In this document: in pieces, positions 1 to 64,000 of the stretch | Layout: each line of letters begins with the position of its first letter | How positions within the stretch are numbered: the stretch's first letter is position 1 | IMG/VR virus record: IMGVR_UViG_3300003690_000090 | Span: 1 to 64,000 of that record | From: a virus | DNA: 64,000 bases | Direction: 5' to 3' (one strand) | The notes under the pieces: model-generated | The model's database searches: none | Seen by the model: only the letters and a program-made list of their open reading frames with translations | Told to the model about the DNA's origin: nothing | Made by a program: the position numbers and the translations under genes

Positions 1-233
1 ATGTTCGTAGATACAAGGAATTTCTTGAAAGATTCCCGGAACAAGAATCGATTGCAGATTCTGCGATGCCTGTCTATGAACCTCCGGGGTGGGAAGAGAA
101 ATGGATTCCTAGCAAGGCACCGCCCCAACCCACTGCCGAAGAAGAGAGGCTTATGTCTGAGCTGGAGGCGGCTTCCATGCCATTCGGGGATTTGCGCCCA
201 AGCAAACCACCCGTTGTTTCCGACGCTGAATAG
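1..233 (+). CDS. 3' end of an upstream gene (partial), probably a virion/ejection protein
   Basis: Frame starting at nt 3 is open (VRRYKEFLERFPEQ...PVVSDAE) to TAG 231-233, 8 nt before the next GTG start; fits better than the listed 1..258 ORF. Confidence 0.6.
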   Translation, partial: VRRYKEFLERFPEQESIADSAMPVYEPPGWEEKWIPSKAPPQPTAEEERLMSELEAASMPFGDLRPSKPPVVSDAE

Positions 234-241
234 GAAGCGCT

Positions 242-3200
242 GTGCCCCGACAAACTGATGACCAGATTCTTGAGCGCTACCTCACAGAAGGCACTCGTCC
301 GGTTACGCGAGAACAGGCGGAAGAAGCTATCCGGATAGCATCTGAGTATGAATACCTCGGCGCAAAACCGGAGCTCGACGAGGAAGAGCCAGGGGAAGAG
401 CCGGAAGAAGGGCCGATAGATTCACGCATCTCTCGCATTCCAAATGAGCCAACAACGCTCGAGCGTGCCGAGGTAAAGTCTGCATTAAGGGCGGCGACCC
501 GAGCTGACACTGAGAGAACACCGGGCGTCACGCCTGCAGAAGCTCGTCGCAGAATGGACAGTATTGACAACAGGATGGAGTTCTATCCATGGGGTCATGC
601 TCCTACCTTGCCTGATCCGCCGAGCGTAGAACGGGTTCGAGAACTTCTTCCAGAGGATCCAGACGATAGACCCGCTGGCGGACCCAATCTAAGAGAAGTA
701 AGAACCCCGAGCGTTCGCAAGATCATTGAAGCGATCGATAGTGGTGCAAGCGATGAGGAAGTAGAGAAGCTCATTGGCGAAGCCCCAATCTCGGCCTGGC
801 CAGACGAAATCCTGATGACTCGCGGCCTTATGCAGGCCTGGGGTCGCGCTACCGGGCCTCGAACCATTGAGATGCCAAGAACGTCTTTCCAGCGCACCCC
901 GGAAGTGCGCTGGGCGCTTAAGCGTGAAAAGGAACGATATTTCCGAGAGATGCTGAAAGATGAGGGCGCCAGCACTGCAATGAGTGTTGTGTGGGCATCG
1001 AACGTCACCATGAGTCTTGAGGAAGCAGAGAAGCTCAAGCTCTATTTGCCTGACGCTCCCCAGTACGATGGGTGGGCCACAGCTGTATCCACCCTGTCTG
1101 GCGCTGGTGCCGGGATTCTTTCTGGTAGCGGTGTCACGCGATCTTTGATGTCCAAGATACCTGGTGGCACAACCTCGATGTCGCAGGCCGCACGGTTCGT
1201 TGGAAGCAAGGTTTTGCCTCGGCTTATTGTTGCTGGCGCAGCCGCCGTAGAGGGGGGTACGGCTGGCGCGGCTACCGGAACCCCAATGGGAATCGCTGCA
1301 GGCGCAATCATTGGCGGCGCCATTGGGTGGGCTAGCGGCAAGGTCTACGGGGAAATGACTCGCGGTGGCGAGGACTTCTGGAAGCCGGTTCCGGCGTTTG
1401 GAAAGGCGGCTCAAGACGATGGTTGGTATTTCGCTTTGCCTGCAGGCCTGGTCAATCTATCCTCAAGAGCTCAAATCAAGCTTGGGTTCGGTACCCAGAA
1501 CCTGATTCCACTTTTTCTAAGTGGGGATGACGCTGAACGATTCCGAGCTGAGATTGCCCGGTCTCGCCCAACAGAATCGTTCGAACAGATCGTTCGAGAA
1601 CTGCAGACCGCCAAAGAGAACGGGATGTCAGACGAGGAGATTCGCACGAATCTTGGCCCCACACTCGGTGGCATGGTTGCCAACAATGCTTGGGTAGATC
1701 TTCCCCCAGAAATGCGGCTTGGCAATCTGTCCACCACGAAAATGATCAGGTGGGCAAGACTCAATCCGCAAGCAGCTGACGACAAATCCCGGCCAGGCTT
1801 GGCAAGAATCGTAGATGTAATCAACAATGATGCGTACTCAGATACGACGTTGCTGAACGCTCTTGAGTCTGTGGCTTTGGGACAGCTTCCCGAGGCGGTT
1901 TGGCATAAAGCGATCCCGCCCACGGAATCCATGGCGGATGCCGTATTGATTGCTGCCGGGCTTACCATTGAAGCCATCGAGGCCACTGGCGGTGGAGCTG
2001 CTGGAAGCCGTGGCTTTGAGCAGACGTTTGGGCGCCTGATGCTTCGCACAGAGATAAGAGATGGACAGCCGGAAATTGTAGAAGGCTCCGTTGGCCAGGT
2101 CATGCGCGTCGTTGGTGCCGCTACCGAGTTCTATGCAGAGCTGCCGATTCCGTACATCACGCCGGCTGGGCGCGACTTCCAGCGCTCTGGCACGACGATG
2201 ATTCGTAGTCCAGACTCAACCTACCTAAGTCGCATTCTGGCGAATATCGAAACAGGCGAAATGGGTTTTGCCAGGCACATGACGGACGACGCTTTGGCTC
2301 GTGGTCATGAGCGCGGGTCGATGCAGTATGACGTACTGGGTGCGTTGGGCCTATTGTTGGATTGGACGGTTTACTGGGAGCGCCCCTTCATCGCTTCTGT
2401 AGGAATTCCAACAGGGATTGGGGTTCGGGCACATCGGCTATCCAAAGATTTCACGTCAAAGGAATGGGCTTTATCAGAACGGGCGAGGATGATTGCCGGT
2501 GGCTCATCTTCGTGGTTGTTTGTCAAGACACTCAACCCCGACGCCCTCCCCGTCCAGGCCGCGATCAATAGGCTCGAGGATCTTATTCCTGGTGAGAAAA
2601 CCCTTGCAGATGTCGAGGCTGCATTGGCAAGAACCGCAGAGGGTTCCTTGGGTGGGGTGGAACGCAAAGTGGCCCAACAAGTTCGGGACCACATGGAGGG
2701 TACCGGTGAGACCTATGCGGAAGCGCTGAATACCGTAGACAAAGCAATGGATGCGGATGTTCCCACGGTCGTGCGCTACCTGATGGAAACCGCCGTCAGG
2801 AACGCCATTCGTAGGGGCGATACGGACATTTGGGATCTGATCCCCAAAAAGTGGCACGACTCACTTCGTGCTGTGCTGAAAAACTCGGGCCAAGATGATC
2901 CAACGGGCCTCATTAATGAGATAAATCTCGTTTCCCAAAAGAACGGAAGGCTCCACCTGGCTGGGCTCGAGCGCCTTATGTCCGAGGGCGATCCGGGAAC
3001 GCAGCAGCTGCGAACCACGCCAGAGTACATTCGGGTGAAAGAAGGCATGCAGGCCTTGGTGGAAGCTGGCGATATCGAACAGCACCACGCGGCTTGGATT
3101 CTCGGCCTGATGGAGCAAAACGCCTGGCGTATGGCGGTGGACGAGGACGTCACGGCCATCAAAACACCCGTGGACTGGTTTCGCGCTATCGAAGTTCGGC

Positions 3201-6200
3201 GCAGAGGGAAGCCACCAGAGCCGCCTGATGATGTTGGCGGTGGACCAGGTGAGCCTGGCGTAGTTCCAGAACCGCCTCGGGTTGAGGAGCCTGAGCTACC
3301 ACTGCCCCGAGTAGAAGAAGCAGAAGCACCACCAGTCGAGGAGATGCCACCAGCATCGGAGTTGCTGGCGGGCGAGGGCGGGCTGACCGGTATTTACAAG
3401 TTCGATAAGGGTAGTTGGCAACCGATCAAGGCACGGCCAGCGCCATTGAGTCCCGACGCGCCGTTGTTTTCGTCGGTGCCTCGGAAGCTTGAGCACGTGA
3501 GTTGGGAGGGCGAGTCGTTTGGGTGGCGTCTCCCTACAGGCGAGGGTTTGGATTTCCCTCCCGACATGCAGGCGCTTGGCGTGGAGATCGCGCAGCAACC
3601 AGGCCGAAAAGATATTTTGCAAGCGCTTGGTCTCAATCAAAAGGAAGCCAGATACGTCAGAAGATTGGAAGCCGAACGCCCTGGCGAGGGAAGGCCTGTT
3701 GGCCTTGCTTGGTTTACTTCAGACGACCTTGCCGGCCTACGCGGCGGAACGCTCTACGGCTCGCTGCAGAAGTTGACAAAGGGCATTCGTGATTCTGCTC
3801 AAAATGCAACCGAAGCTCGAATCGAAATCGTGTATGCGGATGTGCTGGAAAAGGCCGTAACCGCACAAGAACGCAAAATTATACTTGATGACTTTGGCGA
3901 TCGAGCAACAAGGCTGTGGGGACAAAGAAACGAAACAGCACCCAGCGCGATGGTCACCATCATGCCTGGTCGCGCAAGCGAGATTGGTTCGTACACGCAC
4001 CTGGCTGACGACTTGTATGGCCTGCCTACGAAGACGAAATCGATAGAAACGGAAGACGGCTACACCATTGTCCTGGCAGAGCCGCATCCTCGCTGGGCCA
4101 AAGAGCGCGTAAAGGCCGAGGCGCCACCACCTCGAGTTGAGGAGCCAGAAGCCCCCACGATTGAGGAAGTGCCTACACCAAAGGTCAAGGTCAAGGTAAG
4201 CGAGCCAGAAGATGTTCCGGACAAGGTTCGGTCTGTTCCGGTCGGACAGACGCTTCGAGAGAGGGCGATGGGTGTTTTGAAGAAAGACCTGTCGAAGATG
4301 AAGAAGGCCCGTCTCGTCAAGATCATCGAAGATCTCGTCATCATTCCGTACAAGGACGCAGCAGAACTCAAACAGCACTCAAGAGATGAGCTGGCCGGAG
4401 CTGTGCAGCGCTGGGCCGAGCTCTATGGTCGGTATCCAATCCTCACCGGAAAGGAAGCACCTGGTCCGGTAGAAAGCGGTGCTGCCAATTTCCAGCGCAG
4501 AATGGCAATGTCCCATATTGACCAGATGTCATTCGATGGGCACATCAGCACTGAGGGGACGGCGATCCTTCACAAGGTAATGGATCGCTTGCCATCCGAA
4601 TGGTTCGAGCGGGTGGATTTTAGAGGCATCGAAGACCCCGACATGCTCGAGGATAGGCGCGTGTTCGGCAAGACCCGTCTAAAAAGGGCTGCAGACAGCC
4701 AGCTCGACGATGCGGCGCTTGTGCAGCAACTCAAAGCGATCACCACCATTCAAACGCGCAAGGCGACCAAGCTGAACCAGGCCACGGCCAAGAAGATGGC
4801 GGGCAAATCTGGTGATGAGCTGTTGTTAGAACTTTCAACGATGATCGATGAAAACCTGCTTCGGTTGGCGGACGAAAAGGCGTTCGTAAACAACGCCGGA
4901 TTCCGCTTGGACGACGACACTGACTTCATGAAAGCGGCCACTCCGTACTTTGTGGAAATCGCCAGGCGGTTGTTCGAAGACCCCGACGTCAAGATTCGGC
5001 ACGGCTGGAGTGGCATGCAGGAGATGCTGCAGGACTATGCCCGGCAAGGAAAAATACCGGCCAGCCTAGTTTCCGTCGGATTTGAGGGCTCCATACTCCG
5101 ATCAAACAGCCAGATAGAAACTATCCTGAGTTCTATAACGAATGAGTTCATGGGATTTCATGACAAGGACGTGTTGGTATTCCACGTTCTGCACGAGCTC
5201 GCTCATACGCTGATGAAGAACATCCTTACCGACGATGAGCTGTCGGCAATGCGCCGAGCTTTCGACGTTCACAGGAAGGCCGGGTTCAAGGGGTGGCACA
5301 GGCGTGAGGATGTCGCGGTCGTCAAGCAGAAGAGCATTGAGCCGGTGTTCAATGAGTGGGCAGCTGACATGTTGGCCTCGAACCTACTGGGCCACCGTGG
5401 GTTCGATGAGCTCATGGCTGCTATCGAAGCCGACGAGTTTGGCGATGTTGCGGCGTCACCCATGGCGGTGGATGTACCCGGGCGGGAAGTTGGTGTTGGG
5501 GATTTGTCCAGGCAACAACTTGAAGATCAGTTGAAAACCTTTGACGGAAACGGTCAACAGATTGCCGAATGGCTTTCTGAAAACGTAGACGACCCATCGT
5601 TCAAAGTAATTCTGAACCGGATCATTCCTCACCTTGAAGACACAGAAGTCAAGATTGTCAATAAGGGTGACCCGGTGCCGGGTGATGTTGTGCGACTTGG
5701 TTTAGCCTCGGGCTCGGCTCGTGGGGTTGCGATCGCCCCTAAAGGGGAAGCCCCCACTGTATGGCTTCGGGGGGCAGATCTGAACCACTCTGGCGTAAGT
5801 AGCGAGACCATCACCCATGAGTTTACTCATGCTGCAACAACGAAGAGAATGAACGACGGTAATCTTGTCGCCAATAGAGGCACGGCTCTTCACAAGGCCG
5901 TGGTGGATCTTGAAGAGCTAACGGATGTGATCATAAAGGAAAGAAACGCTTTAGTGAAAGCCGGGAAAACGCCGGTGGGGATGGCACTGGAAGGCATGCG
6001 GTTGAATACGGCAAAAGAAGTCGTTGCGTGGGGCCTCACAAACAAGGAGTTCCAGGCTTGGCTTCGGACGATCAAAGTCGAAGGCAACAAGACTGCATTC
6101 ACTCGGTTTGTCGAACTCATCAGGGATCTGCTTGGAATCGAGGCAAAGGAAACGAATGCTCTTACCGAGGTAATCAGGCTTACAGACGACCTTCTGACTG

Positions 6201-9200
6201 CTGATGTCGCTGGGCTTCCTGCTCGACGATGGACAGCACCAATAAGCTTTTCTGCGCAAGTGCGAGAGATTTTCCAGGGCCTCTTCGAGCGCATCGCCTC
6301 CATCCTCAAGCGCACCTATGGCGATGAGGGCATCATCAAGTCGCTCGACATCGACAAGGATGTTGCGGAGTACTTCACCGACTTCGTAGACCGGCTGATG
6401 AAGGGCGAGGTGGAAGTAGAGAACATTCGTAGGATCTACGAACGTCGTTCGAATGAGCCCAGGATGCTTTTCTCGATCTCATCCTCAAAGCGCATGAGGC
6501 CTCTCCGCGATGTTTCCGACGTAGAGCCTGCGAAGATGACGCGTGAAGAGCTCGACCAGGCGGTCCAAGACGCTGGCTTTATTGACCTGCCTGACGCCAA
6601 GCGTGCGATGCAGGACGCCTATCTCCCCTTTGAGGAATACGAGCACGTCTATGCCGTCTCAAGACAGGGGTTGGGTCCAGAAGATATTTGGGACATTCCT
6701 GTCAGCGGGAAAACAGCAGCTCGAGTCAATGACTTGAGGAAGCAATGGGAGTCTCTGACCGACGACATCATGATCAGGCATCAAGAGGGTCGGCTTGATG
6801 GCCTTGAAGAGATGGAGGCCGAGGCCGGGGGGTTGTTGGACAGCCTACATGCTGCAGTGGCCGAGCTGCAGACCGATCGAGATGGCATCTCATCTAGTGG
6901 GTGGGTTGGCACAGAAGAGAGCCTGTTCAAGATCTATCAAGAGTTTCTGAACTCCAGAGAGGATCCAAAGGCAAGGCTGCAGGCAGTTGGTCATCGCCGT
7001 GCAGAAGCGATGAAAGACAAGCCGATGTCCAAAAAGGAGTATGACTCCTACTTTGCCGAAAGGGTTCGGAGCATAATCAAGTCCAGCCCAGCCGCGCCTG
7101 GCGGTGAAACGGTGTTGCCGATGCCGCAACTGGCCAAGCTCCAGGCCAAGGCGCTGCTAAACAGGGCCAAGAAATCCTGGGAGAAACGCTCGGAGGTAAA
7201 GAAGAAGAACCCACAGGCGGAAAACTTCGTTGACGAGCACGCCCTGTCTGCTTGGAACCTGCAGCGCATCCAGGTCAACAGGCTGCCGGCAGAGGTACAA
7301 GCCGCGCTTGAGCTCACTGTGCGCGATGCTGGCGGGCCTCGGGCTCCGAAGCCGGAGATTCCTGGCGAATCAACCCCACCGAAGCCGTTCGAGATTCTGT
7401 TCCATGGCCCCAAGGGGGAAGAGCGTGGGTTCTTCAGTTTCGATTTCGAGACCTACCAAGCGCTTATCGATGTCCTGAAATACGGAAACTACGAAACCCT
7501 GGTTCGCGGCAATGCTTTGCTCTTTAGCAAGTTCATGGGCGATAAGTGGACGCAGGGGTTCATCAAGCATTTCGAGAACGTAAAGGACGATGCCGGCAGG
7601 GTCACGCTGACGGAACGGGGTGAGCGCCAGGCGGCAAGAGCGTTCGGATACTACATCAGGTCCGCGACCTCACCTCACGGAGGTCTCAAGCGATATTTCG
7701 ACCAGGCGTACATCACCCTGCAGGACTACTGGGCCAAGATTCGTGGGCAGGTATCGATTCTACCGCCAGAGGTGCGGAATTTCTTTGACCAGTTCCTTCG
7801 CCCGGAGCTGCGGTACGAAGGCGATGCCATCAAGCTGACGGAAAATATCACGCGGGAACCCCCGCTGGTCCGTCTTCCAGAAACCGCAGCGGAAAGGCTT
7901 CGTGAAGAAATCCAGCCAAGAATGGCAAAGCGCCGTGCATTTTGGGCTGTGAATACCGACCCAAGGGTGGTTCGTGCCGAGCTCGGTATTCAGGAAGGAC
8001 AGACCCACATCGATCCGGTCGATCTTCTAGTCGCAGCTGTTGGGTATGTCGCTGCGGAAAACGCCAAGAAGCTGCTCGGGCCTGGTCGTATTTTCATGAT
8101 GACGCCTCGGTCTATGGTGCCAGAATCGCGGCGAAGGGCTGTACTGGAACGCTTGAGTGCAAAGCTGCATGCATCTATTGGGACAAACACCCCTAAATGG
8201 AACAAAGTTACCGACGATATACCGGATAGCGAAAGGCCAACCCTGCCGACTGGGCGCAGATGGCGCAAAGAAAAAGAGGCTCATCTCGACTTTGGAGGCG
8301 AGTCTGGTTGGCATGAATTGGACCCAGCTCAACAGGCTGGAATGAAGGTGCTTGCGCAGGACTTGGCCAGGCACCCAATGGGCAACATCGTTCCAGATCG
8401 CTTTTTGGTTCCAGATGCGGATCTCAGCACGATATTTGTGGACGAATGGGCATCAATTATTGAGGCTGTGATTGATATCGAGGCGGGCGTTGGCGCAAGG
8501 CGGGCGCACTACTCGGAAGCCATCAACCCAACCCAAGCAACCGCGCTTTGGATGGCATTGAAGTCTGGTGTGGTGGACTTGTCGGATGCAAGCAACAGCG
8601 TAGATGGCCTAGTTAAAAACCTGAGGCGGATGTTCAAGCTGGAAGAGTTTGCTGGAGGAAAGCTTGGCCCGCTCTTCAGAACAGTTTTCGAGAAAAACAT
8701 CCGCATGATGGAGTTGGCCCCAAGAGAGATCTTGGCCCTTGCCAAAACAGCGCTGGAAGGAAAAAAAGAACTCAGCCTTCAAGGAATTTTCCTAGCATTG
8801 AAGGACACTCTTAGGCCTCCTGTTGATACGTCTGTTGTAGATGACATTGTAGGGACGATCGATCTTAAGCATATCGATAGAACGATGGACCACAAGAGCA
8901 CCGGGCTCCTTTCTCTTTTGAGAGAGTGGACCGGGGCAGAAAAGGCTCATTTGTACGGCGAGGGTACAGAAAAAACCTCCGCATTCTTGCGCGGCGAAGA
9001 ACAGATGGGACCTGGTTACCACTTCGCTACGACCGAAGAACTGCAGGGAATGAGCAAGGTCGAGTACATCGTTTCCAGCCATCACCAGTTCGAACGGATC
9101 CTTGCCGCGTCGAATCGGTACACGGATGAACAGCGCATCAACATTCTTCAACCTCTTCGTCGATACGCGATGGATCTTGAAGAGGCCAGGGCCCGTGGGG

Positions 9201-11824
9201 TGGATGGCGCAGATTGGGTGAAGGGTCTTACCGATGCTGATCGGATTGCTCTCGGAGATGTGATTGGGCGTCTCGAAATGGCCATGTCGTCCTCCTACAA
9301 CAGAATCCTAGAGGTAGGCAGTTGGATTGCTGTAGCGGCAGGTGGAGAGCGTGACGCCTCGATTTTGGTAGGCATGTTGGACCACGAAAAGGCTGCTTTC
9401 TACAAGTGGTTTTACGATGGCAAATTCAGAGAGATATTTGATTATCTCTTGGAATATGGCCGTGAGACCGGCCATGTTGTCCACAAGTTCACCAGCTATC
9501 AGCCCAACCAGGCCCTGTTGAACATGATTGTTCGCTTGCGGGCCTATGAGCTCATGGGCAACGTGTCCAAAGACCTGGCCCGCTACGGATTGCTAGAAGA
9601 CGTGACCCAACTGGGCAAAGACTTGCCGCTATTTGATGCCGCCACAGGGGCATACACGGGGTTCCGTATAGACTCACATGTCGAAATGGTGCAGTTCTAC
9701 ATTCAAATGGAACTGAATTACCGAGCCACTGGGTTCCTCTACACAAAGACTGTGGATGTGTTTGATGATGCCGGTAAGGCGGTGATGGGTCCGGACGGAA
9801 AACAAAAAACCCGCACCATCCAGACCAACCGCCCGCCGCCAGCCCCCACTAGCAAAGAAGGCAAGTCGTTGTTGTCTCCAAAACGGGCTGAATACGCCAA
9901 GAGCCAGGGTTGGAAACAAGATCCTCGCATTCCTGGCAACTTCCACGAAATGGCTGCGTATACCGAAGCCATGGAAATTCTCGATCGTGCTGGAGTGAAG
10001 GTCTCCACAGAAGGTTGGGAGAGGGTCACGTTCCATGATGGAACAGAAGCTCTCATGCCGGCTGGTGCGGCGAGGGAGTACTACGATGCTCTTGACCGAT
10101 TGTCTGAAATCGGAACTGCTCGAGCAGGAGCTGCGCCAGCTCGGGCTTGGATGATCGGCAAAAAGGGGCGACAGGCGCTGGCGGAACGTCCTACCGGCGT
10201 TGAGGTAGAGCAGTGGAACAAGGTACTGGCAAAGGGCCAGCTGGGTAAAGTTATTGACGACCTAATGAAGATCTTCCCCATGACGGCCCGTCATACGAGG
10301 ATGGGCGTCACGACCGGTATTTTCCTGCCGAACCCGGCGTACTACTTTGGCGTGGCGATTGGTGCCTACTTCCAGTTGTACGAAGGCTTGGGGCCGTGGG
10401 GGGCTCTCCGGGCTGTTGCGAGCAATAATGAAATGACCATGGCGCTTGTGGCGCGTATGTACAAGGAAGGGAAATACAAGCGGTACGCAAATCCAATTGT
10501 GTCAAAAACGGGCGAAACGCTGACTGTGGATCTTATGGAACAAGAGGTCCACGTTCATGGCATGAAGTCTAGCTACGCCTACGCAGAAACTGCGCAGGGT
10601 GTTGAAACCTTGATGCACAAGACTATTCGTGATGCTCGGGCTGGGCTGTTTGGTAAAACCATGCGGAAGGTGTTCGACCAAGAACGCCTAATCGAAACCT
10701 CTACCGCTATTGACAACTACTTCCGTGTTTCGGCCTACTTGGATGCACGCGTAAGAGGCATGTCTGCAACAAAATCAGCCGAGCTCGCAAGGAAGACCGG
10801 GTTTGACTACGCGGCATTGACCGAGTTCGAAAAGAAGTACATGCGGAGCACGATTCTGTTCTATTCCTACTTCAGGAAGAACATGGATCTCTTCTGGGAC
10901 ACGCTTCTTACAAACCCGGAGCGCATCATTGGCCAGCTGCGCCTGGTCCGTGGCATCCAGCAGATTGCGCTCGAAGACGACCCCGAGGTCGTTCTCAGGT
11001 CTTACGCACAAACCAGGCTACCAGTTTGGTTCAAAAAGGCTGCAGCCAATACGCATGTACAGAACCAGTGGATGTACATAGTTCCACCGCTTCCTTACGA
11101 TGACGCGATGATGTGGCCAATCGATTTATTCGATGCCCTCAGGGGAGAAAACGAGGCCATTCGGAGTTTGGTCGGACACGTTGCGCCGTGGTGGCAGGCG
11201 CCATTCGTATTTGCCCAGGAGAAGGACCTCTTCTGGGGCAAAGAGTTGGAACTCTACAACAGGGTGCCCACCTGGTTGGTCGAGTGGGACTTGAACATGA
11301 CTGGTGGAATGCTGGTCAAAGACGTTTTCGATGTCCAACTGAGAGCTCATGCAGACCCAAACAAGGCAGATGCGCCAGGCATGGACCGCTGGTACCACGC
11401 GAGAAACGGCAAGGCTTGGTGGATTTGGCGAAACCTGCTGCAATTCCCCACTGCTGGCCGGTCCATGGACACCATCAGTTCCCTTGATCGGGCCAATATC
11501 GGGGCTGTAGAGTGGATGAACGCCAAGACGAAAGAGCTGGGCAGGGGTTGGGATCCGGCTTCTGCAGCAAAAATGCGCCCGTCTGACTTCAATGAAGACA
11601 CCATGTCGCCACGGCGAGGCCTGGAATGGTACGACGAACTCCTTGGGTTGATTGGAATTCGCCCCTTGGTGGTTGAGCATGGCGACATTGTCAGCAAACG
11701 GAAAAAGCAGCGCCACATCGCAGCACTTAGACAGGCAACGTCAAGAGCGGAGCTTTCCGATCCCTACAGATACGAGGGTGGTATTCTCAGTTACGTTGGA
11801 CCAGGCTTCAAACCACCCAAGTAG
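242..11824 (+). CDS. Giant (3860 aa) internal virion/ejection-type polyvalent protein with zincin-like metallopeptidase domains
   Basis: Uninterrupted 11.6-kb ORF; HELAH (5192-5206) and HEFTH (5816-5830) motifs; Gly/Ala-rich hydrophobic stretch near the N-terminus; C-terminal FDYAALTEFEKKYMRSTILFYSYFRKN segment resembles large phage internal proteins. Function inferred. Confidence 0.75.
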   Translation: MPRQTDDQILERYLTEGTRPVTREQAEEAIRIASEYEYLGAKPELDEEEPGEEPEEGPIDSRISRIPNEPTTLERAEVKSALRAATRADTERTPGVTPAEARRRMDSIDNRMEFYPWGHAPTLPDPPSVERVRELLPEDPDDRPAGGPNLREVRTPSVRKIIEAIDSGASDEEVEKLIGEAPISAWPDEILMTRGLMQAWGRATGPRTIEMPRTSFQRTPEVRWALKREKERYFREMLKDEGASTAMSVVWASNVTMSLEEAEKLKLYLPDAPQYDGWATAVSTLSGAGAGILSGSGVTRSLMSKIPGGTTSMSQAARFVGSKVLPRLIVAGAAAVEGGTAGAATGTPMGIAAGAIIGGAIGWASGKVYGEMTRGGEDFWKPVPAFGKAAQDDGWYFALPAGLVNLSSRAQIKLGFGTQNLIPLFLSGDDAERFRAEIARSRPTESFEQIVRELQTAKENGMSDEEIRTNLGPTLGGMVANNAWVDLPPEMRLGNLSTTKMIRWARLNPQAADDKSRPGLARIVDVINNDAYSDTTLLNALESVALGQLPEAVWHKAIPPTESMADAVLIAAGLTIEAIEATGGGAAGSRGFEQTFGRLMLRTEIRDGQPEIVEGSVGQVMRVVGAATEFYAELPIPYITPAGRDFQRSGTTMIRSPDSTYLSRILANIETGEMGFARHMTDDALARGHERGSMQYDVLGALGLLLDWTVYWERPFIASVGIPTGIGVRAHRLSKDFTSKEWALSERARMIAGGSSSWLFVKTLNPDALPVQAAINRLEDLIPGEKTLADVEAALARTAEGSLGGVERKVAQQVRDHMEGTGETYAEALNTVDKAMDADVPTVVRYLMETAVRNAIRRGDTDIWDLIPKKWHDSLRAVLKNSGQDDPTGLINEINLVSQKNGRLHLAGLERLMSEGDPGTQQLRTTPEYIRVKEGMQALVEAGDIEQHHAAWILGLMEQNAWRMAVDEDVTAIKTPVDWFRAIEVRRRGKPPEPPDDVGGGPGEPGVVPEPPRVEEPELPLPRVEEAEAPPVEEMPPASELLAGEGGLTGIYKFDKGSWQPIKARPAPLSPDAPLFSSVPRKLEHVSWEGESFGWRLPTGEGLDFPPDMQALGVEIAQQPGRKDILQALGLNQKEARYVRRLEAERPGEGRPVGLAWFTSDDLAGLRGGTLYGSLQKLTKGIRDSAQNATEARIEIVYADVLEKAVTAQERKIILDDFGDRATRLWGQRNETAPSAMVTIMPGRASEIGSYTHLADDLYGLPTKTKSIETEDGYTIVLAEPHPRWAKERVKAEAPPPRVEEPEAPTIEEVPTPKVKVKVSEPEDVPDKVRSVPVGQTLRERAMGVLKKDLSKMKKARLVKIIEDLVIIPYKDAAELKQHSRDELAGAVQRWAELYGRYPILTGKEAPGPVESGAANFQRRMAMSHIDQMSFDGHISTEGTAILHKVMDRLPSEWFERVDFRGIEDPDMLEDRRVFGKTRLKRAADSQLDDAALVQQLKAITTIQTRKATKLNQATAKKMAGKSGDELLLELSTMIDENLLRLADEKAFVNNAGFRLDDDTDFMKAATPYFVEIARRLFEDPDVKIRHGWSGMQEMLQDYARQGKIPASLVSVGFEGSILRSNSQIETILSSITNEFMGFHDKDVLVFHVLHELAHTLMKNILTDDELSAMRRAFDVHRKAGFKGWHRREDVAVVKQKSIEPVFNEWAADMLASNLLGHRGFDELMAAIEADEFGDVAASPMAVDVPGREVGVGDLSRQQLEDQLKTFDGNGQQIAEWLSENVDDPSFKVILNRIIPHLEDTEVKIVNKGDPVPGDVVRLGLASGSARGVAIAPKGEAPTVWLRGADLNHSGVSSETITHEFTHAATTKRMNDGNLVANRGTALHKAVVDLEELTDVIIKERNALVKAGKTPVGMALEGMRLNTAKEVVAWGLTNKEFQAWLRTIKVEGNKTAFTRFVELIRDLLGIEAKETNALTEVIRLTDDLLTADVAGLPARRWTAPISFSAQVREIFQGLFERIASILKRTYGDEGIIKSLDIDKDVAEYFTDFVDRLMKGEVEVENIRRIYERRSNEPRMLFSISSSKRMRPLRDVSDVEPAKMTREELDQAVQDAGFIDLPDAKRAMQDAYLPFEEYEHVYAVSRQGLGPEDIWDIPVSGKTAARVNDLRKQWESLTDDIMIRHQEGRLDGLEEMEAEAGGLLDSLHAAVAELQTDRDGISSSGWVGTEESLFKIYQEFLNSREDPKARLQAVGHRRAEAMKDKPMSKKEYDSYFAERVRSIIKSSPAAPGGETVLPMPQLAKLQAKALLNRAKKSWEKRSEVKKKNPQAENFVDEHALSAWNLQRIQVNRLPAEVQAALELTVRDAGGPRAPKPEIPGESTPPKPFEILFHGPKGEERGFFSFDFETYQALIDVLKYGNYETLVRGNALLFSKFMGDKWTQGFIKHFENVKDDAGRVTLTERGERQAARAFGYYIRSATSPHGGLKRYFDQAYITLQDYWAKIRGQVSILPPEVRNFFDQFLRPELRYEGDAIKLTENITREPPLVRLPETAAERLREEIQPRMAKRRAFWAVNTDPRVVRAELGIQEGQTHIDPVDLLVAAVGYVAAENAKKLLGPGRIFMMTPRSMVPESRRRAVLERLSAKLHASIGTNTPKWNKVTDDIPDSERPTLPTGRRWRKEKEAHLDFGGESGWHELDPAQQAGMKVLAQDLARHPMGNIVPDRFLVPDADLSTIFVDEWASIIEAVIDIEAGVGARRAHYSEAINPTQATALWMALKSGVVDLSDASNSVDGLVKNLRRMFKLEEFAGGKLGPLFRTVFEKNIRMMELAPREILALAKTALEGKKELSLQGIFLALKDTLRPPVDTSVVDDIVGTIDLKHIDRTMDHKSTGLLSLLREWTGAEKAHLYGEGTEKTSAFLRGEEQMGPGYHFATTEELQGMSKVEYIVSSHHQFERILAASNRYTDEQRINILQPLRRYAMDLEEARARGVDGADWVKGLTDADRIALGDVIGRLEMAMSSSYNRILEVGSWIAVAAGGERDASILVGMLDHEKAAFYKWFYDGKFREIFDYLLEYGRETGHVVHKFTSYQPNQALLNMIVRLRAYELMGNVSKDLARYGLLEDVTQLGKDLPLFDAATGAYTGFRIDSHVEMVQFYIQMELNYRATGFLYTKTVDVFDDAGKAVMGPDGKQKTRTIQTNRPPPAPTSKEGKSLLSPKRAEYAKSQGWKQDPRIPGNFHEMAAYTEAMEILDRAGVKVSTEGWERVTFHDGTEALMPAGAAREYYDALDRLSEIGTARAGAAPARAWMIGKKGRQALAERPTGVEVEQWNKVLAKGQLGKVIDDLMKIFPMTARHTRMGVTTGIFLPNPAYYFGVAIGAYFQLYEGLGPWGALRAVASNNEMTMALVARMYKEGKYKRYANPIVSKTGETLTVDLMEQEVHVHGMKSSYAYAETAQGVETLMHKTIRDARAGLFGKTMRKVFDQERLIETSTAIDNYFRVSAYLDARVRGMSATKSAELARKTGFDYAALTEFEKKYMRSTILFYSYFRKNMDLFWDTLLTNPERIIGQLRLVRGIQQIALEDDPEVVLRSYAQTRLPVWFKKAAANTHVQNQWMYIVPPLPYDDAMMWPIDLFDALRGENEAIRSLVGHVAPWWQAPFVFAQEKDLFWGKELELYNRVPTWLVEWDLNMTGGMLVKDVFDVQLRAHADPNKADAPGMDRWYHARNGKAWWIWRNLLQFPTAGRSMDTISSLDRANIGAVEWMNAKTKELGRGWDPASAAKMRPSDFNEDTMSPRRGLEWYDELLGLIGIRPLVVEHGDIVSKRKKQRHIAALRQATSRAELSDPYRYEGGILSYVGPGFKPPK

Positions 11825-11895
11825 TCTGCCTGATTCCTTTCACCGTGATATCCTTCTTTCGAATCACCACGTCTACTTTCTAGGAGACCACTACC

Positions 11896-12642
11896 ATGTC
11901 CCAACTTCCTGAACTTATGGGCGGACGCAGCCTGACTCATGACGCCATTAGCACTGGCTGGTACACCAAGGGGGTTGGCGACAAAGTTCAAATCTTTTCC
12001 GACTTTTTCGGTGGTGGCGCACTGCCGCTTGCTACCGCTGGTGGCGAGGGGTTCGTGAACCACGACACCTCGAGTTCCGGTGCGCCCACTTTCGCGTTTC
12101 AGGGTACTGCCGATGGCATCTACAGGATGCAGTTCGCTTCCACCAGTGAGGCCGAGCACCTGGCCACCTATCTTGGTGATGCGGTTTGCATTCCTCCCAC
12201 AGCAAAGGCAGTTTTCGAATGCCGTATCGCCATCACAGGCACACTCAGTGCCGATGACCGCGTTGTGTTCGGCCTTGCATCCGCTCGGAACGCCACCCTT
12301 GACAACATTGTTGACCACGTCTGGTTTCGCATGGAAGCTGCCAACAACAACATCCTGATTGAGGGTGACGACGGCACAAACGACAATGACGACAACGACA
12401 CTGGCGTTGATTGGGTCAGCGGCACCTACGTCAAGCTCAAGATCGACATGAGCGACACCAGCGACGTCAAGTTCTACATTGATGGCCAGGTGGTAGACCT
12501 GACATCCCACGAGAAGATTGATGTCTCCAATGCAGTGGCTGGCGATCTTCTGCAGCCGTACATCGAGATGCAGAAAGACTCCGGCACCGTCACTCACATT
12601 GTGGACATCGACTACATTTCAGTCCTTTGGGACCGCTCCTGA
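11896..12642 (+). CDS. Virion structural protein, beta-rich (ConA/LamG-like)
   Basis: AGGAG RBS; beta-strand pattern (YVKLKID, VKFYIDG, VDIDYISV); structural-module context. Confidence 0.6.
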   Translation: MSQLPELMGGRSLTHDAISTGWYTKGVGDKVQIFSDFFGGGALPLATAGGEGFVNHDTSSSGAPTFAFQGTADGIYRMQFASTSEAEHLATYLGDAVCIPPTAKAVFECRIAITGTLSADDRVVFGLASARNATLDNIVDHVWFRMEAANNNILIEGDDGTNDNDDNDTGVDWVSGTYVKLKIDMSDTSDVKFYIDGQVVDLTSHEKIDVSNAVAGDLLQPYIEMQKDSGTVTHIVDIDYISVLWDRS

Positions 12643-12671
12643 TCATTCCACCCTCTAACTAGGAGGCCGGA

Positions 12672-13100
12672 ATGCAGGGCTTCATTTGCAACGCCAATGC
12701 GACGACTGAAATCGTGGCTACCTACGGAAACGGTCTTCTTCTTGAGGCAAACACCGTTGACGCCAAGTCTCGAGCGATGCCGCAGTCATGCTATTTGTCG
12801 CACCTGGACTTGTCTCTCACCAATGCGAACTCCGCTGCCACCGTCTCTTGCTTTCTGACTTGGGACACCGGTAAGGACCACCCGATGACTGGTGAGGCCA
12901 CTGGTCAGAAGCTGAGCGCGGGAAGCACGAGTAATCTCAAGCATGTCTCGATTGCGCTGGATGCTTCTGTGACAGCTCCTACCGCGCAGACGACAGCTGG
13001 GAAGTGCTACCTGTGGGTCCTGGTCGATAACGCTACGGGAAGCCCAGAGATCGCCACGGCCAGGCTGCACTGGGCTGATTCAAGAGCTGGCAACCACTAG
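12672..13100 (+). CDS. Small putative structural protein
   Basis: AGGAGG RBS; Thr/Ala/Ser-rich beta composition; co-oriented operon. Confidence 0.55.
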   Translation: MQGFICNANATTEIVATYGNGLLLEANTVDAKSRAMPQSCYLSHLDLSLTNANSAATVSCFLTWDTGKDHPMTGEATGQKLSAGSTSNLKHVSIALDASVTAPTAQTTAGKCYLWVLVDNATGSPEIATARLHWADSRAGNH

Positions 13101-13108
13101 GGGGTAGC

Positions 13109-13756
13109 ATGGGTTTCAACAGTCCGTTCAACAGCAGCGGTGGGGCACAGATTCTCACCGACCTCGAGGTCGATGGCACCACCCTCGTGGTTGATGAGGT
13201 CAACAACCGGGTTGGTGTCGGGGTTGCAGCACCAACCTATGCCCTTGAGGTCGCCGGTAATGTTGGGTTCGACGAGTATCTGTACCACAACGACGACCCC
13301 GACACGTACATAAGACTCAAGGTTGATGCTTTTGATATCGCTTGTGGTGGACTCCTGCTGGCTAGTTACTACGAGACGGACGGGAGTGATTTCATCCATT
13401 TCAACATCAATAATTCGGATGTCAACTTCGCGGTTGATACGTCTGGAGTCGGCACTGCTGGAAACTTTACGTTTTTTGTTGATGGTGGCCTAAATAAGAT
13501 TGGAATGGGCACGAACACCCCCAAGACCAAGCTGACGATTGTGGGGGCGATTACTCTTGTAGAGCAAGCCGAGGCCGATACAAGCGTTGCGACCTACGGG
13601 CAGATTTGGGTGAACACGGCTACGCCAAACGAACTCTACTTCACGACAGATGCCGGGGATGATATCCAGCTTACGTCTGGTACTGCTGTCGCGGGTGGTG
13701 GTGGCGCAGATGCCAACGACCTGGATCACATCCTTCACCAACAAGTTTTCTCTTAG
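13109..13756 (+). CDS. Tail-fibre-like protein
   Basis: Repeated fibre-shaft motifs NRVGVGVAAPTYALEVAG and NKIGMGTNTPKTKLTIVG. Confidence 0.65.
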   Translation: MGFNSPFNSSGGAQILTDLEVDGTTLVVDEVNNRVGVGVAAPTYALEVAGNVGFDEYLYHNDDPDTYIRLKVDAFDIACGGLLLASYYETDGSDFIHFNINNSDVNFAVDTSGVGTAGNFTFFVDGGLNKIGMGTNTPKTKLTIVGAITLVEQAEADTSVATYGQIWVNTATPNELYFTTDAGDDIQLTSGTAVAGGGGADANDLDHILHQQVFS

Positions 13757-13765
13757 GATTTCATC

Positions 13766-14125
13766 ATGGCAGTATTGAAGAAACAGGAACTATCTGGGGG
13801 CGCTGATGGCATCGGTGTCAAGGTGGTCGCTACCGCATCAGCGGGCACCGTTATTCACACGGCTGACAGCACAACCACTGCGAATCTCTACGATGAGATT
13901 TGGTTGTATGCCACCAATACACACACCGGAACGGTGGTGTTGACTCTTCAGTTTGGCGGTGTCGTAGCGGTGACGAATGATATCAAGCATGTCATAAATC
14001 CTAACGAAACCGTCTTGGTGTGCCCTGGTTTTATCTTGCAGAACAGTCTCATTGTCAAAGCATACGCCAGCGAGGCGAATGTGGTCAGCATCCATGGATT
14101 CGTGAACAGGATTGCTGCCTCGTGA
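13766..14125 (+). CDS. Small structural protein (paralog of 22573..22995)
   Basis: Motifs GTVIHT, DEIWLYATN, PG, IHGFVNRI shared with the 140-aa minus-strand ORF. Confidence 0.7.
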   Translation: MAVLKKQELSGGADGIGVKVVATASAGTVIHTADSTTTANLYDEIWLYATNTHTGTVVLTLQFGGVVAVTNDIKHVINPNETVLVCPGFILQNSLIVKAYASEANVVSIHGFVNRIAAS

Positions 14126-15078
14126 GCCGACGATCACGAAAGCCAGGACCAATCAAAGAGGGGCCGACCGCTTCTGGGAGGCGGTTATTCGTGCCGGGAA
14201 TCGCTCCATGGATTTCAGTCAATCCGGTTCCTGGTGGTGTCTTGCCCACCGATGTCGGTGGCCTTACGAGTGACGACATTGACAATGGGACTCCGGGCCT
14301 TTGGTATTATTATGACCCGAATGAGACCATCGACATTAGTGGGCATGGAAGCGATTGGATTACCCAAGACTCGAATGGCGTCGAGTTTTATGGCGTCTTC
14401 GATCTGCTGAAGGATGCGAAGTATTCGTATAACTACTCCCAAGGTGGTCGAGTTTCTACTGCGTTGATGAAACCTGATGGTAGTGGTCAGTTCCAGTTTG
14501 GTGACCTGGCCGGGTTTCGTATTGAGTTTCTGATTGAGGCTGGCGAGACTCAACCGCATGCCGAAAATCAGGACATCGGTGTCTTTGTGGGCCTGTCTGA
14601 CAAGACGGTAATGAGTACCGTAAATGGTCGAGACACCTTTGGTCTTGGCGCATGGTACGAAAGCACCAGTGCTGGCGGGGCTGGGGTAGAAGCCAAATCA
14701 TGGAATCCGCATACTCACCAAAACCATACAGGAAGTACCCTCCGAAAGCATTGGGCAGGCTTCAACTTCTGGCTACAGGATGACGATGAGGTTGATTGTG
14801 GCTACCATTTGTTTACCAGTCTGGATGCAGATGGAGAGCATAACAACGTAAGGCAAGCCAAGCTCCACGGAAGCGAGAAGATGGCTCTTACAGATAAGGT
14901 TTACCTAACGGTTGGAGTTCATAGTTACACCAATGCTGGTAGTGGCGATGGCGTCAAGGTGACTGGTGCTTGGAAGATTTGGTACAGAATCACTTGGAGC
15001 CCAAAGGGCATCTCTCCAGATTACATCGCTGGCGGAAACAATATCAATTCGGGTTTTAGCTCTGGGTATTTTGATTGA
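14122..15078 (+). CDS. Putative receptor-binding/tail-associated protein
   Basis: Likely GTG start overlapping the upstream TGA (GTGA); aromatic, beta-rich sequence downstream of fibre genes. Confidence 0.5.
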   Translation: MSRRSRKPGPIKEGPTASGRRLFVPGIAPWISVNPVPGGVLPTDVGGLTSDDIDNGTPGLWYYYDPNETIDISGHGSDWITQDSNGVEFYGVFDLLKDAKYSYNYSQGGRVSTALMKPDGSGQFQFGDLAGFRIEFLIEAGETQPHAENQDIGVFVGLSDKTVMSTVNGRDTFGLGAWYESTSAGGAGVEAKSWNPHTHQNHTGSTLRKHWAGFNFWLQDDDEVDCGYHLFTSLDADGEHNNVRQAKLHGSEKMALTDKVYLTVGVHSYTNAGSGDGVKVTGAWKIWYRITWSPKGISPDYIAGGNNINSGFSSGYFD

Positions 15079-15383
15079 TGGCTTCTTCACTTTCCAGGGA
15101 TGGTGTGCTGAAAGCGGCTGTTTGGCTGGTGCCGATCATCTTCACAGCAGGTGGGTTGATGTGGCAGTCGGGCGAGGTACGTGCCGACCTGGCCTCGCTT
15201 GGTGGTGACTTCGATGCCCATGAGAAGATAGAGGCGCACCCGATTGCTACCGTACAGTTGGAAGAACACCGCGCTGTTCTGGAAACACTCATGGTAGAAC
15301 AGAAGGCGATGAGAACTGAACAGACCGAACAGGCTGTGAACATCTCCGCTATCTGCCAGGCGACTGGCGCGAGGTGTAGATAA
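15078..15383 (+). CDS. Membrane protein with one TM helix plus coiled coil (holin/spanin-like)
   Basis: AAVWLVPIIFTAGGLMW hydrophobic segment; TGATG coupling; upstream of endolysin. Confidence 0.5.
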   Translation: MASSLSRDGVLKAAVWLVPIIFTAGGLMWQSGEVRADLASLGGDFDAHEKIEAHPIATVQLEEHRAVLETLMVEQKAMRTEQTEQAVNISAICQATGARCR

Positions 15384-15772
15384 TGGCTGTCACGACTACC
15401 ACTGGGCTTGATCTGAATACACACGTCATCAAGAGCTCGGATATCGACGCAACGGTGGCCGACGACATCAAGCTATCCTCCGGTACACTCCATGCGGTTT
15501 CGCTGTCTGCTGCCACAAATGGCGGAACAGAGACTGGCTACATCAAGATCACCTTGACGGACAAAACAATCGTTGTTGCAACCGATGAGCCAGACATCAA
15601 GTTCCCCCTTCAGGAGGGGGGTGTCATTTCAGTCGATGTTACTGATGCGTCTACCAGCTCTACTGGTGGCGTGGCGTTTGATACTCTTGGTGTGTGGCAA
15701 GTCAGTGCTGCCGCCAAGGCCGGCGATACCGCTATTGGCGATACCATCACTGGTTGGTTCACGGTCAAGTAA
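15383..15772 (+). CDS. Small beta-sandwich protein, paralog family copy A
   Basis: Aligns by eye with 15772, 16542 and 16914 proteins. Confidence 0.65.
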   Translation: MAVTTTTGLDLNTHVIKSSDIDATVADDIKLSSGTLHAVSLSAATNGGTETGYIKITLTDKTIVVATDEPDIKFPLQEGGVISVDVTDASTSSTGGVAFDTLGVWQVSAAAKAGDTAIGDTITGWFTVK

Positions 15773-16167
15773 TGGCAACTTCAAAAACCACAGCTCTTAG
15801 TCCTCTTGCCACCTTCATGTGGAAAGACACTGCGGCTACAACCACCGTAGTTACGGTGACCGGCGCCACCAGCGGCTCACTGTTGCAGGCTGATATCGAC
15901 AACCAGGTGGGCAGTGTTGCTGTCTTTTTGAAGATGGCGTTCCCAAGCTCTGGCACGCCATCTGCCGGCTCTACCCCGGCAGACATTCAGTTCTATGCGC
16001 CTGCCGGTAAGCGCATTATCTATTCAATCCCACAAGGGATTCCATTGACTTGGATCAACGGTAGCGGTCAGCTGTACTACTGGGCCTCCACAAGCAATTC
16101 CGAGGCGAGCTCGGCAGCACCTACTTCTGGCGAAGAACCCACGGTGCGTATTACTATGACGTCGTGA
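15772..16167 (+). CDS. Small beta-sandwich protein, paralog family copy B
   Basis: ATG 15772 overlaps upstream TAA; MATSKTT... start matches paralog N-termini. Confidence 0.65.
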   Translation: MATSKTTALSPLATFMWKDTAATTTVVTVTGATSGSLLQADIDNQVGSVAVFLKMAFPSSGTPSAGSTPADIQFYAPAGKRIIYSIPQGIPLTWINGSGQLYYWASTSNSEASSAAPTSGEEPTVRITMTS

Positions 16168-16185
16168 TTTCGCGGAGGTGATGCA

Positions 16186-16512
16186 GTGGAAGAAGTCACC
16201 TCATGGACGAATGTAATATCTGACGCAGGCATGGCTGGGGCGTTTATCGTATTCCTGGTCTATGACCGCCGTGAGCAAGCAAAGCGCATGGACGAGTATG
16301 TCAATCGCTTGCTCGAGACCCTGGCAAATATCGAGAGCGAGCGCGAGGCAGGATTCGAAACCATCAGGGACAGATACGATCAGGTCATAGAAAAATATGA
16401 CCGTGAGCGCGATAAGCTTCTGATCGATATTTCTGGTAAGATCGAAGAGATTTCGAAGGCAATACACGAAGTTTTCGAGGAAATAGAGCGGCCTGGTCGG
16501 GGCGGCTCATGA
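16186..16512 (+). CDS. Holin-like protein (single TM plus charged coiled coil)
   Basis: GGAGGTG RBS; AGMAGAFIVFLVY TM segment; lysis-region context. Confidence 0.55.
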   Translation: MEEVTSWTNVISDAGMAGAFIVFLVYDRREQAKRMDEYVNRLLETLANIESEREAGFETIRDRYDQVIEKYDRERDKLLIDISGKIEEISKAIHEVFEEIERPGRGGS

Positions 16513-16541
16513 TAAGAATCGGTAATGTCCAGAGGTAGATC

Positions 16542-16910
16542 ATGGCAACTTACGCTAGCAATCAGACAACCTCGATTAGTGCCGATATCATTTACGATTC
16601 GGCAGTGGTGTCCACTGCGGCTGTAGAGAATGTCACTGGTGGATCTGGTACCTGGTACACGGTTTTCATGAAGAACACAGATTCCGAGCTGGTGTACCTG
16701 CATCTTCATGATGCAACGACCCTCGACGCTGGAAATGATGAGCCAAACTGGATTCTCCAGTGCCCAGGAAGCGACTCTGTTTGCTGGACCGTGCCTGACG
16801 GCGTGACCTTTTCAAATGGCCTGAGTTACACCGCTTCTACATCCGCAGGAAAAACGGTTGGAGGAGCTATTGCCACGCTGACGATGTGGATCGTCATAAA
16901 GAGGGATTGA
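16542..16910 (+). CDS. Small beta-sandwich protein, paralog family copy C
   Basis: GAGGT RBS; SGTWY..N...VYLHLHD...EP...PDGVTFSNGLS pattern. Confidence 0.65.
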   Translation: MATYASNQTTSISADIIYDSAVVSTAAVENVTGGSGTWYTVFMKNTDSELVYLHLHDATTLDAGNDEPNWILQCPGSDSVCWTVPDGVTFSNGLSYTASTSAGKTVGGAIATLTMWIVIKRD

Positions 16911-16913
16911 GCT

Positions 16914-17324
16914 ATGGCTTCTACGTTCATTGTAAAACGGGAAAATTCCACCGCTCACATTGCCTACGAGGTGGTTGACACCGACGTAGACGAGGTCAGC
17001 AACAACGATCTTACCGGCACCGTGGGGGGCCTTGGGTTGGTAATGTACGAGATCGACAATACTGGCAATACCAGTACTGCAGTCCACCTGAAGGTGTACG
17101 ACGGCGCTGACCCGGCTGATGATGGTTCGGACGCCGTCCCCACTTGTCTTCGGGTTCAGGGGGGCGTGAAGCGCCAGTTCATTGGACTGAATGCAAGCGC
17201 TGCGGCTGCGAGCGCAACTCATGGAAATCTTTCGTTGCGATGCGTGACGGAGGCTGGTTCTGCTGGCACTACCGCCCCCACGGCAGCTGTGACGGTGCGC
17301 ATTCTCATCAAGGACATGTCGTAG
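16914..17324 (+). CDS. Small beta-sandwich protein, paralog family copy D
   Basis: EIDNTGN..AVHLKVYD and C-terminal APTAAVTVRI match copy B. Confidence 0.65.
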   Translation: MASTFIVKRENSTAHIAYEVVDTDVDEVSNNDLTGTVGGLGLVMYEIDNTGNTSTAVHLKVYDGADPADDGSDAVPTCLRVQGGVKRQFIGLNASAAAASATHGNLSLRCVTEAGSAGTTAPTAAVTVRILIKDMS

Positions 17325-17331
17325 GTACATC

Positions 17332-18126
17332 ATGCTGATTCGGCGTGGAGCTCGGGGAGAGCGTGTTCGTGAGATCCAAAAAGTTTTGAACAGGCTTGGG
17401 TTTGGCCCTCTTGTCGAAGACGGGATCTACGGCCGGGCGAGTGTAAGTGCTGTTCGTTTGTTCCAAGTCGCCGAGCGATTGTCCGCAGACGGCATCATCG
17501 GCCCGAAGACCTTGGCGGCATTGAACGGCGACCCAGCGCCAAATACGGGCCAGGAAACGGCTGTCGAGCCAGACATCATCAAGGCGGTTCGGCAGAAAGG
17601 CTACCAAGTCCACGAAGACGGCCAATGCAATATCATCGGCGTCAGAAACTCGAACGGCCAGGTCAATAGCTTCGACGATGTCATCCACCTGGTTTGGAAG
17701 AGCAATGGATGGCAGCACAACCAATATCCATGCACTTGCGACCCAGGCAACTACTGGCTGGAGTCTCCAATGCGGGTGGAAGGTACTGCCATCATGGTGC
17801 CTGGGCAGTATGTCGATGCCTACTGCTGGGGCTTGCACCGTGGCCAGTATGAGACGTTGGTTCAACGTGGGCCTGGCGATCCGGTCAAGGTCTACCGAGA
17901 CGCCAACAAGGACGAGGTTCTGGACATGGACCCGTCAACGATTGAGCTTGGCCATGGCTTAAATCTACATCACGCCGGCACGGATTCAACGAACGTAGAG
18001 AAGTGGAGCGCCGGATGCCAGGTGTTCAAACGCCTTGCCGATTGGAAGGATGCAGTTAGAATCTGGAAATCCACACAGGCGGATCTCTTCACCTACACGT
18101 TGATTCTGGAAGACGACCTGCCATAA
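17332..18126 (+). CDS. Endolysin: N-terminal peptidoglycan-binding domain plus L,D-transpeptidase-like (His/Cys) catalytic domain
   Basis: PG_binding_1 signature (G..VREIQ..L, DGIYG, AVRLFQ, DGIIGPKT); C-terminal LHHAG...WSAGCQV resembles the YkuD-type H...SxGC motif. Confidence 0.8.
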   Translation: MLIRRGARGERVREIQKVLNRLGFGPLVEDGIYGRASVSAVRLFQVAERLSADGIIGPKTLAALNGDPAPNTGQETAVEPDIIKAVRQKGYQVHEDGQCNIIGVRNSNGQVNSFDDVIHLVWKSNGWQHNQYPCTCDPGNYWLESPMRVEGTAIMVPGQYVDAYCWGLHRGQYETLVQRGPGDPVKVYRDANKDEVLDMDPSTIELGHGLNLHHAGTDSTNVEKWSAGCQVFKRLADWKDAVRIWKSTQADLFTYTLILEDDLP

Positions 18127-18150
18127 ATCTCTGTGGAATAAGGAGACGTC

Positions 18151-18351
<201 letters not shown>

Positions 18352-18380
18352 TCCTCATTCGCGCCGCCCCTTGAGGTTGG

Positions 18381-19019
18381 TCAAACAGCCTCGATACCTT
18401 CCTTGGCCGTAGCATTCTTTGTGGGTGCTGCGGCCTGGCCGTCAGCCATCGTGCTGATGAGTTCCTTCAGAAGAACCTTGAGCTCATCGTCTCCGGTGCT
18501 TCGGCTCGTGAGCGCGTTCAGAACTTCGTCGGGAAGCGGCGAGGTCGTCACGTTGACGTTCACAGCAGGCGCACCGTTGTGGTACTGCAAGTCATCAGCG
18601 TTGTTCGCATCGACCCACCGGACCACAAGCATGATGCATTCATGGCCCGAACCGTCGCGCCGAATGTCGGCCTCGAACTCCATCGGCTTCCACTCGCCAT
18701 TGCCCTGGGTGTGCTCAATGTGCTTGAGCATATCCTTGAGTACGCCATCGACGCTCACCTCGAAACGGGACGAACCAATGTTGCCAAGCAAGCCAATAAG
18801 CTTCCACTTGCTATCCGTTAGGCGGGTACGGTGCTGCGACCAGGCCTTCGCAGTTTTCTTGTCGATCAGCACGCTTTCACCAACTGTACGGACGATTTTC
18901 AAGAACTCGTCCGCACGCATGATGACGTCTTCTTCCTCATCATCATTCTTCTTCTTGTTGCTGGGCTTCAAGCCGATCTTGTTGGCGTTGATGGTTTCCA
19001 TTTCAGTAAGCAAAGACAT
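18381..19019 (-). CDS. Hypothetical protein (212 aa)
   Basis: AAGGAG RBS; follows recT. Confidence 0.7.
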   Translation of the reverse strand: MSLLTEMETINANKIGLKPSNKKKNDDEEEDVIMRADEFLKIVRTVGESVLIDKKTAKAWSQHRTRLTDSKWKLIGLLGNIGSSRFEVSVDGVLKDMLKHIEHTQGNGEWKPMEFEADIRRDGSGHECIMLVVRWVDANNADDLQYHNGAPAVNVNVTTSPLPDEVLNALTSRSTGDDELKVLLKELISTMADGQAAAPTKNATAKEGIEAV

Positions 19020-19055
19020 GTAGGCACTCCTTAGGCCTGGTGGGTATATCTCGAT

Positions 19056-20009
19056 TTAGGCGAACGGGTCGACGTTGTCGGGTTCCTCCAGAACCTCTTC
19101 TTCCGGTTCTGGATGAAACAGTTCTACCGGTTCTACCTGTTCTGCCGGTGCAGCCTCGACAACCTTCTTGGCCCTGCTCTTCCGCTTTTTCGTCGGTTCC
19201 GGGGGGGCATCCGCATCAATGGTCTCGGTGGCGTTGAACAGTGCCTTCTCGCCGGCATCCTTCTCGAGATCCTTGCGAACGACTTCTGGCACAAACATGT
19301 CCTTGTCCTGGCCGGCGATGTCGGTCACGATATCGTGCTCGAGGGCCGCTTTGGCGTCAGCTGTGAGCGGCAGGTACTTGCAGATCCGGCGGATGACCGT
19401 CTTGCGCCACATCTCCTCGGTGTGTGTGACCCAGGGCCCAGAGTTTCCACTCCGAGCTGACTTGCGGATTGTTTCGATCTGGTCTCGGCGCATGACTTCG
19501 ACCTGTTTCTGTCCATCCTTGAAGAAGCAGACAGCGTAGGCAAGGATTAGTTGGCCAGGATCCCCGTTGTACTTGGGCTCATGATGAAGCACTTCGCCTT
19601 GTTCCAGATCAAACGAGTGCGTGAACACCTCGTTCTCATGAACGACGCGAGCCACGAAGTTCGCAACGTCGCCGGAGCGGCGCACCAGTTCCATCAGGCC
19701 GGTGTAGTCAATCCACAGCTCGGCCTCCATGCAGCTCCGTTTCTTGTTGTACAGGGGAACCAGGTGGGCTCGGTGGAGAACGCCTCCCGCAACAAGGTTG
19801 AGCTCACAGGCCTTGGCCAGTGAGGTGTAGATCGACTCTGGGCTGCAGTCCAAGAGCCGTTCGTTCTTGTAGGCCTCGAAGCAGGCCAGGCTGACGATGC
19901 GTTCAATGTCGGTGCCCTTGGGCGCGATTCGCTGAAGGGTCGGAGACTTTCTCTCCAGGTAGTCCTTGATGTTTCCTAGCTTTCTTTGAGGTGTAAGTGC
20001 TGTCGTCAT
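19056..20009 (-). CDS. recT: RecT-family single-strand annealing recombinase
   Basis: CSPESI, AHLVP, IDYTGLMELVRRSG, GPWVTHTEEMWRKTVIRRICKYLP motifs. Confidence 0.93.
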   Translation of the reverse strand: MTTALTPQRKLGNIKDYLERKSPTLQRIAPKGTDIERIVSLACFEAYKNERLLDCSPESIYTSLAKACELNLVAGGVLHRAHLVPLYNKKRSCMEAELWIDYTGLMELVRRSGDVANFVARVVHENEVFTHSFDLEQGEVLHHEPKYNGDPGQLILAYAVCFFKDGQKQVEVMRRDQIETIRKSARSGNSGPWVTHTEEMWRKTVIRRICKYLPLTADAKAALEHDIVTDIAGQDKDMFVPEVVRKDLEKDAGEKALFNATETIDADAPPEPTKKRKSRAKKVVEAAPAEQVEPVELFHPEPEEEVLEEPDNVDPFA

Positions 20010-20971
20010 GGTTTGGCTCCAAGCACGCGAAAGACCCGGGCGCCGTCGCGATCTGAAAGGTAGGACTCATAAAGATCCGGGTGGTCCTGTTGAAACTTCT
20101 TCTGGTCGAATCGCTTGGAACTCTTGTTTTGTTTCCAAGAAGCGATTCCATCAATGCCTTCACTGTCGCCGATTGCAGCCCTGAGCTTGTTTTCAATCTC
20201 ATTCTTTTCATCGGTGCTCGCTTTGACTTTCCGACGAACCTCGAGCAATCGTTCATGGAGCTCGATTTCCTCTCCCGTGGCTGCACGCAAAACGTGTTCC
20301 TTGACTCGGGGATGCATCATTGAAAGCGCACTCTTGGCGAAATCGCTTCCATCTGGCGATGGCGGTGCATTGCCATCAATGTGTTTTTCCCACCAGGCGA
20401 TGGCGGTGTCCAGAATCTGACCGCCCAGCTCCTTGTCTCTGTCGATCCTGTACTCGCGGTAGTCATCCATTCCAATGAGTACAGCCACATCCCAGAAGGG
20501 CATATCGGTGACTTCCATGTAGACGCGGCACTGTATTTCCACATCCAACGGAACTAGGCCTGTTCCGCTATCTCCCCACCCCTCACGCCTGCGACGTGTC
20601 TTGATTTCCAGACCCCAAGTCGAGTCGTCGTCCCCAACGATAATTCGATCCGGTGTTCCGAAGATCTTCGCCATGCCGGAGTGCCAAACCAGGCCGCACT
20701 CTTTGACCTTGATGCCTGTATGGTTTTCCGCGTAGATCTCGGACACGTACTTTTCCATGACCCGGCCGCGCTTCATGGCGGGATTGTCCGACTGTGCCTC
20801 GATCTCATGCCGCATCTTGTTTGACCAGAGCGCAAACAAGCTCTTGCCAAATGAGCCAACCTTCATCTCTTTGTCGGCTGAAGCGCAGATGATGGAGGCG
20901 ATGTCTGTGCCGCCTAGTCCCCCTTTTCGTTCTCGGAGCCAGGCTTCGCGTTCGTTGGTTGTCTGTTCCAT
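20006..20971 (-). CDS. YqaJ/lambda-exonuclease family recombination nuclease
   Basis: WLRERKGGLGGTD, G..ME, TPDR, LEIKT, Q...YM motifs; paired with recT; start placed at ATG 20971 from the promoter position. Confidence 0.92.
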   Translation of the reverse strand: MEQTTNEREAWLRERKGGLGGTDIASIICASADKEMKVGSFGKSLFALWSNKMRHEIEAQSDNPAMKRGRVMEKYVSEIYAENHTGIKVKECGLVWHSGMAKIFGTPDRIIVGDDDSTWGLEIKTRRRREGWGDSGTGLVPLDVEIQCRVYMEVTDMPFWDVAVLIGMDDYREYRIDRDKELGGQILDTAIAWWEKHIDGNAPPSPDGSDFAKSALSMMHPRVKEHVLRAATGEEIELHERLLEVRRKVKASTDEKNEIENKLRAAIGDSEGIDGIASWKQNKSSKRFDQKKFQQDHPDLYESYLSDRDGARVFRVLGAKP

Positions 20972-20977
20972 GAAGCA

Positions 20978-21006
20978 ATCGTAGTCACCGCCCATTACCG
21001 TGTCAA
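20978..21006 (-). promoter_or_regulatory. sigma70-type promoter for yqaJ-recT
   Basis: TTGACA-17 bp-TACGAT on the minus strand. Confidence 0.75.
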
Positions 21007-21023
21007 GGAGCCACGCATGCGGG

Positions 21024-21052
21024 TGGACAAATTATGGTCTACTGGGTATTCT
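21024..21052 (+). promoter_or_regulatory. sigma70-type promoter for the HTH gene (divergent)
   Basis: TGGACA-17 bp-TATTCT. Confidence 0.65.
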
Positions 21053-21072
21053 TCCCGACGGAGACGGCGCTA

Positions 21073-21315
21073 ATGGCCACGGTTGAGCAATATCGAATGG
21101 CCCTTCCTGGGCGCAGTAGTCGTGCCGCGTTTACCGAATGGTTGAACGAACAGCTCGAACCAATGGATCAGGGTCTAAGTGTTCACTATCTAAGAGACCT
21201 AGAGCGGGGCAGAAAGATTCCATCACTATCATTGGCTGTCGCCATCTACCGCGCAACTAGCGGTGTGGTCTCACCCGCTGAGTGGCCTGGCCTCTCTTTC
21301 AAACTTCGGCTTTGA
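21073..21315 (+). CDS. XRE/Cro-like HTH regulator
   Basis: LSVHYLRDLERGRKIPSLSLAVAIYRATSGVV is a Cro-like pattern; GGAG RBS. Confidence 0.8.
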   Translation: MATVEQYRMALPGRSSRAAFTEWLNEQLEPMDQGLSVHYLRDLERGRKIPSLSLAVAIYRATSGVVSPAEWPGLSFKLRL

Positions 21316-21522
21316 GTGGCGGCACCAGGTGCATACCTTGTTCAAGTCAATCAGCAACAGCACGGACCCTGGGCCACACTTGGCGCACCGGCCTGGGATT
21401 ACTTCTCCGGCCTGGCCATCGAGTGCGTATACGTCACCATGCCGAACAACCGTTTCATTGGGGATGTCTTCCCAGTTAATTACATGGCCTGGGAACGGTA
21501 CGATCACGCCTGAAGTTTTCAC
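21271..21522 (-). CDS. Possible small Zn-binding protein
   Basis: CAKC...CTWC; lies antisense between two plus-strand genes, so uncertain. Confidence 0.35.
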   Translation of the reverse strand: MKTSGVIVPFPGHVINWEDIPNETVVRHGDVYALDGQAGEVIPGRCAKCGPGSVLLLIDLNKVCTWCRHSKPKFEREARPLSG

Positions 21523-21550
21523 AAATCCATACTAACAAACGGAGCCGCAG

Positions 21551-21862
21551 ATGCCTCTCATCGATCGAGTCAAACTTCTACATATCAAACAGAACTGGAA
21601 ACGGATGAACCTAAGCAAGGTTCTGCCCGAGCTTCTGGCTTACATTCGTGAGCTCGAAGACATGTTGGAGTCTGGCCAAATCACCGTCAATGTTGGCGCC
21701 ATCAAGGCCACCATCGACGCCGGCCCCGACGGCAGGCTGGGCACCAAAGACGATTCCGTGAAGCTCAGTCGAGCCAAGAGGAAGCCTGCAGCCAAGAAGC
21801 GGGCACCGGCCAAGAAGCGGGCACCGGCCAAGAAGCGGGCACCGGCCAAGAAGAAGTCCTAG
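21551..21862 (+). CDS. Small protein with histone-H1-like basic tail
   Basis: GGAG RBS; GPDGRLGTKDD motif; (AKKRAP)x3 tail. Confidence 0.75.
   Translation: MPLIDRVKLLHIKQNWKRMNLSKVLPELLAYIRELEDMLESGQITVNVGAIKATIDAGPDGRLGTKDDSVKLSRAKRKPAAKKRAPAKKRAPAKKRAPAKKKS
21791..21853 (+). repeat. 18-bp tandem repeat x3.5 (GCCAAGAAGCGGGCACCG)
   Basis: Read directly. Confidence 0.95.
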
Positions 21863-22038
21863 GACTCGATCTCTGTTCGCAGCGTAGCTGTCATCAACTG
21901 GAATTTTGAGAGCTCTTTGGTCAGCATCTCGTAGCTAGGCCCATAGGCGACCATGTCGCCATCTTCGTCCACTACAATCCAACCCTTCTCATTTCGATCG
22001 AGATTCCAGCCTTCTGGCAACGTGACTGGGGCACTCAT
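21859..22038 (-). CDS. Hypothetical protein (59 aa)
   Basis: ATGA overlap with upstream gene; MSAPVTLPEGW... Confidence 0.55.
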   Translation of the reverse strand: MSAPVTLPEGWNLDRNEKGWIVVDEDGDMVAYGPSYEMLTKELSKFQLMTATLRTEIES

Positions 22039-22568
22039 CGCAGCGTCGGACATCCCTCGTAGGGCACCAGGTTGTTCATGTAGTCCATCACGAACGCCTC
22101 GTGCCAAGCTCTCGCTGACTCCATGAAGGAGCGCACGAAGCATTCCTCGGACAGAAGGTTCCAGAACGTCTCCTCTTCTCGTCCCAGCATACGACGGGAT
22201 TCGTTTGCGTGCTTCCACAACTGGTATGGACGCATCGACAACCATTCCTGTATCCCGGCCAACTCAACGTCATTTGGCAATTCATCATCGCGCTCGAGGT
22301 TGAAGAGCGCATCACCAACGGCCAGGTAGACATCGCTCATGAGCTCGGGCTGTATGTCTTCCGTGTCCCAAACAGGATCCGGCAACATCGCATTGATTCC
22401 GATCATGATGATCTTCAGCAGTGCGCCGCTTTCGACCATGGATTCGATTTCAGTGGCCGTTGAATCGTAGCGACCAAACAGCGCCCTGACGGAGCAAGGA
22501 AAGCCCAGCTCGGATTGCAAATCAATCTTGTCGGATTTCGATAGGTATGTTTCTACTTGTTCGTTCAT
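22035..22568 (-). CDS. Hypothetical acidic protein
   Basis: AGGA RBS before MNEQVETY; operon spacing. Confidence 0.65.
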   Translation of the reverse strand: MNEQVETYLSKSDKIDLQSELGFPCSVRALFGRYDSTATEIESMVESGALLKIIMIGINAMLPDPVWDTEDIQPELMSDVYLAVGDALFNLERDDELPNDVELAGIQEWLSMRPYQLWKHANESRRMLGREEETFWNLLSEECFVRSFMESARAWHEAFVMDYMNNLVPYEGCPTLR

Positions 22569-22572
22569 AGTC

Positions 22573-22995
22573 CTAGGACGGGTCTGCGAGGTTGTCTCTT
22601 GTTGCAGCAGAGGCGGAAATCCTGTTGACGTAGCCCATGACATTGATCACGTCGGCGCTGCCGGCATAGGCTGCGATTCGCCTGGCCGTAGTGCCATTGC
22701 CCTTGAGTGGTTGACCCGGCAGCACAAGCATCCACCCGCTCTTTGGCGGTACTGTGAAGATGCTTCTTTGGTCTACCGCAGCTGTTGCTGTGGATAGGTA
22801 CCCAACATGCATCGTGACCTCCACAGGAGCTGCCGATGTGTTGGTCATCCAAAGCCACACCTCATCCTTGCGTCTCTTCGAAATCAAAGTGTCGTGAATG
22901 AATGTCCCATTGCCGCTGGTATCGGTGATCTTGATGGGCTCGCCGTCACCTTCCGTGCCCCCTGGGCTGAGATTGATTTTAATGTAGGCAGGCAT
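22573..22995 (-). CDS. Paralog of structural protein 13766..14125
   Basis: GTFIHD, DEVWLWMTN, PG, VMGYVNRI. Confidence 0.75.
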   Translation of the reverse strand: MPAYIKINLSPGGTEGDGEPIKITDTSGNGTFIHDTLISKRRKDEVWLWMTNTSAAPVEVTMHVGYLSTATAAVDQRSIFTVPPKSGWMLVLPGQPLKGNGTTARRIAAYAGSADVINVMGYVNRISASAATRDNLADPS

Positions 22996-23003
22996 GTTGA
23001 ATC

Positions 23004-24362
23004 CTAGAAGTATGACCCGTCATCTTCGACCTCTTTCGGCCTGTCTATGGCAATGATATCGCCTGGCTTTGACCAGAGATAGGTGCGGGTTCCTTTGTGC
23101 ATCTTTCTCACCCTCTCGTAACCGAGAGAACGCATGATCGTTCCAACCCGCATTTCGGCTGGCTTGCTCATCTGGTATGGCTCCAGCTTTAGGGGGTCTT
23201 GCATGATCTCTTGGGTCGTGATCTGGTTCGTATACTTGGCAGCCAACCAAACGATTAGCATTTCTTCCCACGGATCTTGCTGTCGGTATTCATCCGAGAC
23301 CTGCTGCAGGTCTTCTTCCAGATCGCTCTGCAGCCACCAGGCCTCATTGTTTCGGTAGGCTACTACCGCCTCTGCCCACAACTGTTCTCGGTTGGCATTG
23401 AGCCAATCAAGATTCACAGTACCAACCTCGACGGGCCAGAAGCGCCTCGAGCCAGTCATGTCCGAAATGAAGGACTTCTCGTTGGTGGTGCCGCAGAACA
23501 CACAGTGCCGCTTCTTCGTGACTGCGTGGCGCCCGTATGCTGGGCGGTAGGTGTCTTCTTGAGCTGACAGAAATGCCTTGGTAGCGGAGTTCGCACTCTT
23601 ACGAATGGAGTCGAGCTCGGCCACCTCGTAGATCCAGGTGCGCTGGATCTGCGCATAGGCGTTTGGTGAACCGATATCCATCGGGGTATCGCAGAAGTAC
23701 TGCTCACCAGCCAGGGTGCGAAACGCTGTGCTCTTGCGGGCACCCTGCTTGCCGATCAGGATGAGGACGGTGTCTGCCTTGCATCCTGGTTGCATTGCGC
23801 GTGCAACGGCCTGAATCAGCCAGCGACGGCCCACATCCCGATGTAGTTCATTGTCTGCCGCCCCGACGCCCCTGATCAGCCACTCCGAAATGCGCGGCGT
23901 TCCATCCCAACTGCAGGCCTCGAGCCATTCTATCAGTGGGTTCCGCTTGCGTTCTTCGCCAATGAGAGACGCAACCTCGGTGACCAGGCCTGTATTAAGC
24001 CGTACATCGTAGACTTCCTCCAGCCAGATGGCGATGCGGGTGTCGTCTGTGTCTCGATACTCCTGGTCAGCAAGCATCAGCACGTTTCGAAAGTCGTCTT
24101 TCCAGACCTTCTTACGCCAACGCCGGTCATGAGAAATGATCAGGTAAGCGTTTCTCTTGGTGGGGCGAACGGCCTGTGTTCCATCCTTGGTGGTCATCAT
24201 CTGCAGCATAGACAGGACGCTGCTGCTGGCTTGCGCTTCTTGGTTTGGACTGCCCGTAGGTATGCCGTCTTTGCCCACAGGCCCAGCATCCACGGCTGCC
24301 TCCATGAGCTCAACAAGAGTGGGTGCGTTTGCTTCGGTCAGGGTTTCAGACAGGTCAGGCAA
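23004..24362 (-). CDS. VirE/VapE-family P-loop helicase (primase-associated)
   Basis: WDGTPR, PGCKAD, Walker A GKQGARKST, EVAEL, YRPAYG, GTTN, TGSRRFWP, QLWAEA. Confidence 0.92.
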   Translation of the reverse strand: MPDLSETLTEANAPTLVELMEAAVDAGPVGKDGIPTGSPNQEAQASSSVLSMLQMMTTKDGTQAVRPTKRNAYLIISHDRRWRKKVWKDDFRNVLMLADQEYRDTDDTRIAIWLEEVYDVRLNTGLVTEVASLIGEERKRNPLIEWLEACSWDGTPRISEWLIRGVGAADNELHRDVGRRWLIQAVARAMQPGCKADTVLILIGKQGARKSTAFRTLAGEQYFCDTPMDIGSPNAYAQIQRTWIYEVAELDSIRKSANSATKAFLSAQEDTYRPAYGRHAVTKKRHCVFCGTTNEKSFISDMTGSRRFWPVEVGTVNLDWLNANREQLWAEAVVAYRNNEAWWLQSDLEEDLQQVSDEYRQQDPWEEMLIVWLAAKYTNQITTQEIMQDPLKLEPYQMSKPAEMRVGTIMRSLGYERVRKMHKGTRTYLWSKPGDIIAIDRPKEVEDDGSYF

Positions 24363-25380
24363 GGGTTCGCTCCAGTGGAAGCCTATAGACCTTGCGTGGC
24401 GCTAAGGTCTTGGCGATCGTGCTAGCGTATTCATCACCTTGTTCGTCTGGGTCACACCCGATGTAAATGGTTGCGTTGTCTGGCACGTTGAGAGAGGAGA
24501 GTGAGGAGAAGGATCCGGAGGCACCGGAGATAATAGCGAGGTTGGTATTGGCCTTTGTAACTTCCGAGCAAGCCATGAGAAGGTCTGTGATGCCTTCGCA
24601 GATCAAAAGGCCGTATAGATCCTTTGCTGGGTTGCCCTTCATCAACATCATCCCTTCGCGGTTGGCCATAAAAAGACCGCCGGCCTCGACGCCCATAGGC
24701 CACCTGGTCTTCGGGGCATCGTCTCGGTCAAAGACTGACCTGGCGTGAATGCTGGCAAAGGTGCCATCGATTTCGAACGCCGGAACGATGATCTTCCACT
24801 GGGAGCTCCATCGCTTGGGCCACCACTGTGGCCAGTGGTGTTGGTCTGGGTGTGGCAGCACCTTGGCCACACCCGACTTGATCAGCGATGGTATGTCGAG
24901 CTGTCTGCGTTCGAGAAACCGCAACACCGCTGCGTCTGCTCCTGAATCCGTGAGTGTCTCTATCTTCCTGCTTGCAGCCCAGAGAGCCAGAACCTCTTCC
25001 TGCTTGGGTCGCTGTCTCTCCCTGGGTTCGCGTCGTTTGGGTTGCGCCACCGGGGTACCGTTTGTGTGCTGCGCGATCCATCCGCGCTGGAGGTACCACT
25101 CTCTCACAGTCCGCTTCTTCTCTGCGGTCAGATTTCGGAGCCTGTCGCCCTCCAGCTTCATAGCCACCAGATCGACCCCATCACCGCCCGTACCGCAGGC
25201 GTGGCACTTCCATCCACGGTCATCCATGGCCACACCAACCGGTCCGCGCCGGTCATTACTTCCCCGAGTCTCGGCTCCACAATGCGGGCATGGGCTCAAA
25301 GATCTACCGCGCCCCGGGTTCAGGCCGACAGCAGTAGCTATGGTGCCAAGTGGCACCTCTTTTGCCGACTGAATCCACAT
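24355..25380 (-). CDS. DNA primase (Zn finger plus Toprim)
   Basis: CPHC...WKCHACG.GGD Zn finger; ICEGITD and DPDEQG Toprim motifs. Confidence 0.85.
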   Translation of the reverse strand: MWIQSAKEVPLGTIATAVGLNPGRGRSLSPCPHCGAETRGSNDRRGPVGVAMDDRGWKCHACGTGGDGVDLVAMKLEGDRLRNLTAEKKRTVREWYLQRGWIAQHTNGTPVAQPKRREPRERQRPKQEEVLALWAASRKIETLTDSGADAAVLRFLERRQLDIPSLIKSGVAKVLPHPDQHHWPQWWPKRWSSQWKIIVPAFEIDGTFASIHARSVFDRDDAPKTRWPMGVEAGGLFMANREGMMLMKGNPAKDLYGLLICEGITDLLMACSEVTKANTNLAIISGASGSFSSLSSLNVPDNATIYIGCDPDEQGDEYASTIAKTLAPRKVYRLPLERTLA

Positions 25381-25417
25381 GGTGTCTCCGTGGAAGATTC
25401 GCCGACTGACGCTATAG

Positions 25418-25702
25418 TCAGTCAGTCAGTTCCAGGGAGAAGTCGAGTTCGCCAGCGGGGTTGACAGTAAAGCTCATTTCGATGCCAACTTCCTTCTTGG
25501 CCCGTTTGGCGTACTTGATCATCGTGTCCAACAGTGGTGCTGGGCGGGTGCCTTGAATCATGTGCCAAAGCGCTGTGTGGCTCGTGCCAATGACCCTGGC
25601 GACAGGCCGGTACCCGCCACCCACTGCGTCGACCAGCGCTTGAAGTGCTGGGACTGTGTTGACTCGTTCTTTCGCTGCTACGTATTTGCTGCTGCCTGAC
25701 AT
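25418..25702 (-). CDS. Small HTH DNA-binding protein
   Basis: YRPVARVIGTSHTALWHMIQG HTH pattern. Confidence 0.65.
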   Translation of the reverse strand: MSGSSKYVAAKERVNTVPALQALVDAVGGGYRPVARVIGTSHTALWHMIQGTRPAPLLDTMIKYAKRAKKEVGIEMSFTVNPAGELDFSLELTD

Positions 25703-25705
25703 GAT

Positions 25706-26092
25706 CTATCCTTGAAACAGGTGGTAAACGGTTTTGCTTTCGGTGCTTTGCTCGGAGCGCTCTGCCATCAGGATCACTTCTCCGGCATCGTCGCCGTGGT
25801 AGTCGGTCACCATCTTTCGGATTGAGATCGTCTCTCCAAGATTGTAGGGTTCGTCGCTCTTGGGCAGCTCGATGACGATGTCATCGAATGCCAGGTCAAT
25901 CATCGGAACGATGTTCGTGTGAATGCCTCGGGTGCCCATGCATTCGTAAGACCCGATCCCATGGTCCTCAAAGCGGATTGGGCTTTCTGCGAGAACGCCG
26001 CAGAGCTTATCGTGAATCAGGTCACACACATCGAGTTCGTAGTTCTTGTCGTACTGAACAAGAAAGCGTCTTTGCGGATGTTTGCCGTCCAT
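25706..26092 (-). CDS. Hypothetical protein with its own promoter
   Basis: AC-rich leader with GAGG RBS before MDGKHPQ. Confidence 0.6.
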   Translation of the reverse strand: MDGKHPQRRFLVQYDKNYELDVCDLIHDKLCGVLAESPIRFEDHGIGSYECMGTRGIHTNIVPMIDLAFDDIVIELPKSDEPYNLGETISIRKMVTDYHGDDAGEVILMAERSEQSTESKTVYHLFQG

Positions 26093-26116
26093 TTTGTTCC
26101 TCGTGTTTGTGTAGTC

Positions 26117-26145
26117 AATGTAGGTAACCCCCTGCTGTCTGTCAA
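26117..26145 (-). promoter_or_regulatory. sigma70-type promoter upstream of the primase/helicase genes
   Basis: TTGACA-17 bp-TACATT. Confidence 0.75.
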
Positions 26146-26154
26146 GGTAACAGC

Positions 26155-27147
26155 TCATTTCTCTGATCCGGTGTCGCACATCCCCCACCGCACGCATCCC
26201 TGGTGGCCTGTTGGGTCCGTGAAGAGCTCTACTTGGTCCATGCTCCCGCCTCGTGTCGTGCGTGCCCACTTGATCACTTTGTCGATGGGCCAGGTGTCTC
26301 CGGCCCTCTTGCCGGTCTTGGGGTCTGTGCGAGAGATCGGGTTCTGAAACCACGTCGGTGGCTGGTATCCAAGCGACTCAAAGGTCTCCCCCTTGGCGGC
26401 GTACCGCTTCTTCGCGGCCTCCATGATGACCTTCTCCAGCTCGCCCAGAAGCTCAATGCGTTCTGGTGCGTAGTCGCTCATCGCTCGCAGCTCTGACTTG
26501 CGGGCGAAAATGCATGGGTAGCACCCCACTCGGGTACTCCCTTGTTCCAGATAGAGCCGGCAAGGACGGACCCCGTGGCGGTGGTGGATGGCAATGACAT
26601 CCTTCTCGGACCAGTCGATCAGGGGTCGCCACACATCGCACTTGAACGTCCCGCTGTACTCCCACTCCAGCATCATCGAGCGAGCGGCGGACTCCTGGGC
26701 GCGGATGCCGACCACGTTGATGACCTGGCCCTCGCGCTCCAGCAGGTAGTCCCGAGCCGGATACACCTTGAGGTGCTGGGTACACCACCGCCTGACACGA
26801 GAGGGGAACATCCCCTTCTTGATGCACAGCCGGACCATCGAGGAGTATTCCACGCCGAGCAATCTCTCGAAGTGTTCTGCCACCGGAACCATTTCCTCTG
26901 GAATGTCGATCTTTGCCGACAACCTAGTGACGGGCCCAACCACTGCGGGCAGGTCGTTCTCTACGTATTGGTACAAATAGTCATGTTCCCAACCCGTATC
27001 GAAGAAGATGCGGTCGTAGTCGTCGGGGCCGTACCCAAGGTCCATCAGGTGCAGACAGCAGGCCGTGGAGTCCTTGCCGCCGGAGACGGACACTACCAGG
27101 CGGCGCCCATCCAGTTTTTCATCGAGCTCTTCGCGTGTCATCTGCAT
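26155..27147 (-). CDS. PAPS-reductase/DndC-like PP-loop protein
   Basis: SGGKDS, DTGWE, RWCT..LK, GIRAQES..R, RVGCYPC, C-terminal Cys pair. Confidence 0.9.
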   Translation of the reverse strand: MQMTREELDEKLDGRRLVVSVSGGKDSTACCLHLMDLGYGPDDYDRIFFDTGWEHDYLYQYVENDLPAVVGPVTRLSAKIDIPEEMVPVAEHFERLLGVEYSSMVRLCIKKGMFPSRVRRWCTQHLKVYPARDYLLEREGQVINVVGIRAQESAARSMMLEWEYSGTFKCDVWRPLIDWSEKDVIAIHHRHGVRPCRLYLEQGSTRVGCYPCIFARKSELRAMSDYAPERIELLGELEKVIMEAAKKRYAAKGETFESLGYQPPTWFQNPISRTDPKTGKRAGDTWPIDKVIKWARTTRGGSMDQVELFTDPTGHQGCVRWGMCDTGSEK

Positions 27148-27989
27148 TCCCTTACGTTTCGAAACAATGGCGCATCGCTGCGGATTCGTCTGCGAGATTC
27201 CTCTGCGTACTGCTGGTTGAGCTCAACGCCAAGAAAGTTTCTGCCCAGCCTGTTCGCTACTAATCCGGTTGTTCCGGCTCCAGCGAATGGGTCGAGTACC
27301 AGGTCTCCGATTGCACTCCCGGCCTTGATGCAGCGCTCGGCCAGGTCGGGAACCATCACAGCTACGTGACTGCCGGCGTACCTGGCCACCGGCAAAGACC
27401 ACACGTCCCTCGGTCGACGCCCCTCGAGTTCCCCGGCGTTGTATACGCGCCCGCTGTAGGTCTCGTTACCGCTTTGCTTGTGTCCGCCAAAGCCAGCTGA
27501 TATCGTCACGTCCGGATGCTTTAGTGGCTCGAGTACAGCCTGCATGTCGAAGTAGTAGTGCGGGTTCTTTGCCAGCAGGAAGACGTGCTCATGAGCTGGG
27601 GTGAATCGGTCGGTGACTCCCCCGCCTGCAGGAATGGTGTTGGTCTTGTGCCAGATGATTTCCGAGCGCAGCACCCAGCCTCGTTCTTGCAAAGCAAGGG
27701 CAACTCGCCACGGAACACCCATGAGTTGCTTGTCGACATAGCAGTCTCCAAGGTTCAGCCACAGCGTGCCGTCTTCTGCCAGCACATGCTTCACCTGGTC
27801 CATGCGTGCGCAAATGTTGAACACGTACTCTTCGAGAGTATGTTCCGACCCGAGCTCGTTCTCGGTCCCGTAGGAACGGAGATTCCAGTAGGGTGGGCTC
27901 GTGACGCAGCACCTGGCCACACCAGCCTTCTGGCGTTGAAGCTCGTCGAGACAGTCACCGTGTAGTACTACAGCCCAGGTGTCAGCCAT
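27138..27989 (-). CDS. DNA N4-cytosine/N6-adenine methyltransferase (beta class)
   Basis: GDC, TSPPY catalytic motif before DPFAGAGTTG SAM motif; ATG 27989 overlaps the queC end. Confidence 0.92.
   Translation of the reverse strand: MADTWAVVLHGDCLDELQRQKAGVARCCVTSPPYWNLRSYGTENELGSEHTLEEYVFNICARMDQVKHVLAEDGTLWLNLGDCYVDKQLMGVPWRVALALQERGWVLRSEIIWHKTNTIPAGGGVTDRFTPAHEHVFLLAKNPHYYFDMQAVLEPLKHPDVTISAGFGGHKQSGNETYSGRVYNAGELEGRRPRDVWSLPVARYAGSHVAVMVPDLAERCIKAGSAIGDLVLDPFAGAGTTGLVANRLGRNFLGVELNQQYAEESRRRIRSDAPLFRNVRECR
27971..27988 (-). repeat. 18-bp direct repeat, copy 1 (TGGCTGACACCTGGGCTG)
   Basis: Identical to 29206..29223. Confidence 0.95.
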
Positions 27990-28584
27990 TGGATGCCCCA
28001 TTGATGGCATTGATGCGCAACACGCAGGAGTTACAGGTTCCGCATGGTTCGCCTGATTTTGCATTTGCAGAGTAGCAACTCCAAGTAGTTTCCAAATCAA
28101 TGCCCAGACCGATGGCTCGGGCGATCACCTCTGGCTTCCGAAGTTCTATTAGCGGGGCGACTATGCGAACGCCTGTGTCCTGCTCAACAAGCCTGCAGAT
28201 ATCAGAGACGAAGCCTGGCCTGCAGTCCGGGTAGTCCTCCCAGTCGTCTCTGGTCGGGCCATACCAAACCTCTTGAATGCCTTTGGCGGCGGCATAGTTG
28301 ACTGCCAGCGAAAGCATGATCAGGTTCCGGCCTGGGATCATCCTTGAACCAGGCTCGCCGGATGACGCCTTCATGGGCTCCATCCCGCGAATCGTTGGCA
28401 TCAATCGCAACATCTCGACATCGTGTTTGCGAGCCCATTCTGCTGCAACTCGAAACTCATCGGGTCCGGATGGTTGCATGTAGGAGAAGTGGAGCAGTGA
28501 ATGCAGCACTCCCCCCTGGTGCGCCATGGTTGCTAGGACGGTGGAATCCACTCCACCGCTGAACAGAACTGCGACTGACTTCAT
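27982..28584 (-). CDS. queC: 7-cyano-7-deazaguanine synthase
   Basis: SGGVDS, PGRNLIML, YPDCRP, TWSCY...CGTCNSC; ATGA coupling. Confidence 0.92.
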   Translation of the reverse strand: MKSVAVLFSGGVDSTVLATMAHQGGVLHSLLHFSYMQPSGPDEFRVAAEWARKHDVEMLRLMPTIRGMEPMKASSGEPGSRMIPGRNLIMLSLAVNYAAAKGIQEVWYGPTRDDWEDYPDCRPGFVSDICRLVEQDTGVRIVAPLIELRKPEVIARAIGLGIDLETTWSCYSANAKSGEPCGTCNSCVLRINAINGASNG

Positions 28585-29224
28585 ATGATTTCCCATAGGG
28601 GTAGTTGGTTTTTGGCATTGGTGAGTAGGGGAATGCTGACTGCAAACCTGCTTGCGCTTGTGCCATCAAACGAATCCGCACCAGCGAACTGGCATAGGCG
28701 TATTCTCCTGGCGGTGTTCACTCGCCCCACATGGAAATAAGCGCCGGTCTCCCGTGCCAGCTGCCCCCATTGCCGCATCGTATCCAACTTCCAGTCTGTT
28801 GTGCCGCCCAAGAAAATGCCGATTTCATCGCACAACAGGGAACGGATATCGCCTGGTGTCATGCCATCCTGAACGGCTATGAGTTGCCTGTGTCCCACGC
28901 CGCGCAGCCTGGGCAGCCACTCTTCTGAAAAGCGTAGCGACTCGTGCCCCCCCCAACGATGTCGGGCACGACGATGAACTCGGCGTTGTCGCCAAGAGAT
29001 TCGACGACGGCCTCAAAGGCCGGGACATCGAATGGAAGGCCTTTCTGGTAGGCGGTCCAAGCTCCATTGTCTATTGCGTATGGAAAGCCTTCATGTCGGT
29101 GCTTACCTGTGGCGGACACCAATATGTGCCATCCAGATTTGCGCAGGGCATCAAGGTTTCGACGTGTTCCTGTTCGGCTTGCATAGGGAATCATCGTCCT
29201 GGTTGCAGCCCAGGTGTCAGCCAC
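28581..29224 (-). pseudogene. DpdA/TGT-like transglycosylase gene split by a frameshift at a G8 tract
   Basis: Motifs IDNGAW, PDIVGG | AVQDG, IFLGG, HVGR, ADSFDGTS are TGT-barrel-like; one extra G at 28947-28954 gives a single 214-aa ORF. Family call is from motifs and adjacency to queC. Confidence 0.7.
29206..29223 (-). repeat. 18-bp direct repeat, copy 2
   Basis: Identical to 27971..27988. Confidence 0.95.
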
Positions 29225-29396
29225 GCGCTGCTACCTCGAGCATCGTGCGGATGCATCCCATACAGATCTTTGCGCGAACCTTTGGCCTGGCATCCCAGTT
29301 GTGAAACACGATGAGTTCATCGAACCGGCCTCGACAGATGAGGCATCTGCGCCTGTGGCTAAGTCCGTATGTGTTGTGTTCTGGGGCTTTTGGCAT
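29217..29396 (-). CDS. 59-aa C4 zinc-finger protein (not in ORF track)
   Basis: Hand translation MPKAPEH...CLIC...ICMGCIRTMLEVAARG*; GAGG RBS. Confidence 0.6.
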   Translation of the reverse strand: MPKAPEHNTYGLSHRRRCLICRGRFDELIVFHNWDARPKVRAKICMGCIRTMLEVAARG

Positions 29397-29403
29397 CGTT
29401 GCC

Positions 29404-29472
29404 TCATGTCCAGGGGTCGATCAGCATCGTTACTGCGATCCAAAAGATGATTAGAATTATGACGGCCTTCAT
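29404..29472 (-). CDS. 22-aa hydrophobic peptide
   Basis: ATGA overlap; MKAVIILIIFWIAVTMLIDPWT. Confidence 0.35.
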   Translation of the reverse strand: MKAVIILIIFWIAVTMLIDPWT

Positions 29473-29867
29473 GCTTCCCCCACCGTTGATGCCCTGTCTG
29501 CCAGCGAGCGTTGGTAGTCGATGGCTTCCTCGGCTTCCCGTTCCCTCTCTACGCGGATCTCCTCCCGAAGCCTGGCGACCAGGTGGTCCTCCCACTCACA
29601 CCGGATGACGGACAACTGCTCGGTCACCCTGGGCTCACGGGGATCTCCGTGGTGCTCGAGGCAGTAGTGCAGGAAGTCCTCGGCCATTTCGTCTGGCTCC
29701 TCGGGAATCTCAATCCCGTGGTACTTCCGCCACAGTTCCTGGTAGGCATCGTTGTCACTGATCTCCCTGAACGCATCACGAATGCCTGGCCCGAATGCCA
29801 CGCAGTTCGTGTTGCAGTAGAACACCGCAATGCCTTTTCGCTTGTCGTATAGAATGTCAATCGCCAT
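29469..29867 (-). CDS. Hypothetical protein
   Basis: Operon spacing and GAGGT RBS. Confidence 0.65.
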   Translation of the reverse strand: MAIDILYDKRKGIAVFYCNTNCVAFGPGIRDAFREISDNDAYQELWRKYHGIEIPEEPDEMAEDFLHYCLEHHGDPREPRVTEQLSVIRCEWEDHLVARLREEIRVEREREAEEAIDYQRSLADRASTVGEA

Positions 29868-29870
29868 GTC

Positions 29871-31256
29871 TCAAACCTCGCATCCGAGCTCTCGGTAGAG
29901 CTTCATTCGTTTCTTGGAGAGCGCGAAGAACGCGCCAGATCTGTCAATGCAATCCACTACCAGTGGGGTCTGCTTGTTCTCGGCCACGCGCATGATGCGA
30001 CCGATGCGTTGCTGCACACGACCCATCGCCTTGGTTGGCGAGGTCAGCACCACGGTGTCCAGGCCGGGAAGGTCAAGCCCCTCGTCGGCAACCGTGGTGG
30101 CGAAGATGGCACGAAGTTCGCCGGAGTCAGCGGCCTCGAGCACGGCTGCCCGCTTCTTCTTTGACATCGTGCCGACCAGTGCCGCAGAGCTGTAGCCCAA
30201 CTCTGCCAGTACCTCGGCCATGTCAATGCAGTGCTGCACCCTGTCGGACAGCACGAGCACCTGGCGACCAGCATTCAACAGCTCACAGATCTTGTTGATG
30301 ATCTTGTCGTTGCGGTCCTCGTCCTTGCACATCTTGTTGATCAGCACAGGCCAGTCCACTCGTGTCTTCGGCGGTTCCCACCCGGTGAACAGTTGCTCGA
30401 CCCTGGGTGCCATGACTCGCCCTGCCGCTACCAGGTTCTTGGTGCTGATTTCCTTGAGCACGTCACCGAAGTGCCAGTACAGCAGGTCAGTCAGTCCGTC
30501 GTTGCGTTCCGGCGTTGCCGTCAGTCCCAGCCGGTAGGTCGCGGGGATGGCCATCAGCACACGAGAGAAGGTGTGCGCCGGCACATGGTGTGCCTCGTCG
30601 AGGATGCACAGCCCGAAGGCGTTCTCCTGGCTGGATGCCCAGCGGTACAGATCGTCCCAGCGTCTGCGAATCAAGCTCTGGATGGTGGCCACGACCACGC
30701 GTCCCGTGTCGTCGTTGTCCCCCCCGCCGATGACGGTAGCCTCAATGCCCAGTTGCTCGCGGCACCGGGCGACCCATTGCATGGCGAGGTCAAGGGTGTG
30801 TACCAGCACAAGCGCCCGAGTCGGCAGCGCAGCTATGGCACCGATACCGATGGTGGTCTTGCCCGCACCACAGGGTGCCACTACCAGGCCACTGCCTTTC
30901 TTCAGGAGCTCCTTCACGGCCTGCTGTTGGTAGTCACGAAGGGTGATGTGTTCGGCTATGTGTACGTCGTCGGCCTCACCGCACACCGTGTGTCTAATGA
31001 TGTTCAGGTCCAGGTCATCGTGGTTCACGGCTCTCGGAACCATCAGCCCACCGTACCAGGGATGCCACATCGGAAACTCCTGTGGTCCGTAGACCCAGCG
31101 TTCCGGCATGGGCACTCGCTTGCCCTGGCTGCGGAGTCGCATGGCTTGCTGCCACTCGGGACTCTCGAGCCTGTACTTGTCCTTGAGTTGGTTGAGGTAT
31201 GGCGAGTCAGGTGGCAGGTACAAGCCGCCGGCAAGCACTGCGCGTAGGTCGGTCAC
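29871..31256 (-). CDS. Superfamily 2 (DEAH) helicase
   Basis: LRDYQ, PCGAGKT, DEAHH, TATP, EGLDLP, QRIGRIMR. Confidence 0.93.
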   Translation of the reverse strand: MTDLRAVLAGGLYLPPDSPYLNQLKDKYRLESPEWQQAMRLRSQGKRVPMPERWVYGPQEFPMWHPWYGGLMVPRAVNHDDLDLNIIRHTVCGEADDVHIAEHITLRDYQQQAVKELLKKGSGLVVAPCGAGKTTIGIGAIAALPTRALVLVHTLDLAMQWVARCREQLGIEATVIGGGDNDDTGRVVVATIQSLIRRRWDDLYRWASSQENAFGLCILDEAHHVPAHTFSRVLMAIPATYRLGLTATPERNDGLTDLLYWHFGDVLKEISTKNLVAAGRVMAPRVEQLFTGWEPPKTRVDWPVLINKMCKDEDRNDKIINKICELLNAGRQVLVLSDRVQHCIDMAEVLAELGYSSAALVGTMSKKKRAAVLEAADSGELRAIFATTVADEGLDLPGLDTVVLTSPTKAMGRVQQRIGRIMRVAENKQTPLVVDCIDRSGAFFALSKKRMKLYRELGCEV

Positions 31257-31492
31257 TTCGCACCCACTTCTGGTGTGAGTTCGTCGATACGCCTAAGCGC
31301 ATCCCGCAGCAAATCATCCTGTTGGTTGTCCTGCTTTGCGATGATTCCATTGAGCTCGTCGATCTGCTTGAGGGCCTGGGCCAACGCCTTTCCCTTGCGC
31401 CTATTCCAGGTGTTGAGGTGCTCGATCTTCTTCTGCATGTCGTTGTAGACAGCAACCGGGATGACGATGTCAGTGGGTTTGATTCCGCTCAT
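31253..31492 (-). CDS. Small coiled-coil protein
   Basis: ATGA/GTGA overlaps on both sides. Confidence 0.6.
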   Translation of the reverse strand: MSGIKPTDIVIPVAVYNDMQKKIEHLNTWNRRKGKALAQALKQIDELNGIIAKQDNQQDDLLRDALRRIDELTPEVGAK

Positions 31493-31644
31493 GAGGCACC
31501 GCCATCAGAGCCCGTGCCCAGTGCGATGGAGACCTGTGCCTTCAGGATCTCTTTGATGGCTTCCGCCTTGGCCCCGACCCGCAACGTCTTGGCGATGTCT
31601 CGGATCTTGCTCACGGTGTTGGTTTCCGCGCCAAGCACCCGCAT
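31489..31644 (-). CDS. 51-aa ORF (or C-terminal half of 31644..31871)
   Basis: Hand translation MRVLGAETN...DGGAS*; TGATG overlap. Confidence 0.4.
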   Translation of the reverse strand: MRVLGAETNTVSKIRDIAKTLRVGAKAEAIKEILKAQVSIALGTGSDGGAS

Positions 31645-31871
31645 CAAGATTGCCGCGTCATTGAGGACCCCCGCAGGCGCAGCCGTGCGTTGGCCTCGGT
31701 GTGCCCTGCCGCGCAGAAGTGGTGCGGGTACGTGCCCTCTTTGACCACGACCAACAGCTCTGCCAGGTACACCCCTTCGTCTTCTTTGACCGTCACGACG
31801 TCCAGGCGGGACAGAAGGTCTTCATCGATTTCGATGGCCGGGATGGTGTTGCTTAGTTCGTTGCGGTTCAT
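31644..31871 (-). CDS. Small protein with weak HicB-like pattern
   Basis: KEDEGVYLA...GHTEANA; AC-rich leader with GAGG RBS. Confidence 0.5.
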   Translation of the reverse strand: MNRNELSNTIPAIEIDEDLLSRLDVVTVKEDEGVYLAELLVVVKEGTYPHHFCAAGHTEANARLRLRGSSMTRQS

Positions 31872-31900
31872 GAGTTGTCCTCGTGTTGTTTGTTGTTGTC

Positions 31901-32032
31901 CTATAGTAAATAGTCGAACCTGATAACGGTGTCAAGCAAGATTACACTACCCACCGAAGCACACCCCACCAGCCAGGCCAGCATGCTGCCTGCCATCGCG
32001 CATTCCACCAAGTCAAAGTCGTATCTGTACAT
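31901..32032 (-). CDS. 43-aa membrane peptide
   Basis: GGAGG RBS; hydrophobic core; overlaps the next promoter. Confidence 0.35.
   Translation of the reverse strand: MYRYDFDLVECAMAGSMLAWLVGCASVGSVILLDTVIRFDYLL
31907..31935 (-). promoter_or_regulatory. Promoter, GTTATCAG family variant
   Basis: TTGACA-cc-GTTATCAG-N7-TATTTA followed by GACA/AC-rich leader. Confidence 0.6.
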
Positions 32033-32033
32033 G

Positions 32034-32588
32034 TCATTCCTCCGCGCCGAATGGATTCTCGGCCACGGCTTGTATCTCTTTGGATGCCTCCCGGTACCAC
32101 CTGGTCGCACGCACCCCACCGCGCATGTTCCGCTTGGGATACCAGCCGAGATCGCGCAGCGCAGTAGCCACCAGCATCTCCTTCTGCTTGAGCGAGTTCA
32201 CGGCCTGGACAACAGGGTAGTCGCCGACCTCGAGCAGCACATCCCCAACCGTCATGCCAGGAGTTGCCCGGTCCAAGTAGTCATCCACCGCAGCCGTCAG
32301 CCCAGCATCCGGAGTCGCATGGGGCTCGCGCTTTGCCTTGTGCTTGCCAGTGCGCTTCTCGGCTCCCGTCAGCATGCCCAGCCGAATGATGTCCGGGTGC
32401 GCGTTGACCCCATGCTTGTCGTATAGATACAAAACCATCCTCGCCAGGCCAACCTCGGTCATCTCCCGACCCTGCCAATACAGACGAGCTTGGCCCGCGC
32501 TGGTTACTTGGTACGACAACCGACCCGCGAACACTGGGTCTGTCAACACCGCGTTGGATACGTCCCGAATCGTGCTTTTCTCAGTCAA
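32034..32588 (-). CDS. VirE-helicase paralog lacking the ATPase core
   Basis: AAGGAGG RBS before TTG 32588; N- and C-terminal parts align by eye to the termini of 23004..24362. Confidence 0.65.
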   Translation of the reverse strand: MTEKSTIRDVSNAVLTDPVFAGRLSYQVTSAGQARLYWQGREMTEVGLARMVLYLYDKHGVNAHPDIIRLGMLTGAEKRTGKHKAKREPHATPDAGLTAAVDDYLDRATPGMTVGDVLLEVGDYPVVQAVNSLKQKEMLVATALRDLGWYPKRNMRGGVRATRWYREASKEIQAVAENPFGAEE

Positions 32589-32699
32589 AACCACCTCCTT
32601 AGGGGGTAGCCATACCTGCTTGTGCCCGACCTGTCTACCTTTTGCCACACCTTTGCGTTTTTGGCAGGAATCTGGGGAGGTATGGTAAATCCCACCCAA

Positions 32700-33070
32700 A
32701 ACCGAGGTAGTTTGCCCCTCAGTGTGCTACGTGGCCCCGTAGTAGTGGGCAAAAGTGGCTCAACGGGGGGCAGTTGTAAGTCCACGCATTCCCTGGTGTT
32801 TTCTGCTATTGTCCCTCCTGCCCTACCTTATTCCCTAAAACAAAGATTACAGAAAGGGGGTAGAGGGGAGAGGGTAGGGAAGAGAGGAAGAAAAGTAGAA
32901 CAGATATCCCTTAAAGGGAATCCGCTGGGCCAGGTAGGGCAAACCGGGTTTTAGGTGGGATAAGTACCCGAGATTGTTAGCGAAAACGCTTGCCCTACCT
33001 CGGAAATGGAGGTGGGGCAAATCTGAAAAGCAGAGGGGCAGGCCAAAAGGTGGGGCAAATCCTGCCTAAA
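32700..33070. other. Candidate replication origin with GGGCA iterons
   Basis: Intergenic; about 9 GGGCA-core copies in both orientations around a purine-rich tract. Confidence 0.5.
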
Positions 33071-33562
33071 TCACTCCTCGGGCTGAGCTGTGTCAAGAGG
33101 TTTAGAACCAGGTGTGAACGGCTTGGGACCGTACTCAATACCGTCGCCAAGATACGGCTCTATGACTCCGTCTGGTCGAAGAAGGATGTACACAACCACA
33201 CCGTCGTGATGACTCCAGTGAGCTGTCAGACGGCATGCCCAATGACGTATGGTCTCGATGCGGTAACGGCCTCGAGCTCGATGACCCACCAGGCTGTAAG
33301 CAATGCGACTCTCGTGCTCACCAATCACCGACGAGAAAGATGGCAAACCACCCGGGCGTCCAGCTGCTTCCTCGCGCTCAATGAACATCATGTACAAACG
33401 AAACAAACACGCCTGCAGTTCGTCTGCCCAGTCAATACCCAGAAGGTGATGCTCAACTGCTCGGTAGAAGGAGGAGAGCTTGGCGTCAGATAAAACGTCG
33501 TCGGCCGCTACAATGGGCAACGCCCGGAGGAGCTCCAACGATGGCTTCGCTCGCTTGACCAT
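33071..33562 (-). CDS. Hypothetical protein
   Basis: 163-aa ORF consistent with local strand; weak RBS. Confidence 0.5.
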   Translation of the reverse strand: MVKRAKPSLELLRALPIVAADDVLSDAKLSSFYRAVEHHLLGIDWADELQACLFRLYMMFIEREEAAGRPGGLPSFSSVIGEHESRIAYSLVGHRARGRYRIETIRHWACRLTAHWSHHDGVVVYILLRPDGVIEPYLGDGIEYGPKPFTPGSKPLDTAQPEE

Positions 33563-33977
33563 GGTGATATTCTAAGGCCATGGCGGTAAGATTTTCCACT
33601 CTGGCACCTCAACTTTATGACCCTTGGGTGAAGGGTATGGTTAGGGGGAGTGGAGACGGGGGCCTCGCAGCCTGTGGAAATGTACCCCACCTGGCAGTGA
33701 GTAGGTGCGTGGCCGGCATGAGGCGTAAAATCAGTGATTCCAACCAGTTACGGCGCAATTATGCCCTCGCCGGAGGCCTCAACCACGCGATTCAGCATGG
33801 CCCCGTGGAGATACCCCGTGTTCAAATTTTGCGCACGCACCGACGAGGCCGGAAAAGGAGGTAGCCGCTGACGCCTGGCCCCGCGTGTCCCCCAATGGTG
33901 TGTGCCTGGTCCGGTATCAGCTCGGCCACGCCCCACATGGGATGGAGTTCTACCCGGGCCGCGCCATGTACGGAATC

Positions 33978-34014
33978 CGAATCTCGTTCGGACTCACCAC
34001 GAATCTCGTTCGGA
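33978..34014 (+). repeat. 15-bp direct repeat x2 (CGAATCTCGTTCGGA), 22-bp period
   Basis: Copies at 33978 and 34000. Confidence 0.85.
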
Positions 34015-34028
34015 TTTTGCGGGCGCCG

Positions 34029-34160
34029 CAAGTGCTACCTGGTGCACCCCCACTGCTACCCGGTCCGAGATCGGGGAGGGGGGAGGGCTACCTGGCCTGC
34101 GCCCTGGGCCTTTGTTGAAGTGCTACCTGGCCCGCTGCGCCAAGTGCTACCCGGCGCGGA
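34029..34160 (+). repeat. GCTACCYGG repeat cluster 1 (5 copies)
   Basis: CTAC cores at 34035, 34056, 34088, 34123, 34147. Confidence 0.85.
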
Positions 34161-34337
34161 ATCAAAGGGGCAGCTCCTGTGTGTGCCAGGCCCGGAAGTC
34201 TTTCGACCAGGCGGTGGAGCCGCCAATCTCGTAGAGCTCAACCAGCTGGCGCCACCCACGGGCTTCCGCCCAGGCTCGAGCAGTACCTGGCGGGCAGAAC
34301 GATGCCGCCCATACCAGGTACATGCTTGTCAGGTCCA

Positions 34338-34658
34338 CTACTTGGCCTCCGGCTTGTGGAACTCAGTGAGCGCATCGCCAAGCGCCTGGCGCAACACTCG
34401 CTTGCATGGAGCGGGGACCAACTCATCGTCGTCGTCCCACATCTCGAGGTACGGAGACTCCGGGAAGTCGTCCTCGCTGCCGACGCAGATGTCGTCGGTG
34501 ATGACGGAGACGGCGTACTGTTCTTGGTTGAGTGGAGGGGGGTCACCCTCTACCCACCAATCTAAGCCGCCAATCTGCGCCTCGCACTTGAGCCCCATGT
34601 CGTGGGCGTTGTCGCATGCTGCGTTCAGGCCGTTGAGAATGAATTCGCTGGGGGTCAT
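34338..34658 (-). CDS. Small acidic early protein
   Basis: GGAGGTG RBS, ATGA overlap. Confidence 0.7.
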   Translation of the reverse strand: MTPSEFILNGLNAACDNAHDMGLKCEAQIGGLDWWVEGDPPPLNQEQYAVSVITDDICVGSEDDFPESPYLEMWDDDDELVPAPCKRVLRQALGDALTEFHKPEAK

Positions 34659-35080
34659 GACTTCACCTCCGGCACAGCCTTGGCCTTGGCGATCACTGCA
34701 AGCCCGCGTTCTCTAAGTTCTGCAACTCGCTTCGCAAAGGCCTCCCGGTCCTTGTATCTTGGACCGCGCCCCATCCAACCCAGTTCCGTTGTCACTTCCT
34801 TGACGAAGGACATCACCCCCGGCCAGCAGTCGTCGTGTTGTCGGTCGCGCTCATCGTCGTAGACTGGCTTCTCGCAGTCGGCGCAGCGGACCTCTGGGAC
34901 CTCTGGCATCCGCACCCAGCACAGCACCCATCGCTCGTCGACCTCGAGGCCCAAACTCATCACGGAGATCCCGTCCGGCGGTAGCGGCAGTCCCTCGTCT
35001 GCCCCGGTCATGACGTGAACAACCAGGCCGTCGGTGTTCTCGATGTGCTTCATCTCATGCAACTTGATTGTGTCGCTCAT
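34655..35080 (-). CDS. Early hypothetical protein
   Basis: ATGA overlaps; CADC motif. Confidence 0.7.
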   Translation of the reverse strand: MSDTIKLHEMKHIENTDGLVVHVMTGADEGLPLPPDGISVMSLGLEVDERWVLCWVRMPEVPEVRCADCEKPVYDDERDRQHDDCWPGVMSFVKEVTTELGWMGRGPRYKDREAFAKRVAELRERGLAVIAKAKAVPEVKS

Positions 35081-35322
35081 GACGCACCCCCACCACCGTG
35101 CTTGAGGGTTTCCAGTTCGTTCTCAAACCTGTCGTAGAGTCGACAGGCTGTGTCGAGGTGGGTTTGCATGACCTCTTGGACCTCCTTGTCGATGTCGTCC
35201 TCGGGGTCACCGAACATGGTGATGTTGTCCTCCGCTTTCTGGATGTAGTCCTCGAGCATGAAGAGGACGTCTGCGACCTCGTCCGGGACAAAGAACACCA
35301 TGATTTCTTGGTGAGCCATCAT
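35077..35322 (-). CDS. Small acidic early protein
   Basis: GGAGGTG RBS, ATGA overlap; MMAHQEI start. Confidence 0.65.
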   Translation of the reverse strand: MMAHQEIMVFFVPDEVADVLFMLEDYIQKAEDNITMFGDPEDDIDKEVQEVMQTHLDTACRLYDRFENELETLKHGGGGAS

Positions 35323-36050
35323 GCACCTCCCTTCGACAGCCATTCGTTGATTTTCCAGGCACCATCCTCGTCGACGCCGTACTCCTCGAGGAGGTCTTCG
35401 CACAGTTTCTCCTCGAGGTTGAAGACGGCGTTGGCGTGTGCATCGCCAGCATAGTTGTCGACAACCAGAAGGGCGACCTGCACCGGCACCGTCATGGTCA
35501 CGAACGCGCCATCCTCGATGAGGGCTTTCCACTTCGCCTTGGTGGCGTCATCCGGGTGCAGCGGGTTGCTGGTGTCGTCCTCCGGATCCTCTGCGTCACA
35601 CTCCTCGGCAAACGCACGGCGCTCGTCCTCAAGTTGCTGGTCGGTGCTGGTGTCGTCCTCCGGAAGAAGCATGTTGATGTGCTCGGGGTCACAGGGTGGC
35701 CTGCCAAGGTAGCCATTGATGGCAGCATCGCACTCATCCTTGGCGGTGGCGTCATCAATCTCGCCCTCGTCCCATCGACCGTGCGCACGGTCAATCGACA
35801 CCCACAGGTCATCGATGGCACCCACGCGCCCCTTGCCGTCGACGAGTGCTTCGATCATCCCAAGCAACCGAGTCGCATCGCCGGGGCGGGGGCCTGGGTC
35901 GTCGCAGTCCGTGGCCGTGAAAAAGTAGTTGTCGTCCAACTCCGTGCGGTGTCGTGCGACCTCCTCTGCAAGGACAACGATGTCCCTGAGTGCCGGCATG
36001 TCGCCCTCTCCGAACTGTCCGTACTGTTGAAGTTTCTTACTGAGTTCCAT
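35319..36050 (-). CDS. Acidic early protein (243 aa)
   Basis: AGGAGG RBS after family promoter. Confidence 0.7.
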   Translation of the reverse strand: MELSKKLQQYGQFGEGDMPALRDIVVLAEEVARHRTELDDNYFFTATDCDDPGPRPGDATRLLGMIEALVDGKGRVGAIDDLWVSIDRAHGRWDEGEIDDATAKDECDAAINGYLGRPPCDPEHINMLLPEDDTSTDQQLEDERRAFAEECDAEDPEDDTSNPLHPDDATKAKWKALIEDGAFVTMTVPVQVALLVVDNYAGDAHANAVFNLEEKLCEDLLEEYGVDEDGAWKINEWLSKGGA

Positions 36051-36080
36051 GACATCCTCCTGTGTTGTGGTGTCACAGGT

Positions 36081-36109
36081 AACGTAACCTACCATGACAA
36101 CACCCGCAA
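36081..36109 (-). promoter_or_regulatory. Early promoter, GTTRTCA-family
   Basis: TTGCGG-gt-GTTGTCAT-N7-TACGTT. Confidence 0.65.
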
Positions 36110-36153
36110 AAGAAAGATGGGGTCAGGGGGGACACCACGACCTCCCTGACCCC
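36108..36153 (-). terminator. Intrinsic terminator
   Basis: GGGGTCAGGG/CCCTGACCCC stem followed by ATCTTTCTTTT on the minus strand. Confidence 0.7.
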
Positions 36154-36250
36154 TGGACTCGAGCAGGTCACTACCAACCTGAAGCCCAACAGTAATCCTA
36201 TTGCGTGCCCCAGCCGTGGTCAAGGGTGACACCGCAGCTCGTACCTGGCA

Positions 36251-36335
36251 GAAGCGCTACCTGGCCCGCCCCCGCCTGGGCACGGTCGAGTGCTACCTGG
36301 CCCGCGACCACCAGGCCGAGAGCTACCCGGTCTGT
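36251..36335 (+). repeat. GCTACCYGG repeat cluster 2 (3 copies)
   Basis: CTAC cores at 36257, 36293, 36323. Confidence 0.85.
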
Positions 36336-36528
36336 GAGCTGTGCTTCAGGCCCGCCACCAGCTGGATGGAGCCGGAACTCTAAGCTCGTGGGCGGACGAC
36401 CAGGCCAGTGTTGATGGATGAAAGAAGTCCGGCACGAACCCGCCCAACCACCCTCCACTTTGTTTAGGCCTGGACGCCCACAAGAGCCGGAGACTGGGCA
36501 GAACCCAGCCCCCGGGTTTGACCTGGTA

Positions 36529-36888
36529 CTACACACCACTGAAGCCTTTGCGCTTGGCGAGGCCCCATGCCTTGTTGATCAGGTCAAGGGTCACATCGGG
36601 ATGGATGGATCCGAGAGGCCGGTCTTCGTCCTCGTCGTCTACCAGTTCAGGTTCGGCACCCGTCAGGTTCTCCCAAGCATTGCATATGGCTTGGTTCGAG
36701 TCGCAGTGATCTCCAGTGGCGCAGTACTTGTCGCCATGCCCTTGTTCCAAGAAGGCGAGGTTCTGCTTGTCAATGAGCAGGAGGGTCTCGGGTTCATTCG
36801 TGAACCACGCCTGCATGACGCTGCGGAACTCTTCCGCCAGCGCCTCTGGTGTCGGGGGAAGAGGGTCAGTAGAGAGTCGGTCGGTCAT
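36529..36888 (-). CDS. Small acidic early protein
   Basis: GGAGGTGACGTCATGA junction. Confidence 0.7.
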   Translation of the reverse strand: MTDRLSTDPLPPTPEALAEEFRSVMQAWFTNEPETLLLIDKQNLAFLEQGHGDKYCATGDHCDSNQAICNAWENLTGAEPELVDDEDEDRPLGSIHPDVTLDLINKAWGLAKRKGFSGV

Positions 36889-37052
36889 GACGTCACCTCC
36901 TCTTCATGCCCAGCGCTGCACTTCGGGCACGCCTCCGCGTGGCACTTCTTGCACAGCATCGTGTCGTCGTCGTCGCCAATCCACTCGGCAGACCAGATGC
37001 TCACGACCTCGCCGCATCGGTTGCAGGGATCCCATTCTTCTGGAAACGTCAT
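36885..37052 (-). CDS. Small Cys-rich early protein
   Basis: CNRC, CKKC, CPKC; same junction. Confidence 0.65.
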   Translation of the reverse strand: MTFPEEWDPCNRCGEVVSIWSAEWIGDDDDTMLCKKCHAEACPKCSAGHEEEVTS

Positions 37053-37285
37053 GACGTCACCTCCGCAACGATGTCTTGTGCTTCCCACGCTGCGTCGTCG
37101 AACCCTCGTCCGCCAAGCGGGTCGTCTTCGTGGTCCGTGACGAACTCGTCGGAGTCCGAGTGGTCCTGTCCGTTGTTCAGCCAGTCCTCTGCCTTCGCCT
37201 TGGCCTCCTCCGGGGAGGAAGCCAAGACGGTGACGTCTGCGAACTCAATCTTGGTTCTTACCAGTGGAACTGTGTACTCCCTCAT
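37049..37285 (-). CDS. Small acidic early protein
   Basis: VLASSPEEAKAKA motif; same junction. Confidence 0.65.
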   Translation of the reverse strand: MREYTVPLVRTKIEFADVTVLASSPEEAKAKAEDWLNNGQDHSDSDEFVTDHEDDPLGGRGFDDAAWEAQDIVAEVTS

Positions 37286-38145
37286 GACGTCACCTCCGAC
37301 CACTCGCCGTTGTCGGTCTCTTCATGCGCGGCGTCCTCGGATTCCCAGCACCAACTCATGCCGCCGACGGACCACACGGGCTCGTCGATGCCTTCGATGG
37401 TTTGGGGAAACCAGACCTCGGGCTCGTCCAAGGTCTCGCCATTCACGCACGGGACATGCACGTTGCCTTCATGCCAGTCCATCTCGTTGTCGTAGCCAGC
37501 GTTGCACTGGGTCATCACCGCTTCCATCTGCGCCTTGGTGAAGTAGGGCACGCGCCATCCGTTACACGTCTGGCCAAGGCAGTAGCCTTCGACGGTATAG
37601 TCGAAGAACTCCATGTAGAAGTGCTTGATGGTTGCCTTGTACTTCGGGGTGCTTGGCAGCCTGCCCATGTGGATGTCGACTTGCTCTGGCGTCCACAGTG
37701 GTTGGCGCACGCGGATGGTGATGCCAACCTCATGGTCGGCGTTCTCTCCTGCCTCGTTCAACACCTCCACGTCACAGCGCGAGAGGTACACATGCAACTC
37801 CTCTGGCACAACGCCATTGGTGGTGCGGAACTGTGCCGGCGGGTTGTCGTCGTGCATCCGATTAAGCATTGCGAAGAACTCGCAGAGTTCGACATGCTCG
37901 TCTGCCTCGTCGGGTTGACGATCTGAACCCCAGGGACGAGTCCGGTCAGGGTCAGCGGGGCGAGAGGTGATGCCGTAGTCACCAGACCGTTGGAGTGCGG
38001 CGCTGACGATAGAGGCAAGCACGCCTTCTCGGCTGATGGACCGGCACATTTCTCTGCCGTCACAGTAGCCAGTCCAAATCAGTTCGGGCGGTCGCTGGTC
38101 AGTGCTTCCAGTAGCAAGGTGGTTGGTGAGTTCGTTGATGTCCAT
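37282..38145 (-). CDS. Early hypothetical protein (287 aa)
   Basis: AC-rich leader, GAGG RBS; NGWRVPYF and WCWE motifs. Confidence 0.7.
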   Translation of the reverse strand: MDINELTNHLATGSTDQRPPELIWTGYCDGREMCRSISREGVLASIVSAALQRSGDYGITSRPADPDRTRPWGSDRQPDEADEHVELCEFFAMLNRMHDDNPPAQFRTTNGVVPEELHVYLSRCDVEVLNEAGENADHEVGITIRVRQPLWTPEQVDIHMGRLPSTPKYKATIKHFYMEFFDYTVEGYCLGQTCNGWRVPYFTKAQMEAVMTQCNAGYDNEMDWHEGNVHVPCVNGETLDEPEVWFPQTIEGIDEPVWSVGGMSWCWESEDAAHEETDNGEWSEVTS

Positions 38146-38223
38146 GGTGTCCTCATGTTGTGTGTGGTGTCGGCGGGGGAAGCCCTCCCCCAAGGGATAA
38201 GTATCACGGTAGGCAACGGCGGG

Positions 38224-38463
38224 CTACCTCCACGACCCGGGGCATGCCTGCTTGGCGGCGAGCACGGAGGCATAGGAATGCTCGACGCAGTTGTCGCGCC
38301 ACACCTCGGCGACCGGCACGATGCGCCCGCTGGTCAGTACGGTGTACCCGGGTAGGGGACACACGCTTTGGTCGGTCACCTCGTCCCACTCGGGGGAGGT
38401 CTCGTAGCACATGGCGCCCCCGACGAGGACGGCAACAGCGTAGGGGAATCTATCGGTAGTCAT
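38224..38463 (-). CDS. Small early protein
   Basis: Family promoter, leader and GAGG RBS. Confidence 0.6.
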   Translation of the reverse strand: MTTDRFPYAVAVLVGGAMCYETSPEWDEVTDQSVCPLPGYTVLTSGRIVPVAEVWRDNCVEHSYASVLAAKQACPGSWR

Positions 38464-38494
38464 GATTGTCCTCGTTGTGTGTGGTGTCACAGGT

Positions 38495-38522
38495 AACGTA
38501 ACCCGCCATGACAACGGCGCAA
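38495..38522 (-). promoter_or_regulatory. Early promoter, GTTRTCA-family
   Basis: GTTGTCAT-N7-TACGTT; near-identical to the 36081 copy including leader. Confidence 0.7.
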
Positions 38523-38531
38523 CACAGCGGG

Positions 38532-38700
38532 GCAGCGCTACCCGGTCCGCCGCCCCCTGGGCAGAGCTACATGGACCGCCGCCCGCAAGGCAAGCGCTAC
38601 CCGGCCTGCCACCAGCCGGAGCTCCTGTTGGAGCCGCGCATGAGCTGGGCAAGCGCTACCCGGACCGCTCCCAACTGGGCGAGTACTACCCGGACCGCTG
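38532..38700 (+). repeat. GCTACCYGG repeat cluster 3 (5 copies)
   Basis: CTAC cores at 38538, 38567, 38597, 38656, 38686. Confidence 0.9.
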
Positions 38701-38778
38701 CCCACCGTTGTTACTATCATCCGCCTGGTCAACTCGAACCCGGGCAGTTCCGATCTCGCCGGCCTGGGCTCGAGACGC

Positions 38779-38813
38779 AAAGAAGCCCAGCCGACCTAGT
38801 GGCCGACTGGGCT
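38779..38813 (-). terminator. Intrinsic terminator
   Basis: AGCCCAGTCGGCC-acta-GGTCGGCTGGGCT then TCTTT, after stop at 38845. Confidence 0.7.
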
Positions 38814-38844
38814 CGGGTGCCGGGCTAAGCCCGGGGACACCACC

Positions 38845-39153
38845 CTATGGCTCTGGCATGTTGTGCTCATCGCCGAAGAAGTAGCCCTGATCTGGCGCGT
38901 TCAGCGAGACCTGGTATTCGGTCGGCTTGCCTGCTTTCTCCCAACACGCGACATGGTAGCAGCACACCTCCATCACGTTGGATACCTCCGCGCCATCCAC
39001 GCGCCCATACCCGTCGTACTCGCCTTGGCGGATCGTGCCGTCCTTCTCGATCACGACCACCTGGCGCATCCAATTGTTGATCGGGCTTGTCGCCCATTCA
39101 CTCAGCATGGGGTGCTGGCATGCGTTGCAGTTAGCGCTGAAAAATCCCATCAT
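38845..39153 (-). CDS. Small Cys/His-containing early protein
   Basis: MMGFFSANCNAC...YDGYG...HVACW; ATGA overlap. Confidence 0.7.
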   Translation of the reverse strand: MMGFFSANCNACQHPMLSEWATSPINNWMRQVVVIEKDGTIRQGEYDGYGRVDGAEVSNVMEVCCYHVACWEKAGKPTEYQVSLNAPDQGYFFGDEHNMPEP

Positions 39154-39326
39154 GCACCCCCTTCGGTCTTGTGGGGCGTTGTCTTGGGTGCCTTGTACCA
39201 AAACCGTTCTTCCTTGCACCACGACAGCCCGGTGTAGATAATGATCTGCCCCTCGTTGTCCGTGTCTATCGTTGCAAGGGGCAGCAATTGTGCGAGTGCT
39301 TGTACCAATTGATCCATAGTCATCAT
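39150..39326 (-). CDS. Small early protein
   Basis: DNEGQIIIYTGL; ATGA overlaps. Confidence 0.6.
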   Translation of the reverse strand: MMTMDQLVQALAQLLPLATIDTDNEGQIIIYTGLSWCKEERFWYKAPKTTPHKTEGGA

Positions 39327-40072
39327 GCACCCCCTTCTGCCTTGCGCCACCCGGTGTACCGGTTGACCTTCGGACCGTGCGCGACGATGGCCACCGACGG
39401 GCGACGGGCACCCCTCGAGGTACCATCGCACTGCCTGCAGGATGCGCAGTCCAGCACCTTGCCTGCTTCCTCTGCAGCCGGGCACACCCGTTCCCACGGT
39501 TGCAAGGCTTCGGTTGCAAGGCGCGTTCTAAACGTCCGCCATCCCAGCGAATGAGCGATCGTCGCTTCGGCGGGTGTGTCGACCGACGCCATGACAAGAT
39601 CCGCCCATTCGGACGCGTCCAGATCTGGCCACCTATGATCGTATCCGGTCCACCCCTTGGCATCCTGCAGCATCGCACGCCATGTGGGAGAGGGTACGAC
39701 CGACGGGTTTCCATAGGTACCCATCCGAACCATGCGACCGTCAAGGTGCGCGGGCAATTCCGAGACGTCCGGGCGGATCACGTTGCCCCGGTGGTACGCT
39801 TGCCAGACTGCAAGCGGACCCCGGAAGGCGAGCACGTAGCACGCGCCAGACCCGCCCGATGCGACCGAACGGTGTCCGCAGTCCCCGCAGACTGCGACGT
39901 CATCCCCGGACCGGATAGCGTCATGTGGTGCGATATCCCTGTGCATAAGGTAGGTCTGGACCAGATCGCCCGTCTTGGCATTGGCGGACTGGTAGTCAAG
40001 GTCCTGCGTGATCCCGATAATCGGTGATCCGTCTATGGGCGATGGCCCCTCATAGAATACGATGCGTCGCAT
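39323..40072 (-). CDS. Cys-rich phage protein, possible Fe-S/radical-SAM-like enzyme
   Basis: NAKTG, CGDC...CYV, CPA, CASCRQC, AHG motifs. Confidence 0.65.
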   Translation of the reverse strand: MRRIVFYEGPSPIDGSPIIGITQDLDYQSANAKTGDLVQTYLMHRDIAPHDAIRSGDDVAVCGDCGHRSVASGGSGACYVLAFRGPLAVWQAYHRGNVIRPDVSELPAHLDGRMVRMGTYGNPSVVPSPTWRAMLQDAKGWTGYDHRWPDLDASEWADLVMASVDTPAEATIAHSLGWRTFRTRLATEALQPWERVCPAAEEAGKVLDCASCRQCDGTSRGARRPSVAIVAHGPKVNRYTGWRKAEGGA

Positions 40073-40120
40073 GTGGTGTGTCCGTTGTTTGTGGTGTCCG
40101 ACGGGTAGCCCGTCCCATGT

Positions 40121-40148
40121 AATGTAACCCGCCCTGATAACGGGGCAA
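40121..40148 (-). promoter_or_regulatory. Early promoter, GTTRTCA-family
   Basis: TTGCCC-c-GTTATCAG-N7-TACATT. Confidence 0.7.
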
Positions 40149-40154
40149 CCCGTC

Positions 40155-40325
40155 GCAAGCGCTACCCGGACCGCCGCCCACATGCCGGGAGGCCTGGCAC
40201 AATGCAAGCGCTACCCGGACCGCCGCCCACATGCCGAGGCGCAAGCGCTACCCGGACCGCTATGAGCTGGCACAATGCAAGCGCTACCCGGCCCGCTGCT
40301 GGCAAGCAAGCGCTACCCGGTCCGC
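40155..40325 (+). repeat. Repeat cluster 4: GCAAGCGCTACCCGGNCCGC x5
   Basis: Copies start at 40155, 40204, 40241, 40277, 40306. Confidence 0.95.
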
Positions 40326-40385
40326 TGCCCGCTGGGCACGACCTTGTGGAGCCGGAGACCTGGTCTCGCATGCGTGTCTCGATGG

Positions 40386-40413
40386 GTGCCCCGTTATCAG
40401 AACAGGTTACATT
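40386..40413 (+). promoter_or_regulatory. Early promoter, GTTRTCA-family
   Basis: GTTATCAG-N7-TACATT then GACA leader and GGAGG RBS. Confidence 0.7.
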
Positions 40414-40442
40414 ATCCATGGACACAAACCACGGAGGTCCAC

Positions 40443-40766
40443 ATGAAACCCCCCACCTTTGAAACCCACAACGACACCAAGGTCGACATCAATGGCACGC
40501 ACCTGCAGGGGCACATCGACACCACGTTCGGTGCCCTCGTTTGCACGTTCGGAGAACCGACAGTCGGTGACGAATACAAGATCGACTGGGAATGGGAGAT
40601 TGAGTTTGCAGATGGCACCGTTGCCACTGTCTACAACTGGAAGAATGGCCCCAACTATTGCAGGTCCGGAGGGAAACGCGCCAACCAGATCACCGATTGG
40701 CACGTTGGCGGTCACAAGGGTGAAGCGTTGGCGCTGGTGCAGCAGGCGCTGGGAGGTCTGGCATGA
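40443..40766 (+). CDS. Conserved-looking small phage protein
   Basis: LQG, FGEP, EW, TVYNWK, WHVGG pattern; GGAGG RBS. Confidence 0.75.
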   Translation: MKPPTFETHNDTKVDINGTHLQGHIDTTFGALVCTFGEPTVGDEYKIDWEWEIEFADGTVATVYNWKNGPNYCRSGGKRANQITDWHVGGHKGEALALVQQALGGLA

Positions 40767-40987
40767 TCTATCGAGGTAGCCTCGCAGAAGGTCCAGCGCG
40801 TGAGTCCGACGGGTTCCCCAAGTGGATTGAATGGAAGGGGGTGCAGTACCAGACACCCCACTATGACGTCATCCATGAATGGGTCTATGACAGCATTGTG
40901 GATGCCATCGACGGCACCCCCATCGAGCCCGATGGGATCACCTGTGAGGGTTGCCCCTCATGGCTGCTGGCATTGGGTCTGATCTAA
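40763..40987 (+). CDS. Small phage protein
   Basis: EPDG...PSWLLALGLI; GGAGG RBS, ATGA overlap. Confidence 0.7.
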   Translation: MIYRGSLAEGPARESDGFPKWIEWKGVQYQTPHYDVIHEWVYDSIVDAIDGTPIEPDGITCEGCPSWLLALGLI

Positions 40988-41025
40988 ACACGACACCGGG
41001 AGGTAGGGATGGAATAGCGCATCCG

Positions 41026-41057
41026 CCCCGTCATCCGCAAGGGTGGCGGGGTTTCCT
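41026..41057 (+). terminator. Intrinsic terminator
   Basis: CCCCGTCATCC-GCAA-GGGTGGCGGGG then TTTCCT. Confidence 0.65.
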
Positions 41058-41074
41058 ATTGGCCTGGTGCAAGC

Positions 41075-41143
41075 GCAAGCGCTACCCGGACCGCCCCCGC
41101 CTGGGCACGGGACCGTGGAGCCGTAAGCGCTACCCGGCCCGCC
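41075..41143 (+). repeat. GCTACCYGG repeat cluster 5 (2 copies)
   Basis: CTAC cores at 41082 and 41130; first copy shares about 34 bp with the 36252 copy. Confidence 0.9.
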
Positions 41144-41209
41144 ACCGGTTGTGTCTACTATCATCACACCAGCTGGCAGCTCCGACCTGGTAGAGCTCAA
41201 GCCCAGCAC

Positions 41210-41246
41210 AAAGAGAAGCCCCGCCGAGCTTGGAGCCGGGCGGGGC
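41210..41246 (-). terminator. Intrinsic terminator
   Basis: GCCCCGCC/GGCGGGGC stem then TTCTCTTT. Confidence 0.6.
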
Positions 41247-41278
41247 GGTTGGCCTGGTCGAACGTTAGGCCGGTGAGA

Positions 41279-41374
41279 TCAGTCGTCGGGTGGCCTGGGC
41301 AGAATTGCCATGGCGCAGAAGAAGAGAACGACAAGGGCAGTGCATGCCAAGGTGGTCATGAGGAAGTCGAACAT
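41279..41374 (-). CDS. 31-aa membrane peptide (not in ORF track)
   Basis: MFDFLMTTLACTALVVLFFCAMAILPRPPDD*; AC-rich leader, weak RBS. Confidence 0.35.
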   Translation of the reverse strand: MFDFLMTTLACTALVVLFFCAMAILPRPPDD

Positions 41375-41466
41375 GTGGGGCCTGGTCTTGTGGTGAGTGA
41401 GTTGTTTTGATTTGGTTTGGGGGTGCGGGACGGGAGGAACCACCCTCCCGCCCCGGGTTGTACAAC

Positions 41467-42093
41467 CTACCCAAGCATTTCCTCTGCGCCGATGGACTTG
41501 CCGCCCATGACCAGACTGTCAAAGTTGGAACCATCCAGGCGCAGACCGTAGTTCCTCCAGTACCGTTGGCGCAGGTCAAAGGTGTGCTTGACCCACGGCT
41601 TGATGCCGGTGGTGATCTTGGTGCGCACGGTTTCGGCACGCTTGACTTCGGTTCCCTCTGCTGCTGCGCCCTTCCACATTTCCAGACCGACCACAAGAAC
41701 CTCGTCCTCATTCTTGGGGTTGCGCATCAGGCGACCGTCAACCACGGTGACCAATTCAGTCTTGCGGTCATGCTCACCGGCAAGGGACTTGCTTGCGCTT
41801 GCGATCAATTCATCAATCGCAACGGCGATATCAGCAGCAGTGGGAACCATGCGGATAGGGTCCGCGCCCTTCTGGCGAACCAGCGGGTTGACCATGTCAG
41901 GGTGTGCAGCCAGTGCCACGGGGTCAAGGGACCGGAGGGTTTCCAAATCCTTTCGGATGACGTTCTTGTACGACACGCCGATCTGCAATTTGCGATGCCG
42001 GCTTTCGCCTTCTTTCGTGACATGTCCACGGATGAAGGCGATCTGTCCGCCTCCGGTTTCGGCAATCATGGTTTCGATGGTGGGGGTGGCCAT
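41467..42093 (-). CDS. Early hypothetical protein (208 aa)
   Basis: GGAGG RBS before MATPTIET. Confidence 0.7.
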   Translation of the reverse strand: MATPTIETMIAETGGGQIAFIRGHVTKEGESRHRKLQIGVSYKNVIRKDLETLRSLDPVALAAHPDMVNPLVRQKGADPIRMVPTAADIAVAIDELIASASKSLAGEHDRKTELVTVVDGRLMRNPKNEDEVLVVGLEMWKGAAAEGTEVKRAETVRTKITTGIKPWVKHTFDLRQRYWRNYGLRLDGSNFDSLVMGGKSIGAEEMLG

Positions 42094-42142
42094 GGTTGGC
42101 CTCCATTGGTTTGGGTTGTCACCGGAGGGTTCCGGTACAAAC

Positions 42143-42170
42143 AACCTATCGTCATGGGTGATAACGTCAA
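42143..42170 (-). promoter_or_regulatory. Promoter containing GTTATCA
   Basis: TTGACG-16 bp-TAGGTT. Confidence 0.55.
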
Positions 42171-42247
42171 GGGCACAGCCCGACCCCTGGCCCCCATGCC
42201 CCATGCCGGCATGCCCCCACACCCCCGCGTTACCTGGCATACACCCA

Positions 42248-42360
42248 CCAAGTGCTACTCGGACCGCCACCAATTGACCAAGAGCTACCCGGACCGCCAT
42301 CAATTGAGACCAACCAAGCGCTACCCGGACCGCCATCAATTGACGGAGTGCTACCTGGCG
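42248..42360 (+). repeat. Repeat cluster 6 (4 copies, three followed by CAATTGA)
   Basis: CTAC cores at 42255, 42285, 42321, 42351. Confidence 0.92.
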
Positions 42361-42413
42361 TTCAGCCGTTCCAGCTCATGTGGTGTGGTGGGAAGCAGCT
42401 GGGTTGTGGAGCA

Positions 42414-42441
42414 ATGCACCGTTATCAGAACGGGTTACATT
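42414..42441 (+). promoter_or_regulatory. Early promoter, GTTRTCA-family
   Basis: GTTATCAG-N7-TACATT then GACA leader and GAGGTG RBS. Confidence 0.7.
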
Positions 42442-42469
42442 ATGTATAGACAACAAACACGAGGTGAAC

Positions 42470-42718
42470 ATGGGAAAGCAAGTAGTAGTATTCGAACTTC
42501 CTGACTGCGATATCTGCGCTGATGGAACCAAAGCAAAGTACGACGCGAAGACTCGAAGGGGTCCGTGGGGCAACCTGTGCGAGCCGTGCTGGAAGCGACA
42601 CACCTATCGCCACCTTGGCACGGGGTTCGGTCAGGAACTGGTTCTGAAGGTCACGGACGGATCAGACCACCTGCGCAATGTCCGGGCTGTTCTGGACATG
42701 TTGGGGGACAAGTCATGA
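42470..42718 (+). CDS. Small Zn-binding phage protein
   Basis: CDIC...YDAKT..GPW..LCEPC...LGTGFGQ. Confidence 0.7.
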   Translation: MGKQVVVFELPDCDICADGTKAKYDAKTRRGPWGNLCEPCWKRHTYRHLGTGFGQELVLKVTDGSDHLRNVRAVLDMLGDKS

Positions 42719-42906
42719 TCGACTACCACGCCACGGTGAGCAAGTGTGACGTTTGTGGGTTGCACGACTACGACGAGGACATCGTTGTGGTCACCGACGA
42801 GGAGGACGGGGAGGACGTCACCCTGTGCGCCGATTGCGCGAGGGACTGGGATGGTTGCGAGACCGGTAGTGGGGGGGACGAAACCGCCCACTACCGAGGC
42901 TACTAG
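42715..42906 (+). CDS. Small acidic Zn-finger protein
   Basis: CDVC...CADC; ATGA overlap. Confidence 0.6.
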   Translation: MIDYHATVSKCDVCGLHDYDEDIVVVTDEEDGEDVTLCADCARDWDGCETGSGGDETAHYRGY

Positions 42907-42950
42907 TCAACCGGGCTGGCATCCCAAACTGCCTCCTTCTTCTTCTCTTT

Positions 42951-42985
42951 GCCTCCACAGGTAGCCTCCACGGTAGCCTCCACGG
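42951..42985 (+). repeat. Short tandem repeat (GGTA)GCCTCCAC x3
   Basis: GCCTCCAC at 42951, 42964, 42976. Confidence 0.85.
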
Positions 42986-43045
42986 TTGGCACTATCATCA
43001 AGGTGTGGCTACGTAGTTATCATGACAACCAACACCGAGGGATAC

Positions 43046-44311
43046 ATGGAAGAGGACGTGAGATACACCACGCTTGATCTGTTTGCGGGTGCAGGGGGAG
43101 CATCATTGGGACTACGAGACGCAGGGTTTCATCATGCGTTGTGTGTAGAGTGGGATGAGGATGCAACGGAGACGTTGTTGGCAGCAGACTTTCCAGCAGC
43201 GAATGCAGACGTCAGGGAGTTGGATGTCTACAAGACAATCGAGAGAGTCGATCTGTTGTGGGCATCGCCACCATGCCAGGCGTTCTCAACTGCTGGGCAG
43301 AGGAGGGGTGCGGAGGATGACAGGAACGGATGGCCGTGGACTCTTGAGGTGATTGACCACTTGATGGAGCGTGGTGTTGGTCCGAGGTACGTCGTCTGTG
43401 AGAATGTACAGGGACTGACGTACCACCAGGCGGAGTGTGTTGGGGGGAACAGTGGTTGTGCTGGTTGCTATTGGGAAGGGTGGATCATTCCAGAGTTCAA
43501 GAAGCGCTTTGCGTGGGTAGGTCATACGACGTTGGATGCTGCAGGCTTTGGAGTACCACAGCATAGGAAGCGTGTGTTCTTGGTGGCGGGTGATGGACCG
43601 ATACGGTGGCCAGTACCAACGCATGGACCACCGAATGCAGCGAAGCAGGGTGCATTGTTTGGTGGTGGTGTCAGGCCGTATGTCACGGTGCGTGATGCAT
43701 TGAACATTGACGCATGGGCTACGGAGACGAACACGAGCTCGGGTATGGCTCGAGTAGCGAGGAGTGCAGATACTCCATCGTGTTCACCAGTAGCGGGAGG
43801 CAAGGCGCTGGGTGGATTGCTTGAGGTAGACACTAGGGTGATGGGTGTCTCATGCAATCCATTCAAGAAGGATGAGAACGGAGGTCCACTCAAGGAAGAC
43901 AGAACGTACAAGGACATCACGGATACACCAGCTGGGTGTGTGAGTTCTCGTGGTCCATTGGACAATCAAGGTCCATTCGTAGTGAGCGATGGTGCTTCAG
44001 TACCAGGTCCAGGCAGTGAGCCATGGAGACTGGATGAACCATCAGCAACTGTGACTACTACAGAGGAGAAGGGTACGAGGGGGAAGCATATGAGTGGTGG
44101 ACCAGACAGAGCTGCTGACACTATGTGGCGTGGTGCTGGTGTGAGACGATTGACATGGCAGGAGTGTGCAGCGTTGCAGTCGTTTCCAGTGGAACATCCA
44201 TTTCAGGGGAAGACGAAGAAGAGTCTGTATCGCCAGGTAGGGAATGCAGTACCACCACCGTTGTCTCGTGTCTTAGGTCAGGCCGTGAAGGAGGCATTGG
44301 ATGCAGGCTGA
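43046..44311 (+). CDS. DNA (cytosine-5) methyltransferase
   Basis: DLFAGAGG, SPPCQAFS, ENV, PQHRKRVF, LQSFP, YRQVGNAV. Confidence 0.93.
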   Translation: MEEDVRYTTLDLFAGAGGASLGLRDAGFHHALCVEWDEDATETLLAADFPAANADVRELDVYKTIERVDLLWASPPCQAFSTAGQRRGAEDDRNGWPWTLEVIDHLMERGVGPRYVVCENVQGLTYHQAECVGGNSGCAGCYWEGWIIPEFKKRFAWVGHTTLDAAGFGVPQHRKRVFLVAGDGPIRWPVPTHGPPNAAKQGALFGGGVRPYVTVRDALNIDAWATETNTSSGMARVARSADTPSCSPVAGGKALGGLLEVDTRVMGVSCNPFKKDENGGPLKEDRTYKDITDTPAGCVSSRGPLDNQGPFVVSDGASVPGPGSEPWRLDEPSATVTTTEEKGTRGKHMSGGPDRAADTMWRGAGVRRLTWQECAALQSFPVEHPFQGKTKKSLYRQVGNAVPPPLSRVLGQAVKEALDAG

Positions 44312-44591
44312 TGTAGTGGATGTAGAGGATGGAGAGTTCTTTCCATTGAGTGAGGCGGAGTTGGGAATAGACATCGTCTGGTTCATCGATGGATTGATTG
44401 ATGCAGTGACGAGCGGGTTGGAGAGCACATCGAAAGGATTGTTAGTGGGTGAGCCATTGTGTGAGGAGGTACCAGCGACAGGGGTTCTATCTGTGTACGT
44501 ACCGGTGTCGTACTGTTGGATGGAACCAATGTGTGTTCGTATAGCGCAGGTAGGTGCTGGGTACTGGCAGTGGGGTGGTGAGGGAGACTGA
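44301..44591 (+). CDS. Hypothetical protein
   Basis: GGAGG RBS, overlap with MTase end. Confidence 0.55.
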   Translation: MQADVVDVEDGEFFPLSEAELGIDIVWFIDGLIDAVTSGLESTSKGLLVGEPLCEEVPATGVLSVYVPVSYCWMEPMCVRIAQVGAGYWQWGGEGD

Positions 44592-45523
44592 TGCTTGGGT
44601 ATGAGATTGTATTGAGCCAGTTCTTTCCATCTGACGGAGTGTTGGGTGTAGACGAACGACACATGGACATCTCTGGTGTAGAGCCGGAGGTGATGGACCG
44701 TATTGGTGCGATGGTTGGTGGTGGACCAGTCGAGCTGACGGAGATTGTTCGAGCTCGTGGGAAGGCAGGACATCACTTGCTACCAGGCGATGTGGTGTGT
44801 CGGTATGCTGGTATAGGTGAGCAGCGTTGTGATGTGATTCGGTTGTTACGGGATGTTGTGTATGCGGACGGTGGTGGAGTCTCCAGTGAGCAGCAGCGAG
44901 CGATAGAGGAGCTGCGTCAGCGCTGTGTAGAGGAGCATCGTTGGGGGGTGGTACGTCGTGATGAGTTGATGGTGATCATGGATGCGTTTGGTAGGGGGGT
45001 GGTGTTCAGTAGTTACGGTGCATTTCGGTGGTGGAGAAAGCCGATGGAGATGTTGTCTAGCAGGCAGCGTCATACTGATCCAACGCCGGAGAGGGTAGCT
45101 GCTGCTTGGTGTGCGATACGTGCAGTGCATGGTCATTTGCACGAGGTGTATGGGGGTGGTGGTTCTGTGGGTATGGGTGCTTTCACAAGGACTGAGCGTA
45201 TAGCCAGGCTGGTGTACAACTTGCGGATGCGGTTGGGGTGTGTGGCTGGTGATGGGGAGGTAGTGAAGATGCACTACTTCTGGGGTTTGAAGCATGCTCC
45301 GTGGTGGGACCGAGTGTTTGATCGTCATGCTGCTGGGTTGTTTCTACCGAAGCCATTGCTTCACGTATGTGGTCAACGGTCGACGAAGTGGGTGAAGTCG
45401 AGCGTGGTGGACATGGACTTGGTTTATCGATTTGCTGGTTGGCCGGAGTGGGTTGGCCAGGGTCCATTGAAGTTCACGAGGGTAGACAAAGATGATGTTC
45501 GAGGTAGTTGGTACTGGAGATGA
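44591..45523 (+). CDS. Hypothetical protein (310 aa)
   Basis: TGATG coupling; GGAG RBS. Confidence 0.65.
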   Translation: MLGYEIVLSQFFPSDGVLGVDERHMDISGVEPEVMDRIGAMVGGGPVELTEIVRARGKAGHHLLPGDVVCRYAGIGEQRCDVIRLLRDVVYADGGGVSSEQQRAIEELRQRCVEEHRWGVVRRDELMVIMDAFGRGVVFSSYGAFRWWRKPMEMLSSRQRHTDPTPERVAAAWCAIRAVHGHLHEVYGGGGSVGMGAFTRTERIARLVYNLRMRLGCVAGDGEVVKMHYFWGLKHAPWWDRVFDRHAAGLFLPKPLLHVCGQRSTKWVKSSVVDMDLVYRFAGWPEWVGQGPLKFTRVDKDDVRGSWYWR

Positions 45524-45845
45524 GGCTGGTATTCATGCATTGAAGCGTGAGCTTCGTCAGTTTGTAGGTGCATGGCACTTGTTTCTGTCGGGTGAGGTTG
45601 TTGAGGAGCATCGGTGGCGGTGTGTACCTGGCTGGGCGAAGAAGGTTCCTGGGATGCTGGACGAGGAATGGATCTTGTTTGATTTGGACAAGCATGTTGG
45701 TAATCCGTGGCGGATTCGGTTTTTGCGTAGTGTGTTGGACCAGGTGGTTGGTTGGAGTGCGAGTGGAGATCTGATCGAGGGTGTATTGCCGTCGATTGAC
45801 ACAGCGGTAGAGATGTTCGAGGAGTTGTTTGGTGTTGAAGAATGA
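45492..45845 (+). CDS. Hypothetical protein
   Basis: Fills operon gap with short overlaps. Confidence 0.55.
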   Translation: MMFEVVGTGDEAGIHALKRELRQFVGAWHLFLSGEVVEEHRWRCVPGWAKKVPGMLDEEWILFDLDKHVGNPWRIRFLRSVLDQVVGWSASGDLIEGVLPSIDTAVEMFEELFGVEE

Positions 45846-46275
45846 GCTGTTGCTGGCAGCGTTAGTGCCAGGTGATCCGATTGGTAAGGGCAGGCCGCGT
45901 GGCACTGTGCGTGGTGGATATGTGAAGATGTACACGCCGAAGCGGACAGCTGATTGGGAGAGGGCTGCGGCGTTGCTGGTCCGGAATGCATGGAAGCGTG
46001 CGCCGTATGAGGGTCCAGTGCATGTGGAGTTTGATGCTGTATTTCACCGGCCGAAGCGATTGCTTCGCAAGCGAGATCCTGAGCAAAGGGTCTGGCACAC
46101 GTCCAAGCCAGACATAGATAATGTTGCGAAGAGTGGATTGGACAGCTTGGTTATGGCTGGAATGATCCGAGATGATGTGCAGTGTGTCTCATTGCAATGT
46201 CGGTCAATGTATTCATCGAAAGTAGAGGGTCCTTGTTTGGAGGTGCGTGTGTATTCAGTTGACGAGCTTCCTTGA
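45829..46275 (+). CDS. rusA: RusA-family Holliday junction resolvase
   Basis: KGRPR, YTP, KPDIDNVAK..LD, DD motifs. Confidence 0.88.
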   Translation: MVLKNELLLAALVPGDPIGKGRPRGTVRGGYVKMYTPKRTADWERAAALLVRNAWKRAPYEGPVHVEFDAVFHRPKRLLRKRDPEQRVWHTSKPDIDNVAKSGLDSLVMAGMIRDDVQCVSLQCRSMYSSKVEGPCLEVRVYSVDELP

Positions 46276-46333
46276 CAGGGCTACGTTTCGATCGAGGTCA
46301 CTTTCATTTGTGATCCTCGTGTTTGTGTTGTCG

Positions 46334-46369
46334 GGAGCCCCCACAGTCCAGTGGGGGTTCCTTTTTTTT
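46334..46369 (+). terminator. Intrinsic terminator
   Basis: GGAGCCCCCAC/GTGGGGGTTCC stem plus T8. Confidence 0.85.
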
Positions 46370-46454
46370 GCGCAAACGGTTGCTTGCGTTATTCTTGTTA
46401 TGTCAAGCTACCAGCCTGTCCTCGGTTAGCGGACCACACGCCGCTTGCCTCCCT

Positions 46455-46492
46455 AAAGCCCCCAGGTGCTCAACAGCGGCCTGGGGGCTTTT
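46455..46492. terminator. Possibly bidirectional terminator
   Basis: AAAGCCCCCAGG/CCTGGGGGCTTT stem. Confidence 0.7.
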
Positions 46493-46538
46493 CATTCTTG
46501 GGTAACGGGGTATTATTGGACATCGATCCGGAGGGGAC

Positions 46539-48332
46539 GTGGCCTCGAGTAAAGAATCATATGACGCCCTTCTTAGGCAGATCAATAGTGGGGGCAACAT
46601 CTCTCGACTTGGGGGAACGTCGGAATGGTCCCGAGGTGGCCCTGGGGCCAGGAGTAACTGGGAGATGCTTTCTGACGGCTTCGACGACATGCTTCGAGAA
46701 GTGCAAGCCGATGTGAATAGCGGCAGGATGAGTAAAGAGGCTGCGGAGGAATATGTAGAGGCTCGTGTGGTCGCCACAAAGAGGATCTTTATTGAAAGGA
46801 CAGACACAAAGTTTGAGGGAAGTATTCGTGGTGGGCCGGGAGGGCTACGGTGGATGGATGCCCCCGAAACAGAGGCCGGGCGCATGATGGAGGCGAGCGC
46901 GGCGCAGGCGGAAAGAAAAGTTCCTGGCTCGCGGCAGACCTTGGCAAATGTACGGGTTCCAAAACGGGGACTGGGTGGCTTCTCATTGGAGGACCTTCTG
47001 AAAATAGGCAAGAAAGGGGCCAAAGCAGTGCCTTTGTTTGGTCTTGCAGCGGAGTTCGCTGACATCCCCGAGGCGCAAGCCAGCACGATGGGTTCGAGGT
47101 ACGAGAGTGCCCCCAAGGCAAGAGAAAGGCAGGAGCGGGACATTGAATCTGAACAGTTCCTGGCCGATGAGCCCCCGTCTGGCATGACCCGGTTCGCTGG
47201 GCCGGGAGGGGGGAAACGATACGCCGCCGAGCGATTTGGAACGAGCCAGGTTGACGTGATCCGAGAAGCGGAGCGCAGTTACCTGCAGGGCATTGCGAAT
47301 GCTACGGGTGGCGAATCGCGGTTTACGATTGAGGAGATGCAGCAGGCGTTGGCCGAGGGACCGCCGCAGGAGACTGTAGAGCGCAAAGAGCTGGAGGAAT
47401 CGGGATTTCTCGAGCCGACGCAGCGGATGCGTGGATTCTTTGAAGAGATTGGGATGACTGGCGAGCATGGTCCGGTGGAGGAACCGGATGCGCCTCCGGA
47501 GGTTGAGGCTCGCATAGCGATTGGATCGAGTGCGATTATTGGTGGTCCGGGTGCGGGGACGATGACGCAGAAGAACTTTGTGGACTTGGTGAATCGCCAG
47601 ACGAAGCAACCGATTGGTCGGTTCCGTGTTGGTGACTACGTGCCTGGTCTGGGCAACATCGACGACATTGGCGAGCGTGTTTCGCGCCGACCTGGCCGTC
47701 CGGAGATTGACGTACCTGCGATTCGGATTGTCCCGGACGACAAGTCAGTGAAGCCGTACTGGATCATGGGTCACGACTTGGTGCCACCTGGTACGGAAGA
47801 TGTCTTGGCGCAGTGGATGGAGCCAGAGGGAAGATGGGGGCGGGGGAGGGACGCTGAACGAGCATTCGGGAACCTTATGCTTCAGCAGGAAGAGGTGCAC
47901 GAAGCGGACATGTCGTTTGATCCAACCGCCTACTTCCCATTCGGGGAGAAACCGCCTGGACTAAGGCTCGATCCTTCACTAAGCGACTATGAACATATGG
48001 AATCCGGCGACCAAGTCCCCTGGGAGTCCGACCTGTATGATTACAGTCAAGTCCCCTCCTGGCAGTCCGACCTGGACCAGGGATTGTTGGCCGACGACCA
48101 GCAAGTTGCAGACGATGAGCTCTTGCAGGACCTGATGGGTCTCGAGGCCGGCAGCTCGGAAGAGGCTGCGATGCGGTCTATGCGCCGCGAGAATGGTGGT
48201 GTTGCGGCGGAAGAGGTTTACGGCGTGAGCTTTGATGGCGAGGACTTTGTGGCTGTGGACACAGCTGGCAGGGGAACGTACTACTACAACTCAGATACTG
48301 GCGAAAGTTTTTGGGGTGACACGGAGGGTTGA
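46539..48332 (+). CDS. Hypothetical acidic protein (597 aa)
   Basis: GGAGG RBS before GTG; long ORF. Confidence 0.75.
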   Translation: MASSKESYDALLRQINSGGNISRLGGTSEWSRGGPGARSNWEMLSDGFDDMLREVQADVNSGRMSKEAAEEYVEARVVATKRIFIERTDTKFEGSIRGGPGGLRWMDAPETEAGRMMEASAAQAERKVPGSRQTLANVRVPKRGLGGFSLEDLLKIGKKGAKAVPLFGLAAEFADIPEAQASTMGSRYESAPKARERQERDIESEQFLADEPPSGMTRFAGPGGGKRYAAERFGTSQVDVIREAERSYLQGIANATGGESRFTIEEMQQALAEGPPQETVERKELEESGFLEPTQRMRGFFEEIGMTGEHGPVEEPDAPPEVEARIAIGSSAIIGGPGAGTMTQKNFVDLVNRQTKQPIGRFRVGDYVPGLGNIDDIGERVSRRPGRPEIDVPAIRIVPDDKSVKPYWIMGHDLVPPGTEDVLAQWMEPEGRWGRGRDAERAFGNLMLQQEEVHEADMSFDPTAYFPFGEKPPGLRLDPSLSDYEHMESGDQVPWESDLYDYSQVPSWQSDLDQGLLADDQQVADDELLQDLMGLEAGSSEEAAMRSMRRENGGVAAEEVYGVSFDGEDFVAVDTAGRGTYYYNSDTGESFWGDTEG

Positions 48333-48335
48333 GAC

Positions 48336-48869
48336 ATGAGCAGGACACCACAGCAGCTTTTGGCGGATGGCCGAGAAGTGCATGAAAAAATGGAAGAGGA
48401 TGGGCTTGATCCGAGCGAGGAAGAGCGCCGCCGCAATCCATTGGCAGATGCTGCGTACCAGAAACGCGTAGCGGCAGTAAGCCGCAAGCAGGCCGTTGAG
48501 GAGAAACGCGCCGGCCAGACAGCCAATTTCTACAAGGGCATGGAGTTGGCGGGCCAGGCCGCAAAGACCTTTGGTCCTGAGTTGACAAAGGGGGTTGCCA
48601 CCTTGCAGGCTCGCGGTGGGGAGTTTGATCAGAGACGGATGGGGGCGATCGGAACCGAGGCCCGCCAGGACATTCTTCAAGATCCGAGAGTGGATGTGAA
48701 CACCTTGGGTGCTGATTTTCTCTCGCAGCCGAGCTCGGTGGATATGACGCGAAACCCCGAGCTGTATGCGCAGCAGACCGGCGTTGACTACTCTCCCACG
48801 CAAGTGGAGCTAACCCCCGGCCAGACCACGGGGATTCGGGCGGCGTTTGCGAGGATTTTCGGTGCCTAA
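48336..48869 (+). CDS. Hypothetical protein
   Basis: GGAGG RBS; operon spacing. Confidence 0.7.
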   Translation: MSRTPQQLLADGREVHEKMEEDGLDPSEEERRRNPLADAAYQKRVAAVSRKQAVEEKRAGQTANFYKGMELAGQAAKTFGPELTKGVATLQARGGEFDQRRMGAIGTEARQDILQDPRVDVNTLGADFLSQPSSVDMTRNPELYAQQTGVDYSPTQVELTPGQTTGIRAAFARIFGA

Positions 48870-49185
48870 GCGAAGCAAACAATCTCACGCGGAGAAACCA
48901 GAACAAAGGAAGCGACGGGCTGGGAACAACAAAGCCAACGACATTCTGAGGAGCTTGGGCCGCATGAAGAAGGGTGATGGAAATGATGCTCACCACAAAG
49001 ACGGCAATCCGCTCAATAATGCAGTATCGAACCTGGTAGCGAGGAAGCGCGGTCCCAATCGCGCTGATAAGCGGGATCACGGGTGGATTGTCTCAAAGGC
49101 CAAGCACCTCATGAGCAAAGAAGGAAAATCCAAGAAGGCTGCATTCGCCCAAGCCTATTCCATGGAGAAAGAACGTCGTGGCTGA
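48862..49185 (+). CDS. Small HNH-motif protein
   Basis: DAHHKDGNPLNNAVSNL......NRA. Confidence 0.75.
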   Translation: MPKRSKQSHAEKPEQRKRRAGNNKANDILRSLGRMKKGDGNDAHHKDGNPLNNAVSNLVARKRGPNRADKRDHGWIVSKAKHLMSKEGKSKKAAFAQAYSMEKERRG

Positions 49186-49543
49186 TCCTGTTGGCGACAG
49201 CGTTCTTCAGGCGGCAATGCAGATGCCCTTGAAAAAGGGTGCCATTGAACTGGCGAGGCGAGCAGCACCGGTCGCGGCGCCTGCGTTGAGAACTCTTGGG
49301 CGGGCAAGCACTGTTGGGACAGTTCTATCTCTGCTCGAGTCCAGGCCAGTCGGCGAGGGTTCCACGATGACCCCTAAGGATTGGAAAGAACTAGAGTGGA
49401 CCGCTGATCAGAAAAACTGGGTGGAGCAACAGCCTGGCTACGAACCACTTGGGGCGCCTCCAGCGAGTTTCCAGCAGCAGACCAGGGCCCAACTCACGGG
49501 CGCACCCCCCTCCAGACCACCCTCCACACCCGATAAGACGTAG
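49178..49543 (+). CDS. Hypothetical protein, possibly N-terminal part of the next gene
   Basis: Overlap-coupled start; overlaps the open frame of 49449..52532. Confidence 0.55.
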   Translation: MADPVGDSVLQAAMQMPLKKGAIELARRAAPVAAPALRTLGRASTVGTVLSLLESRPVGEGSTMTPKDWKELEWTADQKNWVEQQPGYEPLGAPPASFQQQTRAQLTGAPPSRPPSTPDKT

Positions 49544-52532
49544 CGAAGACGAGGAAGCGCTCGAGGCCACCACGGAGATCCCCAAAGAGACTGGTGTGTT
49601 CTTGGGTTGGCCAGCCCTGGAGTTGACGAAGGGGTTGGCGTCTGGATTGGAGCGTCAACTTGCCGAAGAAGTAGGACCGATTGCGGATGATATTCAAGAG
49701 CGTTCGCTGGACATCATGGTGGCAATGGAAGACCTTGAATCGGAACGTGTTGAATTGCTTGACATGGGCCCGGACCCCGAAAGAGGTCGCGGAAGTGGAA
49801 CAGGAGATTGGAACCGCCAAGAGCAGCGCCTGGTCGAGATCACCAATGAGTTGAAGGAACAGCAGGAGCTGCTTGACATAGAAACTGACGTGGCCGCAAA
49901 CGCTCGTCAAAGAGCACGCGGCAAGCCGCACAGTGTGTTCGTGGTCGATAAGCTGACGCCTGGTGAGGCCCGGTGGTTTGAAACGATGAACCGGGCAGAC
50001 CTTGAGGACATGGCCGAACACGGCATCACCAGGCTGGACGATGGTTCGATCCATGTTGCGGATATGGACCGGGCGTTTCAGTACATTGATGATGTGGTGA
50101 TGAGTCACATGAGCGATCCGGCTGATGTCCGCCCGCCGCCGTCATTTTGGAAGAACACGTTTCTCAACAAGGCAGTGAAGACCACCGTGCCGGGCCGTCC
50201 GCCCATTCCAAGCCTTACAGCGAGCCCGGAAGGTCGCGGAGCAATGGAAGCCGCGCTCATCAACATGGAAGCACCGAGTCCGTTTAAGGGCGTTTCACAA
50301 GCAGACTTTGCGCTGGCAGATGAGATTCTTCGCCAGAGCATGGGTGATGACGCCTACCGGGCATTCAAAGACGTTTCCCGCCAAACGCGTGAGTTGCGCA
50401 TGCATGCGGGTCTTTCTTCTGGAGATCTGGCGCAAGAGTTGGAACAACTAGCGAAGGATCTGCTCGAGAGCCACGAGGCAGAGGTTCGCGTCCAGCAGCT
50501 GGAGGGCGCCCGGTTCATGCCTGGCGATGCGGCGAAACAGACGATTGAGGCATTGAAAGCCGAGCGTATTGGCATTGGGTATCGGTCTGTTGGGAATCTG
50601 GCCCAGTCGTTTCGCCAGCAAGTGTTTGATACTTGGCCAGGTGGCCGTGATCTGATGTCCGAGGAGTTGGTGAAGCGCATTGAGCAAGAGGTGGATGAGA
50701 TTCAAAAGCGCGTGGATTGGGCTGTGGAGAAATCGTACACGAACGATCCTGCGGCGAAAAAGGCGATATCAGAGGCGATTGAGCGCTTTGGATCTTTGCA
50801 GACGCATGTTGCGAGACAGCACGCAACAGCAGCTGGAGACGCGGCGGTAGCAAAGGCGGGCATGCGCCTGGATGACCCGGATCTTCGCTGGACCGGCGAG
50901 GGCGAGGCGGTGCGTGTTCCGGACAAGAAGATTTCAGAGCACAAGCAAGGCTACCGGTACCGGGCGAACCGTGGATTTCCCCATTCGGTTGCAGTTGAGG
51001 GTCCGGACGGAAAGATGCTGGGCTTCATGAGCGTGGAAGACTTGCCTGGAGATTACAAGCGCGTTGGCGACATTCCTGGGTTGATGGAGCCTGGTGGCGT
51101 CTGGGAGCCTGTGGCCGCCAAGAAAGTCTTGACCACGGTTGAGGTGTTGGGTTCGGAAGTCAATATCGGGTTTAGGGACCTGGACGCGAAGATGGAGGCT
51201 TTGCAGGCGAAACTGAAGATGCATGATCCGTTTTCGAATGCAGCCGAATTGATTGAGAGCGAGATCGAGATGGTGCATGTGGAGATGTCTGGTCGTATTC
51301 AGAAACAGCGGGCCTATAAGTTTCTAAAAAATCCTCTCAGCCTTGTTCAAATGGCCCAGGAAGCCCTGGAAGCTGGAACGCTTCGAGACGCGGGTGGCGC
51401 GTCTGCCGAACAAATTATTGACGCCTGGGAGAGGGCGCAAGCTCTACCTGCTGTAGAACCTCCGGCGCCCCGTCTTCCAGCCCCAGAAGCACCTGCGCCC
51501 AGTGGTGCAATGGCCCCATCGTTCACTGGCGAGTACAAAGTGTTCATCGAGCCTCTTGAGGGGTTTGCCGATCACATTGAGATCCACGATCAGAACCAAA
51601 AGCTAATTTATCGAGGAACTAGTCGTGCCGACGGGGTCCGCGCCATTCAGGCGCATGTAAAAGAGGCCGGACATAGCGACTGGTATGCCGACTACTATGG
51701 CGATCCGGTTGATCGGCCAGGCGAGCCTACTGGCAGATGGACCCGTTCCAGCATGGGGACGTTTCCGAGCGCCAGAGCCGAACAACCAACCGCCGCACCA
51801 GAAGCCCCCCGTCTTCCAGCCCCAGAAGCACCTGCGCCTATTGCGCCAGCAGAACGCAACCTGGTCCAAATGACCCTAAACGAGTTGGATGAATCGACTC
51901 GACGTATGATCTGGGAGGACGCCAACACGGTGTTTGGTGAACACGGGCTTCTCGATCGTGAACAAATGATCAAGAAGATCCAAGAAGGCGCTAAACGCGC
52001 CGGGGTTCCCGAGGAAAGAATCGCTCAAGTGATCGATGGGGTGATCGATTCCTACAAGCCAGCTGTGGAACGGGTCAGGCTGGGCAGACCAAAGCATGTG
52101 ATTCCCCGCCTACCGCCCCCAATAGCACCTAAAACCAGCCTTACCAAGCCTGTTCTTAGGTCTGTCGCCAGTGCGTTTCCGACAGCCGTAAAGTGGACGC
52201 CACTCGATTTGCTAGTCGAAACAACGGGCTTCAAATTGCCGACGGGCATGACTCCTCCGCTGATGCGGACAGCGGGAGAGCCATACGATGTATACCAAGA
52301 ACGCACGATAGAACGAGAGGCTGGAGCTAAGGCTCGTTTTGCCGAAGAAGAGTACTGGCGCACCCATACTGTCGATCTCAACCAAATGTCTCCGGCAGAG
52401 CGGATTCGGTACGACGCCTGGCAGAAACGAGAGGCAGAGACCGAAGAATTGCTACAGCAATACCTGTTCAATCCTGATTTGGGTCCTGATTCTCCCCGTC
52501 CGGGGTATCTTCCGTATCTGGACGAGGACTAG
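49449..52532 (+). CDS. Large hypothetical protein (about 1000 aa), possibly virion-associated
   Basis: Long helical ORF with no convincing own start/RBS. Confidence 0.7.
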   Translation: MGRLQRVSSSRPGPNSRAHPPPDHPPHPIRRSEDEEALEATTEIPKETGVFLGWPALELTKGLASGLERQLAEEVGPIADDIQERSLDIMVAMEDLESERVELLDMGPDPERGRGSGTGDWNRQEQRLVEITNELKEQQELLDIETDVAANARQRARGKPHSVFVVDKLTPGEARWFETMNRADLEDMAEHGITRLDDGSIHVADMDRAFQYIDDVVMSHMSDPADVRPPPSFWKNTFLNKAVKTTVPGRPPIPSLTASPEGRGAMEAALINMEAPSPFKGVSQADFALADEILRQSMGDDAYRAFKDVSRQTRELRMHAGLSSGDLAQELEQLAKDLLESHEAEVRVQQLEGARFMPGDAAKQTIEALKAERIGIGYRSVGNLAQSFRQQVFDTWPGGRDLMSEELVKRIEQEVDEIQKRVDWAVEKSYTNDPAAKKAISEAIERFGSLQTHVARQHATAAGDAAVAKAGMRLDDPDLRWTGEGEAVRVPDKKISEHKQGYRYRANRGFPHSVAVEGPDGKMLGFMSVEDLPGDYKRVGDIPGLMEPGGVWEPVAAKKVLTTVEVLGSEVNIGFRDLDAKMEALQAKLKMHDPFSNAAELIESEIEMVHVEMSGRIQKQRAYKFLKNPLSLVQMAQEALEAGTLRDAGGASAEQIIDAWERAQALPAVEPPAPRLPAPEAPAPSGAMAPSFTGEYKVFIEPLEGFADHIEIHDQNQKLIYRGTSRADGVRAIQAHVKEAGHSDWYADYYGDPVDRPGEPTGRWTRSSMGTFPSARAEQPTAAPEAPRLPAPEAPAPIAPAERNLVQMTLNELDESTRRMIWEDANTVFGEHGLLDREQMIKKIQEGAKRAGVPEERIAQVIDGVIDSYKPAVERVRLGRPKHVIPRLPPPIAPKTSLTKPVLRSVASAFPTAVKWTPLDLLVETTGFKLPTGMTPPLMRTAGEPYDVYQERTIEREAGAKARFAEEEYWRTHTVDLNQMSPAERIRYDAWQKREAETEELLQQYLFNPDLGPDSPRPGYLPYLDED
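51468..51838 (+). repeat. 32-bp exact direct repeat pair (51468-51499, 51807-51838)
   Basis: CCCCGTCTTCCAGCCCCAGAAGCACCTGCGCC, encoding PRLPAPEAPA. Confidence 0.9.
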
Positions 52533-52707
52533 CGCTGAATGTTCGGTATGCTTCGGCAAATCGGTTGGTCAATCGGACCATATAGCCGTCCGGGTCTTTC
52601 TCGAAGCTATCCCCGCCAGCCTTGCTGTCTGCCAGCACTTTTTCGTAGATTTCGCCCGCCGGAAGGTAGTCAACTCCAGCCTTTGGCTTGTCCTTGGTGT
52701 TAGCCAT
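52468..52707 (-). CDS. Possible small antisense-oriented protein
   Basis: MANTKDKPK...; fills an intergenic gap but overlaps the convergent gene end. Confidence 0.35.
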   Translation of the reverse strand: MANTKDKPKAGVDYLPAGEIYEKVLADSKAGGDSFEKDPDGYMVRLTNRFAEAYRTFSASPRPDTEDTPDGENQDPNQD

Positions 52708-52736
52708 GGTAAATATGGTAACAAACGGAGACGCCA

Positions 52737-53240
52737 ATGGACACCACGAAAAAAGGCGATCGGCCATCTGAAGTTGTGCAATGGATCGATCCAGAAGCCT
52801 ACAACTTCGAACCCACGGACCGGCAAAAGGCATTTCGCAGGCATGTTAGGCACTGCGTAACCAACGGAATCTTTCTCAAGAGCCGCTGGTACACCGAGTG
52901 CCTGAAATCAAACGCCGACAAGCTGAAGAAGCACCCAGTTGGCTCGAGTGATTGGCGGCAGTGGGTCAAAAAGGCTGGATTTCTGGCCTGGTTCTACGAA
53001 GAGTTCCCAGAGGTTGACCCCATTTCGGACGAAGAGCTCCGGATGATGGACAACAAGTGGTGGGATGGCGTACTGCAGGCCATGCACGAAGGAGAAGAGT
53101 GGGCGTACAAGATTTTCGCTCGCGTGCGCTTCCACAATGCCGAGATTGTACAAGCCAAAGAAGAAACCAAAGAACTCAAAGACTACCTCGGGCGCGACAG
53201 TGCGGGCGGGGCATGGCGGCTTCCATCTGCTGAGGCCTAA
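52737..53240 (+). CDS. Probable terminase small subunit
   Basis: Size and TAATG coupling directly upstream of the large subunit; positional inference. Confidence 0.55.
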   Translation: MDTTKKGDRPSEVVQWIDPEAYNFEPTDRQKAFRRHVRHCVTNGIFLKSRWYTECLKSNADKLKKHPVGSSDWRQWVKKAGFLAWFYEEFPEVDPISDEELRMMDNKWWDGVLQAMHEGEEWAYKIFARVRFHNAEIVQAKEETKELKDYLGRDSAGGAWRLPSAEA

Positions 53241-54802
53241 TGCACCCCGATCTGGACAGGCGCATCCAAGCGCTGGCTGATGACCCACGGGAATTCATCG
53301 CCAGGCTGAAGCTCGTGGACGAAAAAGGCCAGGAGAGAAGGTTTGATACGCCATTTCCAGAGCAAGTGCTTGCATTGGACGATTTTATGTCCGATGCCAA
53401 GACGATCATCCACTACAAGCCCAGGCAGATCGGCGATACCACCGTTTCATGCGCCTACAACTACGACTACACCTACTGGGCCACGGATCCAGTGCGAACA
53501 TTGGTGGTTGCGCACACCTATGACACGACTGATGCCATTTTCGACAAGTTCAAGCACTTCCACCGGTCATTGCCGCATGCCATGCAGCGCGACACGGACA
53601 GATCCAACCGAAAGGAGTTGATCTTCTCGGATACGCAGGCGGGGTTCCGATGCCTGACTGCCGGTGGTCGCGGCCAGGGTAGAGCATGGACCTACCAGCG
53701 ACTACACGCCGACGAGCTCGCGTTCTGGCCGAATGCTCATGAAGTCTGGGCATCAATCACGTCGACCATGCACGAGGGACCGCACCTCAAGAGCATCATC
53801 CTATCGACGGCGAATGGACCAGGAAATCTCTTTCATGAGAAGGTACTTGCGGCGATTGAGGCGCAGCGGCAGGGCGACACTAGCATTCAGTTTCGATTTT
53901 TCCGATGGTGCGATCATTCGTCCTATGCAAGAGAGCCCGCACCTGGTTGGGAGCCGGATCAGGAAGAATATGATCTTGCCCAAACCCACGGGCTAACTCT
54001 CAATCAGTTGTACTGGCGGCATCACAAGATCCACGGTGTAGATGGAATTGGCATTACCAATTTCCGCCGTGAGTATCCCCTTACAGTTGAAGACGGGTTC
54101 GCCCATTTTGATGGCTCTTGGTTCGATTCTGACTACCTGAACGAGGTTCTTTCAAGCATACGACCAAGAGAGGGCGAACTTCGAATATACGAGCGGCCAG
54201 AGCCCGGCATGACCTATTCAATGGGTGTTGACCCATCTTGGTGTAACGGTGGGGACTATGCGGTGGCCCAAGTGCTTTCTCATGACGGAAGGCAGGTCGC
54301 TACGTTGTCTATGAACATGGGCGGTGAGATTCTCTTTGCCACCAAAGCAGCCGAGCTGGCCATGCATTTCAACAAGGCCAGAACGCTTATCGAGTCCAAC
54401 CCCGGCGGGGCAGGCACTGTCGTCCTGCGGGAATTCATCAAGGCAGGCATTCCGCTATGGACGAAACCAGCACCGCCTGGTCGTGTAGCCTACAAGACCC
54501 CAAAGTATTGGACGACTACTCGAGGAGCGAAGGAAGAGGGGTATGCGCATTTGCGCCAAATGGTAAATAGTGACGCAATGACCCTGAATGATTCTTCCAC
54601 CGTTCAGGAACTGATGCACATCCGCGAGGTTATCGGTAAAATCGAGGGCCAAGATGGCTACCATGATGATCATGCGGATGCGATTATGCTAGCCGAGTGG
54701 AACCGCAGAACACTGCCGCAGGCTAAGATACTTCCGCTTGGTGGCCGGCGTCGTTATGTTGCCCACCGAAACCCGTTTGCTTCTGCCAATAGGCCGCACT
54801 GA
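53240..54802 (+). CDS. terL: Terminase large subunit
   Basis: KPRQIGDTT (Walker A variant), LHADELAFW, STANG, FRREYP, GVDPS, HDDHADA. Confidence 0.92.
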   Translation: MHPDLDRRIQALADDPREFIARLKLVDEKGQERRFDTPFPEQVLALDDFMSDAKTIIHYKPRQIGDTTVSCAYNYDYTYWATDPVRTLVVAHTYDTTDAIFDKFKHFHRSLPHAMQRDTDRSNRKELIFSDTQAGFRCLTAGGRGQGRAWTYQRLHADELAFWPNAHEVWASITSTMHEGPHLKSIILSTANGPGNLFHEKVLAAIEAQRQGDTSIQFRFFRWCDHSSYAREPAPGWEPDQEEYDLAQTHGLTLNQLYWRHHKIHGVDGIGITNFRREYPLTVEDGFAHFDGSWFDSDYLNEVLSSIRPREGELRIYERPEPGMTYSMGVDPSWCNGGDYAVAQVLSHDGRQVATLSMNMGGEILFATKAAELAMHFNKARTLIESNPGGAGTVVLREFIKAGIPLWTKPAPPGRVAYKTPKYWTTTRGAKEEGYAHLRQMVNSDAMTLNDSSTVQELMHIREVIGKIEGQDGYHDDHADAIMLAEWNRRTLPQAKILPLGGRRRYVAHRNPFASANRPH

Positions 54803-57060
54803 TGCCCGAATATCAGCTCAGCGATTTCGACGATGATGCGCTCTCGCCGCTACTGGTGATGGAACAGCTCAAGGCGCACGACAAGCGCATGCGCCATGGA
54901 AGGCCCCAGTGGGCGCTCGCAAAAGCCGCCTACATGACTCGCTACTGGGAGCATATTCGCGGCGACAAGAAGACGGACGACAAGAACCAGCCCACAGGTG
55001 TTGATGTAGAGGTGAACAGGTTGTGGGGTGTATTGAGTTCCTATCTCGGAGCTCTATACCCACGAGCAAACCGAGCCGTCTTTGGTGCGGATCCGGATGG
55101 TACCGGCGAGCCAGACAAAGCAGAGTTGGCGACGAACAGACTTTTGAGTTCCGCAAGAATCCACAGTCGAATCATGTCTGGATTGCGCCAGGCGCTTCTG
55201 TATCCAGGTTGCGGAGGGAAAGTTGGGTACCACCCTGGGCATGGTTCTGCGCTCGACAGAGTATGGATTCGCGTCATCCCATGGTGGGAGATGGTGCTTG
55301 ATTCCGACGTGACTGACGCGGCAGATGAGAGATTCCGCTGCCACGCCTATTACCAACCCAAGAAGGAAGTAGAAAAGGAATACGACCTTGAGGACCTGGT
55401 GGGGACCTCGAGGCAGGACTTTCTTGATTCTTCCGGCCTGTCAGAATCTAGCAACCAAACCCGTAGTTTTCGAAAAAACCAGCGGAAAGCCCCAAGCGAT
55501 GAGGGTGCCTTCGTGCGCGTGCTTGAGGTGTGCAATCTGAAAGACACCATCAAGGACGATCACGATGATTCCATCACCTACCAAGGTCGTCTAGAGATTT
55601 ACGTCCTCGGCCAGGGAGAGATGTCCAAGGTTCCGATATGGATGGGTCCGCTGCCCTTTGCGTCTCCAGACGGAACGCCACTTCCACATATTGTTCCTTT
55701 GGTATTCAACCATGAGCCTGAGTTTCCGCTGCGTGGAGTAGCGCACTCGACGCGCATCCTTCCGCAGATTCAGGAGTTGAACGCCTACCGATCGTTCATG
55801 GCGATGGCCACCCGCAAGGACACCAGGCAGTACGTCACGCGCAAGGGGACGTTCAACTCCGATGAGCTCACGGAACTGACAGAAGGTAGTGATGGCTTGA
55901 TTCTGCAGGTTTCTGAAGACTTCGAGCGCCCGCTGTCTGAGGCGGTGTACCCGATTCCTACCGCACCCATCTCTGCAAACATTGATCGGTATCTTAAGGA
56001 AGTAGAGCACGATTTGGATCGTGCGATTGGCACTTCCCCGTCAGCACGAGGCATTGTAACCAAGGCCACCGCATTCGAAGTGCAAACAGTTCAGCAGTAC
56101 ACAGAATCCGATTTTGGTATGCACGCCATGATCAAGGATGAATGGCTGGCAGATATTGTTCGCGTAGTGCTTCGTGCGCTTATTGCGGCCATGCAGGATT
56201 TTGGTGATTCAGCTGGCGCGTATGACGAGCAAGAAGTCGAGCTCGCGGAAGTGGGTGCCATCGCTGACGAAGATGGCTCGCCTGGCGAGGAAGACGTCGA
56301 GGAACAAGAAGAGGCGGCAGAGGAGGCAGAGGAGGAAGGTTCCGCAGCTCCTCATGTTGATGATGAAGAGATTGAAGATATTCGCCCCGAGGAAGACGAA
56401 GAGACTGATGATGTTCGCCCTGAAGAAGACGAAGAGACTGATCTTGCTGTTGAGGCACAGGCCTTGGTGCTACGCGATCGCAACAACATGGTCGAGGTTT
56501 CGGTTGAGGATCTGGACGCCAACTTCGAGATTAGCTTTGTCGAGGGTGGCCGAACGCCGCTAAACGATACGGCCATGCAGCAGAACCTGATCGGCCTTCT
56601 CGAGCCGTACATGGCGCTGTGGGATCAAGCCCAGAAGGGCGGACCCATGGGGATCTTTGCCAGAAACTACATGAAGACGATTGCTGAAAGGTTCGATCTC
56701 CCCCGCGATTTGCATCCAGAAGAGATGGAAGCAGCCACTGATGAGGAGAAGGAAACACAGGAAGAAATGTCCCCCGAGGACGCAGAAATGGCCGAGGCCG
56801 CGCAACCGCAACAGGGCGGTAGCCTCGATGCGCTATTGCAGTTGCCACCCGAACAAGCCATTGCCCAGTTGAGGCAAGTCTTTGCGGACGATCCAAAGGT
56901 CCAGCAGATGCTTGACCAGATTGAACAACTGCCCCCCGAGCAGCAAGCAGAGGTTATCGCACAGTTGGTGAGCGGTGGTGCAGAGCAACAACCCGCAGGG
57001 CAGCCGCCTGCCGAGCAACCACCAACGCCGCCCCCTGGAGGCCCAGTTGGCCCTGTATAG
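54802..57060 (+). CDS. Portal protein
   Basis: TGATG-coupled to terL; size, KATAFEV motif and Gln/Pro-rich C-terminus as in podovirus-type portals. Confidence 0.78.
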   Translation: MPEYQLSDFDDDALSPLLVMEQLKAHDKRMRHGRPQWALAKAAYMTRYWEHIRGDKKTDDKNQPTGVDVEVNRLWGVLSSYLGALYPRANRAVFGADPDGTGEPDKAELATNRLLSSARIHSRIMSGLRQALLYPGCGGKVGYHPGHGSALDRVWIRVIPWWEMVLDSDVTDAADERFRCHAYYQPKKEVEKEYDLEDLVGTSRQDFLDSSGLSESSNQTRSFRKNQRKAPSDEGAFVRVLEVCNLKDTIKDDHDDSITYQGRLEIYVLGQGEMSKVPIWMGPLPFASPDGTPLPHIVPLVFNHEPEFPLRGVAHSTRILPQIQELNAYRSFMAMATRKDTRQYVTRKGTFNSDELTELTEGSDGLILQVSEDFERPLSEAVYPIPTAPISANIDRYLKEVEHDLDRAIGTSPSARGIVTKATAFEVQTVQQYTESDFGMHAMIKDEWLADIVRVVLRALIAAMQDFGDSAGAYDEQEVELAEVGAIADEDGSPGEEDVEEQEEAAEEAEEEGSAAPHVDDEEIEDIRPEEDEETDDVRPEEDEETDLAVEAQALVLRDRNNMVEVSVEDLDANFEISFVEGGRTPLNDTAMQQNLIGLLEPYMALWDQAQKGGPMGIFARNYMKTIAERFDLPRDLHPEEMEAATDEEKETQEEMSPEDAEMAEAAQPQQGGSLDALLQLPPEQAIAQLRQVFADDPKVQQMLDQIEQLPPEQQAEVIAQLVSGGAEQQPAGQPPAEQPPTPPPGGPVGPV
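56377..56442 (+). repeat. 33-bp tandem duplication in portal acidic loop
   Basis: D(I/V)RPEEDEETD x2. Confidence 0.9.
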
Positions 57061-57628
57061 TTTCTTTTGCCCCGCGAACCACGAGACGGAGCACATCTCG
57101 TCTCAAGAAAATCGACCCGCATCAATTGTTTGTCGGGAGTGTGGAGATGCGGCCAGGTATCGCTTGACGGTGGCCAAGAACAATGGCTGGGCGAATCGTT
57201 CTACTGACGTTTCGAACTACAGGGGTCTCGCGTTGCATGATTTTCGATGCAGAGATTGTGGAGAGGTTTTCGAGGAAATCATTGATTTTTCCGAGGGCGA
57301 ATCCGTGCATGACGGGCAAGAGTGCCCGAAGTGCCCGGGTCATTCCACTTGGGTGCCGTCGGTTCAAATCGATCGTTGGGGTGAGCAGTTTCCCTACTAC
57401 GACCGTGGATTGGGGGTCATGCTCAAAAACAAGGCGCACAGGCGTCAAATCTGCAAGGAGCGCGGCCTTACTCCAGTAGAGGGCGATTATGACGTTGAGC
57501 GCGAGTACTCAAAGTGGGATACTCGTGTTGCAGAAGAAACTGCAGAATACGAAGACTATTGCGATAAACTCGATAACCACCCTGGGTTCAAAGAGCTGAG
57601 AAAAGCTCAAGATCAGGGACGCCTCTAG
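57047..57628 (+). CDS. Double zinc-ribbon (FmdB-like) protein
   Basis: GGAGG RBS before TTG; YSFFC...CREC and DFRCRDCGEVFE...CPKC. Confidence 0.72.
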   Translation: MALYSFFCPANHETEHISSQENRPASIVCRECGDAARYRLTVAKNNGWANRSTDVSNYRGLALHDFRCRDCGEVFEEIIDFSEGESVHDGQECPKCPGHSTWVPSVQIDRWGEQFPYYDRGLGVMLKNKAHRRQICKERGLTPVEGDYDVEREYSKWDTRVAEETAEYEDYCDKLDNHPGFKELRKAQDQGRL

Positions 57629-57639
57629 GGAGACACCAA

Positions 57640-58275
57640 ATGCCTATCGATCCCGCCACCGGACAACAACTGCCTTACGCTGGTGACCCCGGAGCCCCTG
57701 CCGGCGCACCCCCGATGCCGCCTGGTGGACCAGGTGCTGCGCCTGGTGGACCCGAGCCGACTCCAGAAGAGCTCGCCGAGCTTGAGGCCGGCAACGCTGA
57801 AATGCGTGGGGACGTGATGGCTGCAGCCGCGCCGCAGCCGGAGAAGCCCTACAGCACCAAGGCAATCGATACCTTGATTGGTGATTTCAACGACACCTTG
57901 GAGGCCTTGGCGGGCTCCGAGTTGCCTGATGTTGAGTGGGCACCCCCGGAGGGAGGCGGCGCAAAGTGGCCGAACCCGCTGCCCCAAGAGATTTTTGTGC
58001 CGCTGGTAGCGCTCACAGAAGCCCTGAAGATCGTCGGCGACGGTTCATTCTATGAGAAGCATGGCTTTGAACCCATGGAACTCACGAGTGACGCCGAACT
58101 TCGGAAGGCATCCGCAAATATGCGGAAAATGGCCAAGGACAAGGACTTGGCAGAGGCCATGCAAGCACCTATGGGGGCGGCTGGCCCGGGAGCACCTCCC
58201 GAGGGTGAAGAAATGCCGCCACCTCCTGGTGGATTTGAAGAAGAAGATGAGCTCTTGGCGCAGAACTTGACATAA
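57640..58275 (+). CDS. Pro/Gly-rich head-module protein
   Basis: GGAG RBS; context. Confidence 0.65.
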   Translation: MPIDPATGQQLPYAGDPGAPAGAPPMPPGGPGAAPGGPEPTPEELAELEAGNAEMRGDVMAAAAPQPEKPYSTKAIDTLIGDFNDTLEALAGSELPDVEWAPPEGGGAKWPNPLPQEIFVPLVALTEALKIVGDGSFYEKHGFEPMELTSDAELRKASANMRKMAKDKDLAEAMQAPMGAAGPGAPPEGEEMPPPPGGFEEEDELLAQNLT

Positions 58276-58331
58276 GTTGCGCCGACTATAATGGGGGTGG
58301 TAGAGTCGTCCCCAATACGACTAGGTGATTT

Positions 58332-59357
58332 GTGGAAGACACGCAGATTGAAAATGCAGAACAACCTGTAGAGCCTACTGAATCTGTTGCTACTACAGGC
58401 GACGACCAGGCCCTTTCATCTTCTGAAACAAACGAGCCTGTTGCTGCACCTGAATATACGGACGACCAGGCCGATGCGGAAATCAACCGCATGTACGGGA
58501 CTGCGCAAGTAGACGAGTCGCCAGAAGAGCAGCAATCCGCGCCACCTATTGATGAGGGCGCCAAGCATGTTTTCAATGCGCTCGACAGTGAGCTCGGTCA
58601 AATCGAAGAGCTGGAGCATGATGGTTTCTACGGTGACATCACCGAGGACCACATCAAGGAGCTCCCGACTGTAGCCCGCCGCATTCTCCACAACTTCCGC
58701 ATCGATCGGAAGAAGCAGGAGCAGCGACACCTTCGGGAAATGTCGTCCATTCGGAGCGAAACCGAAGACCGGGAGCAGGGCCTGGCCAAGGCAGAGCGAG
58801 AGTTTTCTCGTCGTCAATCCGAGTTCGCTGCGCTGATCGATGACCCAAAGGTCCAATCGATTCTCAACCAGCCCGACACTGAAATGCCCGATGTCTTCAC
58901 AGAAGAAGGCATTAATGCTCGCATTCAGCGTGGAATCGCGCAGGGCTTGAACACCATCTTGTCTCCGATGAAGGATGCAGCGGATCAAAAGGGACGCGAG
59001 AGCGCCTATCTTGATTTTGTCAGCGGCCACCCGGAAATGCGCAAGCCGTCTTTCAAGAAGGCTGTTGTCGGGCTCGTTCGCAATCGAGCCCAGGCTGGCA
59101 ATCCTGTTTCAACGCAAGACGCCTATCAGCTGGTGAAAGCCCAGCAGATGATTGCCGACCAGCAGGCTCGATCTGCGCGTGAAACGAGAGCAAGGCAGCA
59201 ATCCGCCAAGCGCATTGGAAGAAATGTCGCCAGCGGCACGCCAGATTCTGCTACCATTCCGCCTGATGTCCAAAAGCGAGGAGCTTATGCTATCGCCCAG
59301 TGGCTTCAAGCAAACCCAGAAGCCGCAAAGACGATAGATAGACAGATTCGGTCCTGA
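58332..59357 (+). CDS. Probable capsid scaffolding protein
   Basis: Acidic N-terminus, coiled coil, directly upstream of capsid; TATAAT at 58287. Confidence 0.65.
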   Translation: MEDTQIENAEQPVEPTESVATTGDDQALSSSETNEPVAAPEYTDDQADAEINRMYGTAQVDESPEEQQSAPPIDEGAKHVFNALDSELGQIEELEHDGFYGDITEDHIKELPTVARRILHNFRIDRKKQEQRHLREMSSIRSETEDREQGLAKAEREFSRRQSEFAALIDDPKVQSILNQPDTEMPDVFTEEGINARIQRGIAQGLNTILSPMKDAADQKGRESAYLDFVSGHPEMRKPSFKKAVVGLVRNRAQAGNPVSTQDAYQLVKAQQMIADQQARSARETRARQQSAKRIGRNVASGTPDSATIPPDVQKRGAYAIAQWLQANPEAAKTIDRQIRS

Positions 59358-59391
59358 CACCACCTTTTCCCTCCCCCGGAGACGCTAGACC

Positions 59392-60441
59392 ATGGCCACT
59401 ACCACCCTAACCATTGGAAATGAACTTCTTTCTACCACGATGCATATCGTGGCGAAGGAGTGGCGCGATACCCTGCATGAGTCTGTGGCGTTTCTTGACG
59501 CATCTGCTCGTGTCCACGGCGAGGGCAACCCGACCCAAGCTGGTGGTACCCGTATCGTAGTGCCCATCGGAACTGGCGAGCACTCCTCGACCACCCGCAT
59601 GCAGACCGGTTTTGAGCGAATCAACCTGTCTGTGTCCGATGTGTTCCAGCCGGCCGTGTACTCGTGGGGACACGTTGTGCGGCCTGTGGCCATCTCGGCA
59701 GAAGAAGAGATGATCAACCAGGGCGATGCCGCTGTGTTGTCCATCCTCGAGTCTCGCGTCAAGATGACCGCGAATGCCCTTAAGCGTGACTTTGTGCAGC
59801 AAATCGTTCAGGGCTCCGTCGTCGGTTGGGAAGACTGGTCGACCCTCAATGGCGTTGATGGCAACTTTGGTGCCGCCAACACCGGCTTCCTCGAGGAACT
59901 GGCCACCACAGCTCAAACCAACACGGTTGGAGGCATCGCCAAAATCACTACCGGCACCGGTTGGGTGAACCAGCGTTTCGACGGTGGTGCATCTTTCAAC
60001 GCCAATGGCCTGGCGGGACTCTACGACCTCATGGTCGAGATCAACGCGGTCAGCCCCTCCGGACCCCCCAACGTGATTCTTGCCTCCAGAAGTGGATTCA
60101 AGAACCTCAAGCGTTCGCTGTCGGCCCAGGAGCGCTACGTCGATCAGAGCTCGCTCGACGGTGGCCGGATGGTCCAGTTGTGGGACGGCATTCAGATTGA
60201 TGTCGAATACAACATGCCTGTTGCTGGTACGAACACCACAGCAGATCCCATCAGCTTCTACTTCCTGAACCTGGACGACATTCACGTTCTGTGGGATCCG
60301 GCGGGCTACTTTGACCTGTCCGATTTCGAGACCGTGTCTGGTGAGTACGATGTTCGCGCCGCCAAGTTGCGCGTGCGTGGTCAGCTGCTTGCCAAGCACC
60401 TTGGTTCCAGCGGAATCGCTTTCGACCTCGAAACCTTCTAG
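59392..60441 (+). CDS. Major capsid protein
   Basis: 349 aa; GGTRIVVP, ISAEEEMINQG..AV..ILE pattern; strong codon bias; position after scaffold. Confidence 0.82.
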   Translation: MATTTLTIGNELLSTTMHIVAKEWRDTLHESVAFLDASARVHGEGNPTQAGGTRIVVPIGTGEHSSTTRMQTGFERINLSVSDVFQPAVYSWGHVVRPVAISAEEEMINQGDAAVLSILESRVKMTANALKRDFVQQIVQGSVVGWEDWSTLNGVDGNFGAANTGFLEELATTAQTNTVGGIAKITTGTGWVNQRFDGGASFNANGLAGLYDLMVEINAVSPSGPPNVILASRSGFKNLKRSLSAQERYVDQSSLDGGRMVQLWDGIQIDVEYNMPVAGTNTTADPISFYFLNLDDIHVLWDPAGYFDLSDFETVSGEYDVRAAKLRVRGQLLAKHLGSSGIAFDLETF

Positions 60442-60518
60442 GTCAACATTTGGGCTGGGGGCATTCCGTCCCCAGCCCTCCCAACAGCCCAATCAATCAA
60501 AAGAGGGAGGATTGAAAC

Positions 60519-60971
60519 ATGGCAGTTCATAAAATTGATGGTGGCCCTGGCGGCGAAAACGACCATTTTCCAAAGAAGTATGTGACCTTGTACGGCACGG
60601 GGGCAATCACCGCTGGTGACTGGGTTCATCTTGAAACCGGAACCGGAGTGACCGACTACGACCTGAACGGTGTTGGCGCGTCTGTGACGACAGCTGGCGC
60701 TGTCGCCAACGGAAACATGGCGGTCCTCGGTGTTGCAACCGAGACCACCACCGCCGCTGGATATCTCACCATCCAGATTGCGGGCAAATATGCCAGCGCA
60801 AATGTTGCAACCAGTGTGGCTGCTGGTGCTGGGCTCATTGTCGATGCCACCTCGGCTGGACGGGCGGTCCTGACGACAGCATCTGATGTCGGGAATGCTT
60901 GTGGCGTTTGCCTCGTTCTCGCCGCCAGCAACCAGGCCGATGTGATGATCATCAACCAGGGCTTCTTTTAG
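60519..60971 (+). CDS. Capsid cement/decoration protein
   Basis: AITAGDWV...GVATE...VAAGAGL pattern, Gly/Ala/Thr-rich, after MCP. Confidence 0.65.
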   Translation: MAVHKIDGGPGGENDHFPKKYVTLYGTGAITAGDWVHLETGTGVTDYDLNGVGASVTTAGAVANGNMAVLGVATETTTAAGYLTIQIAGKYASANVATSVAAGAGLIVDATSAGRAVLTTASDVGNACGVCLVLAASNQADVMIINQGFF

Positions 60972-61018
60972 GCCACCGCCTCGACACCACCCCGGAGACT
61001 CTCATCCTCTCCGGAATC

Positions 61019-61063
61019 ATCCGGCGGCTGGGGTACAATCACCCTGGTCGCCGGATTTCTTTT
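61019..61063 (+). terminator. Intrinsic terminator after head genes
   Basis: ATCCGGCGGCTGGGGT/ACCCTGGTCGCCGGAT stem then TTCTTTT. Confidence 0.7.
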
Positions 61064-61073
61064 AGGAGGCACT

Positions 61074-62402
61074 GTGAATTTCAAAGAGCTCAGGCAAGAA
61101 GTCAACAGTGCGCTGGACTACAACCCTGATCTCGCGGCCTACCGGGACCAGGTTTCACGCGTTGTGAATCGGCACTACATCCGCATTAGCGCCCAGTACC
61201 CCTGGCTGTTTCTCCAAAAGGCCGAGGACATGAACCTCAAGGCCAAGGTTGAGGGAAGCGCTGGCGTTACGGCCGCAGTGGCCGCTGGAAACAACCGCCT
61301 GGTGGTTGGAGTCAATACGACATTTGACGCCAGCTGGGAAGGACAGACCTTCATTATTGGTGGAGACGAGTACACCATCGGAAAGGTGACCACCACCACC
61401 GCCATGTACGTCACCCAAGAGATACCGACGACTACCGCTACCACATCATGGAGCGTAGAGTTCCGCCGATACGCATTGCCCACACAATGCTCCGAGATTC
61501 TTGGAATCATGAGCCGCGCTGATGATCGCGGGCGCCTGATGTTCATCGACCGCCGAAAGGAAGAAGAGCACTACCTTGATCGGGACACCACGGGCGATCC
61601 GATTCTGTTCATCGAAGATGATCACATGACGACCAGAGCTCCTATTGAGGCACCAAACCTAACGGTTGGTACAGCGAGCGTTTCCCCCACGACAGCATTG
61701 AAAAACAGCAACGAATACGAGTACTGCTATACCTTTGATTTTGAAGGAATCGAAAGCCCACCATCGCTTGTTGCGACCGCGACAACCAACTCAACTGGAA
61801 ACCCACAGATTACTGTCGATAGGCTGGAGGATACCCAGTGGTGGGACTCAGATACCGGTGCGGGATCGGGGGCGCTTGTATTGTCCGGAAAGTACAAGAA
61901 CCTGTACCGACGGGACAAGACGAATTCTGGTAGATGGGTTCGTATTGCTTCTTTGACTTCTGCACTCAAGGGATTCACCGACGACGAGATCCTTATCGGA
62001 AACAGTGGCGAAACCGGCAAGCTGGATGTCTACAATCACGATGACTACTTCACGCTCTATTCCCTCCAACCGGTTCAACACATCCGGGCCTGGTACACCG
62101 CCGGTACTGACATCGCTGTGGAGATTCGATACGCAGCAGCTGTGCAGAGAATGCAGGCGGACTTTGATGTTCCGGAATGGCCTACTCAATACCACCACTT
62201 GCTCGTCTACAAGTCTCTCGAGGACATCTGCATGCAACACGGGATGATCGGGCAGTCTCAGCTCTATGAGCGCCGATCTCGTGAAATGCTGAGAGCCATG
62301 AAGGACAAGTGGTTGGCTCGCCAGGCCAGGCAGTTCATCCGGCGCGGATTTGACGACAAACTCTTCCAGAGTGAGCGCTGGGGAACCCCTTCTAAGGCCT
62401 AA
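61074..62402 (+). CDS. Head-tail adaptor with inserted beta domains
   Basis: MNFKELRQEV...VN...PWLFL, YALP, P..PTQYHHLLVY adaptor motifs; AGGAGG RBS. Confidence 0.65.
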   Translation: MNFKELRQEVNSALDYNPDLAAYRDQVSRVVNRHYIRISAQYPWLFLQKAEDMNLKAKVEGSAGVTAAVAAGNNRLVVGVNTTFDASWEGQTFIIGGDEYTIGKVTTTTAMYVTQEIPTTTATTSWSVEFRRYALPTQCSEILGIMSRADDRGRLMFIDRRKEEEHYLDRDTTGDPILFIEDDHMTTRAPIEAPNLTVGTASVSPTTALKNSNEYEYCYTFDFEGIESPPSLVATATTNSTGNPQITVDRLEDTQWWDSDTGAGSGALVLSGKYKNLYRRDKTNSGRWVRIASLTSALKGFTDDEILIGNSGETGKLDVYNHDDYFTLYSLQPVQHIRAWYTAGTDIAVEIRYAAAVQRMQADFDVPEWPTQYHHLLVYKSLEDICMQHGMIGQSQLYERRSREMLRAMKDKWLARQARQFIRRGFDDKLFQSERWGTPSKA

Positions 62403-62404
62403 GA

Positions 62405-64000
62405 ATGAAAACCCAAACCTTTCAGGTTCTACAACTTCGCGGAATGAACGAGCGCTGGGTTCCAGAGCCCAACGAGGCCGAGCTGATCCGCGACATGACG
62501 TGGGACGGAAAGGATGGGTGGAAGGACTCTGGCGGCTATCGTGCGATCGCAACCAAGTTCACTACGGAAGGGACTGGAAAGGAAGGGGCGCTCGAAAGTT
62601 CTGGAAATCCCTTTTCCCTTTTCGGGAACCGATACAGCATCACCAGCATTCATTGGTTTGCTCAACACAACGGAGCTCGGCAGTGGATGGTTTACGAAAC
62701 CGAAAATGGGCGGCTTCGCGCTTTCGACGGGGCGCGGGCACCGTATGACAACCCATGGAGGGATCTAAAGCAGATCAACTACACGGGTGATTCCTCGTTT
62801 TCGACAACCAACAACATCACTAAACGACAGTTCGACCCCCTCGGTTTTGGCACTCAATACCAAGTCTGGGGTGGGCGCCTGTACATGGTCAATGGCCTCA
62901 ACGAGCCGTTGGTGTTCGACGGCGAGAAAGTCGAAAGGGCGGGATTCCATACAGCTCCCGCCCAGGGTCAAGGCTCAACAAACTATGAGTTCGCCGCAAC
63001 CTCTTGTGGCTGGCCGGAACAGCATGAAGCTCACAACACAGTGGACGCTACCGGCAGCGGGGGCGACCTTAGGGACTGGGTCGTTACCGGCCTCAGAATG
63101 CGCACGGAACTAGACGGCGGCGGCGACGACGCAAAAAATGGTGCCGTGTTTTTCAACGAGATTCCGGGCCTTGGTCTTGGCTACAAGCACATTCCGGAAA
63201 ACCCAATCAATTACGAACCCAACCACCTTATCGATCCACAGTTCCTGAGAAAGGATCTCTACCAATACAGGGTCACGTTTGTGAATGAGCGCGGCCAGGA
63301 ATCGCCGCCATCCATTCCAACAGACGGCGTTCAGATTCGCAACGGAATTGGTGAACAGTCTACAGACGGCGGCGCCACCGGCAACTTCGAAAGATCGAAG
63401 TCTGGTTGCCAAAAAGGTGGCCGGGGCCTCATCTGGCTCCAGATTCCTACTGGTGGCCCAGAAGTTGTCGCCAGGCGGGTTTATAGAACGCGGCAGCAGA
63501 TGGACAGTGACGGAAACCTGGTGAGTCTTAGCCGGGGTACGAAGTACTATTTTGTTAGAGAGATTCAAGACAACGCCACTACTGGGTTTCTTGATGGAGC
63601 TCCGGATACCCAGCTTGGCAGCTTGCTCGATGAGAGTGACTTTGGGCCATTTCCAAGCGATGCGGCCTACATCGCTGTGTTCAAGAACACCATGTTTGCC
63701 GCTGGTTCCAACGACAACCTGCTCCGGTTCTCTGCGCCGTTGATGCCCGAAGTTTTTCCGCTCGACAATACCTTCAACATTGGTGATTCCGTTGGCGGTC
63801 CGATCACAGGCATGAAGGCCACCAAGAATGCTTTGGTTGTCTTCAAGCGTCGTGGCATCTACCTCGTCAAGGGAGACACGTTCAATGGATTTTACACCGA
63901 GACGCTAACCCAAGACGCTGGTTGTGTAGCGCCGAATTCCATTGCTGAAATTCCTAGCCTGGGCACAGTGTTTCTTTCGGAACAAGGCGTCATGATGTTG
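62405..64000 (+). CDS. Tail nozzle/stabilisation beta-propeller protein (partial, not in ORF track)
   Basis: ATG 62405 (MKTQTFQV...) in frame with the window end; LLRFS..P, GPITGM, LVVFKRRGIY, GCVAPNSI, VFLSEQG motifs. Confidence 0.72.
   Translation, partial: MKTQTFQVLQLRGMNERWVPEPNEAELIRDMTWDGKDGWKDSGGYRAIATKFTTEGTGKEGALESSGNPFSLFGNRYSITSIHWFAQHNGARQWMVYETENGRLRAFDGARAPYDNPWRDLKQINYTGDSSFSTTNNITKRQFDPLGFGTQYQVWGGRLYMVNGLNEPLVFDGEKVERAGFHTAPAQGQGSTNYEFAATSCGWPEQHEAHNTVDATGSGGDLRDWVVTGLRMRTELDGGGDDAKNGAVFFNEIPGLGLGYKHIPENPINYEPNHLIDPQFLRKDLYQYRVTFVNERGQESPPSIPTDGVQIRNGIGEQSTDGGATGNFERSKSGCQKGGRGLIWLQIPTGGPEVVARRVYRTRQQMDSDGNLVSLSRGTKYYFVREIQDNATTGFLDGAPDTQLGSLLDESDFGPFPSDAAYIAVFKNTMFAAGSNDNLLRFSAPLMPEVFPLDNTFNIGDSVGGPITGMKATKNALVVFKRRGIYLVKGDTFNGFYTETLTQDAGCVAPNSIAEIPSLGTVFLSEQGVMML

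Follow-up and report, generated by a model that had tools for sequence, protein, structure and literature searches.

A two-gene block formed by a dpdA-like gene and queC, enclosed by exact 18-bp direct repeats, is present in some and absent from other members of the wild populations of a marine phage, since an empty allele that lacks exactly the 1235 bp from one repeat copy to the other exists in nature. The DNA analyzed, hereafter the window, is a stretch of 64,000 nucleotides from a phage genome of about 73 kb (72,988-nt record), and its relevant features are collected in Table 1. The explanation that we favor as a whole, with a probability of roughly 0.7, is that the pair was inserted with duplication of 18 bp, that it may be lost precisely between the two copies, and that it has a putative role in the 7-deazaguanine modification of DNA.

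Table 1. Features of the dpdA-queC locus and candidate recombination genes (positions in the window)
Feature	Position	Strand	Remarks
Upstream 18-bp copy	29206..29223	-	Contains the zinc-finger stop (29217-29219); with G29224 supplies the dpdA-like ORF with its GTG start
Downstream 18-bp copy	27971..27988	-	Contains the queC stop (27982-27984); with A27989 gives the methyltransferase ATG start
dpdA-like gene	28581..29224	-	Small TIM-barrel protein, TGT superfamily by fold; in two pieces in the window
dpdA-like pieces	28877-29224 and 28581-28898	-	Split by a frameshift in the G8 run 28947-28954
queC	27982..28596	-	7-cyano-7-deazaguanine synthase family; PP-loop SGGxDS, C-terminal CxxCxxC
N6/N4 DNA methyltransferase	27138..27989	-	Pfam N6_N4_Mtase 3.2e-43; native N-terminus M-x-[DE]-T-W-A
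59-aa CxxC...CxxC zinc-finger ORF	29217..29396	-	Upstream of the cassette; stop inside the repeat
PAPS-reductase-like PP-loop protein, SspD/DndC-like	26155..27147	-	Pfam PAPS_reduct 6e-19; PADLOC SspD 1.1e-23, DndC 1e-10
RecT-like annealase	19056-20009	-	PHROG; candidate for short-homology recombination
RecE-like exonuclease	20006-20995	-	PHROG; candidate for short-homology recombination

The minus-strand sequence TGGCTGACACCTGGGCTG occurs exactly twice in the window when up to two mismatches are allowed, and two or more matches to it were reached in 0 of 100 dinucleotide-preserving shuffles. A repeat search of the window recovered the same pair at a spacing of 1235 bp, the other exact direct repeats of at least 18 bp being few and either tandem or short-range, or members of one family at 36-42 kb. 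The zinc-finger ORF ends within the upstream copy as GGC TGA, and each copy together with the base that precedes it provides the start of the following gene, both the dpdA-like and the methyltransferase ORFs beginning with MADTWA. These are the arrangements that the sequence-only reading had described, namely exact repeats which bracket a TGT-like gene and queC alone, each copy holding the upstream stop and the downstream start, and they are borne out by the positions of the copies, by the gene calls between them and by the translations. Within the cassette there is no gene for a transposase, an integrase or a homing nuclease, its ends are not paired by any inverted repeat, and no promoter or terminator of its own was identified in it; it relies on the duplicated coupled start and stop. 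An 11-nt core of the repeat, with up to one mismatch, was found at five sites against 1.63 expected, and the one inspected of the three extra sites, at 33868, shows no start/stop junction. A role of the 18-mer as a genome-wide junction adaptor was rejected for this genome, in which it has only the two copies at up to two mismatches.

A deletion allele of 1235 bp had been predicted from the window, and exactly this joint is present in a contig of run X2, a marine metagenome from a different study than X1, the run which best covers the stretch. The contig (record 8, 1172 nt, depth 13.5) joins 27970 to 29206, with 18 letters at the joint fitting both sides, and covers 27400-27970 and then 29206-29384 with five differences in 571 nt and three in 179 nt, respectively, that is, with flanks 99.1% and 98.3% identical to the window. 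It retains the 59-aa zinc-finger ORF, and the clean zinc-finger/methyltransferase junction with a GTG start, which deletion between the copies had been expected to restore, is thus found in nature. The filled form is represented in the same run by a contig of depth 2.85 across 28906-29229. In X1, a loose end at 27988 is followed by the 12 letters found after 29223, which hints at the same deletion junction there too. The four runs were consulted as Logan contigs, from which rare forms are dropped and in which allele frequency, rare circles and the direction of events are not readable, and positions for which X2 and X4 have no coverage were not counted as absence. Scans of viral contigs with the 26-nt zinc-finger end plus repeat and with the zinc-finger protein returned no further empty sites.

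A chance match or an assembly artefact as the source of the repeat, with a mis-join behind the deletion contig, is extremely improbable. The window record is a metagenome assembly in which at least the G8 run is probably an error, and several strain variants are present in run X1, but the shuffles argue against chance, and two independent relatives, which come from other samples, carry the repeat at each junction. Logan contigs are built from 31-letter words, and the run index samples words of that same length; an 18-bp repeat is shorter and by itself should not force a false join, and the X2 contig, at its depth of 13.5, extends for 571 letters on one side of the joint and 179 on the other. 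As for the G8 run, at which the dpdA-like frame is broken, the frameshift is absent from all relatives and from the contigs of the four runs, being confined to the window, and it is probably an assembly error; were it real, the cassette of this particular genome would be inactive. The fused 214-aa protein postulated from the window is real in the relatives L003 and L002, each of which encodes it in an intact frame.

The PAPS-reductase-like protein, a conserved neighbor of the module, served as the anchor for finding relatives. L003 and L002 both display the order zinc finger, dpdA, queC, methyltransferase, and carry variants of the repeat at both junctions, as anticipated if the repeat is conserved. 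The upstream copy of L003 is identical to that of the window and the one of L002 is a 15/18 variant, the downstream copies each differ at 1 of 18 positions, and the identity between the two copies within these relatives is 17/18 and 15/18. A further, more distant lineage, L011, with nine loci about 99.9% identical where compared, possesses the methyltransferase and the PAPS-like gene and is devoid of the zinc finger, dpdA and queC, with a single junction copy that matches at 15 of 18 positions. Its junction follows a different upstream gene and its flanks are only about 75% identical, and consequently it is not the direct empty partner of the window. The expectation of empty-site relatives with one repeat copy thus holds for the X2 allele, and for the L011-type lineage as regards the single copy but not as regards direct partnership.

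Whether the empty allele lost the cassette or never had it is argued here from its flanks. One may suppose that it is a surviving pre-insertion form, the cassette having entered once and spread by recombination of its flanks, with the repeats as an unused scar. The existence of the L011-type lineage is in line with this proposal, as is the absence of a circle junction among the listed contig joints. The identity between the window and L002 is uneven (91.6% on the methyltransferase-side flank, 80.3% on the zinc-finger side and 85.3% in the cassette) and the region is a mosaic, with indels in p170 and in the N-terminus of the zinc finger, which makes flank recombination plausible. Nevertheless, we regard this explanation as unlikely, since the X2 flanks are closer to the window than are those of the cassette-bearing L003 (96.5/97.0%) or L002, and the empty allele is consequently nested among cassette bearers; four of its differences from the window are letters common to L003 and L002; filled and empty forms occur together in one sample; and the L011-type junction is not that of a direct partner. 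In addition, the divergence of the cassette tracks that of its flanks, the cassette being 95.6% identical between the window and L003. From the similarity of the flanks we infer that the empty allele arose by deletion, an argument that is suggestive and not decisive because flank recombination could have brought an old empty allele into a background like that of the window.

Precise placement at a gene boundary is seen for the dpdA-queC pair at no fewer than three further sites among related marine phages. In more distant relatives it lies downstream of the PAPS-like gene (L033, L057 and L064) or after a helicase and a Zn-ribbon gene (L029, L044 and L051). There the flanking repeats measure 3-10 bp and empty-site partners exist: between L033 and L032/L043 the repeat is the 10-bp GATGAATGAT, which includes the upstream stop, and between L064 and L066, with flanks 98.8% identical, the overlap is TGA only. 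Judged from these placements, the dpdA-queC module is portable. queC directly follows dpdA in nine of the ten distinct dpdA-bearing loci examined, the window included, L074 being the exception. Two other candidates were set aside. An indel in the neighboring p170 gene, between the window and L002, has about 5-6 shared bases and no clean flanking repeat, and was rejected as a comparable event; repeat-mediated exchange is accordingly not the sole process in the region. Likewise, Erythrobacter phage R6L encodes a homologue with 50% identity close to a gene that bears the annotation PAPS reductase, and a conserved three-gene unit was dropped upon finding that QueC and the PAPS-like protein of the window gave no tblastn match in R6L (E <= 1e-3).

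The duplicated codons are, on comparison of N-termini, native to the methyltransferase and not to dpdA. The methyltransferase of the cassette-less L011 starts with MPETWAAVIHGDC (N-terminus MPETWAAV), and phrog_15826 and 30 other members of the DpdA-like family begin at residue 11 of the window protein, with the DTWA motif in 0 of 30. Likewise, the ESM Atlas entry for the protein starts at residue 11, and residues 1-6 of the AF2 model have pLDDT below 50. The first ten codons of the dpdA-like gene, MADTWAATRT, are an extension of which the first six copy the methyltransferase start, and the native ATG of the gene lies at 29192-29194; the protein has about 205 aa in most family members and 214 aa in the window clade, which carries this extension.

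Taken together, we propose that the block 27989-29223 is an accessory cassette, the dpdA-like gene first and then queC, whose insertion fell exactly on the start of the N6/N4 methyltransferase gene and duplicated 18 bp, these comprising the upstream stop, the overlapping start and the first five methyltransferase codons. The dpdA-like gene would have taken the coupled start of the methyltransferase, gaining a 10-residue N-terminal extension, queC would end on the duplicated stop, and the methyltransferase would keep its own start; with the stop/start duplicated at both junctions, translational coupling would be kept on both sides. The identical copies may then be substrates for short-homology recombination or replication slippage, possibly performed by the RecT/RecE-like pair of the phage (phrog_148, 2.9e-60, and phrog_434, 1.6e-67), which also encodes a RusA-like gene, and such recombination would remove exactly 1235 bp, after which the zinc-finger/methyltransferase junction would be intact and have a GTG start. 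That the pair had been inserted with target duplication and can be gained or lost as a unit was already the proposal of the sequence-only reading, and it gains support from the X2 empty allele and from the repeats in relatives. A bolder version, which we deem distinctly unlikely, envisages the stop/start junction as the docking site of an integrase-free gene-cassette system: the copies would recombine to yield a 1235-bp dpdA-queC circle with one junction copy, RecT/RecE would anneal this circle into a co-infecting relative with the same methyltransferase start, and both sides of the inserted circle would be translationally coupled at once. If true, this might be a general route by which anti-restriction DNA-modification genes travel among lytic phages. 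No circle junction, that is, a joint that goes back, is listed for the four runs, whose contigs drop rare forms.

The identity of the dpdA-like product is supported at the level of fold and context. The AF2 model of the 214-aa protein (pLDDT 90.2, pTM 0.89) is a TIM barrel, and a wide VIA-align search of 48,161 chains placed TGT 3unt at rank 1 (Z 14.9, rmsd 3.2, 204 residues aligned), archaeosine TGT (ArcTGT 1iq8) at rank 6 (Z 13.7) and the bacterial DNA preQ0 insertase DpdA 7ui4 at rank 8 (Z 13.4, 203 aligned), the 16% identity of the latter being the highest among the best 50 rows listed; Cap10 (9ntn) and QTRT2 followed with Z 13.3 and 12.3. Pyruvate kinase barrels tie with TGT (Z 14.4-15.5) and ribulose-phosphate epimerase is close (Z 13.8), so that the comparison establishes the barrel without singling out the TGT branch. 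Sequence models gave no match: none in Pfam at E <= 1 (PF01702 TGT and PF20314 DUF6610/DpdA4 included), none in NCBIfam at E <= 0.1, none among the PADLOC DpdA models at E <= 0.01, and negative or chance-level results against PDB sequences, and PF01702 had no match anywhere in the genome up to E <= 10. The Seuratvirus DpdA1 family likewise has no precomputed Pfam domain, and consequently a missing Pfam match is weak evidence against membership. Against a 20-sequence profile of this experimentally validated DpdA1 family of CAjan-like Seuratviruses, hhalign gave a probability of 5.7% (E 0.0066, 45 columns, both profiles shallow with Neff of about 2) in an alignment that pairs DNGAW with DSGAF, and 3.9% in the single-sequence comparison; against Arthrobacter phage Aoka gp40, whose description as a 'DpdA-like' transglycosylase is the annotation of its depositors, the probability was 99.1%. 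Three aspartates do not vary among 32 sequences, namely D52 (DNGAW), D88 (PD) and D187 (DSFDG), and by motif order, as compared with the motifs of TGT, they may correspond to the TGT catalytic aspartates. The family has 3270 matches at E <= 0.001, all names among the matches listed being 'hypothetical protein', and among named clusters DUF6610 (DpdA4) comes closest in language-model features, with a score of 0.90, a lead only. Of the TGT-fold protein read from the window, the barrel and TGT as top structural match thus stand, with DpdA eighth, but other barrels tie and no TGT or DpdA HMM matches; the model and its context support a predicted member of the TGT superfamily at that level only. 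In a bolder reading, which we likewise deem distinctly unlikely, the family of about 205 aa, which has no curated model, would represent an undescribed minimal DpdA subfamily. We flag this large unannotated group of small DpdA-like proteins as candidates for biochemistry.

The second gene is more readily assigned. QueC is matched by Pfam (5.9e-42, 144 bits against a cut-off of 22), by the QueC-like PHROG (2.3e-42) and by PADLOC (4.8e-23), and the translation shows VLFSGGVDST and CGTCNSC; with TIGR00364 the score of 116 bits lies under the 150-bit equivalog cut-off, which makes the protein a member of the QueC family and not a certified exact equivalog. Since folE, queD, queE and queF were not found in the 73-kb genome, the 7-deazaguanine pathway is host-dependent. 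Starting from 7-carboxy-7-deazaguanine made by the host, QueC would produce preQ0 or the amide intermediate ADG, and the DpdA-like barrel would exchange preQ0 or ADG for guanine in the phage DNA, conferring protection from restriction; by this model the phage DNA probably acquires a modified guanine through the cassette, with both enzyme activities and the DNA target as predictions. The cassette adjoins the N6/N4 methyltransferase and the SspD/DndC-like gene, and a C5 methyltransferase is encoded elsewhere in the genome. The 59-aa zinc-finger ORF matched no family in Pfam, PHROG or PADLOC, a megablast of the 5.5-kb region against cultured phages gave no match, and no exact 20-, 30- or 50-nt word of the last 600 nt of the record recurs in its first 3 kb as a terminal repeat would.

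The pair could instead act on tRNA, at position 34 of a GUN anticodon, or on protein, as the QueC-like Cap9 and the TGT-like Cap10 of type IV CBASS. Structure does not split the TGT branches, with TGT, DpdA and Cap10 at similar Z, a preprint (10.1101/2025.04.06.647259) reports conjugation of deazaguanine to protein by Cap9/Cap10, and the L033 cassette immediately precedes a phage tRNA-Asn(GUU), which is a tRNA of the queuosine type. Against this, L032 and L043, the partners that lack the cassette, have this tRNA-Asn as well, and no tRNA gene occurs in the window. Moreover, the 214-aa protein is a bare barrel, of which 204-206 residues align to TGT chains of about 370 residues, QueC models match far better than QatC (E 4.8e-23 vs 0.0033), and PHROG and Pfam scans revealed no CD-NTase or CBASS-like gene. 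The cassette also lies within a block of DNA-modification genes (N6/N4 methyltransferase, SspD/DndC-like), and phage DpdA proteins are treated as DNA transglycosylases in the literature (PMC6884629; PMC10516641). A tRNA or protein target is hence, in our view, very unlikely, and we retain DNA as the probable target.

Modification of DNA by 7-deazaguanines is a major escape of phages from restriction, and little is documented about how its genes move between phages. Natural marine samples contain the filled and the empty state of this locus, with breakpoints exact to the base. As the duplication consists of the coupled stop/start of the operon, a foreign pair could be expressed immediately and lost again without damage, which offers a concrete and testable model of how lytic phages may rapidly acquire and lose anti-defence genes.

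Slippage or annealing between short direct repeats leads to precise loss that leaves one copy, and 'moron'-type insertions place an accessory gene block at a phage gene boundary. Unlike these general cases, the cassette relies on a duplicated coupled start/stop, and both alleles are documented in natural samples. The window protein differs from known phage DpdAs in that it matches no available TGT/DpdA sequence model and in most members has only about 205 aa. In common with the phage DpdA systems of Hutinet et al. (2019, PMC6884629) and Cui et al. (2023, PMC10516641), a protein of TGT-superfamily fold stands beside a gene of the preQ0 pathway, and these papers state that phages with partial 7-deazaguanine pathways may rely on host precursors. 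Regarding recombination, the window encodes a RecT/RecE-type pair, and De Paepe et al. (2014, PMC3945230), writing on mosaicism driven by phage Rad52-like recombinases, show that Redβ/RecT-type proteins recombine sequences of short identity more efficiently than RecA; in the substrates tested there, diverged homology extended over hundreds of bp and the perfect stretches measured 11-298 bp, in contrast to the isolated 18-bp repeat of this locus, and RecT activity on such a repeat would be an extrapolation by analogy. A close parallel is the PeSL-mediated modular shuffling of T4-type phages, with repeats at gene boundaries (Arbiol et al. 2010, PMC2839356), which shares with our locus the short repeats at gene boundaries, a plastic region, and nearby copies that delete, insert or replace accessory genes. 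PeSL recombination, according to that study, can release small circles that possibly carry genes between phages, unlike here, where none was detected among contig joints, and a PeSL is an element of promoter plus terminator with many copies per genome, whereas in the present genome a coding junction is duplicated and has two copies. Short-repeat deletion and modular shuffling being already known, the dpdA-queC locus is not a new principle but a clean, well-documented new example and variant of both.

The 18-mer TGGCTGACACCTGGGCTG is present exactly twice in the window, once on each side of the dpdA-like gene and queC, and two matches to it were reached in none of 100 shuffles; in the window it is not an adaptor of many copies. 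Each copy contains the last codon and stop of the upstream gene (GGC TGA) and, with the preceding base, forms a GTG or ATG start, both downstream ORFs beginning MADTWA; the exact bracketing, the stop/start content and the shared N-terminus described in the sequence-only reading were borne out in every detail. The pair belongs to a run of tightly packed minus-strand genes between a helicase and a primase/VapE block, in an IMG/VR virus record of 72,988 bp of which the window forms bases 1-64000. A terminase and a RecT-like/RecE-like pair are encoded in the window, and a search of it for tRNA genes found none. The 3860-aa ORF carries a virion-RNA-polymerase-like segment at residues 1746-1990 (phrog_2206).

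Features of the window around the dpdA-queC cassette and elsewhere
Feature	Position	Strand	Remark
3860-aa ORF	242-11824		
Primase/VapE block	23004-25380		
PAPS-reductase-like gene	26155-27147	minus	
N6/N4 DNA methyltransferase	27138-27989	minus	
18-bp repeat, downstream copy	27971-27988		
queC	27982-28596	minus	
dpdA-like gene	28581-29224	minus	in two frames
Eight-G run	28947-28954		
Native ATG of dpdA-like gene	29192-29194		
18-bp repeat, upstream copy	29206-29223		
CxxC zinc-finger ORF	29217-29396	minus	59 aa
Small membrane ORF		minus	second-named gene of packed run
132-aa ORF		minus	first-named gene of packed run
Helicase	29871-31256		
C5 cytosine DNA methyltransferase	42986-44311		Pfam 1.5e-44

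A search listed 22 metagenome runs, 20 of them with part of the stretch, all as Logan contigs and none as raw reads, and four (X1-X4) were aligned to window 27400-29800. X2, a marine metagenome belonging to another study than X1, the best holder, has a contig of 1172 nt and depth 13.5 that covers 27400-27970 and then resumes at 29206-29384, with 5 differing letters in 571 and 3 in 179; the joint skips 1235 positions and 18 letters fit either side. This is the single-copy allele, shorter by 1235 bp, that had been predicted. A mis-join in the assembly graph is unlikely, because the index, like the Logan contigs, works on words of 31 letters, which exceed the 18-bp repeat in length. The filled form also occurs in X2 (a contig of depth 2.85 over 28906-29229), as well as in X3 and X4. 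X1 (0.89 of words, possibly the source sample) has a loose end at 27988 whose next 12 letters are those behind window 29223, as would be expected of a fragment spanning the junction of the empty form.

Among related contigs, the order zinc finger-dpdA-queC-methyltransferase-PAPS is common to L003 (the same contig as L016, L096, L108 and L110) and L002 (the same as L014, L097 and L109); L017, a metagenome contig of 73,312 nt, gave values equal to those of L002 in gene content and identity. In both cassette-bearing relatives, L003 and L002, the repeat is kept at the junctions: in L003 the upstream copy is identical to that of the window and the downstream one differs at 1 base, and in L002 three bases distinguish one copy from the other. 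The 214-aa protein that the earlier reading had obtained by fusing two frames is intact at that size in two relatives. The frame is broken in the window by the eight-G run, where L003, L002 and L017 read GGGGGTGGG, X1, X2 and X4 have one extra base and X3 a T-interrupted form (9 bases in all four), each run restoring the 214-aa frame. Since relatives and runs are all in frame, the break does not characterise the population; the record probably contains a homopolymer error there, or else a minor variant, and a real on/off variant is less likely.

A cassette-less lineage of nine loci (L011-L013, L018, L019 and L098-L101; L011-L013, compared directly, are about 99.9% identical) has the order helicase-132-aa ORF-small membrane ORF-170-aa ORF-methyltransferase-PAPS, without zinc finger, dpdA or queC. 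The one junction copy that it has agrees with the 18-mer at 15 of 18 positions, and its methyltransferase begins MPETWAAVIHGDC, the start overlapping the preceding gene's stop; this lineage shows that the methyltransferase possesses the junction natively. As an empty partner of the window the lineage is inexact, since another gene lies upstream and the flanks are only about 75% identical. The extension M-x-D-T-W is found in 2 of 32 aligned dpdA-like family members, both from this clade; the other 30 are without it, most beginning directly at the conserved M-x-x-Y-A-S-R-T-G-T. Likewise, the PHROG profile match and the ESM Atlas entry both begin at residue 11, read in the latter as M, residues 1-6 are modelled with pLDDT <50, and the gene's native ATG is kept. 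Judging from these alignments, the duplicated codons are the methyltransferase's own, and the native starts of both genes point to an insertion just behind its first codons, with duplication of the junction.

Between the window and L003 the cassette is 95.6% and the flanks 96.5/97.0% identical, and between the window and L002 85.3% and 91.6/80.3%. Cassette identity tracks flank identity, so the cassette must predate the divergence of the three lineages. In its flanks the X2 empty allele is 99.1/98.3% identical to the window, and four of its listed differences from the window are letters also present in L003 and L002. One old insertion followed by a recent, precise loss would be the simplest history, to which we assign a probability of roughly 70-75%, and not higher because recombination in the flanks could mimic such a pattern around a surviving ancestral empty site, an explanation we regard as unlikely. 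The neighbourhood of the cassette is especially prone to changes in gene content. A 572-nt insert with a 170-aa gene (phrog_24928, function not known), absent from the window, is present in X3, L002 and the L011 lineage (window 29360-29402), and a 36-nt insert (29390/29391) adds 12 residues to the zinc-finger protein in X1 and L002, its letters also beginning the loose end of the X2 contig.

With the PAPS-like protein as anchor, the best 80 loci of 431 confirmed metagenome relatives and 8 viral loci were compared. The site of dpdA-queC differs in distant relatives, whose PAPS identity is 40-60%: L033, L057 and L064 have the pair downstream of the PAPS-like gene, and L029, L044 and L051 between a Zn-ribbon gene and gene X, with queC adjoining dpdA in all six. 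Compared with empty L032/L043, the L033 cassette is flanked by the 10-bp repeat GATGAATGAT, which includes the upstream stop, the empty sites reading GAATGAT; L064 and empty L066 have flanks 98.8% identical and an overlap of TGA only; L044 has empty-site partners in L035/L068. Breakpoints fall on a stop or start in every empty-site comparison, and no other duplication seen was as long or as clean as the 18 bp of the window. By its distribution across these loci, the pair is a portable module. At the exact point of L064's cassette and L066's empty site, L063 carries an unrelated 840-bp insert (1136-1976) that ends with the last ~10 bases of queC (TTTACTTTGA), as if the cassette end were partly kept. 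In L033 the PAPS-like gene is followed by the inserted cassette and then by a phage tRNA-Asn(GUU) (3407-3482), of a type normally carrying queuosine; this tRNA is also found in the cassette-less partners L032 (6973-7045) and L043 (5695-5769).

QueC is a clear family member, with PP-loop and CxxCxxC. The dpdA-like protein belongs to a family of 3270 matches at E ≤ 0.001 among 3576 candidates, all 'hypothetical protein' among the matches listed, and curated sequence-model and PDB-sequence searches with it matched no model. Its AF2 model is a confident TIM barrel (pLDDT 90.2), and an unbiased search through 48,161 chains ranked a tRNA-guanine transglycosylase first (Z 14.9, rmsd 3.2, 204 aligned), with archaeosine TGT at rank 6, the bacterial DNA preQ0 insertase DpdA at 8 (Z 13.4, 16% identity), Cap10 at 10 and QTRT2 at 21. 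The proposed TGT-like fold accordingly stands as regards the barrel and its top match, but pyruvate kinase and epimerase barrels tie with TGT and no sequence model supports it. Foldseek matches listed among viral models include many phage 'queuine tRNA-ribosyltransferase' entries (E 1e-6 to 1e-3), and tblastn and hhalign give a firm link to small proteins of actinophages that carry the annotation 'DpdA-like'; to the DpdA1 family, which has been tested by experiment, the link is weak, with 5.7% probability around the DNGAW/DSGAF motif. A search of the whole record for folE, queD, queE and queF found none, and the 7-carboxy-7-deazaguanine precursor must therefore be host-supplied, as is considered for phages with partial pathways in PMC6884629. 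We think it rather likely that the pair installs preQ0 or preQ0 amide in phage DNA; a tRNA or protein target, as for Cap9/Cap10, is possible. These matches also point to a large uncharacterised family of DpdA-like proteins.

The small barrel is also found inside larger proteins, under a feature annotated 'DarB-like antirestriction protein' in Erythrobacter phage ZS04 (PV416405.1 63894-64517) and in the 499-aa uncultured marine virus protein BFVD A0A0F7L9Z1 (47% identity, TM 0.88 over query). Seuratvirus Escherichia phage SHIN8 (L106) has an annotated DpdA of 306 aa and, at 4977-5569 just upstream of DNA polymerase, two overlapping 'hypothetical' ORFs that jointly resemble the small family (~31% identity, E 5e-5) and may represent a second barrel gene, split or frameshifted. 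In the window, the PAPS-reductase-like protein, the most conserved member of its module across relatives, matches two PADLOC models from DNA phosphorothioation systems, SspD (1.1e-23) and DndC, and may be another DNA-modification enzyme rather than one of sulfur metabolism. Given the separate C5 methyltransferase, the phage has at least three predicted DNA-modification functions beyond the cassette. Exact direct repeats of 18-30 nt at window 38649-42310 form a family with the common word AAGCGCTACCCGGACCGC (copies at about 38649, 40154-40300, 41073-41125 and 42284), which may serve as a recurrent regulatory or promoter element.

The sequence-only observation is confirmed and its interpretation supported: the locus is a clean, naturally polymorphic, repeat-flanked example of how a probable DNA-hypermodification cassette is gained and lost. 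Among the phage's genes are ones for RecT-like, RecE-like and RusA-like proteins. Rad52-like phage recombinases are described as recombining sequences with only short identical stretches (PMC3945230), and an account of T4-type phages describes recombination between short repeated regulatory cassettes through which accessory genes are deleted and inserted and mini-circles can be set free (PMC2839356). The underlying processes are thus already known, and the locus, which works alike, is a variant and not a new principle; in contrast to those cases, its repeat arises from one coding junction, duplicated once, and translational coupling is kept on both sides.

Follow-up and report, generated by a model that had tools for sequence, protein, structure and literature searches.

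About 25 copies of an 18-base word, AAGYGCTACCYGGNCCGC, occur, all on the + strand, in the window, by which we mean the whole stretch of 64,000 nucleotides that was analysed; they form six intergenic clusters between 33.9 and 42.4 kb. As the best explanation we propose, tentatively, a model in which these words are putative asymmetric double-stranded DNA binding sites of a phage-specific protein that would act on early transcription.

With up to three mismatches allowed, AAGYGCTACCYGGNCCGC gives 24 matches in the window, 23 of which are on the + strand (33945-42333), the sole − strand match, at 53670, being weak (3 mismatches); in 100 shuffles the mean number of matches was 0.48 and the maximum 4. 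With two more, degenerate copies (36318 and 42346), there are 25 on the + strand. The 9-mer core GCTACCYGG is found 21 times on the + strand of the window and 0 times on the − strand, always within 34034-42350. The source is an uncultured marine phage, with a viral record of 72,988 bp (~73 kb). When both strands of the entire record were scanned, as the first-pass annotation had suggested, 13 forward and 0 reverse matches were obtained at no more than one mismatch, and the motif read backwards gave 0/0. The repeat clusters that had been noticed there are thus real, and the spacings given for C3 and C6 are correct. The gradient in copy quality was also borne out, with perfect or near-perfect copies at 38-42 kb and degenerate ones, having 2-3 mismatches (0-3 over the six copies of C1), at 34 kb. 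By contrast, the copies cannot be called phased, as had been claimed, because the spacings, which range over 21-85 here and are 25/28/31/34/55/62 in the relative G001, do not hold one helical face. It is noted that 1-2 variable bases divide the site into two conserved parts, which is what a protein gripping two adjacent grooves would be expected to give. No hairpins are present in the arrays (z −0.12 and +0.78), and no host copies of the motif were found.

Table. Repeat clusters, promoter-like elements (P), terminator-like hairpins and two early genes
Feature	Position	Strand	Description and setting
C1	33945-34159	+	6 degenerate copies; between end of − unit 36051->34338 and − gene 33562-33071
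C2	36252-36335	+	3 copies, spacing 36, 30; ~140 bp upstream (− direction) of P 36081-36108
C3	38533-38698	+	5 copies, spacing 29, 30, 59, 30; begins 10 bp from −35-like hexamer of P 38495-38522; after hairpin 38787-38806
C4	40157-40325	+	5 perfect copies, spacing 49, 37, 36, 29; between divergent promoter-like elements, begins 8 bp from −35-like hexamer of P 40121-40148 (−)
C5	41077-41142	+	2 perfect copies; between convergent units 40443-40987 (+) and 42093-41265 (−)
C6	42250-42363	+	4 copies, spacing 30, 36, 30; upstream of first leftward early gene 42093-41467; other side 50 bp from P 42414-42441 (+)
P	36081-36108	−	degenerate, 3 mismatches to 24-nt pattern
P	38495-38522	−	TTGCGC, 16 nt, TACGTT (hexamers picked by eye), then ACACCACA leader, ATG at 38463
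P	40121-40148	−	TTGCCC, 16 nt, TACATT (hexamers picked by eye); heads unit beginning with DUF7227 gene
P	40386-40413	+	heads two-gene unit 40443-40987, inverted relative to G001
P	42414-42441	+	heads rightward arm; first ATG 42470; C5-methylase gene at 42986
Terminator-like hairpin	38787-38806	−	closes − unit upstream of C3
Terminator-like hairpin	41216-41231	−	closes − unit upstream of C5
DUF7227 (PF23872) gene	39323-40072	−	ATG 40072, 85 nt from C4
First leftward early gene	41467-42093	−	208 aa, in no known family

All the copies lie outside the accepted genes of our own gene map, which was built by GC3 frame analysis plus start codons. Long ORFs pass through the arrays, and we argue that the arrays are untranslated because their spacings include non-multiples of 3 (29, 37, 49, 59) and because indels of 1-5 nt separate them from those of a close relative. 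Read on the − strand, five of the six clusters (C1, C2, C3, C4 and C6) stand directly upstream of − strand early units, and the remaining one, C5, looks to have been orphaned by local inversion of a two-gene unit; a 107-aa gene that is on the + strand here is on the early-gene strand in G001. A scripted search placed a Shine-Dalgarno-preceded ORF of the same strand no more than 450 nt downstream of 5/6 clusters here, 4/6 in G001, 3/4 in L269 and 3/4 in L270, or 15/20 overall, where the independent data points are few, with six clusters here and relatives that share ancestry, and where the script chose an internal TTG at C4 rather than the ATG of the DUF7227 gene. The four cluster regions of G001 that we read are each upstream of a same-strand gene, and the motif has the same orientation relative to the genome backbone in G001 as here. 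Two + strand promoters also have upstream arrays, in the opposite relative orientation, which counts against the model. It had been proposed in the first-pass annotation that the orientation follows the chromosome and not transcription, in contrast to the stoperators of mycobacteriophages. This is inconsistent with the five clusters upstream of − early units and with the four regions of G001, and the orientation logic is the same as that of stoperators.

The arrays are conserved in related phages, being kept at syntenic places in three lineages as lineage-specific versions of one skeleton, GYGCKAYYYGGNNCG. G001, which is syntenic genome-wide (TerL 73%, MCP 82%, helicase 52%), carries 19 copies in a 6.2-kb stretch, every one of them on the same strand, and in a by-eye alignment its consensus, cGgTGCGACtTGG.cCG, matches ours at 12/18 positions, with 4 further C/T transitions. 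In L270 (record G006) there are 9 copies of ACCAGATCGCGCC against 0.04 expected, with 0 on the other strand, and they lie upstream of homologs of the same genes. Every copy in one genome bears the motif version of that genome, which would fit a co-evolving reader protein. In a comparison with a single contig that is 87-92% identical, 15/255 of the specified motif positions (5.9%) have diverged, as have 18/215 positions of the array spacers (8.4%), 143/872 of other intergenic DNA (16.4%) and 7/15 of the motif N position. Helicase-level relatives, at ~50% identity, lack the motif, which speaks against the model.

Based on our model, the arrays of 2-6 sites would mark the boundaries of the leftward early units, past one terminator and ahead of the next sigma-70-like promoter, all the sites having the same orientation with respect to early transcription. 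A phage protein that is made early, or possibly injected, would occupy the arrays and act on RNA polymerase in an orientation-dependent manner, with two outcomes conceivable: either read-through between units would be blocked, or the activity of the adjacent early promoter would be set, for timed shut-off or activation. Such logic would be that of mycobacteriophage stoperators and operators, with tandem arrays instead. A promoter-like element of 24-27 nt occurs five times, beside C2, C3, C4 (on both sides) and C6; its copies score just 8/12 against the sigma-70 consensus and were not called by an automated scan. Since promoters lie anywhere between 8 bp and ~350 bp from their arrays and the spacing has no helical phasing, a precise activator geometry is disfavoured. 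Moreover, the function would not be solely that of an upstream site of the next promoter, because C5, which adjoins no leftward-facing promoter, stays perfect, both of its copies remaining at consensus in the close relative.

The product of the first leftward early gene, homologs of which were found in all three array-bearing lineages that were examined, is, speculatively and from this co-occurrence, a candidate for the array-binding protein. It has no recognisable DNA-binding fold, Foldseek returning nothing and the best VIA-align Z of 6.0 being below noise level, and no DNA-binding protein was found among the early proteins via Pfam, PHROGs and NCBIfam. In 3/3 lineages the strongest array is followed directly by the DUF7227 gene, whose product has a weakly radical-SAM-like predicted fold and so is probably an enzyme and not the binder.

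Stoperators are described as asymmetric sites in short intergenic positions with orientation tied to transcription (PMC9283540), and mycobacteriophage subclusters are reported to differ, with divergent repressors and motifs (PMC6550527). The present sites are like those of the Cluster A phages (L5 gp71-type repressor), which are asymmetric, number 20-30 copies per genome, occupy promoter regions and short intergenic gaps, follow the direction of transcription and vary between related phages (PMC9283540, PMC6550527). They differ from the 13-bp, single stoperators in length (18-24 bp), in their grouping into tandem arrays of 2-6 and in their restriction to an early region of 8 kb. This phage also differs from Cluster A phages in that neither a repressor nor an integrase nor any other hint of lysogeny was found, so that lysogeny-type silencing is unsupported, and both binding and transcription block are putative.

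Several other explanations can be considered. Promoters of the T7 type are about 18-23 bp, asymmetric and phage-specific, and it is conceivable, albeit unlikely, that the 18-mers are such promoters of a phage single-subunit RNA polymerase, tandem-stacked at the heads of the early units and firing leftward. Their length, asymmetry, strict early-gene orientation and lineage variants recall promoters of the T7/T3/SP6 type, 5/6 clusters are upstream of − units, and a 3,860-aa virion protein matches the PHROG 'virion RNA polymerase' (phrog_2206, E 3.4e-14). However, the polymerase domain is putative, as a PDB sequence search with residues 1000-2400 had 'internal virion protein' (9sfn_G, E 7.5e-9) as its only match, without any N4 polymerase chain; we know of no single-subunit phage polymerase with 2-6 promoters stacked in tandem at intervals of 25-37 bp; sigma-70-like elements are already present between array and gene; and C5 would fire antisense into the convergent unit. 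The early promoters of the N4 virion RNA polymerase resemble the words in their early-region location and single direction, but they are three in number and require a hairpin, formed by inverted repeats around a GC-rich heptamer (PMC4496689), whereas the 25 copies here have none. Rather improbable in our judgement is that the arrays are iterons for a replication initiator, at one or several origins where the transcription arms diverge. Iterons, as in lambda ori, P1 incC/incA and P4 ori/crr, are direct repeats of ~18-22 bp, typically of 18-24 bp, with asymmetric, two-part conserved cores and sometimes several loci. The repeats here are similar in size and core, the cumulative GC skew has its minimum at ~38-40 kb and the strongest array, C4, is at the divergence point. 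Yet there are six loci over 8 kb, not one or two, with irregular spacing of 25-59 bp instead of about 22 bp; no gene for an initiator was recognised; the change in GC skew is confounded with that of the coding strand; and a 60-bp GC scan of 31-44 kb found no AT-rich unwinding region beside any array, the lowest values, at 31867 and 42433, being promoter or leader regions. It is very doubtful that the motif would be the site of a phage nickase producing strand-specific nicks in virion DNA, as in T5, phiKMV-like phages and Pseudomonas phage tf. All copies share one strand, which in the early arm is the non-coding one. Phage nick sites, typically single and scattered, are not known to form tandem arrays limited to the intergenic gaps of a single 8-kb region; the array region has no recognised nuclease; and assembled contigs cannot show nicks. 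Known nick consensus sites are likewise described as lying on one strand only, with variants at similar positions in relatives: TACT/RTGMC in tf, whose 14 sites all belong to the top strand, and CGACxxxxxCCTA/CTCCGG in the phiKMV group, on the non-coding strand (PMC3517423). By eye, CCTACTCCGG is similar to GCTACCCGG, but the shared stretch is short, and the likeness to the phiKMV consensus may be due to chance.

That the arrays mainly serve as homology anchors, by which RecE/RecT-aided recombination shuffles, deletes and duplicates cassettes, is improbable, less so than the nickase reading. In the T4-type PeSL (promoter-early stem-loop) cassettes, conserved intergenic modules of promoter and terminator lie on either side of small, variable genes, most of them unknown, in an early region that is hyperplastic (PMC2839356). 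Here too terminator-array-promoter modules flank variable genes in a hyperplastic region, RecE-like and RecT-like genes are present at 19-21 kb, and, in partial support of the cassette shuffling proposed at first pass, gene content varies between relatives, just 4/15 tested C1-C6 genes having a homolog in G001. Metagenome contigs have joints 42298->41103 (runs X2, X6), which link a C6 copy to a C5 copy, as well as a copy-number change 38622->38675 (X6) and a 21-nt deletion at 40269 (X6), but these joints, detected at 85% likeness within repeats, are possibly alignment effects and indicate recombination between modules weakly. Against the 87-92% identical contig, the replaced segments are mostly bounded by gene starts and ends and by the array-to-promoter gap, not by array interiors, where the first-pass proposal would have put the breakpoints. 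Unlike PeSLs, which have none, this phage has separate arrays of an 18-bp word, in which 17 specific letters are strongly kept around a free N and change in concert between lineages, which argues for a sequence reader rather than homology. Least likely of all is a role of the arrays in DNA entry or packaging, as proposed in the first-pass annotation, in which they would be polar signals located in the genome segment that goes first into or out of the capsid. The early arm has arrays, all in one orientation, throughout its first 8 kb, and the map would be N4-like if the ends were near 42.4 kb, from where early and replication genes run one way and virion and lysis genes the other, converging at 18 kb. 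However, the break points of this record and of G001 differ and are arbitrary; we know of no entry or packaging system with six arrays of 18-mers; the presumed terminase genes (~52.7-54.8 kb) are far from the arrays; and transcription already accounts for the placement at unit boundaries. Of the directional process suggested at first pass, the polarity stands, the sites probably serving one, whereas packaging, entry and replication gain no positive evidence. TerL is placed at 53240 by PHROG, and the label TerS at 52737, which is that of the first-pass annotation, is putative.

It is noted that the 18-bp word AAGYGCTACCYGGNCCGC is present in the window nearly exclusively in one orientation. At three or fewer mismatches it has 24 matches, with 23 on the + strand (33945-42333) and a weak one on the − strand (53670), while dinucleotide-preserving shuffles of the window give on average 0.48 matches and at most 4. 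The 9-mer core GCTACCYGG occurs 21 times on the + strand of the window and 0 times on the − strand. With two extra degenerate copies, at 36318 and 42346, the total is n = 25 copies of the asymmetric 18-mer, arranged in six clusters (C1-C6, table below), each of which we call an array; the remainder of the 72,988-bp record, beyond bases 1-64000, holds no further copies. The strand polarity asserted by the first-pass annotation thus holds in the both-strand motif scan that it had called for, and its cluster spacings were recovered by recounting, as was its observation that the copies are best kept at 38-42 kb, where they are at or near the consensus, with 2-3 mismatches at 34 kb. Every copy lies outside the accepted genes and adjoins promoter-like elements and terminators. 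A reading of the arrays as coding repeats is ruled out, because the spacings of 29, 37, 49 and 59 break the frame and because indels of 1-5 nt separate the arrays from those of a close relative, a 5,833-bp metagenome contig. C1 also contains, at 33975-34016 between motif copies 1 and 2, a 15-nt palindromic unit (TCCGAATCTCGTTCGGA-like) that is directly repeated once.

Arrays, accompanying elements and gene blocks (window coordinates)
Feature	Position	Strand	Copies	Context
C1	33945-34159		6	upstream of gene 33562-33071
C2	36252-36335		3	upstream of unit starting near 36051
C3	38533-38698		5	upstream of unit starting at 38463; array 10 bp from −35-like hexamer
C4	40157-40325		5	upstream of DUF7227 gene (ATG at 40072); array 8 bp from −35-like hexamer
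C5	41077-41142		2	between convergent units 40443-40987 (+) and 42093-41265 (−); only cluster without adjoining leftward promoter or gene
C6	42250-42363		4	upstream of first leftward gene (ATG at 42093)
Promoter-like element P, second conserved element, 24-27 nt, CCGTTRTCAKNNCRGGTTACRTTA	36080	−
	38494	−
	40120	−
	40391	+
	42419	+
Terminator-like hairpin	38806-38787	−
Terminator-like hairpin	41231-41216	−
RecT-like, RecE-like, helicase, primase, DndC-like, methyltransferase, QueC-like and second helicase genes	18.4-31.3 kb	−
Small genes without any family	31-42 kb	−
C5-methylase, RusA, TerL, major head protein, internal virion proteins	from 42.47 kb	+
3,860-aa virion protein, tail fibre protein, endolysin		+		come next past the arbitrary break of the record

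The arrays are found at the boundaries of the leftward gene blocks, which we call early units. Along the − strand, a boundary opens with the end of one unit, which in some cases is followed by a terminator-like hairpin; then come the array and a promoter-like element, and after these the next unit begins. In all, five promoter-like elements and three terminator-like hairpins are found with the arrays. By eye, the element P resembles a sigma-70-like promoter (e.g., TTGCCC, 16 nt, TACATT), and downstream of it come a ACACCACA-type leader and then the start codon; the hexamers score only 8/12, which is why the consensus scan did not call them. Five of the six clusters lie upstream of − strand units. 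By script, a same-strand ORF preceded by a Shine-Dalgarno sequence lies at most 450 nt downstream of 5/6 clusters here, of 4/6 in the syntenic relative G001, of 3/4 in the record L269 and of 3/4 in L270 of the third array-bearing lineage, i.e., 15/20 across the four records, where the misses include the cluster preceding the homolog of gene 33562, the start of which has no Shine-Dalgarno sequence. The earlier contrast with stoperators, according to which the orientation would follow the chromosome rather than transcription, is not supported. Note also that C3 and C5 each have, past their last repeat, the short box ACTATCA (TGTTACTATCATC here; 38705-38720 and 41150-41165), which in G001 (via L020/L041) recurs after arrays in either orientation; that in the related loci L043 and L052 CCCTATCA is present beside terminator hairpins and (GC)n runs; and that a further promoter-like element (GTTATCAG ... 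TACTAT; 31867-31930, −) stands ahead of gene 31871-31644 with no adjoining array.

The same arrangement is seen in relatives. Two records, L019 and L020, were reached from the 107-aa protein encoded at 40443, and one of them is G001 (69,735 bp), which is stored as the reverse complement and shows genome-wide synteny with this phage (TerL 73%, portal 62%, MCP 82%, helicase 52%). At the syntenic place in G001, a 6.2-kb stretch, CCARGTCGCRYC occurs 19 times on one strand and never on the opposite one; the record G002 likewise has 19 and 0, and L269 carries 18 copies of the G001 version with 0 on the opposite strand. Turned to our backbone, the G001 consensus reads cGgTGCGACtTGG.cCG.Cccc.aAC and ours reads gcaAG.GCTACCcGG.CCGC, so that in the by-eye alignment 12/18 positions match and 4 more are C/T transitions; both motifs have the same orientation. 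In each of the four G001 cluster regions that were read in sequence, a gene of the early-gene strand lies downstream; past the array come first two TGTCAAGG boxes and then a promoter-like pair, TTGCCA, 17 nt, TAAGAT or CATATT. Aligning DUF7227 proteins brought up the third lineage (L270, record G006, 72,060 bp), in which the early-gene strand carries 9 exact copies of ACCAGATCGCGCC, with 0.04 expected, and the opposite strand carries 0; the copies form four clusters, upstream of the homologs of gene 42093-41467, of DUF7227 and of gene 33562-33071, and the reverse complement of this motif, GGCGCGATCTGGT, fits the common skeleton GYGCKAYYYGGNNCG. In G001 (L020/L268) and L270 the two TGTCAAGG boxes are direct, 12-13 bp apart, and lie between the array and the promoter-like hexamers; they are not present in this phage, and may be sites for a second factor.

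Since the G001 homolog of the 107-aa gene sits on the early-gene strand, the two-gene unit 40443-40987 is inverted here relative to G001. This inversion would explain both the orphan C5 and the position of C4 between divergent promoters. The inverted unit includes its promoter-like element and terminator (40330-41070).

Divergence was counted in the aligned intergenic DNA between the close relative (L184 + L185, 87-92% identical) and window 35890-41429. The specified motif positions diverged at 15/255 (5.9%) and the N position at 7/15 (47%), with 18/215 (8.4%) for the spacers within arrays and 143/872 (16.4%) for other intergenic DNA. As judged from these counts, purifying selection is acting on the motif letters. 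C5 is at consensus in both phages and differs at N only, and C4 has five copies here versus four in the close relative, which moreover has other sequence in place of the 90 nt separating C4 from the + promoter; the replacement there of the 107-aa gene, the first of the two-gene unit, runs exactly from the start codon to the next gene.

Based on these data, we infer that the arrays would be double-stranded binding sites for a phage-specific protein acting on early transcription. To this reading point the length and asymmetry of the word, in which one or two central positions are free, the presence of arrays at every early-unit boundary, the single orientation relative to early transcription in three lineages, the concerted change of copies within one genome, and the purifying selection on the motif letters. 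The putative function is thus that of operator- or stoperator-like site arrays, and by analogy the nearest described logic would be the stoperator/operator system of Cluster A mycobacteriophages. There, according to PMC9283540 and PMC6550527, more than 20 asymmetric 13-bp sites per genome occupy promoters and short gaps between genes, are oriented in keeping with transcription and lose their effect when inverted, and the subclusters have divergent repressors and motifs. The arrays resemble them in the asymmetric site, in its number (n = 25 here), in its location in promoter regions and intergenic gaps, and in the correlation of orientation with transcription. By contrast, the arrays here are tandem, the site is longer, it is limited to one early region and no sign of lysogeny was found. 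It is also noted that the orphan C5, persisting just past a terminator, would favour a function as boundary or roadblock more than upstream activation alone.

Other explanations have been proposed or can be envisaged. If the arrays were tandem promoters of a phage polymerase, to which we give little weight, a short hairpin of inverted repeats around a GC-rich centre would be expected for the N4-type promoter, as described in PMC4496689. The arrays here are without a hairpin: on neither strand does single-stranded C4 array DNA fold better than its shuffles (z of −0.12 and +0.78), and the six repeat units of 30-41 nt give z from −0.78 to +0.78, so that N4-type hairpin promoters are unsupported. 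Iterons, in the form of tandem direct repeats of ~17-22 bp, would agree with an 18-bp core in arrays of 2-6, but they would be expected at one or two loci, beside or inside an initiator gene and adjoining an AT-rich unwinding region, whereas here there are six loci over 8 kb with no initiator recognised, and no low-GC 60-bp window adjoins any array; we regard them as improbable. A search of Rfam returned no family match, with one sub-threshold match only. Sigma-54 promoters were considered for TGGCAC-N5-AAGC in two C4 spacers and rejected, because this sequence is confined to a single cluster and is not conserved. Readings by eye as a G-quadruplex, methylation sites or host-factor sites were dropped because G001 and L270 have no relevant subsequences in common with this phage.

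The first-pass annotation had favoured a directional process such as DNA entry, packaging or replication, or homology anchors for cassette shuffling. Strand-specific nick sites of the T5/phiKMV/tf type have, according to PMC3517423, their consensus on one strand only, and the motif, at 23 + copies versus 1 weak − copy, is distributed in the same way; we nevertheless hold this reading, and likewise that of entry or packaging signals, to be unlikely. Recombination anchors of the PeSL kind (PMC2839356), cassettes in which a sigma-70-like promoter and a stem-loop terminator recur between variable ORFs, have some support: the region is hyperplastic in gene content, and a few contig joints fall in arrays, from 42298 to 41103 (X2, X6) and from 38622 to 38675 (X6). 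These joints were found at 85% likeness within repeats and are prone to artefact, while the clear breakpoints relative to the close relative fall outside the arrays, which leaves such anchors a minor candidate.

Returning to the protein-binding reading, its furthest extension is that this lineage of lytic, uncultured marine phages has a so far undescribed system for controlling its early operons, with the arrays as the cis half; a putative protein with no known fold would bind the tandem polar sites at every early-unit boundary and act orientation-dependently on a directional machine. This machine could be either the RNA polymerase or an apparatus for DNA entry or nicking that acts on the 8 kb entering first. 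We consider the whole of this proposal a long shot. If it is true, the three natural specificity variants would be ready-made orthogonal protein/site pairs. The three lineage versions of one skeleton also offer a natural experiment on how a DNA-reading protein would change along with about 20 dispersed sites. Should the arrays prove to be polar roadblocks, stoperator-type control would extend beyond temperate actinophages to a lytic phage; should they be signals for nicking or entry, a feature long known but unexplained would have a new form. In a phage lineage where nearly all early proteins lack known function, the arrays offer a concrete, conserved set of cis-elements and, by pull-down, a route to the regulator.

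A possible array binder is the product of gene 42093-41467, which has a homolog in all three array-bearing lineages (26-30% identity); three fragmentary records that lack arrays gave no homolog, and neither did G007, a truncated array-bearing record. Its model has a pLDDT of 81.7, and the fold search gave nothing in Foldseek, a best VIA-align Z of 6.0 (Sm-like, below noise) and nothing above 0.82 in the protein atlas. The 107-aa protein is rejected as the binder because phages that lack such arrays are represented among its 20 homolog loci. DUF7227, always downstream of the strongest array, is also rejected, because it is conserved at 40-49% in many unrelated phages and because the fold matches of its confident model (pLDDT 94.8) are weak and without exception to radical SAM enzymes (best Z 4.3; viperin, QueE). 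This protein (PF23872; 39323-40072, −) has invariant Cys and His residues, and QueC-like and queuine-tRNA-ribosyltransferase-like genes lie at 28-29 kb in this phage; from the weak fold matches to QueE and these genes, DUF7227 might belong to a 7-deazaguanine DNA-modification pathway.

Outside the three lineages, relatives at ~50% helicase identity (L043, L045-L057) lack the motif and have other repeated elements instead; among them, L045, L048, L049, L051, L052 and L057 have AGGAGGTGAGTGATG at many early gene starts, with up to 10 copies in L051. In viral contigs the exact 18-mer was found at 10 loci, as a single copy each with no others at three or fewer mismatches, which is taken as chance, as are the five scattered core matches in L023. 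The array-pattern search of the bacterial and archaeal genomes in the collection gave 20 loci with one match each, in GC-rich genomes, and no arrays; therefore the motif is not a host repeat. In metagenome contigs it gave at least 124 loci, mostly single chance matches, and among the matches listed only L163 and L184-L186 are true relatives. The related-locus search with the 303-aa and 247-aa proteins alone returned nothing. In an unrelated viral contig with a 35% homolog of the 107-aa protein (L038, 4461-6137), a different repeat, AAGGCCGCAAGC, forms intergenic clusters on the same strand at spacings of 15-34 bp.

Finally, we note that the record is of an uncultured phage, with runs containing parts of it labelled seawater, marine or hydrothermal-vent metagenomes. 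No DNA similarity of the 33-43 kb region to cultured phages was found, and Pfam, PHROGs and NCBIfam gave no repressor or integrase family, with most proteins of the phage having no family at all; stoperator-type sites, for comparison, are bound by the immunity repressor of a temperate phage and block the elongation of transcription depending on their orientation. The 3,860-aa ORF (242-11824, +; and L266 9145-9987) matches the PHROG 'virion RNA polymerase' with an E of 3.4e-14. A PDB sequence search with residues 1000-2400 gave no match to the N4 polymerase, so the polymerase identity is taken as putative; the only match in this search is to an 'internal virion protein' (9sfn_G), over a stretch that contains HExxH. 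The ORF ahead of the 3,860-aa one runs off the record end, so that an even longer gene may be interrupted by the break.
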